Origin: Macrostomum lignano
Lineage: Eukaryota
DNA length: 64,000 nucleotides
Reading direction: 5' to 3'
Assembly (NCBI GenBank): GCA_002269645.1
Contig: NIVC01003244.1
Location: 1 to 64,000, forward strand
The number at the start of each line of letters is the position of its first letter. Position 1 is the stretch's first letter. The translations under genes were made by a program, and so were the position numbers. The notes below the pieces were generated by a model, which ran no database searches, was not told where the DNA came from, and worked only from the letters and a program-made list of their open reading frames with translations. Shown in pieces: positions 1 through 64,000 of the stretch.

Positions 1-719
1 TCAGGCTAGATGGCCAGCTTGCTCAGCTTTAGATATAAAATATTAATAGAAACAACCATGTTTAGGGCCATTCCATATAATTATGGTTGTAACATGACAG
101 ACTATTTTTACTTATAAAATGAAATCTAATAATAGAATATACTAAACCAATATTTGGAATGAAAGATTATTTGTCAAGAATATGTTTATAAAAGTTTCAT
201 ATAGATATTCATCAATAGTATAGATGCTATTAAACCTTGAATGGCACTTATGGTCGTAAAAACAAGATTTTTAACATATAGAGACTAAAAAGGTAAAAGT
301 CTTATAACATTTTTCATTTTAATATTTTGCAATAATTTTTTTTTAATTTGACTAAGAACATCTTTAGAAGTCATACTCTTTATTAGAATATATAAACTCA
401 AAAAGGCAACAAATATACAAAGAAAAGGCAGCCTTATGGTCATAACATTATGGTCATAACATTTTTTTTCTGTCAATTCAGTAACTTTGAGGCATTAATA
501 TATTCAAAATATAATAAATTATATGGTTGCTAATGTTTTTATCTGATGATGCAAGTAGGCCTACTATAATTTAATACATAGTTTGTTTTAACTTTCTAAA
601 GCTTTCTATTTGTTTTTAAAAGGTACATAAACTTAATGATGTCTTTTTCTTAGAAAATGTCCAATTTTTTTACAAAAATAACTTTTTGCCAATTGATAAC
701 ATACTAATCCAACATTTTA

Positions 720-1554
720 CGAGGAGGGGTGTCCAAAAGTTCCCGAATGTCTAACATAAGCTCTTCAACAGAGCCATGAAATTTCACGCGGCCATGGTGT
801 CAAATGAAAAGAAATTTTGTCACAAAGAATACAAAGTTAAAATCATGTTGATATCTTTTTTTATTCAAGAGCTACAGCAAGAAACGTGCGCAAAGGTCAG
901 GGGTAGTGTTACACAACCTCAACAATCTATGGCAATAATTTTTTCATCTCCATTTTTGGAGTTTTTCATTTTGAATTCGTGCTACCGACGTGTCAGAAAG
1001 ACGTGGTAGTGTCTATGGAAAAAAGCAGAAATGCTCATAAAGCTAATCTGAGCTTTTGCGCGAGTGCAGATAATTCATATCAAGCGCTTGCCTTCAACTT
1101 GAAATTTCTTTGCAAAAATGAGTTCTCTTCAGAGCCTTGAAAGTCAGCAAAGTCAAGTTTTTGCCCTTTGGTCAGTAGGATGGAGTGGAGCCAAGATTTC
1201 TGACCACTTATTCTCCATCCACGGTGAGAAACAGCCTGAAAAAAGCTGCAATTTACGGATGGATCGAATGCTTTAGAGATGGCCAGTCTGCTGTGAATGA
1301 ATTCAAAATGAAAAATTCCAAAAATGGAGATGAAAAAATTATTGCCATAGATTGTTGAGGTTGTGTAACACTACCCCTGACCTTTGCACAAGTTTCTTGC
1401 TGTAGCTCTTGAATAAAAAAATATATCAACATGATTTTAACTTTTGTATTCTTTGTGACAAAATTTCCTTTCATTTGACACCATGGGCATGAAATTTCAT
1501 GGCTCTGTTGAAGAGCTACGTTAGACATTCCAGGAACTTTTGGGACACCCCTTG
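720..1554. mobile_element. Non-autonomous Tc1/mariner-like MITE with ~255-bp terminal inverted repeats
   Basis: 720-978 is the reverse complement of ~1299-1554 (also seen as mirror ORFs 776+ and 1528-). Ends read C(G/A)AG..GGGGTGTCC, flanked by TA at 718-719 and 1555-1556. No transposase ORF inside. Confidence 0.8.
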
Positions 1555-1855
1555 TATCATTTATTTATTCTTAGATTGTATACATTACATATAAAAAAGA
1601 TTAGGTAAAAAATTGGCTGATAAGGCAATGACAAGCAAAAATATTGACTTTTTTCTATTTTTCAAAGATGTCTATCTTATATAGAATGGGCCTTTAGGCA
1701 AAAATGATCATAGTGGTCAGTAAGCACAATGCATTATAAAAATATTGAAATTTTAATGTATAAAAAGTGTTATAGCTTTTTTTATTACATGACTAATTTT
1801 CAAAAGTAACATATTTGTGTCATATTTAACATATAAAAAAGTAAAATTTAACATA

Positions 1856-2672
1856 GAGGGGCATCTAGAAAGTAGTATTACTATTACTTGGTGTGGATGT
1901 ATGGAAAGTTGCACTTGCATGAGTTTGGTGTCATTTGAAAGCAGCAAGTCTCTTATTTAAAATGACACAATTGCAAGAGATTTGAATATGTGCTTCAAGA
2001 GATATGGATAATTAAGTAGAGAAAGGTCAGTCATAGACTTACATAAGCTAAAATTTAAGCTAAAAATAGCATTCAGCTTGAATTTTTATCAATTTTTCTT
2101 GCATGCATAAACTGTCTATGGCCAAATTTGATGTAGTAAATGAGAGGGGCTGCCTCAGAAAACTAAGACTGCAGTTGCTGTGCTAAGTCCATAATAGTTG
2201 CAATCAATTGGAGAGCAAGGTTAGGGTCTTGTTGCACCAGATTCCAAGAACTCTGGATGTAGACGCCATTGACAAGATGTGAGACCAATTGGAGAAGTGT
2301 GTCATGTCTGGTGGTGACTACATTGAGAAGACAACTCTGCCAACCAATGAGTTATTTTAACATTGTTTGCTTGTATAACAATTTTGCTTGTTATCATCTG
2401 TTATCACCTGTTTTTTACTGTACTTTTGTTGTGTTGTTTGGATTTTCTTGGAGTGATTAATAAGTTTTCTGTAGACACAGCTTATGTAAGTCTATGACTG
2501 ACCTTTCTCTACTTAATTATCCATATCTCTTGAAGCACATATTCAAATCTCTTGCAATTGGTGTCATTTAAAGAAGAGACTTGCCACTTTCAAATGACAC
2601 AAAACTCATGCAAGTGCAACTTTCCATAGGTCCACACTGAGTAATAGTAACACTACTTTCCAGATGCCCCTC
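1856..2672. mobile_element. Second MITE/foldback element with ~195-bp TIRs
   Basis: 1856-2049 (GAGGGGGCATCTAGAAAG...ACATAAGCT) is the reverse complement of 2479-2672 (AGCTTATGT...AGATGCCCCTC). Non-coding interior; TSD ambiguous. Confidence 0.75.
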
Positions 2673-3249
2673 ATTTATTATAATATATATGTATAGATAC
2701 TTTAATATTGAGATTTTATTAGATTAGATGAATAGATAAGGATGATATAGATAAGGATCTATATTGATTCTCTTTTATATAAAAGCAAGCCTAATAGTGA
2801 AACATTATTGGTAATCTAAAAACCTCAAATTTAATTTTAATAAAAGTATTTTTCTATGGCTTAAAGAATAACAAAACAAAGCTACATATAACTATAATTA
2901 AAAATCAGGGTTTGCCCATTTCTATACTTGATAGGATGTCAATGCATTTTTAGATTTTCAAAAAGATGCCAGTGTGCTAGCAAAATGTTGTTTTTGCCAG
3001 ATATCTAATGTCAGAACCTTTACTTTAATAAAGTCATGTGGGATAAACCTAGAACATCAAGATTGCTAATGAAAAATAAAGTAAAAAATTACAAGCCAAT
3101 TATAAAACTTAAGCATTTGATTCATATATTCCAACATTGGTATATAATAATGAATCATGTTTAATGATTATGGCTAATACTAATAAATAAGCTAATTATA
3201 ATATTTATAATTATTAAACTTAAAATGATGCTTAGATATTGATTCTAGC

Positions 3250-3720
3250 TAGTGTCAGTTAGCCAATTGGAATGTCTATGATGATTCTGATTTGTATTGA
3301 TTCGGAATGCTTTTATTGATGTTTAGGTTTTGTATAGGATATTATATGTTAGCCCAGCTGGATTGTCTATGGTAATTCCCTGGTCCAAGTTGTATCTAAT
3401 AAGCAAACTAACCCAACTGGAATGTTTATGGTAATTCCTTGGTCTTTGTTTTATTCAGTGAGCTAATCTATCAGGAATATCTATGGTAATTTCTCAGTCT
3501 CAGCTGTATCCAGTGAGCTAATCCAACTGGAACACCTATTGTCTCTGGTAATTCATTGGTCATTCAGTGAGCTAATCTATCTGAAATGTCTATGGTAATT
3601 TCTTGGTCTCAGTTTTATTCAGTTAGCCAGCCTAAGTGAAATGTCTATGGTAATTTCTTGGTACCTCATTTTTATTCAGTAAGCTAATTAGCTAGACAGT
3701 GAAGTGTCTGATAATTCATT
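3250..3720. repeat. Degenerate ~60-bp tandem repeat
   Basis: Recurring TGTCTATGGTAATT...TTATTCAGTGAGCTAA motifs at roughly 60-bp spacing. Confidence 0.6.
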
Positions 3721-5416
3721 GGCCTCAAAGGTATCAATCCCTACAAGTTCCTGACTGATTTGAAACTCCTTTCTGTACTTCTAAAATTTTAGTTTTTTTC
3801 TTGCGCGAAAACAGGGCTTATTATTTTAATGACGTGAATCTCTATTCCACATTTTCTCTCGATATCATACAGAAATATAGATTTTCTAATGACTTTGCAG
3901 CTAGGACTATTGCTCTATGTGTTTTCCTTTTCCGCCTCCAATTTAGGAGCCACGCGCGCGTGTGTGTGGGCGGGACTCTGTGGGCCGACTTTTTTGGAAG
4001 TGAAACACAAACCTGTTTTTTGGATTATTAGAATGACGCAGTTCTCTAGTTCTTATGCGTAGTTCTATGCATGTGTGTTGCGAGTTATAGCTATGGTGGA
4101 TAGATGTTTATAATCGACTCCAATTAATCTATATGCATATTATCATCTCGAATGCATTAATACTCAGTCCAAATTTATAAATTATTAGAGAAATTGAAGT
4201 AAAGAAAGAGTTTCAGTGGGTTTACAGTTCTTTTCTCTCCTCTTTTGGTTTCCATGGTCTTGAAGCTGGGGGAATAGAAAATGCTATATTGATACAGTAT
4301 AGACTCTGCGCGTGTGTATAATTTGATGGCTTGGCCTGACAACGGTACCAGAGAATAGCGCGGGCTGGAGGTTGAGGCACTGCAAATGATAGAAGGAGAG
4401 ATGAAGATGAAGGGATAGAAGGGAACTGCAATGCCTTGGCGATGGAATAAGGGACATTGCGCGCGCGGTGAAACCATTTTCCCATCTATATATATGTATA
4501 TGTGCACTGTTTTTTTTCACTTTCCCTCTTTCCCACCACCCAGCCTCCTTCCACCCGGTTTCCAACGTGCATCAAAGAGCAAAAGAGAAAAAAACTCGCT
4601 GAACAGGGACTTCTAGTTACTAGTAAAACAATTGGACTGGAACGACGCCCCATAGACATTCTCAAATCGGCCGTCACTCGGTAGTATAAATGGACGTAGT
4701 ACAGTTGAGATTGTGTACAGTATTCGTTCTAGGCTTATCCCAAGAATCCGATTCAGTTTGCCTTGAGAATGGTATACGCACTAACCGCTGTCAACTCTGC
4801 TTAACCTGTGCAGATTGCTTGCGCTAATTTGCTGATCATATAAATATTCAAATTCTATAGTGATAGCCTCCAGTTCGGATGGTCGCCTGTCCGATTCCAG
4901 TCCAAGTCTCTTTAAAAGTCACCGACCTCGCTTCGCTCTGAAGATATCCCTTTCTGTGCTGCTTTGCCTTGTCGAAAAAATGCCACCACCACCCCTTGGG
5001 GCAGCCAATAGGGAATAGTATACAAATGGGTTGCCCTCGCGCACTTAGCTCTCTCCCTCTGTTTCGGGATCTTAATCCTCTTTCAGCTGGGTAGGGGTTT
5101 GTACGTTTTTTCAACTATTAAAAAGAAGATAGAACAGACAAGATAGAGAGACAGAAAACAGGAGAAAAGTTCCAGTAACTGCATGCACGCAATGCCGTGC
5201 AGTGTCAAGGGTTAGCAACTTTTAAAATTGAAAGTTAAGTCCAGACTAAAAAAGCAAGAGAAAAACAGTCCAGACTTTCTATTTTATACCTTGCAGTTGG
5301 TCAACTCAATTGTTGGCATGAATTTTCAACGATAAGACATTTTTATTGAACAGAGAAACACAAACAACAGAGAAGATTATCAAGTTAACAGAGAACAGTT
5401 GGCAGCGTCGCTCTCC

Positions 5417-8400
5417 ATGCCATGCTGCGTTGCTGGCGGCGCCTGTTGCGGCGGTAGCGAGGTGATCAACAATCGCTTCTATTGCCGCTCTTTGTCCAGT
5501 AACAGCGTTGACAACAATGCCAGCAGTTGCTATCGGTTCTGTAGTGAACGAAGGCGAAGATTTAGCAGAAATTCATCTGTAATAATTCGTTTTGGAAATA
5601 TCTTCTTCTGTCTACTGATAATATTAATAGTGTTGAGTTGTTTGGCCTCGGCTAGTGAAGAACCAGCTGATTTCCTATCTACAGTACTGTCAATCTGTCC
5701 CAAGACATTTCCTAGTCGAACTCGGCGTAGTCAGCAATCGTTCGATCTGTCATCTGCTACAGCAGAAGTAGACAATGTTGATAATAATTCAACATTTGTT
5801 GCGCTGACAAATCATCATCTTTTAATTAGCCAGCTCTGTCAGGAGAACTATAATGATAATAATAACCAATCTTCCGAGTCTGAATTGCTACTCCTAGCTA
5901 GATTGTTGAACCGGTTCAATCGCAGTCTGTACCGAGTGCCGAATTGTCGCCACCTGCCTGTCCAGTATGTTCTGCCCCAATTCGATGGCTGCTCTAATCT
6001 TACTGCCATTTTAACTAAGACACTTTCTGAACGTAATCTGACAGCAGTGCGAGCCGTCAGATCGTTAGCCTGCGACTGTATCGATCGGCTATTGATTGTA
6101 TCGGCTGAATTAGAATTTGTATTGGAAAATTTTCATTTGCTTGTTGATCGAATCTATTTTACTAAGTCTTCTGTGGACAGGGCGGCGCACCAGAGACAGA
6201 TGCAGGCCTGTCAGGTGAGTTGCATTTTTAATTGGTCTTCTCTCACATTTTGTTTACACCTAATGAGGTCTAATCTCACTATCCGTATGTATCTATCTCG
6301 CCGAGATCTTATCTCATTTTGTTAAGACCTCATTTTACTGACGAGATCTAATCTCACCATCCGTGTATCTCTATATCTCATCGCACTCTATAAAGATCTC
6401 ATCTCTCTTCACCGAGATCTAATCTCAGTCCATCTATATCTACGTCTCTTCTCTGTCTTCTATTTTATCTGACTTACGTCATCAAATCTCGTCTCACCCT
6501 CATTCTATCTGCATGTCTCGCGTCGAGTTGTAGCTAAAAGGGGTTGTAGCCTTGTGTAGTCAGAGCATTGGACTCGCGACTTGAAGGTCGGGGTTTCGAT
6601 TCCTGATCGTACTGGAACAATTTGTGTCATTGAGCAGGACACTTAACTCTGCATTGCTTCAGTTCACCCAGCTGTAAAATGGGTGCCAGCATTAGCTGGG
6701 GTAATTGAGGGTGTGGGGGGCCTTAATCTGTAATCTTTTTTTCCTAACTGCGTTTGCCTGCGTTTCATAAGTGGCCGTTAGATAATTAATCTTACGACTG
6801 AATCTATCCAAGCTTTTAAAGAAATCAGTTGACGTACTAAAATAAGTTCGATTTATATATTTTTATAATGTTTTATAAAATCATTCTTAAGCTTCTGGAC
6901 TGTCTGCTGTGTCCGGAAATGAGGCAGATTTGGACTGTCTGGTCTTTCTCAAATTTAAAATGAGAACGGTGAACGATAAAAAATTACATCTTAGAATGGT
7001 AGGCGATAGCAAGGTAGAACGTAAAATTTTAGATGGTAGATCAGTAGAATTGTAGATGGTAAATGGTAGATTGTAGAATGGTAGTCTAGAGTGTAGAAGT
7101 AGAACAGTAGAATGGTAGATGGTAGAACGTTAAAGTGTAGAAATCGAACAGTGGATGTTAGAACGGTAGATGGTAGAATGGTAGTGTAGAATGGTAGATG
7201 GTAGAATGGTAGAGTGTAGAACGGTAGATGGTAGAATGGTAGAGTGTAGAGCGGTAGATGGTAGAATAATAGAGTGTAGAACGGTAGATGGTAGAACGGT
7301 AGATAGTAGAATGGTAGATGGTAGATTGTAGAACGGTAAAGCATTAAATGGTAGAGATTTTGGATAGTAGAACGGTAGATGGTAAAACTTTCCTACCCTA
7401 TCAGCAGCCTATCCGTACCTTGATCCTGCGAGCACTGACTTTAGGTTAAAATGAATGCATGCTTGATTAAAATGAGTGCTCGCAGGGTCAAACTTGGCTT
7501 TAAAAAGGTAAAGTGTTGCAATTGAACCAATAATACGTGTATCCTGCCGCCGAAGACTAAATTACATTACCCGCAAGATTAAAAAGACTGCTAACTGCCA
7601 TACGCCTTAAGTTTAAACATTTGGGTCTTGACATTTTGTAGGCTGTAAAACCTCGTAGGTATGCTTATGTTATAATATTACACAGTATACAGTATGTACG
7701 TTTATAGGCAAAGTTTCGGTATTTTACATCTATACTTATGCCTCTTCTGCAGGCCAGGTGAAAGTCAAACAGATAAAATGCTTTCATGTGTAACTAACTG
7801 TACAACAGTCAGAGAGCGGCAGCTGTCCCAGATCTATCCCATCTCTCTCCAGTGCTTTAACTGGCTTTTTCTCCCTTTCTGTACCTGATGCAGGGGATAG
7901 ATGAAACTGGGATTCTATCCTAATATCCTTTGGCTTTGCCGTTTTCCATTTAAAATCTAAATAATACTTCACAAAATTCTAGTCAAAGAGTTAGTGTTTG
8001 ACATTCAATACACGGAATTGTTCACGTGTTAAGGATCATAGGGAATTGTTCATCTGTTAATGATCATGGGGAATTATTCATCTGGTAATGATCATGGGGG
8101 ATTGTTCATCTGTTAATGATCATGGGGAATTGTTCATCTGTTAATGATCATGGGGAATTGTTCATCTGTTAATGATCATGGGGAATTGTTCATCTGTTAA
8201 TGATCATGGGGAATTGTTCATCTGGTAATGATCATGGGGAATTGTTCATCTGTTAATGATCATGGGGAATTGTTCATCTGTTAATGATCATGGGGGATTG
8301 TTCATCTGTTAATGATCATGGGGGATTGTTCATCTGTTAATGATCATGGGGAATTGTTCATCTGTTAATGATCATGGGGGATTGTTCATCTGTTAATGAT

Positions 8401-11400
8401 CATGGGGGATTGTTCATCTGTTAATGATCATGGGGAATTGTTCATCTGTTAATGATCATGGGGGATTGTTCATCTGTTAATGATCATGGGGAATTGTTCA
8501 TCTGTTAATGATCATGGGGGATTGTTCATCTGTTAATGATCATGGGGAATTGTTCATCTGTTAATGATCATGGGGAATTGTTCATCTGTTAATGATCATG
8601 GGGGATTGTTCATCTGTTAATGATCATGGGGAATTGTTCATCTGTTAATGATCATGGGGAATTGTTCATCTGTTAATGATCATGGGGGATTGTTCATCTG
8701 TTAATGATCATGGGGAATTGTTCATCTGTTAATGATCATGGGGGATTGTTCATCTGTTAATGATCATGGGGGATTGTTCATCTGGTAATGATCATGGGGG
8801 ATTGTTCATCTGTTAATGATCATGGGGAATTATTCATCTGTTAATGATCATGGGGGATTGTTCATCTGGTAATGATCATGGGGAATTGTTCATCTGTCAA
8901 ATATCACGGGGAATTATTCATCTTCCAAAGCTCACCAGGAAATTAATACGAGTTAGTGGTAGCAGAAAGCAGATAAAGCTCACACAGAATTGCTCGAATG
9001 CCGTCTTATTTTATACCTAGCTCGATATGTATGGTAAACAGCAATGATGGTGATAATTTGGGGGTTGACCAATACCAACCTCAATGGTCGAATTGCGAAA
9101 GAGACGAATACGATAAAAAACAGAAACAAAAAATCTCTATGTAAAAAATAGCCAGCCAGCGTACAGTGCATGTTTTTTTCTTAATTAATTAACACGGTCT
9201 GGCGTCCTTTAACTGTTCCACTCCATTCGGTGTGTGTTCATTATACACCAACCTCGTGCCTGAGCACTTCTCCCATTCACTTTGGGCACTTTCTTCCCAA
9301 GTCAGGCAGACAGCCCTCTTCAAACATGCTTCATTTAAAGCGGCCTCTCTAATCCTTTTTCCGTCTTCTCTTCCCTTTTTCTTTCCATCTTTATTGCGCT
9401 CAGGCTTCTTCGAACTCAGTTATACATATGTAGCTTTATTATTGATGAGTTCGCGCTTCATTAGCTCCAATTATATCATATATAATTGTAGCGCATTATA
9501 TTTTCCTCACAAATTGTGTTCTCTAAGTTTCCTTAGTTCGATTTTCGATGGGCGTCTGTGTATTATAGTCCACTTTTATAATAATAATATATAATAGTCC
9601 CACTGTTAGTTTATTACTTTTTGCGGCGCTTCAATGCCCATCAGAATCGACTCCCTGCGCTTGATTTTGGGTACGTGAGCCTCCCAGATCCTCAGTTGCT
9701 GGGCCAGCCCCAGATCCTCAGTTGCTGGGCCAGCCCCAGATCCTCAGTTGCTGGGCCGGCCTCCCAGATTCTCAGTTGCTGGGCCAGCCTCCCAGAGTGT
9801 CAGTTGCTGGGCCAGCCTCCCAGATCCTCAGTTGCTGGGCCACCAGCCTCGCAGATCCTCAGTTGCTGGGCCAGCCTCCCAGAGTGTCAGTTGCTGGGCC
9901 AGCCTCCCAGAGTGTCAGTTGCTGGGCCAGCCTCCCAGATCCTCAGTTACTGGGCCACCAGCCTCCCAGATCCTCAGTTGCTGGGCCAGCCTCCCAGATC
10001 CTCAGTTGCTGGGCCAGCCTCCCAGATCCTCAGTTGCTGGGCCACCAGCCTCGCAGATCCTCAGTTGCTGGGCCAGCCTCCCAGAGTGTCAGTTGCTGGG
10101 CCAGCCTCCCAGAGTGTCAGTTGCTGGGCCAGCCTCCCAGATCCTCAGTTGCTGGGCCACCAGCCTCGCAGATCCTCAGTTGCTGGGCCAGCCTCCCAGA
10201 TCCTCAGTTGCTGGGCCAGCCTCCCAGAGTGTCAGTTACTGGGCCAGCCTCCCAGATCCTCAGTTGCTGGGCCAGCCTCCCAGATCCTCAGTTGCTGGGC
10301 CAGCCTCCCAGATTCTCAGTTGCTGGGCCAGCCTCCCAGATTCTCAGTTGCTGGGCCAGCCTCCCAGATTCTCAGTTGCTGGGCCAGCCTCCCAGATCCT
10401 CAGTTGCTGGGCCAGCCTCCCAGATCTTCAGTTGCTGGGCCAGCCTTCCAGATCCTCAGTTGCTGGGCCAGTCTCCCAGATCCTCAGTTGCTCGGCCAGC
10501 CTCCCAGAACGTCGTCAATATTAACCCCCACACAGCCTCTGAACTCACTAACTACTAGCAACTTGCCAACCCCCTTTCCTTCACAGACAATGTACAGAGA
10601 CTGGCTGTGCTCAGTAAAGTTCAACGTGTACGACATTAACGACTCCTTAACCCAAGTGAACCCCTGCTCCGAATGGTGCCAATCAGTTGAGACCGAATGT
10701 CCTTATTTGACCCCGTCTGACGACTTCTCAAATGCCGGCGAACCAGTGTTTCTCTGTCACGGTGAGTTTTGCTGTTCATGCATAGGCGTTTCATTTGGCA
10801 ACTGTCATTTTATGGTGCGATACTTGTAGTGCAAGACGGCGCCAAAGCCACTGCAAGATGGCGCCAAAGCCACTGCAAGACGGCGCCAAAGCTAAAATTA
10901 AGTTGGAGCCAAAGCTACTGCAAAATAGCGCCAAAGCTACTGCAAGGTGGCGCCAAAGCTACTGCAAGGTGGCGCCAAAGCTACTGCAAGATAGCGCCAA
11001 AGCTACTGCAAGGTGGCACCAAAGCTACGGCAAAATAGCGCCAAAGCTACTGCAAGATAGCGCCAAAGCTACTACAAGGTTGCGCCAAAGCTACTGCAAG
11101 GCGGCGCCAAAGCTACTGCAAGATAGCGCCAAAGCTACTGCAAGGTGGCGCCAAAGCTACTGCAAAATAGCGCCAAAGCTACTGCAAGGTGGCGCCAAAG
11201 CTACTGCAAAATAGCGCCAAAGCTACTGCAAGGTGGCGCTAAGCTACTGCAAGGCGGCGCCAAAGCTACTGCAAGATAGCGCCAAAGCTACTGCAAGGTG
11301 GCGCCAAAGCTACGGCAAAATAGCGCCAAAGCTACTGCAAGGTGGCGCCAAAGCTACTGCAAGGTTGCGCCAAAGCTACTGCAAGGCGGCGCCAAAGCTA

Positions 11401-14400
11401 CTGCAAGATAGCGCCAAAGCTACTGCAAGGTGGCGCCAAAGCTACTGCAAAATAGCGCCAAAGCTACTGCAAGGTGGCGCCAAAGCTACTGCAAAATAGC
11501 GCCAAAGCTACTGCAAGGTGGCGCTAAGCTACTGCAAGGCGGCGCCAAAGCTACTGCAAGATAGCGCCAAAGCTACTGCAAGGTGGCGCCAAAGCTACGG
11601 CAAAATAGCGCCAAAGCTACTGCAAGGTGGCGCCAAAGCTACTGCAAGGCGGCGCCAAAGCTACTGCAAGATAGCGCCAAAGCTACTGCAAGGTGGCGCC
11701 AAAGCTACGGCAAAATAGCGCCAAAGCTACTGCAAGGTGGCGCCAAAGCTACTGCAAGGTTGCGCCAAAGCTACTGCAAGGCGGCGCCAAAGCTACTGCA
11801 AGATAGCGCCAAAGCTACTGCAAGGTGGCGCCAAAGCTACTGCAAAATAGCGCCAAAGCTACTGCAAGGTGGCGCCAAAGCTACTGCAAAATAGCGCCAA
11901 AGCTACTGCAAGGTGGCGCTAAGCTACTGCAAGGCGGCGCCAAAGCTACTGCAAGATAGCGCCAAAGCTACTGCAAGGTGGCGCCAAAGCTACGGCAAAA
12001 TAGCGCCAAAGCTACTGCAAGGTGGCGCCAAAGCTACTGCAAGGCGGCGCCAAAGCTACTAAAATTATTGCAACGCTTTTTTCGCAAGGAGGTTCCTGAG
12101 GCTTTTTTGCCAGTAAATTGGTGCTGCTGGGAACCACATGCCCTCTAGCGCAAAATTTCATGCAAAATGAAATTATACCTTGCCACTTGCCATGTATATT
12201 AAATAAAAAAACATTGGCTTTTAATGAGACCTTTCTAGTACCAACCCGACTGCTCACCATAGTGCCGCTCTGGGAAATTGCTACTCAAGCTGGCGGCACT
12301 TAGGCCAGACTGAATATGCCTAAAAGCGGGTGTTTGTGTCAGCATGCCTGCCTGCCATGCCTGTCACTGTGTAAGCCTACCCAGGGATAGCGTAATTCGA
12401 TACTGTAATTAAGGCATATTTTTGTTCCGCTTTGCAATTTTTATTCCCCCATGGGAATATTGCGATTTTTTATCATTTCGTTTATATAGTTAATAGAGCA
12501 GCTTTGGGATTTTGGGAGTATGTTTTGAGATTGCTAAGTGTCGGTATTTGTAGGCGGTGTGCCAATGCTGAGCTATTGATCATAGAGTGACCATTCTGGT
12601 ACGACAGTGACAATTCTCATATTGGAGCGACAATTCTTAGCATTGGAGTGACAATCCTTAGCATTGGAGTGACAATCCTTAGCATTGGAGTGACAATCCT
12701 TAGTATTGGAGTGACAATCCTTAGCATTGGAGTGACAATCCTTAGCATTGGAGTGACAATCCTTAGCATTGGAGTGACAATCCTTAGCATTGGAGTGACA
12801 ATCCTTTGCATTGGAGTGACAATCCTTAGTATTGGAGTGACAATACTTAGTATTGGAGTGACACCCTTAGCATTGGAGTGACAATCCTTAGCATTGGAGT
12901 GACAATCCTTAGCATTGGAGTGACAATCCTTAGCATTGGAGTGACAATCCTTAGCATTGGAGTGACAATCCTTTGCATTGGAGTGACAATCCTTAGTATT
13001 GGAGTGACAATCAGTATTGGAGTGACACCCTTAGCATTGGAGTGACAATCCTTAGCATTGGAGTGACAATCCTTAGCATTGGAGTGACAATCAGTATTGG
13101 AGTGACACCCTTAGCATTAGAGTGACAATCCTTAGCATTGGAGTGACAATCCTTAACATTGGAGTGACAATCCTTAACATTGGAGTGACAATCCTTAGCA
13201 TTGGAGTGACAATCCTTAGCATTGGAGTGACAATCCTTAGTATTGGAGTGACAATCAGTATTGGAGTGACACCCTTAGCATTGGAGTGACAATCCTTAGC
13301 ATTGGAGTGACAATCCTTAACATTGGAGTGACAATCCTTAGCATTGGAGTGACAATCCTTAGCATTGGAGTGACAATCCTTAGTATTGGAGTGACAATTC
13401 TTAGCATTGGAGTGACAATTCTTAGCATTGGAGTGACAATCCTTAGCATTAAAGTGACAATCATTAGCAATGGAGTGACAATACTTAGCATTGGAGTGAC
13501 AATACTTAGCATTGGAGTGACAATCCTTAAAATTGGAGTGACAATGCTTAGCATTGAGTTCACAATCCTTAGCATTGGAGTGACAATCCTTAGCATTGGA
13601 GTGACAAAAATCAGTATTGGAGTGACAATCAGTATTGGAGTGACAATCAGTATTGGAGTGACAATCAGTATTGGAGTGACAAAAATCAGTATTGGAGTGA
13701 CAATCAGTATTGGAGTGACAATCAGTATTGGAGTGACAATCAGTATTGGAGTGACAATCAGTATTGGAGTGACAAAGATCAGTATTGGAGTGACAATCAG
13801 TATTGGAGTGACAATCAGTATTGGAGTGACAATCAGTATTGGAGTGACAATCAGTATTGGAATGACAATCAGTATTGGAGTGACAATCAGTATTGGAGTG
13901 ACAATCAGTATTGGACTGACAATCAGTATTGGAGTGACAATCAGTATTGGAGTGACAATCAGTATTGGAGTGACAAAAATCAGTATTGGAGTGACAAAAA
14001 TCAGTATTGGAGTGACAATCAGTGAAAACGCCCGGGGAGTGATAACCCAAGCAGTGAAGTGACAATCCGAGAGTGCCAATTCCAACAGCACTATACTCAC
14101 ACCTACCCCCCTCTTGTTCTTGGCCCATTGCAGAGGACAGCTACAAGGGCACCAGAATGTCAGATCGGTGCACCGGGTACACTCAATGTTGTTGCTACGC
14201 ACCTTCAAGTTCGAATCGGACTAATATCAAGATAATGTGCACATCACCAGCTTCCCTAGGCAGAAAGACCGCATCATCAGCCGCATCAGATTCTGATTTT
14301 AGTGTGGACTTTATTAATAACGCCAATTTAACCGATTCTAACAATGCTACTAATAGTAGCTTACCGAACGTTGGAGCGAGAAATTTCAATGCGTCAACAA

Positions 14401-14492
14401 CTGATAGACAATTATTAATATTATTGTTTATTCAACTTTTATTATCGTCGCTTTGGTCACGTGGTGTATTAAATTTGTCGACAAATTTATGA
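5417..14492 (+). CDS. NALF1: NALCN channel auxiliary factor (NALF/FAM155/NLF-1 family), 3 exons, ~443 aa
   Basis: Exons 5417-6214 (donor CAG|GTGAGT, phase 0), 10587-10761 (acceptor CTTCACAG, donor G|GTGAGT, phase 1) and 14134-14492 (acceptor CATTGCAG) join in frame. Spliced core ACQ|TMYRDWLCS...PCSEWCQSVETECPYL...EPVFLC matches the FAM155 Cys-rich domain pattern. N- and C-terminal hydrophobic segments present. Start codon uncertain. Confidence 0.85.
6540..6720 (+). mobile_element. tRNA-derived SINE with Deu/Nin-like core (in NALF intron 1)
   Basis: tRNA-like head GGGTTGTAGCC...GGTTTCGATTCC (A/B-box-like), then TTGAGCAGGACACTTAACTCT...TTCACCCAGCTGTAAAATGGG. A second copy lies at ~60865-61085 on the minus strand. 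Confidence 0.8.
6990..7385. repeat. Degenerate GGTAGA(A/T)-based low-complexity repeat
   Basis: GATGGTAGAACGGTA/GGTAGAAT units; produces spurious ORF 6991-7344. Confidence 0.8.
8025..8910. repeat. 28-bp minisatellite TGATCATGGGG(A/G)ATTGTTCATCTGTTAA, ~31 copies
   Basis: Near-perfect tandem copies in NALF intron 1. Confidence 0.95.
9676..10507. repeat. 28-bp minisatellite CCTCCCAGATCCTCAGTTGCTGGGCCAG, ~29 copies
   Basis: Tandem copies in NALF intron 1; same unit as 28840-32325. Confidence 0.95.
10830..12062. repeat. 22-bp minisatellite GCGCCAAAGCTACTGCAAG(G/A)T(G/A), ~55 copies
   Basis: Tandem copies starting ~70 bp after the NALF exon 2 donor; recurring variant blocks. Confidence 0.95.
12600..14065. 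repeat. Compound 21-bp (ATTGGAGTGACAATCCTTAGC) to 18-bp (ATTGGAGTGACAATCAGT) minisatellite
   Basis: 21-mer dominates the 5' half and 18-mer dominates from ~13600; ends ~70 bp before the NALF exon 3 acceptor. Confidence 0.95.
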
Positions 14493-14969
14493 GTCCTGTT
14501 GGAGTTACATGTACGTCTTATTACTAATCACTACTTTAATTGCATAGAAGCTTATTCAATTATTCTAATCATTATTTGCGCAATTTCTATCAAGTGACAA
14601 TTATTTAACAGCAACAATTCTTTGACTTTTATGCTACTATCAGTGTTAGTAGTATAAAAGAAAGTCTTCTCTTTTTTATTAACAATAGCAATTTTTAACG
14701 GAATAGCAGAGTTCTTCGCATTTTAACCCAAAAGTACTTACTAGTCGTGAATGTAAATCAAAGATCATTGTAACCCTATAAGTAGACATTGTTATTGTAT
14801 ACTTTTACTTCATTGACTTCTATGTATTGCATGTACATTGTAAGTGTCTGGCTGACCGTCAGGGTTTTCTTAGAAATGTATTTATTCGTCTCATAGTACA
14901 TTTTTGTAAGTTTCCGTATTTCTGTTGAGATATTTTTACAGATAAAGGATGACTGCTAGTATTTGTCTG

Positions 14970-15165
14970 AATGAGTAGAACGGATTGCTAATCTAGTCAG
15001 GTAAATATATATGAGCAGAATAGATTGCTAATCTAATTGAGTAGATATGAATGAGTAAAACGGATTGCTAATCTAGTTGATTATATATGAATGAGTAGAA
15101 CGGATTGCTAATCTAATCAGGTAAATATATATCAGTAGAATAGATTGCTAATCTAATTGAGTATT
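14970..15165. repeat. Short degenerate tandem repeat (AGTAGAACGGATTGCTAATCTA...)
   Basis: About five diverged ~40-bp units. Confidence 0.6.
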
Positions 15166-15494
15166 TCGTTATTCAACCCAATTTTGCCTTATCTGTAACT
15201 GTATGACTCGAAGTTTTTCTTTGTCCTTATCTGTATGAATATTTGTAATTGAACTGTTTAATTATTATTAACTTGCAGATTAATTTAGATCTGTTTTGGT
15301 ACTTTTTTATTCTTACTCTGGTAGTATTATTATAATTATATTCTTTTCATTACCGCAAAATGTAGCAAAATTTGCGCAGATAATTGCCTGTCTGTCTCTT
15401 TCTTTTATTGATCTTAAGCTTTTTATGCTGTTACAGTTCAAAGACAGTAGTTTAATAACTGTACAAAACACCCTAGCAGTACAGCTCCCAAAAC

Positions 15495-16285
15495 AGGCTG
15501 TGGAAATCACAAGAACAGGCTGTAGAAACCACAAATACAGGCTGTAGAAACCACAAATACAGGCTGTAGAAACCATAAATACAGGCTGTAGAAACCACAA
15601 ATACAGGCTGTAGAAACCACAAATACAGGCTGTAGAAACCACAAATACAGGCTGTAGAAACCACAAATACAGGCTGTAGAAACCACAAATACAGGCTGTA
15701 GAAACCACAAATACAGGCTGTAGAAACCACAAATACAGGCTGTAGAAACCACAAATACAGGCTGTAGAAACCACAAATACAGGCTGTAGAAACCACAAAT
15801 ACAGGCTGTAGAAACCACAAATACAGGCTGTAGAAACCACAAATACAGGCTGTAGAAACCACAAATACAGGCTGTAGAAACCACAAATACAGGCTGTAGA
15901 AACCACAAATACAGGCTGTAGAAACCACAAATACAGGCTGTAGAAACCACAAATACAGGCTGTAGAAACCACAAATACAGGCTGTAGAAACCACAAAAGC
16001 TGGCTGTAGAAACCACAAATACAGGCTGTAGAAACCACAAAAGCTGGCTGTAGAAACCACAAATACAGGCTGTAGAAACCACAAATACAGGCTGTAGAAA
16101 CCACAAATACAGGCTGTAGAAACCACAAATACAGGCTGTAGAAACCACAAATACAGGCTGTAGAAACCACAAATACAGGCTGTAGAAACCACAAATACAG
16201 GCTGTAGAAACCACAAATACAGGCTGTAGAAACCACAAATACAGGCTGTAGAAACCACAAAAAACAGGCTGTAGAAACCACAGTC
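15495..16285. repeat. 22-bp minisatellite AGGCTGTAGAAACCACAAATAC, ~35 copies
   Basis: Near-perfect tandem array ending ~170 bp upstream of the MPP8-like ATG. Confidence 0.95.
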
Positions 16286-16450
16286 TGCCAAAAAAAGCCT
16301 TTCAAATAGCTTTCCTCTGTTCTTATCTATTTTATAATAATGATTCTTTCATGAGTCGATCTGTATGCTTCATCCGCAGTCTCCTGTTGATTCTCTGGGG
16401 TGACAGCTGAACCGAGCAGATTTTGTACTAAGAGAAAAAAATCATTTTGC

Positions 16451-16920
16451 ATGGACCAGCCATCGGTAGCGGCCGGCGATTGGCCAGCCGCCAACGAGCA
16501 CGAGAACGAATACGAAGTTGAAAAGATTCTGCGGGTGAAGGGTCGGGGCCATACGATGCGCTATTTGATCAAATGGAAGGGCTTTGGGGACGATTGGAAC
16601 ACGTGGGAGCCAAGGAGTAACCTGATTGGCTGCGAGGCTGCTCTGCAAGCGTTCACCAGTGAACAGCAGCAGAAGAAGCGGCAGCAGAAACGAAAAAATA
16701 AGAAACAGCCGCAGGCGGTGAGTTTTTGTGTCATCTCGTAGACAGACACTAAGACATACAGGCAGACAGTCAGACAGGCAGACAGTCAGACAGGCAGGTA
16801 GACAGAGAGACAGACAGACAGGCAGGCAGGCAGGCAGACGGAGAGACAGGCAGGCAGGCAGACAGACAGGCACTAAGACACTAAGACAGGCTGGCAGGCA
16901 GGCTGGCAGGCAGGCAGGCT

Positions 16921-16956
<36 letters not shown>

Positions 16957-19900
16957 CTAAGACAGACAGACAGACAGAGAGACAAATACAGGCAGACAGA
17001 CAGACAGGTCAATCTCATTATTTCGCTAATCCAAAACACATGCCGCCTCCTATTAGGCGGAAGCACCTCAGACAGCGGTCGATTTTCCGAAAGAAGACCA
17101 ACAGCAGCAGCAACAGGAGCAGCAGGAGCGGCAAAACAGCCAGTCGGACAGTCAGGGTCTGTTCAACAAATTCCGAAGCGCATCCGGCAGCTCTACTTTC
17201 ACAGCAGTCGCATCCCATCCAGCTGTCGATGATTCCGCCGCATCGCTCACAAATTTCTATTACAAATCCGGAGGCGAATTAGACAGATTCTTGGACTCCC
17301 TCCCGGCACTGGACCATTGCCCGACTGTTGCTTCTCTGCCCGACTGTCTGTCCTCTTCGCCTTCGAAAGCTTCTTCCAGGCTGATTGCGGCTGTAGAGGC
17401 CAACTCTCTGGGCGATTTGATTCGCCTGCTGCACTCGCCAGCTTCATCGGCTGCTGGCGCTTGCGATCTGAATTGGGCCGATGAGGCGCGGAATGGAGAA
17501 ACGGCGCTGACTGCCGCTCTGAGGCAGGGCAATGTGGCAGCAGTTCGGCTGCTGCTGCAGCACGGCTGTGCCGTCAACGCCTGGTGTCAGCTGCCTGCCG
17601 CATCGGCTTTGTCAGCTTCTTCATCCGGTGATGCTGCTGGAAATGACCGGCAGCAGCAGCAATTCAAAGATCCCATAGTGGTTGCCAGGTGATTATCTTT
17701 CTTTCCTAGGTACATACGAGTGTACAGCGGCCCCTGACTTTATTTACCGTTATGCATGTACACTTCACTGTGGCTTGGGGGTTGGGCCTCAAGCTGGGCG
17801 TTAATTGCACGAGCAGAGCCAAGCCAAGATTTTTGTTATTATGATACCACAATAGTCGCTCCTAACCCTAAGACGCGAAAAATAGCCTTCTTAGAATTTG
17901 GTTCCAGGTCATCCCCAGTTCTTAGAAATTGCACCTCCCCTTTCTTAGAAATCTCCCTCAATTTTTAGAAATCACCCCCGGTTATTAGAAATCACCCTCA
18001 GTTCTTAGAAATCACCCTCAGTTCTTAGAAATCACCCTCAGTTCTTAGAAATCACCCTCAGTTCTTAGAAATCACCCTCAGTTCTTAGAAATCACCCTCA
18101 GTTCTTAGAAATCACCCTCAGTTCTTAGAAATCACCCTCAGTTCTTAGAAATCACCCTCAGTTCTTAGAAATCACCCTCAGTTCTTAGAAATCACCCTCA
18201 GTTCTTAGAAATCACCCTCAGTTCTTAGAAATCACCCTCAGTTCTTAGAAATCACCCTCAGTTCTTAGAAATCGCCCTTACCCATTTCTTGGAAATCACC
18301 CCAGTTCTTGGAAATTACCCCAGTTCTTAGAAATCGCTCTTACCCATTTCTTGGAAATCACCCCAGTTCTTGGAAATTACCCCCGTTCTTAGAAATCGCC
18401 CTTACCCATTTCTTGGAAATCACCCCAGTTCTTGGAAAGTACCCCAGTTCTTAGAAATCGCCCTTACCCATTTCTTGGAAATCACCCCATTTCTTGGAAA
18501 TCACCCCAGTTCTTGGAAATCACCCCAGTTCTTAGAAATCGCCCTTACCCATTTCTTGGAAATCACCCCATTTCTTGGAAATCACCCATTTCTTGGAAAT
18601 CACCCCAGTTCTTAGAAATCGCCCTTACCCATTTCTTGAAAATCACCCCAGTTCTTAGAAATTACCCCAGTTCTTAGAAATCGCCCTTACCCATTTCTTG
18701 GAAATCACCCCAGTTCTTAGAAATTACCCCAGTTCTTAGAAATCGCCCTTACCCATTTCTTGGAAATCACCCCAGTTCTTAGAAATCGCCCTTACCAATT
18801 TCTTGGAAATCACCCCAGTTCTTGGAAATCACCCCAGTTCTTGGAAATCACCCCAGTTCTTGAAAATCACCCCAGTTCTTGGAAATCACCCCAGTTCTTG
18901 GAAATCACCCCAGTTCTTGGAAATCACCCCAGTTCTTGGAAATCACCCCAGTTCTTGGAAATCACCCCAGTTCTTGGAAATCACTCCAGTTCTTGGAAAT
19001 CACCCCAGTTCTTGGAAATCACTCCAGTTCTTGGAAATCACTCCAGTTCTTGGAAATCACCCCAGTTCTTGGAAATCACCCCAGTTCTTGGAAATCACCC
19101 CAGTTCTTGGAAATCACCCCAGTTCTTGGAAATCACCCCAGTTCTTGGAAATCACCCCAGTTCTTGGAAATCACCCCAGTTCTTGGAAATCACCCCAGTT
19201 CTTGGAAATCACTCCAGTTCTTGGAAATCACCCCAGTTCTTGGAAATCACTCCAGTTCTTGGAAATCACCCCAGTTCTTGGAAATCACTCCAGTTCTTGG
19301 AAATCACCCCAGTTCTTGGAAATCACCCCAGTTCTTGGAAATCACCCCAGTTCTTGGAAATCACCCCAGTTCTTGGAAATCACCCCAGTTCTTGGAAATC
19401 ACCCCAGTTCTTGGAAATCACCCCAGTTCTTGGAAATCACCCCAGTTCTTGGAAATCACTCCAGTTCTTGGAAATCACCCCAGTTCTTGGAAATCACTCC
19501 AGTTCTTGGAAATCACCCCAGTTCTTGGAAATCACCCCAGTTCTTGGAAATCACTCCAGTTCTTGGAAATCACCCCAGTTCTTGGAAATCACTCCAGTTC
19601 TTGGAAATCACCCCAGTTCTTGGAAATCACCCCAGTTCTTGGAAATCACCCAGTTCTTGGAAATCACCCCAGTTCTTGGAAATCACCCCAGTTCTTGGAA
19701 ATCACCCCAGTTCTTGGAAATCACCCCAGTTCTTGGAAATCACCCCAGTTCTTGGAAATCACTCCAGTTCTTGGAAATCACCCCAGTTCTTGGAAATCAC
19801 TCCAGTTCTTGGAAATCACCCCAGTTCTTGGAAATCACCCCAGTTCTTGGAAATCACTCCAGTTCTTGGAAATCACCCCAGTTCTTGGAAATCACCCCAG

Positions 19901-20655
19901 TTCTTGGAAATCACCCCAGTTCTTGGAAATCACTCCAGTTCTTGGAAATCACCCCAGTTCTTGGAAATCACCCCAGTTCTTGGAAATCACCCCAGTTCTT
20001 GGAAATCACTCCAGTTCTTGGAAATCACCCCAGTTCTTGGAAATCACCCCAGTTCTTGGAAATCACCCCAGTTCTTGGAAATCACCCCAGTTCTTGGAAA
20101 TCACCCCAGTTCTTGGAAATCACCCCAGTTCTTAGAATTCGCCTCCCCATTGTCACTCGCAGAAGCTGCCCACTGGCAGGCGAGCTGCTCTGCTTGCTGC
20201 AGCGTCACTGCGACGCCGTTTCGCAGGCTCTGGCCGACTGCGCCCAATCAGCTCTCGGTAGCTCAGCTCGGCTGCTCGCCCCAGTCGGCCGTTTGCACAT
20301 TCTTCCCAGGCCTGGCCTGTCTGTTCAATTCGACATTGCCGATCGGCTGCCGTCGCTGCCTTGCGTACTGTTGCTAGGCAACGCCGTGTTCAACACCGGA
20401 GCCGAAGCTACAGCGGCGCCGTTGGTTCGACTCCGGGGCAGGTGCTCAGTGCGAGAGGTTTGGCTGAACAACGTGCGCCAGATGCCGCTGAGTCAGGCCG
20501 GCTGTTTCATTTGCACCTGCGCCCCGCTCCGTGTCGGCTCCAACACTGTCGGCTTGGTGCCCAGCGGGTCGTTTCGGCTGCCAGCCGACGGCAGATTCCG
20601 GCTATTGGTTAGAGCGTACGAAGTGAAAGTGTTGGCCGAGAGTGGGGCTGCTTAG
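16451..20655 (+). CDS. MPHOSPH8: M-phase phosphoprotein 8-like (chromodomain + ankyrin repeats + MPP8-type C-terminal domain), 3 exons, ~472 aa
   Basis: Exons 16451-16717 (chromodomain YEVEKIL...YLIKWKGF...TWEP; donor GCG|GTGAGT, phase 0), 17057-17688 (ankyrin repeats GETALTAALRQGNVAAVRLLLQHG; phase 2) and 20136-20655 join in frame. C-terminus LRGRCSVREVWLNNVRQMP...FRLLVRAYEV matches the recalled MPP8 C-terminus (LYGPCSVQAVVLNDKFQLP...KLLIGAYRV). Confidence 0.8.
16740..17010. repeat. (GACA)n/(GGCA)n microsatellite in MPP8 intron 1
   Basis: Direct reading. Confidence 0.9.
17900..20135. repeat. 20-bp (GTTCTTAGAAATCACCCTCA) to 19-bp (GTTCTTGGAAATCACCCCA) minisatellite filling MPP8 intron 2
   Basis: About 100 tandem units; last unit ends CAGTTCTTAG immediately before exon 3. 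Confidence 0.95.
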
Positions 20656-20689
20656 ATCTTTATTGATAATTATTATTATCAGTTAATAA

Positions 20690-23115
20690 GGAGGCAGACA
20701 CACAGACACACATAGAACATGTCTATGACACACAGACACACATATAACATGTCTATGACACACAGACACACATAGAACATGTCTATGACACACAGACACA
20801 CATAGAACATGTCTATGACACACAGACACACATATAACATGTCTATGACACACAGACACACATAGAACATGGCTATGACACACAGACACACATAGAACAT
20901 GTCTATGACACACAGACACACATAGAACATGGCTATGACACACAGACACACATAGAACATGTCTATGACACACAGACACACATATAACATGTCTATGACA
21001 CACAGACACACATAGAACATGTCTATGACACACAGACACACAGAGAACATGTCTATGACACACAGACACACATATAACATGTCTATGACACACAGACACA
21101 CATAGAACATGGCTATGACACACAGACACACATAGAACATGTCTATGACACACAGACACACATAGAACATGTCTATGACACACAGACACACATAGAACAT
21201 GTCTATGACACACAGACACACATAGAACATGTCTATGACACACAGACACACATAGAACATGTCTATGGACACACAGACACACATAGAACATGTCTATGAC
21301 ACACAGACACACATAGAAAATGTCTATGACACACAGACACACATAGAACATGTCTATGACACACAGACACACATAGAACATGGCTATGACACACAGACAC
21401 ACATAGAACATGGCTATGACACACAGACACACATAGAACATGTCTATGACACACAGACACACATAGAACATGTCTATGACACACAGACACACATAGAACA
21501 TGTCTATGACACACAGACACACAGAGAACATGTCTATGACACACAGACACACATAGAACATGTCTATGACACACAGACACACATATAACATGTCTATGAC
21601 ACACAGACACACATAGAACATGGCTATGACACACAGACACACATAGAACATGTCTATGACACACAGACACACATAGAACATGTCTATGACACACAGACAC
21701 ACATAGAACATGGCTATGACACACAGACACACATAGAACATGTCTATGACACACAGACACACATAGAACATGTCTATGGACACACAGACACACATAGAAC
21801 ATGTCTATGACACACAGACACACATAGAAAATGTCTATGACACACAGACACACATAGAAAATGTCTATGACACACAGACACACATAGAACATGGCTATGA
21901 CACACAGACACACATAGAACATGGCTATGACACACAGACACACATAGAACATGTCTATGACACACAGACACACATAGAACATGTCTATGACACACAGACA
22001 CACATAGAACATGTCTTTGACACACAGACACACATAGAACATGTCTATGACACACAGACACACATAGAACATGGCTATGACACACAGACACACATGGAAC
22101 ATGTCTATGACACACAGACACACATAGAACATGTCTTTGACACACAGACACACATAGAACATGGCTATGACACACAGACACACATAGAACATGTCTATGA
22201 CACACAGACACACATAGAAAATGTCTATGACACACAGACACACATAGAACATGTCTATGACACACAGACACACATAGAACATGTCTATGACACACAGACA
22301 CACATAGAACATGTCTATGACACACAGACACACATAGAACATGTCTATGGACACACAGACACACATAGAACATGTCTATGACACACAGACACACATAGAA
22401 AATGTCTATGACACACAGACACACATAGAAAATGTCTATGACACACAGACACACATAGAACATGGCTATGACACACAGACACACATAGAACATGGCTATG
22501 ACACACAGACACACATAGAACATGTCTATGACACACAGACACACATAGAACATGTCTATGACACACAGACACACATAGAACATGTCTTTGACACACAGAC
22601 ACACATAGAACATGTCTATGACACACAGACACACATAGAACATGGCTATGACACACAGACACACATGGAACATGTCTATGACACACAGGCACACATAGAA
22701 CATGTCTTTGACACACAGACACACATAGAACATGGCTATGACACACAGACACACATAGAACATGGCTATGACACACAGACACACATAGAACATGGCTATG
22801 ACACACAGACACACATAGAACATGTCTATGACACACAGACACACATAGAACATGGCTATGACACACAGACACACATAGAACATGTCTATGACACACAGAC
22901 ACACATAGAACATGGCTATGACACACAGACACACATAGAAAATGTCTATGACACACAGACACACATAGAACATGGCTATGACACACAGACACACATATAA
23001 CATGGCTATGACACACAGACACACATAGAACATGGCTATGACACACAGACACACATAGAACATGTCTATGGACACACAGACACACATAGAACATGTCGAT
23101 GACACACAGACACAT
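20690..23115. repeat. 30-bp minisatellite GACACACAGACACACATAGAACATGTCTAT, ~80 copies
   Basis: Tandem array beginning ~35 bp after the MPP8 stop codon. Confidence 0.95.
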
Positions 23116-23889
23116 TAAAATATGCATTCACTACGGCAGACACTATAAGACAGACAGGCCACCACAGCCATTCATAAATCTGTCTCTGACTAATCATCAT
23201 TACTTACTTAGAGATTTTTTACCTATTCGGATGGAAATAGCTTGGTAAAAAATTGTAATAATGCCAATAAAGGGTGAAAACAATTGTTAGAAAATCCGCG
23301 CATTACTACTGTTAATTCAGTCGAGTTGTATATATAGCTTATAGTAGTGCACAGTTTCTTTTTTAGCGTTTTTATTTACCAACGTTTAAATTTTAACCTT
23401 TAATTATAAGTAGTAAAATTGATTTATGATTTTTATAACAAAAAATGCGAACTAGATTCGATCGAAGCTTCCTGAGGCACAGACACCACTCGTAGCCAAA
23501 ATGCTGTTATGAATTGCACCCTTCTGATTTTACATTTTTCTTGACTTTTTCATTTATGCTAGCTGTTTGACCCCCTTTTTGGGCCATAGACAATGAACAG
23601 CAAGTCTTCAGTGGCTTGATTCACTCGCTACGTTGTGAAACATTCTAACAATTGTTATGCTCATTATCAATCGTCAGGTTTACTGCGTATGCTGCTTGCA
23701 GTCATAAGTGTATAGCATTGTACTTAACAATTAATATTAGTTATTTGCTTTCGATACTACTGTTAGTGTGACCCTATAAAATTAAATGCTTTTTTGTATC
23801 TAAAATTAAACGGGGCGATTTTTTGTCAGTTAAAGTACGAGCGTACTTCGCGATCTTTATTTTTTTGTTGTATAACAATTTTATGTAGT

Positions 23890-24412
23890 CTTTGTAGAAA
23901 TTTTGTTTATGTCTTTGTAGAAATCCAGATAAATGGCTTTTTAGAAATTCGGTAAAGGTCTTTGTAGAAACCCGGGAAAGGTCTTTGTAGAAATCCGGAA
24001 AAGGTATTTGTAGAAACCCGGGAAAGGTCTTTGTAGAAATCCGGAAAAGGTATTTGTAGAAATCCGGAAAAGGTCTTTGTTGAAATACGGGAAAGGTCTT
24101 TTTAGAAACCCGGTAAAGGTCTTTGTAGAAATCCAGATAAATGTCTTTGTAGAAATCCAGTAAAGGTCTTTTTAGAAATATGGGAAAGGTCTTTTTAGAA
24201 ATCCGGTAAAGGTATTTGTAGAAATCCAGTAAAGGTCTTTTTAGAAATCCGGTAAAGGTCTCTGTAGAAACCCGGTAAAGGTCTTTGTAGAAATCCGGTA
24301 AAGGTCTCTGTAGAAATCCGGTAAGGATCTTTGTCGAAATCCGGTAGGAGTCAGTGGAAATCTGTCATGGTTTTTTGTCGAAATCCGGTAAGGGTCTTTG
24401 TAGTAATCCGGA
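23890..24412. repeat. 23-bp minisatellite TAAAGGTCTTTGTAGAAATCCGG, ~22 diverged copies
   Basis: Tandem copies ending ~100 bp before ATG 24510. Confidence 0.9.
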
Positions 24413-24509
24413 AAAACGTGTATAGGGATCTATAGACTATCAAATAAAGTATTTAGATTTTCAGTATGATTCATATTTAATTCCAATTTTCTGTCGTCGA
24501 AACTCACCA

Positions 24510-27500
24510 ATGCAGTCCGACGCCAGTCGCGAAGACTTGTTCCGAGCCCTATTCAGAGCCAAGTCTCTCCTAGTTGAATGCGACCAGCTTCATCGAGCCT
24601 ATGCTAGACAGTGCCGCCGGGTCAGTTCGCTGGAAGCCGAACTGGCCAGAGCTAGAGAATCGGCTAATCGTTGCTCAGCATTGAAAGCTGCCCTGTCATT
24701 AACCGAAGCTAACCTGCAGCGAACTCGGCACGAATTAGCGGAGGCTCGACTAGAATTGAGTCAGTTGAAGCAACCGAAACGTCGCGCGTCTAAACGAATA
24801 AGCAGCCGCGCCACCGATCCTGGGGTGTCAGCAGTTCAACCTAAGCGTCCTAGGCGTGTTGATTTGGACGCCACTTCTTCTAGCGATGAGGATAATGATG
24901 AGGATAAACCGCAACCTCAGGCGGAAGAATCCACCAGGCCTAAGAGCTCCAATCCTCACAGTGAAGCTCAAATACATGTACAAGAGCCTCTGTGCTCCTC
25001 CAATCAATCCGTTGTGATTGTTTCCGATGAAACAGCAAAGACTGCTGCTAATAGAAAGTTGTCTATAGAGCAGTGCCTGTCTTCTGTTAATCAGCGTCCA
25101 AGAAGAGCGCTTCAAATGTACGACAAAGATCGCAGCCGTAGAAATAAACATCAGCGCTACAGACAGAGTCTTTCGGCTAGTTGCGGTGCTGACTTCTCTA
25201 AATCTAAAACATCCCAGTCTCCTAAAACTGGCGTTATTCGGCGAAGGCATTCCCACCGGGTAGATCTGGATGCTACATCCAGCGAAGAGGAAGGCAATGG
25301 AAGCGGCGCTGCTAAAAGCAAAAGACGGCGTCCATTAGAGCCTCCTTTGCCGATCAAATCGTTTGCCTATAACACGAGGTCCAATGCGAAACTTTCGTCT
25401 GGCATTATTGAAATAAGTGCAGAATGTCGAGATGAAGCATCGTCTGATGTCACTATTGTCCTGCAGGATGAGGATGCTAATGGCACTGCAACAGATAAGC
25501 CTATTGTTGTGCAGAATGCAAATGGCACTGCAACAGATGAGCCCATTGTGCAGAATGCAGATGGCACTGCAACAGATGAGCCCATTGTGCAGGATGCAAA
25601 TGGCACTGCAACAGATAAGCCTATTGTTGTGCAGAATGCAGATGGCACTGCAACAGATGAGCCCATTGTGCAGAATGCAGATGGCACTGCAACAGATAAG
25701 CGCATTGTGCAGGATGCAGAAGGCACTGCAACAGATGAGTCCATTGTGCAGGATGTAGATGGCACTGCAACAGATGAGCCCATTGTGCAGGATGCAGAAG
25801 GCACTGCAACAGATGAGTCCATTGTGCAGGATGTAGATGGCACTGCAACAGATGAGCCCATTGTGCAGGATGCAGATGGCACTGCAACAGATGAGCCCAT
25901 TGTGCAGGATGCAGATGGCACTGCAACAGATCAACCCATTGTTTTGCAGAATGCAGATGGCACTGCAACAGATCAGCCCATGGTGCAGGATGCAGATGGC
26001 ACTGCAACAGATCAACCCATTGCTTTGCAGAATGCAGATGGCACTGCAACAGATCAGCCCATTGTGCAGGATGCAGATGGCACTGCAACAGATCAACCCA
26101 TTGTTTTGCAGAATGCAGATGGCACTGCAACAGATTACCCTATTGTTTTGCAGGATGCACATGGCACTGCAACAGATGAGCCTATTGTGCAGGATGCAGA
26201 TGGCACCACGACAGATGAGCCCATTGTTGAGCAGAATGAGGATTCAGATAGTGTTACATCAGACGAGGAATCATCTGTTTTACATGTTGCTGTAGAAGAT
26301 TCTAAGGAATCTGCTGTTATGGAAGAAGCTAAGGAACCATCTGATTCGTTTGTTGTCGCAGTGGAAGAAGCTAAGGAACCATCTGATTCGTTTGTTGGCC
26401 CAGTGGAAGAAGCTAAGGAACCATCTGATTCGTTTGTTGTCGCAGTGGAAGAAGCTAAGGAACCATCTGATTCGTTTGTTGTCGCAGTGGAAGAAGCTAA
26501 GAAATCATCTGATTCGTTTGTTGTCGCAGTGGAAGAAGCTAAGGAACCATCTGATTGGTTTGTTGGCCCAGTGGAAGAAGCTAAGGAACCATCTGATTCG
26601 TTTGTTGTCGCAGTGGAAGAAGCTAAGGAACCATCTGTTAATGATGCAATGGAAGACTCAAATGAATCGTTTAGTGTGACGGTTGTGGAAGATTCACTGC
26701 ACAATGAGAATAGAAAATTCATTGAACCTTCTACTAGCGAAGATTTCACATCTGAAAAAGATGTCACACTTCAAAATGCTAACAATACTACTGAGCTAAA
26801 AGTTAAACATGCGAAGAAAATTGATCCAGCAGAAGATCCTGTCGAATCGAGACTTTCCATAGCAGAAGTAGCAACAGATTCGACTCAAACGGTTGTAGAA
26901 AGACAAGAAAGTGTAGTCCGAGTCAAAACAACTGCATCAGCTTCATCGAGTGCCGCTTCTAGCGATCCTCATCATCATCGAATTGCCAATTGTTCCACAA
27001 CAAATAGCGAAGACTTCGACAATGCTTCGTGCAATCTGGCAATTGCCGATTTTAACGAAGACGACGAATTTGACAAAGCCTCGGTGGCAAGTTCAATTAA
27101 TAATCGACAGGTTTTGCCGTCGCTCTTGTCGCCGATCAGATCGCCCGACTCCGAGACAGTCGACCAGCCTGCGGCGCCCAGCGGCGAATCCGCCAGCCGA
27201 TTGAAACGGCGCTCTTTTCCTGTCGACGATTTTGTTCGCGATTTGAATACTTCGTCCGCGTTTCGAGCGGTTGCTAGCGCAATACCGGACGGTTGGCCTC
27301 TCGATCCAGTGATAGATTGGACATTCTTCTTGTCCCACAGGATCGACATGCTCGAATCTTTGCCAGCCGAACCGTTAAGCTATTTAGACCGGATTAATGC
27401 CGGGATAGCCGCTATTATTGATAATAGAGACGATAATAACAGCGCCGATTGTTGCCTTGACGACGACGAATTAGATTATCTGCTTCAGCCGGGTTCAATT

Positions 27501-27833
27501 GCCGAACTGTGCCGCGGAGGCGGCGTTCAACCGCCTTGGATTGTCAGCCGGTTGATTCCATTTCTTGAGCGGCTGTTAGATAAAACAGCTGATCGAAACA
27601 AAGACTCTAGAATTGGTTCGTTGCGCCGTCGCTGCCTGGCCTGCCTAATGATTGTCGGGCCCCTGTCGCCTCAGGCGGCCGCCCGATCCGCCGTTCGCTG
27701 GATCAACGCCGACCAGCCGGGGCCTGGCGACGTTATTGTTGGCCAAGTGAAACGGTTTCTAAAAATGAGACCGGCCCTGTTGAAAACTCTGTTCGTTACT
27801 GAGAAATTTCCAGTTTGCCTTCTGGCTGCTTGA
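24510..27833 (+). CDS. 1107-aa protein: N-terminal coiled coil, acidic tandem repeats, helical C-terminal region; possibly little elongation complex subunit ICE1-like
   Basis: Uninterrupted ATG-to-TGA ORF of non-satellite composition. N-terminal ALFRAKSLLVECDQLHRAYARQC keeps the A-L-x3-K-x6-D-x-L-x3-Y-x3-C spacing I recall for the ICE1 N-terminus. Identity tentative; the 3' end may splice further. Confidence 0.75.
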   Translation: MQSDASREDLFRALFRAKSLLVECDQLHRAYARQCRRVSSLEAELARARESANRCSALKAALSLTEANLQRTRHELAEARLELSQLKQPKRRASKRISSRATDPGVSAVQPKRPRRVDLDATSSSDEDNDEDKPQPQAEESTRPKSSNPHSEAQIHVQEPLCSSNQSVVIVSDETAKTAANRKLSIEQCLSSVNQRPRRALQMYDKDRSRRNKHQRYRQSLSASCGADFSKSKTSQSPKTGVIRRRHSHRVDLDATSSEEEGNGSGAAKSKRRRPLEPPLPIKSFAYNTRSNAKLSSGIIEISAECRDEASSDVTIVLQDEDANGTATDKPIVVQNANGTATDEPIVQNADGTATDEPIVQDANGTATDKPIVVQNADGTATDEPIVQNADGTATDKRIVQDAEGTATDESIVQDVDGTATDEPIVQDAEGTATDESIVQDVDGTATDEPIVQDADGTATDEPIVQDADGTATDQPIVLQNADGTATDQPMVQDADGTATDQPIALQNADGTATDQPIVQDADGTATDQPIVLQNADGTATDYPIVLQDAHGTATDEPIVQDADGTTTDEPIVEQNEDSDSVTSDEESSVLHVAVEDSKESAVMEEAKEPSDSFVVAVEEAKEPSDSFVGPVEEAKEPSDSFVVAVEEAKEPSDSFVVAVEEAKKSSDSFVVAVEEAKEPSDWFVGPVEEAKEPSDSFVVAVEEAKEPSVNDAMEDSNESFSVTVVEDSLHNENRKFIEPSTSEDFTSEKDVTLQNANNTTELKVKHAKKIDPAEDPVESRLSIAEVATDSTQTVVERQESVVRVKTTASASSSAASSDPHHHRIANCSTTNSEDFDNASCNLAIADFNEDDEFDKASVASSINNRQVLPSLLSPIRSPDSETVDQPAAPSGESASRLKRRSFPVDDFVRDLNTSSAFRAVASAIPDGWPLDPVIDWTFFLSHRIDMLESLPAEPLSYLDRINAGIAAIIDNRDDNNSADCCLDDDELDYLLQPGSIAELCRGGGVQPPWIVSRLIPFLERLLDKTADRNKDSRIGSLRRRCLACLMIVGPLSPQAAARSAVRWINADQPGPGDVIVGQVKRFLKMRPALLKTLFVTEKFPVCLLAA
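25473..26655 (+). repeat. Coding tandem repeats: DADGTATDEPIVQ (39/42 bp, ~25473-26230) and VEEAKEPSDSFVVA (42 bp, ~26319-26655)
   Basis: All unit lengths are multiples of 3 and in frame with the 1107-aa ORF. Confidence 0.9.
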
Positions 27834-27904
27834 CGCATTTTTGCCACTACTACTAGTGCTACTAACTGATTATTTTACGCTTTTGTTATTTGCCCTGCTG
27901 TGGT

Positions 27905-28440
27905 TGGTTCTTTTGAATGTGCTCTGGTTGTCTTTGTGTCTGTGTCCTGGTTGTCTTTGTGTCTGTGTGTTCTGGTTGTCTTTGTGTCTGTGTGTCCTGG
28001 TTGTCTTTGTGTCTGTGTGTCCTGGTTGTCTTTGTGTCTGTGTGTCCTGGTTGTCTTTGTGTCTGTGTGTCCTGGTTGTCTTTGTGTCTGTGTGTCCTGG
28101 TTGTCTTTGTGTCTGTGTGTCCTGATAGTCTTTGTCTCTGTGTGTCCTGGTTGTCTTTTTGTCTGTGTGTCCTGGTTGTCTTTGTGTCTGTGTGTCCTGA
28201 TAGTTTTTGTCTCTGTGTGTCCTGATAGTCTGTGTCTGTGTGTCCCCCCGATAGTCTTTGTGTCTCTGTATGTGTCCCCGATAGTCTTTGTGTCTCTGTA
28301 TGTGTCCCCGATAGTCTTTTGGTCTCTGTATGTGTCCCCGATAGTCTTTGTGTATCTGTATGTGTCCCTGATAGTCTTTGTGTCTCTGTGTGTGTTCTGG
28401 TCTTTTTGTGTCCTTCTATCCTGATTTTCGTTGAGTCCTG
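27905..28440. repeat. 25-bp minisatellite CCTGGTTGTCTTTGTGTCTGTGTGT
   Basis: About 20 units, degrading toward the 3' end. Confidence 0.9.
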
Positions 28441-28839
28441 ACTGTCTCTATCCTGGTTGTGTATGTGTGTGTCCTAGTTGCGTTTCAGTTTGTGTACCAG
28501 CTGTTTCGGGTTGTCTTTGTTTTTTAGGTTTTCTTTATTTCTTCGACTTTATAGTGTCTTTGTATCCTTTGTGTCTATTTCTACCTTATACTACCAGTAC
28601 ATGTCTGTTTGCCAGATGGTCAATCCATAGAAATCAAGACCGATCACGCCTTCATTCGACAATAAAGTTGTAAATATAAATATACTTCAATTTTTTATTT
28701 TTGCTAGGCTGTTCCGTTGGCAGGTGGTTATGTGCAGAAAAACATGTACTCGATTTATTGTGCTCTAAGTGCTGACTCATTCATTTGTTGAAAACAGCTG
28801 CTGCACTCTGGTGCGCAAGCGGTTGCAAACTGGGACATC

Positions 28840-31800
28840 GCCAGCCTCCCAGATCCTCAGTTGCTGGGCCAGCCTCCCAGATCCTCAGTTGCTGGGCCAG
28901 CCTCCCAGATCCTCAGTTGCTGGGCCAGCCTCCCAGATCCACAGTTGCTGGGCCAGCCTCTCAGATCCTCAGTTGCTGGGCCAGCCTCTCAGATCCTCAG
29001 TTGCTGGGCCAGCCTCCCAGATCCTCAGTTGCTGGGCCAGCCTCCCAGATCCTCAGTTGCTGGGCCAGCCTCCCAGATCCACAGTTGCTGGGCCAGCCTC
29101 CCAGATCCACAGTTGCTGGGCCAGCCTCTCAGATCCTCAGTTGCTGGGCCAGCCTCCCAGATCCACAGTTGCTGGGCCTGGGCCAGCCTCCCAGATCCTC
29201 AGTTGCTGGGCCAGCCTCCCAGATCCACAGTTGCTGGGCCTGGGCCAGCCTCCCAGATCCACAGTTGCTGGGCCAGCCTCCCAGATCCTCAGTTGCTGGG
29301 CCAGCCTCCCAGATCCTCAGTTGCTGGGCCAGCCTCCCAGATCCTCAGTTGCTGGGCCAGCCTCTCAGATCCTCAGTTGCTGGGCCAGCCTCTCAGATCC
29401 TCAGTTGCTGGGCCAGCCTCTCAGATCCTCAGTTGCTGGGCCAGCCTCTCAGATCCTCAGTTGCTGGGCCAGCCTCCCAGATCCTCAGTTGCTGGGCCAG
29501 CCTCTCAGATCCTCAGTTGCTGGGCCAGCCTCTCAGATCCTCAGTTGCTGGGCCAGCCTCCCAGATCCACAGTTGCTGGGCCAGCCTCCCAGGTCCTCAG
29601 TTGCTGGGCCAGCCTCTCAGATCCTCAGTTGCTGGGCCAGCCTCCCAGATCCTCAGTTGCTGGGCCAGCCTCCCAGATCCTCAGTTGCTGGGCCAGCCTC
29701 TCAGATCCTCAGTTGCTGGGCCAGCCTCCCAGATCCTCAGTTGCTGGGCCAGCCTCCCAGATCCTCAGTTGCTGGGCCAGCCTCCCAGTTCCTCAGTTGC
29801 TGGGCCAGCCTCCCAGATCCTCAGTTGCTGGGCCAGCCTCCCAGATCCTCAGTTGCTGGGCCAGCCTCCCACATCCTCAGTTGCTGGGCCAGCCTCCCAG
29901 ATCCTCAGTTGCTGGGCCAGCCTCCCAGAGTGTCAGTTGCTGGGCCAGCCTCCCAGATCCTCAGTTGCTGGGCCAGCCTCCCAGATCCTCAGTTGCTGGG
30001 CCAGCCTCCCAGATCCTCAGTTGCTGGGCCAGCCTCCCAGAGTGTCAGTTGCTGGGCCAGCCTCCCAGATCCTCAGTTGCTGGGCCAGCCTCCCAGATCC
30101 TCAGTTGCTGGGCCAGTCTCCCAGATCCTCAGTTGCTGGGCCAGCCTCCCAGATCCTCAGTTGCTGGGCCAGCCTCCCAGATCCTTAGTTGCTGGGCCAG
30201 CCACCCAGATCCTCAGTTGCTGGGCCAGTCTCCCAGATCCTCAGTTGCTGGGCCAGCCTCCCAGATCCTTAGTTGCTGGGCCAGCCTCCCAGATCCTCAG
30301 TTGCTGGGCCAGCCTCCCAGATCCTCAGTTGCTGGGCCAGTCTCCCAGATCCTCAGTTGCTGGGCCAGCCTCCCAGATCCTCAGTTGCTGGGCCAGCCTC
30401 CCAGATCCTCAGTTGCTGGGCCAGCCTCCCAGATCCTCAGTTGCTGGGCCAGTCTCCCAGATCCTCAGTTGCTGGGCCAGTCTCCCAGGTCTTCAGTTGC
30501 TGGGCCAGCCTCTCAGATCCTTAGTTGCTGGGCCAGTCTCCCAGATCCTCAGTTGCTGGGCCAGTCTCCCAGGTCTTCAGTTGCTGGGCCAGCCTCTCAG
30601 ATCCTTAGTTGCTGGGCCAGTCTCCCAGATCCTCAGTTGCTGGGCCAGTCTCCCAGGTCTTCAGTTGCTGGGCCAGCCTCTCAGATCCTTAGTTGCTGGG
30701 CCAGTCTCCTAGATCCTCAGTTGCTGGGCCAGCCTCCCAGGTCTTCAGTTGCTGGGCCAGCCTCTCAGATCCTTAGTTGCTGGGCCAGTCTCCCAGATCC
30801 TCAGTTGCTGGGCCAGTCTCCCAGATCCTCAGTTGCTGGGCCAGCCTCCCAGATCCTCAGTTGCTGGGCCAGTCTCCCAGATCCTCAGTTGCTGGGCCAG
30901 TCTCCCAGATCCTCAGTTGCTGGGCCAGTCTCCCAGATCCTCAGTTGCTGGGCCAGCCTCCCAGATCCTCAGTTGCTGGGCCAGTCTCCCAGATCCTCAG
31001 TTGCTGGGCCAGCCTCCCAGATCCTCAGTTGCTGGGCCAGCCTCCCAGATCCTCAGTTGCTGGGCCAGTCTCCCAGATCCTCAGTTGCTGGGCCAGCCTC
31101 CCAGATCCTCAGTTGCTGGGCCAGCCTCCCAGATCCTCAGTTGCTGGGCCAGCCTCCCAGATCCTCAGTTGCTGGGCCAGTCTCCCAGATCCTCAGTTGC
31201 TGGGCCAGCCTCCCAGATCCTCAGTTGCTGGGCCAGTCTCCCAGATCCTCAGTTGCTGGGCCAGCCTCCCAGATCCTCAGTTGCTGGGCCAGCCTCCCAG
31301 ATCCTCAGTTGCTGGGCCAGCCTCCCAGATCCTCAGTTGCTGGGCCAGCCTCCCAGATCCTCAGTTGCCAGGCCAGCCTCCCAGATCCTCAGTTGCTGGG
31401 CCAGCCTCCCAGATCCTCGGTTGCTGGGCCAGCCTCCCAGATCCTCAGTTGCTGGGCCAGTCTCCTAGATCCTCAGTTGCTGGGCCAGCCTCCCAGATCC
31501 TCAGTTGCTGGGCCAGTCTCCCAGATCCTCAGTTGCTGGGCCAGCCTCCCAGATCCTCAGTTGCTGGGCCAGCCTCCCAGATCCTCAGTTGCCGGGCCAG
31601 CCTCCCAGATCCTCAGTTGCTGGGCCAGCCTCCCAGATCCTCGGTTGCTGGGCCAGCCTCCCAGATCCTCAGTTATTGGGCCAGCCTCCCAGAGTGTCAG
31701 TTGCTGAGGCAGCCTCCCAGATCCTCAGTTGCTTTCCAGCCTCTCAGATCCTCAGTTACTGGGCCAGCCTCCCAGAGTGTCAGTTGCTGGGCCAGCCTCT

Positions 31801-32325
31801 CAGTGTCAGTTGCTGGGCCAGCCTCACAGATCGATCCTCAGTTGCTGGGCCAGCCTCACAGATCGATCCTCAGTTGCTGGGCCAGCCTCCCAGATCCTCA
31901 GTTGCTAGCTAGGCCAGCCCCCCAGATCCTCAGTTATTGGGCCAGCCTCCCAGAGTGTCAGTTGCTGAGGCAGCCTCCCAGATCCTCAGTTGCTTTCCAG
32001 CCTCTCAGATCCTCAGTTACTGGGCCAGCCTCCCAGAGTGTCAGTTGCTGGGCCAGCCTCTCAGTGTCAGTTGCTGGGCCAGCCTCACAGATCGATCCTC
32101 AGTTGCTGGGCCAGCCTCACAGATCGATCCTCAGTTGCTGGGCCGGCCTCCCAGATCCTCAGTTGCTAGCTAGGCCAGCCTCCCAGATCCTCAGTTGCTA
32201 GCTAGGCCAGCCTCCCAGATCCTCAGTTGCTAGCTAGGCCAGCCTCCCAGGTCCTCGGTTGCTGGGCCACCAGTCTCCCAGGTCCTCAGTTTGCTGAGCC
32301 AGCCTCCCAGATCTTTAGTTGCTGA
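28840..32325. repeat. 28-bp minisatellite (GCCAGCCTCCCAGATCCTCAGTTGCTGG), ~120 copies
   Basis: Tandem array; same unit as 9676-10507; degenerate 3' end. Confidence 0.95.
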
Positions 32326-32777
32326 GTTATGTGGCTTCCCGGACGTTTCAGCTGTTATTATATTCGTAGTTGGCCTTGTGCATACCAAATTTGTACTTTA
32401 GCTGGTAAATGGGGCGTCTGCAAAACAGATAAAGCGAACTAAAAACTTACATGCCGGTGTTATACTTTCGGATATCCGTGTCTTGTGTTGTCCGCCCAGA
32501 TAGTTCAAGTGCCTTCCGATCTCCACCCAGATATTCCAAGCATCGTGAAGTATCCGGATGCTTTGCGTTCTCCGGGGTACTTGCAGTCTCCCCCCCGGGA
32601 AGTCACAAGCAGGTTGAAAAACTAATGCAATGAACGATTTGTCAGGTAAATGTTTTCAAAGCAAAGAAGCAATAAATACCAAATTGTCAAAAATTCCAAA
32701 AGCAGCTTTTGTTTTTGTTTTCAGTCAATTAGTTAAATTACGTGCGTAGCTAGTTAGTAGTTAGTTAAATTAATTAG

Positions 32778-33270
32778 TTAGTTCAATTGGTTAGTCACCA
32801 GAATTAGTTCTACAAGCCATTGCCGTTGCATTGATGCTGGAGCCGATGTAGGCTGGCCGAGAGCAGCCGCCGCATCGCTTCCGAGCAGAGGCTCAAAGCC
32901 AAAAACAGCACTGAAAGGCGAAGCCACAGTCGTTGAGTTGCGTCTGCTGTTGTAAGCAAGTTGGATTGCGTCCAGGTGCCGATCCCAGTTAATGTCAGTT
33001 GGGGAGTTGCAAACCTTGCGAAGCAGGGTGAGGCACGTTTGGTTTAGCCTCTCAGTTTGTCCATTCGTCTGAGGATGGTAAGCACTCGTTACTCGTCTTT
33101 CCGTACCGGCCCTCCTGTAGCAAAGCCTCGATGATGGAATTGCAGAATTCCCTGCCTTGATCACTCAGAAGAATGCGAGGCCAGCCAAAAAGGCCAAATA
33201 GGCTTTTCAGTTCTCGAGCGACCGTGTCCGCTCGTACATTTGGTATTGGGCGAAAAACTGCAAAGGGGGT
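32778..33270 (-). mobile_element. Ty3/Gypsy integrase (rve) relic, frameshifted
   Basis: One frame gives PFAVFRPIPNVRADTVARELKSLFGLFGWPRILLSDQGREFCNS; another gives RRVTSAYHPQTNGQTERLNQT...WDRHLDAIQLAYNSRRNSTTVASPFSAVFG. These are typical Gypsy integrase core motifs. Truncated at its 5' end by a hairpin element. Confidence 0.85.
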
Positions 33271-33486
33271 GTCAACTTAAGGCTCTGGAATGGAACCCAA
33301 AGCAAGGCTTCAGACCAAACCGACTGGAATCGATAACTGGTCGGACCTGGTGACTAGAATCGCCGAGACATCCCATCCGGGTCCCTTCCTTGGGGATTCT
33401 AGTCCCCTGGTCCGACCAGTTATCGATTCCAGTCGGTTTGGTCTGGAGCCTTGCTTTGGGTTCCATTCCAGAGCCTTAAGTTGACA
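33270..33486. mobile_element. ~217-bp near-perfect palindrome (hairpin MITE) with TTAA near both ends
   Basis: TGTCAACTTAAGGCTCTGGAATGGAACCC...GGTCGGACC mirrors GGTCCGACC...GGGTTCCATTCCAGAGCCTTAAGTTGACA; arms ~90 bp. Confidence 0.8.
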
Positions 33487-34192
33487 TGAGATCCCCATTT
33501 TATCCCCTTTATCCCCTGGGACCCCAATCTGTGTAATTCATCTAGAGCTCACTGCTAGGTACAGATATATTAGCTGTTTGCATATAAAGGCCGTGTACAG
33601 GTCATATACGAGCTAAAGGCCCTGCACATGCAACCAGTAATTATTTGGCAGAGTTTTAGCCCCGTGGCTGTACTCCGCTCATGTTCATTTCTACCCCGGA
33701 GATCTCAAAATCAGGGAAAACGCAAGGCCTTGCGTTGTCCGGGACTGGAGATCGCAAAGCAGAGTCACATTCGTCTTGCGATCTCCGGCCGGAGACTGCA
33801 AGCGCACGGAGATTGCAAAGCCTAACACCGGTACATTTCGTTTGATTTTCACTTTTTCACTTAATAGGCAATCTACTCTACTATTAGTAGAAAAGAAGTA
33901 ATATAGAAGTAATTTGATTATATAATTGTTTCTACCAGTATCGCTAGGATTGGCCAGTGGCTCTGATTCGTCACGCATGGGAATCCATCGAATTCCGGGA
34001 TTTGGAAGCGTTTGACATGCAGACAGGCGTAACATTTCAGATTTTTAAACATCCATTTTCATCGTCACTGTTCGATTCCTGCTCCTCGAATACTCCCCCC
34101 ACCGGTCTCTAGTGGCACAATAAGCGGACAGAACTACTCGTAGCTGACTGGCTGACTGGATTTTGGCTTCGTTGTTCATTAAATTTTGCTGC

Positions 34193-34199
34193 TATAAAA
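34193..34199 (+). promoter_or_regulatory. Candidate TATA box of the prohormone gene
   Basis: TATAAAA ~130 bp upstream of ATG 34324, with an Inr-like TCACTG 30-40 bp downstream. Confidence 0.35.
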
Positions 34200-34323
34200 T
34201 CTGCGTTTTTTCGCACTCGCCGAATCTCTCACTGCAGTTTATCATAAGCAAACTTGAGTCTACAAATCATAATTAGAATATTCTTTGTGGCTAACTAAAG
34301 CGCGCTTATTCTTAGCAGAGAAA

Positions 34324-35749
34324 ATGAAGCTCTGGGTAATAACTAAACTGATTGTCGCCTCGGCTACCATTGCCGCTGTGGCTGTGCTGATGGCAGCTTC
34401 GGCCGCTGCAAGCTTTGACAACCCTGAGCAGGAGGGTGAGCGATTGAATTGAAATTGGTGCATGCCTTGTCCGTTTGCTAAAATGCAATTATGTTGCAGA
34501 CTGTTTAGCATTGAGCCAACACCCCAACCCCCAGTTCATTGAGCCAACACCCCAACCTCAGTTCATTCAGCCAACACCCCACTCAGTTCATGCAACCAAC
34601 ACCCCACCCAGTTCATTGAGCCAACACGGCCCAACCCAAGTTCATTGAGCCAACACCCCAACCCGGGTTCATTGAGCCAATACCAACCCCCAGTTCATTG
34701 AGCCAACACCCCAACCCCCAGTTCATTGAGCCAATACCAACCCCCAGTTCATTGAGCCAACACCCCACCCAGTTCATTGAGCCAACACCCCAACCCCCAG
34801 TTCATTGAGCCAATACCAACCCCCAGTTCATTGAGCCAATACCAACCCCCAGTTCATTGAGCCAATACCAACCCCCAGTTCATTGAGCCAATACCAACCC
34901 CCAGTTCATTGAGCCAATACCAACCCCCAGTTCATTGAGCCAACACCCCAACCCCCAGTTCATTGAGCCAACACCCCAACCCCCAGTTCATTGAGCCAAT
35001 ACCAACCCCAGTTCATTGAGCCAATACCAACCCCCAGTTCATTGAGCCAATACCAACCCCCAGTTCATTGAGCCAATACCAACCCCCAGTTCATTGAGCC
35101 AATACCAACCCCCAGTTCATTGAGCCAACACCCCACCCAGTTCATTGAGCCAACACGGCCCAACCCCAGTTCATTGAGCCAACACGGCCCAACCCCAGTT
35201 CATTGAGCCAACACGGCCCAACCCCAGTTCATTGAGCCAACACGGCCCAATCCCAGTTCATTGAGCCAACACCCCAACCCCCAGTTCATTGAGCCAATAC
35301 CAACCCCAAGTTCATTGAGCCAACACCCCACGCCATCAACCCTGCTTTTATCAGTAGCGCCATTGACTCCTACCACCTATTATCTTGTTATCAGTTGCAC
35401 TTAACACGCTCTCCCCAAATTAACTACATGTATAAAACTTATCAATTCCTTTAGTACATATAGGTGGTGTAGAGATATTCCTTTACTTTAACTACAAGCA
35501 ACCCATTTTCGTCTCCAACTCTCCCAATCTCTCAAAAACACTCCAGACCGATCATCCACGCCTGTGATACCTGACTACTCCAACCTGCCGCTTCATCAAG
35601 AGGCTGTTTACAAGCGCGGCATCGAGCTGCCTGGAAATATTCATTGTTGCGTCAACGGCATCGCCGGATGCTGTCGACGAAAACGCAGAATCCGCCGACG
35701 CCGAAGTTTCGACGATCAGTTGGAGTTCGACGCGAACCAACTGCCGTGA
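34324..35749 (+). CDS. Secreted peptide/neuropeptide prohormone, 2 exons, 104 aa
   Basis: Exon 1 34324-34435 (MKLWVITKLIVASATIAAVAVLMAASAAA signal peptide; donor G|GTGAGC, phase 1) and exon 2 35547-35749 (acceptor ACACTCCAG) join in frame. Contains KR-GIELPGNIHCCVNGIAGCC-RRKRR; AATAAA ~95 bp after the stop. Confidence 0.8.
34510..35335. repeat. 26-29-bp minisatellite CAGTTCATTGAGCCAA(T/C)ACC(C)CAACCCC in the prohormone intron
   Basis: About 30 tandem units. Confidence 0.9.
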
Positions 35750-37749
35750 GCTTATAATTAGCTGCCGATAAATGAATGAAACAACTCAAGCGCTGACCAA
35801 AACTTTAAAATGGCCGTGAGTTTGTTTTATTTTGTTTGTTAAATAAACTGTGACATAGGAAATATATGATTGCGCCGCCAATCCGGTCAAGACCTTTTTG
35901 ATTTGGTCATCTGCAAGGATTTATTAATAAATGGATTTAAAGAGTTTTTTAGTCAATATTTTTATGAAGTTCAAATAATTGGTATTTTTTCAAATAATTC
36001 AAATAATTTGGTTTTCGCCAAAAGATTTGCAATTATCTGGAAGAAAGACGGTTAAATTTCTTTTATCTGCTTCAATGCTAAAGGAATTAAATATTCGAAA
36101 AACGAGTTCTCCCTATGCTTTTAATAGAAGGCCACACCAAATTGAATTCTTGACTGGCTGAATTCCAATTCCAAAAATGATTGCGCCACAACCTTTGTCT
36201 CTTCACTGTATAGGCCCCAATACTGGCTGCAGTGTGCAAAGAGAGAAAAAAATATCAGTGGCTGCGTGTGTACATTCTGACCCTGGCTGACTGCAAGGGG
36301 GACTGCAAAGACAATTGCTATTTCATTTAACTGTGCATTGGCTCTGCCGAAGTGCCGAAGCATACATATGTGGCTGATTTTATCTCCAATCAGTAGGCGG
36401 AGTAGCCGCGCCGTAGGTACTAGGACTAGGTTTAGGCTAGACGTAAGGTCCAATGTTCGATTCCCGGCGGACAAATAAAATTGAATTAAATCAACTATTG
36501 GTAGCCTGTGCATCGACTGATTGCAAATTTTTTTGATTAAATAGCAAATAAATTATCTTTATTAATTAGCAATTAATTATTTTTGCTACTCAAGACAAGC
36601 CGCTAAGCAAATTTGATTTGTAAAAAAACTGCTTCGAGTATTACTGATCCCATCAATGTGTACTGCCTAGCTCCATGAAAGTTTGAAATTGCTAAACTGC
36701 AGACGATGCTCCGAGACTGCTGAAGGTATTGCTAAATGCTGGGTTGTGCAAAAGACTGCCGATATGTATCGAAAATTGATTAGTGAGCCGTACAATGCCG
36801 AGCAAATTTCTGGATTATTGAAAGGATCATTGCAGTTTGCTGAGGATACTGAGGAGCTTGCTGAGAGGAGAACTGCAGACTGCTGAGAGGATGAATGAGA
36901 ATTGTTAAGGGAACAGTTGTAGACTGCAAATGGAATGACTGCAGACTGCTGAGGGGAACTGCAGATTGTCGAAGGGGTCATTCATGCAGACCTTCCAGAC
37001 TTATGAGCGCTGCTGAAGGGATAACTATCTACAGAGTTATTAGTGGATAATAACTGTGAAGGATTAAATGCAAGTTGTTGAGGGGATTACTGCGGACTGC
37101 TAAGTGAATTATTGTAGTCTGCTGAGAGGACAATTCTAGGCCGCTGAGGGTATAAATGCTTAATGTTAATGAAAGTTTTAGACTGCAAAGTAGATAAAAT
37201 ACAGACTGCCAAGAGATTACTGCAGTCTGTTTTGCGGGATTAGATGAAGGGATAATTTCAGGTTGTTGTGGAGATTTCTGGGGGTTCACTTCAAACTGCT
37301 GAAGTTACTAAACTTCTTGAATAGTGAGGTTTATTTCGACCATATCTGTCATTAAAAACGATAGCCGCGTTGTAGGCAGGCAGTAACAGGCATAGACTGA
37401 AGGTCGGCAGTTCGAGCCTGCATTGAAGCAACGGATTTATTTCTGAGACCTGTGACAGTATTTACGGTCTCCTATGCAGATTCATGCAGATTTTTAACAT
37501 TTAAAGTTAAATATACTTTTGCTGGGGCTGCGTTAATCTTCTAGAGCAGTGCTAATCTGATGTAAGTGCTAATTTGCAGGAGGTATCACTAATCTGGGTG
37601 AGCAGCGCTAATCGGGGAGAGCAGTGCTAATCTGACGTACAATGAAGTAATAAATATGCAAGAGGATTGCAAATCAATTTCAAGTGGTTTCGATTATTGA
37701 GAAACATGTAGATTAGCGGCCATCTACTCACTGATTGAGCGAAACAGTG

Positions 37750-38275
37750 CTGGTGAACCATTGCTAAACTGCTGGTGAAGCATTGCTAAACTGCTGGTGA
37801 AGCATTGCTAAACTGCTGGTGAAGCATTGCTAAACTGCTGGTGAACCATTGCTAAACTGCTGGTGAACCATTGCTAAACTGCTGGTGAACCATTGCTAAA
37901 CTGCTGGTGAAGCATTGCTAAACTGCTGGTGAAGCATTGCTAAACTGCTGGTGATCCATTGCTAAACTGCTGGTGAAGCATTGCTAAACTGCTGGTGAAG
38001 CATTGCTAAACTGCTGGTGAAGCATTGCTAAACTGCTGGTGAAGCATTGCTAAACTGCTGGTGAAGCATTGCTAAACTGCTGGTGAAGCATTGCTAAACT
38101 GCTGGTGAAGCATTGCTAAACTGCTGGTGAAGCATTGCTAAACTGCTGGTGAAGCATTGCTAAACTGCTGGTGAAGCATTGCTAAACTGCTGGTGAAGCA
38201 TTGCTAAACTGCTGGTGAAGCATTGCTAAACTGCTGGTGAAGCATTGCTAAACTGCTGATAAACAGTTGCTAAAG
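37750..38275. repeat. 22-bp minisatellite CTGCTGGTGAAGCATTGCTAAA, ~24 copies
   Basis: Near-perfect tandem array. Confidence 0.95.
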
Positions 38276-38399
38276 CGATGATAAACCACTTTAATTTTTT
38301 AATAACAACTTCTTTTAAAGAGAAGAAAACTCAACGCAAGAAAAAGCGAGAAAGAATCACGATGCCAGCCATAACAACAGAAGCAGCCTGACGAGCATA

Positions 38400-39700
38400 A
38401 AACACTCATTGGGAATTGCTGAGATGTCAGGGCTGGTATGGGAAATTGCTTTGATGTCAAGACTCATGGGAGAATTTCTGAGATGTCAAGGCTCAGAGGG
38501 AATTGCTATAACGATGTGATTCTGAGGAGAATTGCTTTGATTTCAAGTTTCGTTTGTGAAATTGCTGAGTTATAAAGGCTCATTGGAAAATTGCTTTGCT
38601 GTCAAGGCTCATGGGGATAATTACTGCATGGAATGCTGTGGCTGTTGGGGGAATTTCCGAGATTGTTAGGGTAAGGTAGGGTTAAACCATAAATTAATTG
38701 GCCTGTCAAACATAAAAGACTCATTGAGAAATGTCTTAGGCTCATGGGGAGATATCTGAAATATGCTCAATGCATATACTGTGGCTCAATGCTCAGGGGA
38801 ATTTCTGCGATTGCGAAACATGGGGATATGGCTCAAATAGGAGTTGCTGAGATATCAAGGCTCATTGGGTACATGCTGTACGCTGTGGCTCTTGAGGGAA
38901 TGGGGTATTGCTGAGATGCTAAGGTTCACAGGAGACTGGCTGAGATGTCAAAGGCTCATAAAAGAATGGCTGAAATTCACGAAATATCAAGGTTCATTGG
39001 GTAATTGCTGAAATGCTGTGGTTCATGGTGAGAATTGCTGAAATGCTGTGACTTGGCAGGTTTTAGGGTTAGGGTTCAACCATGCATAAGACTCATGTAA
39101 ATTGCCAAGATATCAAAAGGTTAGTTGCTAAATTTTCAGGCTCATGGGGAAATTGCTAAGATTTCAAATGCTCATTAGGAAATTTCTGAAACTCTTGGGC
39201 TGAGAGGGAGTTGCTGAAATGCTGTGACTGGGCTGGAGGTTAAGGGTTATGGTAGGGTTCAATTATAAAACAATCTTCGTGTCAACCATAAGGAATTCAT
39301 GGAGGAATTGCCTTTAAAGGCTCATGGGGGAATTGCTAAGATGCCAAGACTCACTTATGGGTTAGGGTTAGGGTTAGGGTCAGTTTTGCTTCAACCATAG
39401 AATAACCGCTCTGTCAATCCTATTTGCTAAACTTGCTAAGTCAAACTTGCTAAGATAGAATTGCTAAGATATCAAGGCTCATGGGGCAATCGCTGAGTTG
39501 CCATGAAGAAATTCATGAAGAAATTGGTGAGATATTAAGGCTCACAATTAGGGGATTGCTGAGTTTTTGAGGGGGGGGAGGGGAGTTGGGTTGTTGGGAT
39601 GTCAAGGCTTACTGGGCTGGGAGAATGGCTGAGATGTCAAGGCTCAAATATAATTGCTGCGATGCCGAGGCTTACTGAGGAAATTTCTGAGATGTCAATG
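38400..39700. repeat. Highly diverged satellite related to the 41185-42385 unit (GCTCATGGGGAATTGCTGAGATGTCAAG)
   Basis: Recurrent AATTGCTGAGATG(T/C)CAA and CTCATGGGG motifs. Confidence 0.65.
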
Positions 39701-40274
39701 TTGTAAAGTGAGTGTACTCACTGGTTTGTTTTGCTAGTCAGTGACTGGAGGTAAGGGAATGCGATGTACATGCGCGCTCTGGTTGTATACGTACATGCGT
39801 TCTCGATTAAATATAAAAGTAACTCCACCCTTTGAATTTGTTTTTCTGGACTAAACCTGACTGGCTTGTCTCTCGCTCACTACACACAGTCTCTGAATTT
39901 CTGAGATGTCAAGGCTCGAGTTTAATTGCTGCGATGTGCGATGTACGAGCTATAATTATATCAAAACTGGCTTGGTGTGAGTGTTGAATTATAAGTGCTA
40001 CAAATTCATGATATCAAAACGATGAGAGCTAGCCTAGAGGTGAACAGACTGAACTGTTAATGCAGCGATGTGGGTTTGAATTTTCAGAGCGTCATGTCAG
40101 GCATTAAATGAGCGTCACGTCAGGCATTAAATGAGTTTCATGTCAGGCATTATATAAGCGTCATGTCAGGCATAAAATAAACGTCATTCTATACATAGAT
40201 CTACAAGCTCGAAGTTTGTGCAGCGTATCAATGTGCTCAAATAGATTTTTGTGTTTGCAATTTTCGTGGTGTTT

Positions 40275-40485
40275 ATCAGTAGGTTATCAATGTGTTTAGC
40301 AGTAGGTTATCAAAATGTTTAGCAGTAGGTTATCAAAATGTTTAGCAGTAGGTTATCAAGGTGTTTAGCTGTAGGTTATCAAGGTGTTTAGCAGTAGGTT
40401 ATCAAGGTGTTTAGCAGTAGGTTATCAAAATGTTTAGCAGTAGGTTATCAAGGTGTTTAGCAGTAGGTTATCAAGGTGTTTAACG
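40275..40485. repeat. 23-bp minisatellite TTTAGCAGTAGGTTATCAA(AA/GG)TG, ~9 copies
   Basis: Direct reading. Confidence 0.85.
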
Positions 40486-41184
40486 TCACAGAAATGTTTA
40501 AGTGTCCGGTTTGTGTACTGGAAAGCTTGATGCGACGAACATACTCGTAGTTTTTATAATGAGCATTAGCCACTAATTGACGTCAATTATTCCTTGTGCG
40601 ATAAGCTAGCTCGTACCATTCTTATATATCTGTACACGTACTCAGGTTATGTTCCAACCCTCCACTCAGACTGAGTCAACATGGAAGCGTCGCATTACTT
40701 TAAAAAAAATGAAATCCTTTCGAATCAAAGCTAATCGGGTCAAATTTCAGCAATTAAATTTTTGCAAATCATACGATCTGGTACAGACGAGCAGACGAAT
40801 CAGGACACTTCTGCGCAGGTGTGCTTGCACTAGGATTCTGTATTTCTCGAATTTCTTGCAGAAACTGATGAAGAAGTCAGTTTTATTTAGATACGCTTGA
40901 ACTAAGCATATAAAGCAACTATATATGTAATACATGGGGACACTCAGGTTCTTACCGAGGCTTGGCAGTTGATTTTGGCGCACATTCTTCATTGATTTTA
41001 ACGCCATTTGTCATGGATTTTAACGCCATTTGTCATGGATTTTGGCACCATTTGTCATGGGTTTTAGCGCTATATACATAATTGATTTTGGCGCCATTTG
41101 TTATTGATTTAAGCGCCCTTGAAGTTTCCAGACCGCGACGCTCTTACTAACGACGACGTCGTTATTTAGTCAACGACGAAATTT

Positions 41185-42385
41185 CTTAGATGCCAAAAAT
41201 TGACTCAATGGGGAGTTGCTGAGATGCCAATTGACTCAATGGGGAGTTGCTGAGATGCCAATTGACTCAATGGGGAGTTGCTGAGATGCCAATTGACTCA
41301 ATGGGGGAGTTGCTGAGATGCCAATTGACTCAATGGGGGAGTCGCTGAGATGCCAATTGACTCAATGGGGGAGTTGCTGAGATGCCAATTGACTCAATGG
41401 GGGAGTTGCTGAGATGCCAATTGACTCAATGGGGGAGTTGCTGAGATGCCAATTGACTCAATGGGGAGTTGCTGAGATGCCAATTGACTCAATGGGGGAG
41501 TTGCTGAGATGCCAATTGACTCAATGGGGGAGTTTCTGAGATGCCAATTGACTCAATGGGGAGTTGCTGAGATGCCAATTGACTCAATGGGGAGTTGCTG
41601 AGATGCCAATTGACTCAATGGGGGAGTTGCTGAGATGCCAATTGACTCAATGGGGGAGTTGCTGAGATGCCAATTGACTCAATGGGGAGTTGCTGAGATG
41701 CCAATTGACTCAATGGGGGAGTTGCTGAGATGCCAATTGACTCAATGGGGAGTTGCTGAGATGCCAATTGACTCAATGGGGGAGTTGCTGAGATGCCAAT
41801 TGACTCAATGGGGAGTTGCTGAGATGCCAATTGACTCAATGGGGGAGTTGCTGAGATGCCAATTGACTCAATGGGGGAGTTGCTGAGATGCCAATTGACT
41901 CAATGGGGAGTTGCTGAGATGCCAATTGACTCAATGGGGGAGTTTCTGAGATGCCAATTGACTCAATGGGGGAGTTGCTGAGATGCCAATTGACTCAATG
42001 GGGGAGTTGCAGAGATGCCAATTGACTCAATGGGGAGTTGCTGAGATGCCAATTGACTCAATGGGGGAGTTGCTGAGATGCCAATTGACTCAATGGGGGA
42101 GTTGCTGAGATGCCAATTGACTCAATGGGGAGTTGCTGAGATGCCAATTGACTCAATGGGGGAGTTGCTGAGATGCCAATTGACTCAATGGGGAGTTGCT
42201 GAGATGCCAATTGACTCAATGGGGGAGTCGCTGAGATGCCAATTGACTCAATGGGGAGTTGCTGAGATGCCAATTGACTCAATGGGGAGTTGCTGAGATG
42301 CCAATTGACTCAATGGGGGAGTTGCTGAGATGCCAATTGACTCAATGGGGAGTTGCTGAGATGCCATGGCTCACTGGGGAGTTGC
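41185..42385. repeat. 31/32-bp minisatellite GGG(G)AGTTGCTGAGATGCCAATTGACTCAATG, ~38 copies
   Basis: Homogeneous array varying mainly in G-run length. Confidence 0.95.
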
Positions 42386-42989
42386 TGGTACCGTTAGTCT
42401 AGAAATCTGGATTATCAGGTGTAATGCTTTACCCCAAGATATGAACTTAAAAATTTTAAGAAACCGACAATAATGACAATCCAAAATGATTTGCATGCAG
42501 AAACCTACAAACAATGCTGCTGAGAAGAAATTACAAGGTTAAGTTTTACCTGATGGCAAAAATAAGAAATCAACCAATTAGTTAGACAGTCGCTGAATAA
42601 AAGCCATCCTTAGTCCCAGAAGAGCTGCGCAACTCAATAAGCATAGTTAATTTCGTTAGTCTTGCATTCAATTTTAACATAATTATATATTTTCTCTGCT
42701 TTGAAAGCTTTTAGGTAGTCTGTAGAAGTGAGCCAAATTAATTAGTAATCAATTGCTAGGAAAATAAAAGCTTCATCGAATCACTAGAGACGTATTGACG
42801 CAAACTCAAACAGCGGTGCGACTTCACGGAGAATTGCAAATTTCGCTTCTCGGGACGCGACGAACTTCTACTGTCGCTTATCAGTCAGGGTTACGGATGG
42901 AAGTACATGTGGGTGGAGAGTGAGGCTGGCTTGGTGAATCAGCATAGTATCTCACTGAGCAGCATGTGCGACACGACGAAAGAGTGTAA

Positions 42990-43940
42990 GTGAGGGTAGA
43001 GTGAGAGTAGGTGAGGGTAGAGTGAGAGTAGGTGAGGGTAGAGTGAGAGTAGGTGAGGGTAGGATGAGAGTAGGTGAGGGTAGAGTGAGATAAGGTGAGG
43101 TTAGAGTGAGACAAGGGGGTGAGAAGTGAGAGTAGGGTGAGATAAGGGGGTGAGAATAGGTGAGGGTAGGGTGAGATTAGGGGGTGAGAATAGGCGAGGG
43201 TAGGGTGAGAGTAGGTGAGGGTAGGGTGAGAGTAGGTGAGGGCAGGATGAGAGTAGGTGAGGGTAGAGTGAGATAAGGTGAGGTTAGAGTGAGAAAAGGG
43301 GGTGAGAAGTGAGAGTAGGGTGAGATAAGGGGGTGAGAATAGGTGAGGGTAGGGTGAGATTAGGGGGTGAGAATAGGCGAGGGTAGGGTGAGAGTAGGTG
43401 AGGGTAGGGTGAGAGTAGGTGAGGGCAGGATGAGAGTAGGTGAGGGTAGAGTGAGATAAGGTGAGGTTAGAGTGAGACAAGGGGGTGAGAAGTGAGAGTA
43501 GGGTGAGATAAGGGGGTGAGAATAGGTGAGGGTAGGGTGAGATTAGGGGGTGAGAATAGGCGAGGGTAGGGTGAGAGTAGGTGAGGGTAGAGTGAGAGTA
43601 GGTGAGGGCAGGATGTGAGTAGGTGAGGGTAGAGTGAGATAAGGCGAGGTTAGAGTGAGACAAGGGGGTGAGAAGTGAGAGTAGGGTGAGATAAGGGGGT
43701 GAGAATAGGTGAGGGTAGGGTGAGATTAGGGGGTGAGAATAGGTGAGGGTAGGGTGAGATTAGGGGGTGAGAATAGGTGAGAGTAGGGTGAGATTAGGGG
43801 GTGAGAATAGGTGAGGGTAGGGTGAGATTAGGGGGTGAGAATAGGTGAGGGTAGGGTGAGATTAGGGTTTGAGAAGTGAGGGTACGGTGAGATTAGGGGG
43901 TGAGAGTAGGTGAGGGTAGGGTGAGAGTAGGAGGTAGGGT
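42990..43940. repeat. Purine-rich 18-bp satellite (GAGAGTAGGTGAGGGTAG...) with 183-bp higher-order repeat
   Basis: Block TAGAGTGAGATAAGG recurs at ~43081, 43264, 43447 and 43630. Confidence 0.9.
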
Positions 43941-44754
43941 CAGACTGATGAAGCAAGTAACAGTGCCAAATCAAAGGCGGTTGTTACCTCACCCGCAGCA
44001 GTGAAGTCCTACCAAAAAAATTGTTATGATTTATAATGCGCAGCCAGCTGAGAATTTAACGACTTTCGCGTACACGCAAAATGAGCGTCGCCTGCGAGTT
44101 AATACCCAAATTTGAGCGCGTAAAACAGGTCTTTGAATCCATCGATTCCCGAATCAGGGACAGCACAGCCGCCAGGGCTTAGCGAAGGATTATTGCCTAG
44201 CATATGAAGCTGCACAACAAGCAGAGGCATTAAAGACACTGACGCACAGTGATAAAAATTTCCCCACAAATTTAGAGAAAGTGATCTTTTTAATCCCCAT
44301 ATTTTCGGGCATAAAAGTGCTTGTCAATGATTTGGAAAACAACAATAAAAAGCTTTAGTAAATTTATTGAGAAAGTAGTTATTAACATTGTTGTTGTTGG
44401 TTGCTGTGCAAGCAGAGAGGCGTGTTGCTGAGATAAATAACATAAAATAAATTTATACTTATATTTGATTAAACAATCAATTATATTGCTATACTAATAA
44501 ATATACTAATATTGATTATACTTCAACAGTATTTAATAAACAAATATGAAAACACAAATGGTGACCTTGAGTGTCGGGTAGGTCAGATGTGAAGGATGAA
44601 AAGCTCATTGTTTAGTTGATTGATAGGAGCGTAGCTAATAAGCGCAACTAATATCTAAGATTGAGTATTAAATTGTTGCAGTGAGACGACTTGGGGTGTT
44701 AATTATGAATGATTGTTCGATAGCTGTCTGTAAAATTGCGGATTAAGAAGCAGG

Positions 44755-45135
44755 GTGAGATCAAGAGCGAGTGAGAAGTGGGGTGAGATCAAGAGTGAGC
44801 GAGAAGTAGGGTGAGATCAAGAGTGAGCGAGAAGTAGGGTGAGATCAAGAGCGAGTGAGAAGTGGGGTGAGATCAAGAATGAGTGAGAAGTAGGGTGAGA
44901 TCAAGAGTGAGCGAGAAGTAGGGTGAGATCAAGAGTGAGCGAGAAGTAGGGTGAGATCAAGAGTGAGCGAGAAATAGGGTGAGATCAAGAGTGAGCGAGA
45001 AGTAGGGTGAGATCAAGAGTGAGCGAGAAGTAGGGTGAGATCAAGAGTGAGCGAGAAATAGGGTGAGATCAAGAGTGAGCGAGATTGCGAGACGTAGGGT
45101 GAGATCAAGGGTGAGCGAGAAGTAGGGTGAGAAGC
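44755..45135. repeat. 28-bp minisatellite GTAGGGTGAGATCAAGAGTGAGCGAGAA, ~13 copies
   Basis: Direct reading. Confidence 0.9.
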
Positions 45136-45681
45136 TCCTGTCACCAGGATATTAACAAAAATTGAAATTAAATATAGGGGAAAATACATAAAACGTTTTA
45201 GGAATCCGAACAAATTCAAAGCGGGCAAGCAAGCAGTCAGTATATATATTTAAATATGACAAATAAAATAGCAAAAGAAAAAACACGAAAGAGTATTGAC
45301 TCACAATATGAAAATGTTTTGTATAATTTCCATTTGGTTTTTTTGAAAGGCAAATTTTGAAGTTCAAACAAAAATTAACAGGCTCATTTGTTATGAAAAC
45401 CGTAGGATTCGAGTCTGGGACTTAACTATTGAAGCAGCAGCCTGTTCTCAAGTCTAAGCGCAGTCACCGTACAAGCATACATAAAGCACTGCAGTATATA
45501 ACACGTACATGCAAAATAGAAGTCAAATTATCAATCAAAGTGCATTAAGCCTGGCTGACAATAGGAGATAAAAATGATTAAGTATAATATATAATATTAA
45601 GCGACTGTCATTCTGTCTGATTAATTTTTTTTGCAATCTTTTATTTAAAGCGCTTAAAGTACTCAAGATTTTGCCAACTAC

Positions 45682-50188
<4,507 letters not shown>

Positions 50189-50209
50189 CTAGAATTGCCA
50201 CTCCCTGAG

Positions 50210-50950
50210 TCGATGGTCATACACTGAAATCCCATGGTCATACACTGAAATCCTATGGTCATACACTGAAATCCCATGGTCATACACTGAAATCCCATGG
50301 TCATACACTGAAATCCCATGGTCATACACTGAAATCCCATGGTCATACACTGAAATCCCATGGTCATACACTGAAATCCCATGGTCATACACTGAAATCC
50401 CATGGTCATACACTGAAATCCCATGGTCATACACTAAAATCCCATGGTCATACACTGCAATCCTATGGTCATACACTGAAATTCTATAGTCATACACTGA
50501 AATCCCATGGTCATACACTAAAATCTCATGGTCATACACTAAAATCCCATGGTCATACACTGCAATCCCATGGTCATACACTGTAATTCCATGGTCATAC
50601 ACTGAAATCCCATGGTCATACACTGTAATTCCATGGTCATACACTGAAATCCCATGGTTATACACTGAAATCCTATGGTCACACACTGAAATCCCATGAT
50701 TATACACTGAAATCCCATGGTCATACACTGAAATTCTATGGTCATACACTGAAATCCCATGGTCATACACTGAAATACTATGGTCATACACTGAAATCCC
50801 ATGGTCATACACTGAAATCCCATGGTCATACACTGAAACCCCATGGTCATACACTGAAATCCTATGGTCATACACTGAAACCCCATGGTCATACACTAAA
50901 ATCCCATGGTCATACACTAAAATCCCATGGTCATACACTGAAATCCTATT
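50210..50950. repeat. 21-bp minisatellite TCATACACTGAAATCCCATGG, ~35 copies
   Basis: Array ~180 bp upstream of the Ral ATG. Confidence 0.95.
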
Positions 50951-51659
50951 GATAACAGGTGAAATTTAAAAAGTAATAAAGACAAAACGTTTTATTTTTA
51001 GATCGAAGGAACAAAGCAAAATAAAACACATGCATCTTTTGTTTATAGAAATTATTTTCAAAATGCTTAACGACATTTTAAATACGATAACAAAAGTACA
51101 TACGTATACATAATATACAGAAATCTATTGTGTATCTATTGTATATAATAAGAAAGCACATTGACGACAAAAAAACTCGTTACAAACTATAAAATGACTG
51201 CTACTTTAAATATATGCATTGCGCTAATTACTATGAAATTATATATAAACATACAACAAGAAAATCTAAATAATTAACATTGATTTTATCATACACACAG
51301 ATATAGTACATGTAGACACTATATTCTCAACTACTTAAAAAGTATTATTATGGCTTCAACTATTAGAACGACAATTATATCACATGGGAATTGTATAGGT
51401 TTATTCAACGGTTGAAAAACCATGACAGAAGTTTTTGTCAATTCTCTTCCAAACGGAGACCCATCAGTGTCCCGGATTTTAAAGAAAATTCTGGCTTAAA
51501 ACTTAAAAATTAAACATTAAATTTCTGCCGAGATCTGCTGAGATTCGCCATTGATATTTCGTATCATCAATGACAGCATCCACTACTATAAAAAGCTTGA
51601 AACCAATTCATCTGCTTTAGGTATCGATTTTTCTGAGATCCAAGATTATAACGATCACA

Positions 51660-52475
51660 GCTTGTGAAGTTTCAAGCTTGTGAAATTTCGAACTGATAAA
51701 GTTTCGAGCTGATAAAATTTCGATCTGATAAAAATTCGAGCTGGTAAAGTTTCGAACTGATAAAGTTTCGAGCTTGTGAAGTTTCGAACTGATAAAGTCT
51801 CGAGCTTGTGAAGTTTCGAACTGATAAAGTTTCGAGCTGATAACGTCTCGAGCTTGTGAAGTTTCGAACTGATAAAGTTTCGAGCTGATAAAGTCTCGAG
51901 CTTGTGAAGTTTCGAACTGATAAAGTTTCGAGCTGATAAAATTTCGAGCTGATAAAAGTTCGAGCTGGTAAAGTTTCGAACTGATAAAGTTTCGAGCTTG
52001 TGAAGTTTCGAACTGATAAAGTTTCGAGCTTGTGAAGTTTCGAACTGATAAAGTTTCGAGCTTGTGAAGTTTCGAACTGGTAAAGTTTCGAGCTGATAAA
52101 ATTTCGAGCTGATAAAAGTTCGAGCTTGTGAAGTTTCGAACTGATAAAGTCTCGAGCTTGTGAAGTTTCGAACTGATAAAGTTTCGAGCTTGTGAAGTTT
52201 CGAACTGGTAAAGTTTCGAGCTGATAAAATTTCGAGCTGATAAAAGTTCGAGCTTGTGAAGTTTCGAACTGATAAAGTCTCGAGCTTGTGAAGTTTCGAA
52301 CTGATAAAGTCTCGAGCTTGTGAAGTTTCGAACTGATAAAGTTTCGAGCTGATACAATTTCGAGCTGATAAAATTTCGAGCTGATAAAATTTCGAGCTGA
52401 TAAAATTTCGAGCTGATAAAAGTTCGAGCTTGTGAAGTTTCGAGCTTGTGAAGTTTCGAACTGATAAAGTTTCGA
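51660..52475. repeat. Compound 16-bp satellite GTTTCGA(A/G)CTGATAAA / GTTTCGAGCTTGTGAA
   Basis: Alternating related 16-17-bp units. Confidence 0.9.
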
Positions 52476-52703
52476 GTTTAGGAAACATCCGGATGAAAGA
52501 CAATTTAATAATCAAATCGTTAAAAAATTTCTTCATTCTAAAAAAAGTATTTAAATGTCCTGAAGGTTGCGACAATTGTGTGAAACCAGGTTTTTAACCA
52601 ATCTGTAAATTTCCTGTGCCTGCATGGCTGCTCCGTTCTGGCGCAAAAAAAGACTGTAAAAAATTAATCAGTTAAGTTCATTAACTACCGAGTACGATGT
52701 TAA

Positions 52704-54191
52704 CTAAACTGGCAATAAATCTTCCAGACAGGACATCACAGCGGTGGCGTGACTCGCCAGCATCGAGGCCCACAGTGTCACCTCGCCATTCACCGTGAAA
52801 TCGTCGCCTTGTGACTGGTCGCCTTCACGGTCTTTAGACGAGCACAAACCAGCAAGCCAAGCGTCACTCGATGGTCGACAGCCTTCATGGCTACTACTAG
52901 CAGTAGCATCAGCAGCATTCGCTGATTGTTTAACAATTAGTTTAGAAGCCAGCTCGGGAACTGTGCCAGCTGAGTTGGGCAGCAAATTCAGCTCTTCAAT
53001 AACCATCCAGATGTCCCACTTAGCAACTAAAGAAGCCGTGACTAAATCCGATCGGACAGAATCGCCAAAGTAGGCAATCTTTCTGGATTGAGTTTTATCA
53101 TCACATTGTCCAAGAAATTTCAATTCAAATTCTTCCGCACAACCGCTGATGTAAGCTTTACCCGACCGAATGGAAGGCGTTCGAAGCTTTCGTAGCTGCT
53201 GTAGTAACTAGCCGAGCTTGAATAATACGATTTGGACTTTTTCATAAAAAAGTTCGGCTTCCCAGCCTCCAACAGGCAGGCGTCGAATAAATCCGGCCAG
53301 TCCTGACCCAGAATGTGCTCAAGATGTCTGGCAGCGAACTGAGCCTCAGAGGATGATAATAAAAAGACATAAATGCCGCGTTGGCGAAGCTGTTTGAGCA
53401 GCACTCGAACTCCGGAGGTCACCGGGCACAGGTAAGCGCTGGGATTAGCTAATACATATTTAAAATAAGCGCCATCATCTGAGTAGACGTGAAGCAAAGC
53501 TGAGTAGCAATCCTGCCAAAGGCTGCTGCAGTCAGTCAGTGGGGTGGTTCGATTCTCTTCTGCCAAGTCCACCTGTTGATGAAGCCAACTTGCTTTTAGT
53601 AGAATATCAGCACGTATATGTAGCATCATACTGTACTGCACTGTACTGTACTGTACTGCAACCCACCTGGCCATTTTCATTTTTTTGTGCTCACAAAGCC
53701 CCAAATGAATGTGGCTGCGCAACCAGAGGTGGTCCTGGAGCCCCCCTCCTTCCCCAACGCACCAATTTAGCGAATATCAAACTGCCAGGCAAGTCGTAGT
53801 GAGTATCCTGAAATCGATAGCGACCATCTCGTTCGTGTCGATAGCCGCTATTGAGAACGGCTTGAGCAAACGGCGGCCGACCGTCTGGCGGATAAGCCAA
53901 TTTAGCGTCAAACTGTTTGCTGCCGTGACAAACTCTCAATGCTGCACCTGTGGGCGACATCAAAAGCAGATTGCCGCCTATTTTGTCTAAAATAGCGGCC
54001 CTACTCATTAAGCCGCACTCAACTGGCGATGACCAGTCAAGACTGCGCAGATGATTGGGATAGCCGCGATGCTTAACTAAATAGTCTGCCAATTCAACGT
54101 AAGCTAGACTGACCAGATTGCGCAACTGATAACGGCCCAGCGTGAGATCGATGTCAAAACCGACTGCGTCGTAGTCAAACAGACGCTCCAT
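52704..54191 (-). CDS. NT5DC1: 5'-nucleotidase domain-containing protein 1-like (HAD superfamily), one intron plus an unresolved frameshift
   Basis: N-terminal YDAVGFDIDLTL (HAD motif I), GT-AG intron 53762-53573 (phase 0), FLLSSS, KPNFF, and YFGDSVRSD...WDIWMVIEEL (motif IV). Reading frame changes between ~53200 and ~53150. Confidence 0.8.
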
Positions 54192-54329
54192 ATTTATTTG
54201 GTGTTGTCTGACTAACCGACTAAACTGACGGAATCGGTGCTGAAAATAATAATAATAAATCGGAGTGCTAGTTGGTATCGAGATGAGATGAATATTTGAA
54301 ATTTGTCATGATTCATGACTTAGACTCTT

Positions 54330-55100
54330 AAGTGTTGGAATCATTAGTCTTAGTCTTAGTCTTAAATTCTTATTCGCAGACTCTTATTATTAGACTCTCA
54401 GTCTTAGACCCTTAGTCTTAGACCCAGTCTTATTTGTGTTTCAACAAACTTTCATCAGTCTTAGTCTAAGATTCTTAGTCTTAGACTCTTAGTCTTAGAT
54501 TATTAGTCTTAGACTCTTAGTCTTAGATTCTTAGTCTTAGACTCTTAGTCTTAGATTCTTAGTCTTAGACTCTTAGTCTTACATTCTTAGTCTTATACCC
54601 TTAGTCTAAGATTCTTAGTCTTCGATTATTAGTCTTAGATTATTAGTCTTAGATTATTAGTCTTAGATTATTAGTCTTAGATTATTAGTCTTAGATTCTT
54701 AGTCTAAGATTCTTAGTCTTAGATTCTTAGTCTTAGACTCTTAGTCTTACATTCTTAGTCTTATACCCTTAGTCTAAGATTCTTAGTCTTCGATTATTAG
54801 TCTTAGATTATTAGTCTTAGATTATTAGTCTTAGATTATTAGTCTTAGATTCTTAGTCTTAGATTCTTAGTCTAAGATTCTTAGTCATAGATTCTTAGTC
54901 TTAGACTCTTAGTCTAAGATTCTTAGTCTTAGATTCTTAGTCTTAGACTCTTAGTCTTAGATTATTAGTCTCAGACTCTTAGTCTTAGATTATTAGTCTT
55001 AGATTATTAGTCTTAGATTATTAGTCTTAGATTATTAGTCTTAGATTCTTAGTCTTAGATTCTTAGTCTTATACCCTTAGTCTTAGATTCTTAGTCTCAT
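54330..55100. repeat. 14-bp satellite TTAGTCTTAGA(T/C)T(C/A)
   Basis: Tandem array between the divergent NT5DC1-like and ZNRF3-like genes. Confidence 0.95.
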
Positions 55101-55697
55101 TTGTGTTTCAACAGGCTTTCATCATTTTCACTTCGTGAAATCCGCTCTATAGATAGATCTAAGAAATTAGCATTGGACATTACTGGTATTGGCATCTATA
55201 TCTAAGAAAATCAGTATGCCAAATGACAAAAGTGATGTACAATGTAACCTTGATCTACAAAAAACTAAGTGCATATCTATGATTCTTGAATTTTCATAAA
55301 TTAACAAACGAATGGGTCATTTATTTCTTTAAAATATAGTTTCACCCAGCGGAGGGGCATAGATTACTAGTCTATTATACTAATTAGACAGTAATATTAA
55401 AATACTAGGCATTACTTTGCATATACTTATCTACGTGCAAAATATCGGTCTCAAAACCCAATGGCCCGATTTCTAACAGTTTAGAAAAGAATGACAAACA
55501 TAGGGGGCAATTTAACGCCCAGCCTATAGCGCCTGGCCACTGAGCAATTTAGCAGTCAACAGCCAATGAGAAAACGATACAGGCGCCATATGGAAGATGC
55601 AGTAAGTAGAGAAATGGGATCCTTATTTAATGAGCCATTCGAAAAATCCAACTGATAATGAAACAGAAGCTTTGAGGGAAAAAAAACAACCGTTAGA

Positions 55698-58600
55698 ATG
55701 GCAAAATCACCTGGCCTGCTATCAATTACAATCGCGCTGCTTGTGGTCAGCAGCGAACTAAAGATCACAGCACAGGGCTGGCAGTGGACTAGAGCCAATA
55801 TTAGCGTGAGTATTCAGCAATCAGCTTTGCCACACGGCAAACAAGGCCAAGATAGGATTGTTCGACTAGCCGGATTTTATGCTCCAAAGACGTCGAATGA
55901 AGCGTTCAACAGCAGTGGAAATCTGGTCAAGGTGAGCCAAAAACGAGCTACAGGGTAAAAATGAAGATCGTGAGCTCTTTTTAAAAATAGATCGAAATAT
56001 TTCTTATTCTGACAAATCGTTTCTTAAAAAGCTTAAGACTTCTGATCAAAAGTCGCATTAAATTAAAATGCCCCTGCCGAACAGTTATAAGGAACTAACT
56101 TGACAATTGTCAGTTAGTCTGTAAGATACCTGACCAAGAGTTGACAATTGTCAGTTAGTCTGTAAGATACCTGACCAAGAGTTGACAATTGTCAGTTAGT
56201 CTGTAAGATATCTGACCAACAGTTGAAAATTGTCAGTTAGTCTGTAAGATACCTGACCAAGAGTTGACAATTGTCAGTTAGTCTGTAAGATATCTGACCA
56301 ACAGTTGAAAATTGTCAGTTAGTCTGTAAGATATCTGACCAACAGTTGAAAATTGTCAGTTAGTCTGTAAGATATCTGACCAACAGTTGAAAATTGTCAG
56401 TTAGTCTGTAAGATACCTGACCAAGAGTTGACAATTGTCAGTTAGTCGGTAAGATATCTGACCAACAGTTGACAATTGTCAGTTAGTCGGTAAGATATCT
56501 GACCAACAGTTGACAATTGTCAGTTAGTCTGTAAGATACCTGACCAAGAGTTGACAATTGTCAGTTAGTCGGTAAGATATCTGACAAACAGTTGAAAATT
56601 GTCAGTTAGTCTGTAAGATATCTGACCAACAGTTGACAATTGTCAGTTAGTCGGTAAGATATCTGACAAACAGTTGAAAATTGTCAGTTAGTCTGTAAGA
56701 TACCTGTCCAAGAGTTGACAATTGTCAGTTAGTCTGTAAGATACCTGACCAAGAGTTAACAATTGTCAGTTCGTCTGTAAGATACCTGACCAAGAGTTGA
56801 CAATTGTCAGTTAGTCTGTAAGATATCTGACCAACAGTTGACAATTGTCAGTTAGTCGGTAAGATATCTGACCAACAGTTGACAATTGTCAGTTAGTCGG
56901 TAAGATACCTGTCCAAGAGTTGACAATTGTCAGTTAGTCTGTAAGATACCTGACCAAGAGTTAACAATTGTCAGTTCGTCTGTAAGATACCTGACCAAGA
57001 GTTGACAATTGTCAGTTAGTCTGTAAGATACCTGACCAACAGTTGACGATTGTCAGTTAGTCTGTAAGATATCTGACCAACAGTTGACAATTGTCAGTTA
57101 GTCGGTAAGATATCTGACAAACAGTTGAAAATTGTCAGTTAGTCTGTAAGATACCTGACCAAGAGTTAACAATTGTCAGTTCGTCTGTAAGATATCTGAC
57201 CAACAGTTGACAATTGTCAGTTAGTCGGTAAGATACCTGACCAAGAGTTAACAATTGTCAGTTCGTCTGTAAGATATCTGACCAACAGTTGACAATTGTC
57301 AGTTAGTCGGTAAGATATCTGACAAACAGTTGAAAATTGTCAGTTAGTCTGTAAGATACCTGACCAAGAGTTGACGATTGTCAGTTAGTCTGTAAGATAT
57401 CTGACCAAGAGTTGACAATTGTCAGTTAGTCGGTAAGATATCTGACAAACAGTTGAAAATTGTCAGTTAGTCTGTAAGATACCTGACCAAGAGTTGACAA
57501 TTGTCAGTTAGTCGGTAAGATATCTGACAAACAGTTGAAACTTGTCAGTTAGTCTGTAAGATACCTGACCAAGAGTTAACAATTGTCAGTTCGTCTGTAA
57601 GATATCTGACCAACAGTTGACAATTGTCAGTTAGTCTGTAAGATATCTGACCAACAGTTGACAATTGTCAGTTAGTCTGTAAGATATCTGACCAACAGTT
57701 GACAATTGTCAGTTAGTCTGTAAGATATCTTACCAACAGTTTACAATTGTCAGTTAGTCTGTAAGATATCTGACAAACAGTTGAAAATTGTCAGTTAGTC
57801 TGTAAGATACCTGACCAAGAGTTGACAATTGTCAGTTAGTCTGTAAGATACCTGACCAAGAGTTAACAATTGTCAGTTCGTCTGTAAGATATCTGACCAA
57901 CAGTTGACAATCATCAGTTAAATTGTATTTGTAAGATAATAATTTATCGGGCACTGAGCTGACATGCTCACTTGTTAAAGTTGTTAGTATGTATCGAAAT
58001 CAATAAAACACTGCAGAGGAGTGGCAGAAAGTCAGTTAATAATGCCTTGTGCTAACGATAGTAGGGAATAGAGCAATATATAATGAATTGAACAGAACAA
58101 TGGGTTTTGGAAAAGGAAAAATCAGATAGAATTTAATGGCATTGACGAAAATTCCCCTAAAAATTCTAAAAAGCCCCTATTAACTATCCTATAAGTCACT
58201 AATCAGTCACATTTATACCAAACCAAACCTGAAGTCTAACTGGGAAGAGATTTAAGGTAAAAAAATCAATACAACAAAGGAGAATATTTCCAACCGGATC
58301 GACACCTGATACCTGAAAAGCAGCTTCCTATGAGGCAATGATTCTTTTAATAAGTGCTAGATTGATTGGATATGCAGTAAAGCATGCTATGCAGGATGCA
58401 CAAGCTAGGAGTATAGAAAATCCAAGTACAATAAGTATCTTAAGCGTTGTTATCCACACAAATCGCTAAGATCGTTTCTGTTTACCAAAACTAGCATTGT
58501 GAAATATTCCATCTGTTTTTTTTCAGCTATTTCGGTATCAATAAATAAACCTTGGAACAAACTTTCAATAAATCATCTTAAGGCTACTAGAACGGCGACT

Positions 58601-61600
58601 GTTCCTCAAACAGCAGCAGTGATAAACAGTTTTATAATTTTTATTAAAAAAAGATTTTAATCAAACTAGGCAGCCGGTGACAAAGCAGGAAACGGGGGTA
58701 AGTTTTTATAGGAAATTAAAGACGGAAATTTGAATTACGAATCAAATTTTTGTAGCAAAGCAACAGACCCATGGGTTTCAGTGCTTCGTGTAGCAGGGTC
58801 GGTGATAGAGACAAGGCACGTGACGAGTAGGTAGGATCGACTTATGCACTATATAGCGGAAAACAAGTATTGCTTTTGTCAGCCTAACTGAGAATAAAGC
58901 CATCCAAAGTGAGAATCCTGCCTACGCTGACTGCGAAGGGCCTGGCTGCGTGCAGCCTTAGTCTATGGGCCATAGACAATAAAGGACAAGCAAAGTGATA
59001 AAAAGCCATCCAATGTGAGAATCGATTGGTCTATGCGTCGTATTGTTTTATTTTTATACCTTCTGAGCCATATGACTAGCCAATAGCTTGAACGGAATAA
59101 CGGAAACAGGAACACACTGGATAATGTCTTTTTAAAACTTTGCTTGTCCTTTATAGTCTATGGCTCATAGACTAGGCTGGACGCAGCTAGGCCCTTCGTA
59201 TTCAGCGTAGGCAGGATTCTCACATTGGATGGCTTTTTATCACTTTGCTTATCCTTTATAGTCTATGGCCCATAGACTAAGGCTGCACGCAGCCAGGCCC
59301 TTCGCAGTCAGCGTAGGCAGGATTCTCACTTTGGATGGCTTTATTCTCAGTTAGGCTGACAAAACCTATACTAAGCGAACGTGAAATAAAGAAAAAATGG
59401 AAAGAGAATTGACAGCCTGACAGAACACGGAGCGCACAGGGCGAATTCGTATTCTCAAGCATCAACTACTTTTTTCTTAGAAATCAGCATTAACCACAGT
59501 ATAGTCTGCAGCCTCCCGTTAGGCTACAGTATACAGCATGTCTGCTTTAAATTCTACTTAGCAAAAACACCAACGATGCAGGCAGATATAAATATATGAA
59601 GCATTGTTTTCAGTGCTTAAACAGGCTAGATAGGAAGGAAACAGACGGAATCAAAATGAGGCGAGAGAGTGAGTAATTGACAGAGAAATTGAGAGAGAGA
59701 TGGAGATAGACACAGGAAAGAGGGAAAGTTAGTTATAGCTGTCAATCATTCGATAAGCACCCTTGCCTCCAGAACACGGCCTCTATACATGGCCTGCCTG
59801 ACTCAGCTAAAGAGACAAGCCTCTCAAACTGTTTCTTAGATAGTTGGAATCCATGTGATTGCGTCACTGCTTCTCCATTTTTCACAGCTACAGTCTCGTC
59901 AGCAGCAGAATCGATTATTAGGAAACTTATAACAGAGTCGACTTCAATTTCTACTCAACAATAAAAAACCCACCAGACGGCCATACTTATTGTGGGCCCC
60001 CTCCTCGGGGGCGGGAGTAGCTACCTGTCAATCCTAGGAGAGAATGAGAGCACTGGGATTTCTGTTCACACTTGGCGTCAAGGCCCGACCCGCCCCAGAG
60101 AAGGAATTGAGAGTCCATTTTGAGTAAAAAGCGATGACGCATGACGACGCTGACTAGCAGTAGCAAAGTAGTTTACTCGTATTATTAAAGTTTTCAGCCA
60201 GCCCAGTGTTGGTGCTTAAAAATTTCAAACCCGCGCTACACTTAAATTCTACTCAGGTATAACAACGCGAGCAGAGCTGGGAGCGAGAGAAACCGGGAGA
60301 AAAATTAGGAAGAAAAAGAGAAAGTGACGCACACCACAGCGCTGGCTGTCTGTCTCTCACCCAATACAGCACAAGTGCTGGAGCAAGGTCGACTCCGCCC
60401 ACTAGAATAGCCCTTCCTCCCGTGCAGCCCCAGCAGTTTTCGCTCTCAAGTCTTCTTCCCTGAAACCACCTTCCCCACGTTTGCAGATTCACAATAGAAT
60501 TGCCACACACACGCACACTCTTCACACCCAGGTGGCAGAAGCTCAACTCTCTTCCCCCTTTTCAATCCGTTCTGTCTGTCTCTCTGCCCCCCTTCCCCTC
60601 ATTATTCCTCGCTTTCGCCTCCTCCGGTCATAACTTGTCAATCTCGCTTTAATAAGGCTATACCCACTCACCCTGTCTGCAACAAAATCTATATTTGGAG
60701 CTCTGGCTGCAGCCTCAATTAAGGTATTTTATGCAACCAAAACAGTCTAGTTATTTATCAGGTCATCCCGAAAAATTTCTGCAATTTTTCTTTGGCTTTA
60801 ATATTAATATTAATAATTGATTACACCTGCGCGAATGCGCAGATGTGCAACCGACAGCTCATCTGAAGGTTGCGTACGGCTGTTCAGCCCAAGGACTGGG
60901 GAGTCGGCCACACACACCCTCAATTACCCCAGATAATGCTGACACCCATTTTACAGCTTGGGTGAACTGAAGCAATGCAGAGTTAATTATCTTGCGTAAG
61001 GACACAATTTGTTCTGAGTAGATCGAGAATCGAAACCCCGACCTTTCAGCCGAGTCCGGCGCTCTAGTCTCTAGGCTACAATCCCATCTTTGGCTTTGAT
61101 AGCTCAAAAACTTTGGTTGAGTTTCACTTTATCTCTTTAGACATTTCTCAGTATCTGCTAGAAAAAGTTGCGACCTTTTTGAGTGAATTATATTGCATAT
61201 TTTAATAGGCTTATAAACCTGCAGATAAGAATTCGAGCTCAGAAATGTTGGAAAAATTCTGAAATCAACAGTGCATATACTATAGCTTGTAAGAGAAAAT
61301 AGCTTCTAGTTCTGCCATACAAATAGCTATTCATCGTTAAACTTCATCCTCTCCCACTAAGTTCATCTTTTTGTTTAAAAACCAGGCAAAGGCAAATAAT
61401 CGATACTCAACAGAGTAAAACAGGGAGCTGCATTAAACACCAGAGCAGCGCAATTAGTATAGAGAAATAGGAAGGAAATATGCCAGGTATGGAGATGCGC
61501 GGTGAAATGACGATACACACACTAACGGGACGGGTTGTCTGTTTGAGATATAGTAAAAGTGAAAACGATATTCCCTGTCCGGTAAAATGGATGCATGGAT

Positions 61601-63629
61601 AAACGGAACTAGCCGCATGGAAAGCTGAACAAGAAAAGTTTAGTCAATCTCTTTCCTGTTGACTTCATCCTGCTACACTACACGCACTGTCAACTCAACT
61701 CCTATTGATTATAGCTAAGCTGTCTTCATTAGCAACAAAAGCGGTGCACCAGACTGCCCCATTTGATAGCTCAGTTGCCACGCCCTATCGATCCAAATCT
61801 GGAAATAGGCTCTGTAGTAGCTTATACCAACTAGTGAATTTTCATTTCGATTCTGCAAAATTTCATTCTATAAGAACATGAAATGCTAAGTAATTATGAA
61901 AGTAAATTAGGCCGATTAAATAAATGTCTACACAGAATTGAAACAAGGACAAATTTTCGAAGAAAGTTTCGGCTTTAGGAAAAATTAAAATTTGTAAATT
62001 TAATAAATGCCTGATGTTTACAAAAATTAAAGAAACAATAAAATTGGATGTCATATCAAAAGACGAGCATTTGATTCTGCTTTTAAAAGCAATCCAAATT
62101 TTGTACCGAGAAATTTCGGTATTGTATTTTTCGTACAGTGCTAGCCCTCAAGTATTTTTCCAGGAATTTAAGTTTTATTTACGTTCTTAATTACTTGAAA
62201 CCTACGTTCATGCCCAAGCCTCGTGACGTTGTTCTAAGCTTAGAACTTGGTGACCACACATTTTTAAAATTAGTTTTGAAAGTTGCAAACTTGTAAAATA
62301 CTTAATAAGTAGCCGAAAAAACCTTCTAACAGATATTATCGCTGGGTCTGTGTCGCGAAGACACCGATCAACTGCACCACGAGGCATGGATTGGCCTAGT
62401 CTATCCCAAAGAATCCGATTGGTTTGCGCCAAGCACCTGCAATCGACTGGCTGAGCAGACTCGGAGGGCGGCTAAACGAGGCGCCGTTGGATTAGTGTTC
62501 GACGTGCGCAACGCTCACGGACACCTGCGAGAACAGGTAGACTATATTTAGAATTCTGGTATGATGATATGCTACTTGAATTAGGATATCAGCATTAAAC
62601 AAGGTCTTCTGAATTATTTATTCCACAGCTAATGGAAGCTGGCAAAGACCAAGAAGGCTTCAACATCACGGTGGCAATAGTTGACTCAAGAGATGCAACA
62701 AATTTAGACCTGTTGGAGTCGCTGGATTTAGCAAAATACCACGCCAAGGTTGACATTCGACCAGCTTCAAGCGTCAAAAGTCGGTACAGTGGTCGCACTG
62801 GGAACCGAGGTCCCGAAACCACTCGGGTGACATTCTACGCGGAGATTGCGGCCTTCCTACTGTTCTTTCTGGCCTTCTGCATCATCGGAATCGGGCTGCT
62901 AGTTAAGGTAGGAGAAGCTTTATAATAATATTTGGCTCTAGTTGAATAAAACTTCAACCAGACAGACGACAATTACAAAACACAATAGCACTAGTAAACA
63001 CTCGTCTACACTTCAAACTTTGTCTTAATGCAGTAGACGTTGTTGACGACTGAACTTTAATAGCACGACTATTTTTGCCACGTATGTGGCTCATGATTGT
63101 TTTAGCCAAAAAGTTATGTCCACTGTATATTGCCGGTAGCCATTTCTTTCTTCAGTTCTACTCCTATCGGGAAACCAACAACACAGCTGGGACGCTGTTA
63201 CTAAGGAACCCCAAGCTGGCAGGATCAGCAGCGGACCAGCATCTGACCCAGCATCTTCGCCGAGAATGTTGCTCAACCTGCTTGGAGCCGTTTCAAAACA
63301 CCAACGAGCCACACCGTACGCTGCCCTGCGGACACGGATTTCATTTGCAATGCCTCAACAATTGGCTAGCTGCCAATCAGACCTGTCCAATATGCAACCA
63401 CAATATTCTGGGCGAACCGCCACTTGAAGAAGACAATACAATGGAAACCATGACAACCACGGCTACGGCAACCACTGCGGTTGCGATAGAAACGGCTGTA
63501 TCCGACGAAGTCTATTCGTCTAACTATAGCGTACTATGCGACGACGGGCCAACAAACATTTCTAGCAGCAAATTTCTGTCAAACATAACAACAGGAAAAA
63601 CGAATCCGTCACGAGAGACAACGCTTTGA
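55698..63629 (+). CDS. ZNRF3: ZNRF3/RNF43-like PA-domain transmembrane RING-H2 E3 ligase, 4 exons, ~396 aa
   Basis: Exons 55698-55931 (signal peptide; donor AAG|GTGAGC), 62333-62536, 62629-62907 and 63156-63629, all phase 0. PA domain LGLC...AWIGLV...C...RRAAKRGAVGLVFDV matches recalled ZNRF3 LGLC...GWVGVV...C...KRAVQRGATAVIFDV. TM ends LLVK; C3H2C3 RING ends TCPICNHNI. Confidence 0.85.
56095..57920. repeat. 41-bp minisatellite TGACAATTGTCAGTTAGTCTGTAAGATACCTGACCAAGAGT, ~44 copies
   Basis: Tandem array in ZNRF3-like intron 1. Confidence 0.95.
58874..59364. mobile_element. Foldback/MITE with ~150-bp TIRs and internal sub-repeats
   Basis: TTTTGTCAGCCTAACTGAGAATAAAGCC... mirrors ...GGCTTTATTCTCAGTTAGGCTGACAAAA. 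Palindromic GTCTATG(G)GCCATAGAC cores; right arm partly duplicated at ~59135-59215. Confidence 0.8.
60865..61085 (-). mobile_element. tRNA-derived SINE (same family as 6540-6720)
   Basis: Reverse complement reads GGGATTGTAGCCTAGAG...GGTCGGGGTTTCGATTCTCG...CTCTGCATTGCTTCAGTTCACCCAAGCTGTAAAATGGGTG. Confidence 0.8.
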
Positions 63630-64000
63630 TCATTGAGCAAGTTTTCTAGCATACTAACCTTGTATGCTCCAGTTTTTTCAAGACTTCATCGAATCAAAAC
63701 TCAACCGTGATCGGTTCAATAGAACCATATGTTCAACATTGTAAATATTGGCGTCAACTAATATTATTGTCATAAGATTTATTGATTAGTTATTTGCACG
63801 AACTATAACGGGTGGCCCAAGCACAGGGTTACACTTTAACTACCACTACCAATACCTGAAAGATATTTTACCTTAGCGCAGGGACGAAGTCCTCCCAACC
63901 ACAACAATTTTTGTTTTCTATAAAGTAGACTTAAGAAATTGTGGGGCGGTTGATAGAGTTTTGGCCATAGACAGCTGGTTGCATCAACTACTTTGGTGCT

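Follow-up and report, generated by a model that had tools for sequence, protein, structure and literature searches.

A two-exon gene with a minisatellite in its intron

A two-exon gene lies on the forward strand of Macrostomum lignano contig NIVC01003244.1, within the 64-kb stretch of DNA analysed here as a whole and referred to as the window (Table 1). Its spliced coding sequence of 315 nt stays in frame and encodes, by script translation, the complete 104-aa protein MKLWVITKLIVASATIAAVAVLMAASAAASFDNPEQEDRSSTPVIPDYSNLPLHQEAVYKRGIELPGNIHCCVNGIAGCCRRKRRIRRRRSFDDQLEFDANQLP, which can be divided into the segments MKLWVITKLIVASATIAAVAVLMAASAAAS / FDNPEQEDRSSTPVIPDYSNLPLHQEAVY / KR / GIELPGNIHCCVNGIAGCC / RRKRRIRRRR / SFDDQLEFDANQLP. 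Exon 1 codes for the initiator Met, a predicted signal peptide and the beginning of an acidic spacer, and the sequence immediately before exon 2 reads ...AAAAACACTCCAG. The exons, the splice junction, the phase and the 104-aa product had been proposed in an earlier, sequence-only reading of this DNA and were borne out at each coordinate, both by direct reading and by script translation. The intron, described there as satellite-filled, does contain a 26-nt minisatellite, and the bases assigned to the peptide translate to GIELPGNIHCCVNGIAGCC. That reading had also pointed out that only part of exon 2 appears among the open reading frames, in agreement with the mechanical ORF list, which holds the exon 2 portion alone (35564-35749). 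When the whole window is translated in six frames, the CC-X6-CC pattern of the peptide appears a single time.

Table 1. Coordinates of the features of the peptide gene and its 5' and 3' flanks, numbered from the first nucleotide of the window
Feature	Position	Strand	Remarks
TATAAA, candidate core promoter	34193-34198	+	131 nt 5' of ATG
Pyrimidine tract and CAG acceptor-like site (TTATTCTTAGCAG/AGAAAATG)	34306-34318	+	5 nt before ATG
Exon 1, coding part	34324-34435, 112 nt	+	ATG at 34324, donor AGG/GTGAGC; equals GenBank CDS coordinates
Intron, phase 1	34436-35546, 1111 nt	+	GTGAGC...CCAG; Asp codon split G/AC
26-nt minisatellite CATTGAGCCAACACCAACCCCCAGTT, ~30.6 copies	34509-35327	+	within intron
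Exon 2	35547-35749, 203 nt	+	acceptor ...ACTCCAG/AC; TGA ends at 35749
Acidic spacer (propeptide) in exon 2, DRSSTPVIPDYSNLPLHQEAVY	35547-35611	+
KR dibasic site, residues 60-61	35612-35617	+	predicted N-terminal cleavage site of peptide
Predicted mature peptide GIELPGNIHCCVNGIAGCC, 19 aa, CC-X6-CC	35618-35674	+	translation
Polybasic RRKRRIRRRR, predicted C-terminal cleavage region	35675-35704	+	overlapping furin/PC-type R-X-K/R-R sites
Acidic C-terminal tail SFDDQLEFDANQLP and TGA stop	35705-35749	+
AATAAA poly(A) signal	35842-35847	+	92 nt past stop; kept in the L001 copy

The exact protein was found by sequence look-up in GenBank (PAA52423.1/PAA93639.1), where it is listed as a 'hypothetical protein' of Mlig010892g1/Mlig031427g1, and the public CDS on the same contig has the coordinates of the gene model, 34324-35749. 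The window corresponds to bases 1-64000 of this contig, with identical sequence. The gene had been called hidden in the sequence-only reading; it is uncharacterised rather than hidden, since the spliced 104-aa protein has been public, and annotated from transcript evidence, since 2017. The Mlig_3_7 GenBank annotation was built solely from genome-guided transcript assemblies, using StringTie/TACO on RNA-seq data and a de novo transcriptome, an RPKM filter and TransDecoder ORFs (PMC5730564). Because this annotation was made from transcripts only, the 34435/35547 junction reflects an assembled spliced transcript, and its RNA support is indirect, via the published annotation method. The Logan assemblies have no exact-match transcript contigs on record for the gene. 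Mlig010892, Mlig031427 and Mlig027086, a paralogue described below, were not found in the searchable parts of the M. lignano supplementary gene and expression lists, a partial coverage in which absence says little.

The M. lignano genome is recently polyploid; three genomic copies of the gene exist, each with an intact ORF. The L003 copy is 99.7% identical to the copy in the window, and the L001 copy is a diverged homeologue encoding a product of 106 aa. Between the window copy and L001, only 2 of the 203 positions of exon 2 differ, compared with 60 of the 1027 aligned columns of non-coding DNA taken from upstream, intronic (non-satellite) and downstream sequence (Fisher p = 0.002). The predicted mature peptide is unchanged across the three copies, the C-terminal tail of the homeologue carries a single Q>K change, and the intronic minisatellite array is also found in L001, at a different length. 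The occurrence of the same CDS in GenBank, the three intact genomic copies and a diverged paralogue that conserves the core place the gene model beyond chance. The locus is a real, expressed two-exon gene of M. lignano (Mlig010892/Mlig031427).

The 5' end of the transcript can be drawn in more than one way. The TATAAA box also occurs in the homeologue L001, an observation that carries little weight at the ~94% overall identity of this copy, and no TATA box is present within 260 nt upstream of the start of the paralogue Mlig027086. The paralogue has an acceptor-like site as well, TTTCAG/AGATG, 2 nt before its ATG (L004 9987-9998). The SL trans-splice acceptor motif of M. lignano is [T/C]TNCAG (PMC8629364), which is matched by the TTTCAG of the paralogue and only partly by the TAGCAG of the gene in the window. 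The position of CAG acceptors 2-5 nt before the ATG in both family members points to an mRNA that is SL trans-spliced or that carries a non-coding 5' exon. The alternative is a transcript whose true 5' end is marked by the TATA box. At the 3' end, the paralogue has an AATAAA signal 68 nt past its stop.

A 202-aa UniProt model of the same region, A0A1I8HXG2, automatically named 'Transmembrane protein', adds an upstream exon (33653-33832, +) that is spliced to the acceptor-like site near 34318. It bypasses the stop by using an overlapping GT (CC/GTGAGC at 35745/35746) and in this way reaches an exon 10 kb away (45692-45802, +). The model was rejected as the structure of the gene: a start Met is missing, and the transcript-based annotation contains no such model. 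An ab initio artefact is the probable explanation, although the model may reflect a longer transcriptional unit.

A paralogue that shares the cysteine core

Exhaustive searching of 1.84 billion representatives with phmmer returned one further relative, the 115-aa M. lignano protein Mlig027086 (E = 3e-8; PAA60840.1/PAA61624.1/PAA56099.1), which is also encoded in three genomic copies, and no relatives outside M. lignano. A profile search with the exon 2 alignment against 5.8 billion proteins likewise retrieved M. lignano proteins only. Neither paralogue matched a Pfam family, even at E<=10, and the sequence profile search of the PDB gave no match other than a chance one at E=1.2. A metagenome contig scan produced 406 pattern matches, of which 0 were confirmed. 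The gene IDs and peptide motif strings do not occur in 8.3 million full texts, and Ml-npp-type names led to nothing relevant in the searchable literature. Pfam, PDB sequences and the literature are therefore in line with the earlier statement that the peptide cannot be assigned to any named neuropeptide family. The family has two members, the gene in the window and Mlig027086, each with three genomic copies, and is detectable in M. lignano only.

Mlig027086 consists of the segments MRLTGLLALLSVLGTALSAA / QQLDEQQLRQQKPMPDAELLTDLIE / KR / GVELAGDMYCCVNGIPGCC / RRRRRR / SAPGADEAQEKLRAACSCC / RRR / SALSSPSPCCLACRQLAHQLG and is built on the same plan: its exon 1 codes for the predicted signal peptide, its intron is in phase 1 and the donor site is GTGAGC. 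The Asp codon is split G/AT instead of G/AC, and the minisatellites differ. Common to both paralogues are the KR site, a 19-aa G-[IV]-EL-x-G-x-x-x-CCVNGI-x-GCC core and a polyArg stretch, and the consensus of this sole conserved part of the family is KR-G[IV]EL[PA]G[ND][IM][HY]CCVNGI[AP]GCC-polyArg. Within the core, 13 of the 19 residues are identical, and the four Cys and the VNGI sequence are invariant. The KR site is invariant too, and RRRRRR in Mlig027086 takes the place of RRKRRIRRRR. Spacer and tail are barely alignable between the paralogues, the tail at its extreme end alone (QL..A.QL[PG]).

Comparison of the 26 core codons between the paralogues gave pS=0.65 and pN=0.16, corresponding to a dN/dS of ~0.12 with synonymous sites near saturation, as measured between copies within the genome of a single species. 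The core is under strong purifying selection, and such a dN/dS at nearly saturated synonymous sites rules out a non-coding or chance ORF. Conservation that is limited to the peptide and the basic residues around it is what one expects of a precursor from which a peptide is released by proteolysis. In the sequence-only reading, a Cys-rich core that is not conserved in relatives had been named as a ground for rejection. The core is kept in the paralogue, but no orthologue from another species was found, an absence to be read cautiously, as it refers to protein-level collections in which other Macrostomum species are represented by few predicted proteins.

Only Mlig027086 (L004 10001-10901) has a 43-aa tail, in which a further RRR site, six additional cysteines (CSCC...CCLAC) and a C-terminal Gly are found. 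The tail cysteines are distributed over two segments, …AACSCC / RRR / …SPCCLAC…, and the Gly stands at the end. On these sequence features, the tail could give rise to several Cys-containing chains or to an amidated C-terminal peptide.

A predicted precursor of a disulfide-bonded peptide

The N-terminus of the 104-aa protein comprises the n-region MKLWVITK, an uncharged stretch of 23 residues and AxA-type sites around residues 27-30. It satisfies signal-peptide heuristics (basic n-region, hydrophobic core, small residues at -3/-1), and the 23-residue stretch is also long enough for a signal anchor. The N-terminus of the paralogue, MRLTGLLALLSVLGTALSAA, has the sequence features of a short canonical signal peptide. 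AlphaFold predicts a helix from residue 2 to 29, followed by a remainder with pLDDT <50 (mean 52), and no globular domain. The acidic spacer as a whole has a net charge of -5, and the peptide is bordered on both sides by convertase-type sites, KR60-61 upstream and RRKRRIRRRR downstream, both of which are kept in the paralogue. The order of predicted signal peptide, spacer, KR, Cys core, polybasic run and tail that had been read from the DNA can thus be recognised in the protein, with the basic sites and the core conserved in the paralogue. As an architecture, the prohormone-type reading is well supported.

In the proposed processing route, the signal peptide encoded by exon 1 would bring the protein into the ER and would then be removed, and the four cysteines would oxidise in this compartment. 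A subtilisin-like proprotein convertase, of the PC2 or furin type, would cut after KR61 and inside RRKRRIRRRR, and a carboxypeptidase would trim the remaining basic residues. The predicted product is a non-amidated GIELPGNIHCCVNGIAGCC with a monoisotopic mass of 1867.78 Da when two disulfides are formed (1871.82 Da when reduced); the acidic propeptide and the 14-aa tail would also be set free. For the peptide of the paralogue, the predicted masses are 1898.71 Da (oxidised) and 1902.74 Da (reduced). R-X-K/R-R sequences are optimal furin/PC sites. A C-terminal Gly for amidation is present in many, not all, neuropeptides, and the peptide described here is without one. A PC2 homologue is present in M. 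lignano and is pan-neuronal (PMC12435804).

The 104-aa protein is therefore probably the precursor of a small, secreted peptide with disulfide bonds, most likely engaged in extracellular signalling as a neuropeptide or peptide hormone. This reading starts from the gene model, its annotation, the family and the selection on the core, from which we infer secretion, cleavage, disulfide formation and a signalling role. It has a counterpart in the planarian Schmidtea mediterranea, whose catalogue includes 19 orphan 'secreted peptide prohormones', spp-1 to spp-19 (Collins et al. 2010, PMC2953531). The layout of the gene, known from its sequence, resembles that of the flatworm spp/npp genes in the short precursor, the predicted signal peptide, the spacer and the placement of peptides between basic sites. 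Like the gene described here, these are lineage-specific in many cases and form small families by recent duplication (Planarins), and the host animal has a PC2-dependent processing system. No sequence similarity to the Schmidtea spp/npp is detectable, and the peptide described here differs in being non-amidated and in having two vicinal Cys pairs and a 10-residue polybasic C-terminal site. By analogy, the gene would fit functionally into the class of flatworm orphan prohormones.

A neuro-endocrine signal is the preferred reading over an exocrine, defensive or reproductive peptide. An exocrine gland peptide (defensive or toxin-like, from epidermal or pharyngeal glands, or of the seminal fluid) could be made by the same signal-peptide and convertase route and is considered rather unlikely, although the species- or genus-restricted distribution and the fast-diverging spacer and tail would be usual for secreted proteins of reproduction or defence, and the other known examples of the CC-CC cysteine framework are venom peptides. 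In planarians, expression of prohormone-like genes extends from the CNS to glands, gut, testes and copulatory organs (PMC2953531), which leaves room for either a neuro-endocrine or an exocrine or reproductive peptide. The selection on the core, which is strongly purifying and not diversifying, argues against an exocrine peptide. So does the position of the peptide in the middle of the precursor, followed by a C-terminal flanking peptide, which is nearer to a prohormone than to a conotoxin-type precursor. In addition, the gene IDs are not among the reproduction-related or positional gene lists, as far as these were searchable (partial search).

The toxin-like variant had been suggested by a comparison with cysteine framework V of the T-superfamily conotoxins. 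The cysteine pattern itself stands, with CC-X6-CC at residues 71-80, but no homology was found and the architecture differs. As in T-superfamily precursors, there are two vicinal Cys pairs with a short loop between them, and the Cys-rich peptide is preceded by a predicted signal peptide, a pro-region and a dibasic site. Conotoxin superfamilies are defined by their conserved signal sequence or precursor, and a homologous superfamily signal sequence was not found by phmmer, profile search or Pfam. While the mature T-superfamily toxin forms the C-terminus of its precursor, the peptide described here is followed by a polybasic run of 10 residues and a 14-aa tail (43 aa in the paralogue). The core is under purifying, not diversifying, selection, and M. 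lignano is a flatworm without a venom apparatus. As there is no homologous signal sequence, the peptide is non-terminal and selection is purifying, the gene should not be filed as conotoxin-like. The CC-CC likeness to the T-superfamily is one of cysteine spacing only, not of homology.

The polybasic run speaks to some extent against the prohormone reading: its 9-10 basic residues exceed the needs of cleavage, it is kept in the paralogue, and it might be functional. If the polyArg stayed in the product, a cationic GIELPGNIHCCVNGIAGCC-RRKRRIRRRR with a charge of ~+8 would act on membranes or nucleic acids, as an antimicrobial or cell-penetrating peptide. Such a product would account for the presence, in both paralogues, of at least six consecutive basic residues right after GCC, above what a convertase needs. 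It is nevertheless highly improbable, as the R-X-K/R-R motifs are optimal for furin/PC, CGN-rich codon runs expand readily by slippage, the further RRR between the Cys-containing segments of the paralogue resembles a multi-peptide precursor, and the structural model has neither an amphipathic helix nor a confident fold. An uncleaved signal anchor, and thus a small type II membrane protein, or a fortuitous frame in a non-coding or mis-assembled transcript can hardly be defended: the 23 uncharged residues and the 'Transmembrane protein' A0A1I8HXG2, which joins different exons, are set against the short canonical signal peptide of the paralogue, the selection on the core, the three intact copies and the defects of the 202-aa model itself (no start Met, a bypassed stop, no counterpart in the transcript-based annotation).

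For the secreted signalling peptide, a more far-reaching proposal can be formulated, which is speculative and, on balance, quite unlikely to hold in full. The CC-X6-CC peptides of Mlig010892 and Mlig027086 would form an unrecognised Macrostomum-specific (or macrostomorphan) family of disulfide-bridged signals, and Mlig027086, with its 10 Cys and three segments delimited by basic sites, would yield a hormone of several disulfide-linked chains, similar to insulin/relaxin but of independent origin.

The gene model was public before, orphan prohormone-like genes are common, and no general concept is changed. What is new is the recognition of two 'hypothetical proteins' as a small, constrained, lineage-restricted CC-X6-CC peptide family, which fits the picture of largely lineage-specific flatworm peptide repertoires. 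The peptide-signalling repertoire of M. lignano has so far been poorly catalogued. To our knowledge, M. lignano is the only flatworm in which transgenesis is routine; exact masses can be given for the predicted cleavage products, and the family is a ready target for in situ hybridisation and RNAi.

Minisatellites and neighbouring genes in the window

Tandem minisatellites make up ~45% of the window (28.9 kb), in ~40 arrays with units of 14-42 nt. Examples are the arrays at 28840-32324, 17913-20137, 20697-23114, 47797-49753 and 56100-57920. One 28-nt unit, AGCCTCCCAGATCCTCAGTTGCTGGGCC, is found in two arrays 18 kb apart (9678-10508 and 28840-32324), and many of the minisatellites yield long spurious ORFs in all frames.

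An intronless ORF of 1107 aa at 24510-27833 (+), for which the annotated gene product has 1052 aa, contains no Pfam domain and is built in part of in-frame tandem repeats of 13 aa (ADGTATDEPIVQD-like) and 14 aa (VEEAKEPSDSFVVA). Its homeologous copies have 1097 and 799 aa, indicating that the repeat number varies among copies. Approximately 1.2 kb upstream of the peptide gene, an ORF at 32778-33164 (-) has a weak match to an integrase core (rve_3, E=0.0017) and is probably a retrotransposon remnant.

Downstream of the peptide gene, an annotated gene for an Arf/Ras-family small GTPase of 217 aa starts at a distance of ~10 kb on the opposite strand (~45682 onward, -; L002 21359-21426). The same neighbour adjoins the L003 copy, and synteny is thus kept between the copies. 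Three consecutive ORFs at 52704-54191 (-) correspond to successive parts of the cytosolic 5'-nucleotidase family PF05761 and are predicted to be exons of an NT5C2/NT5DC-like gene. Close to the end of the window, an ORF at 63075-63629 (+) encodes a RING-H2 zinc finger (PF13639, E=5e-12).
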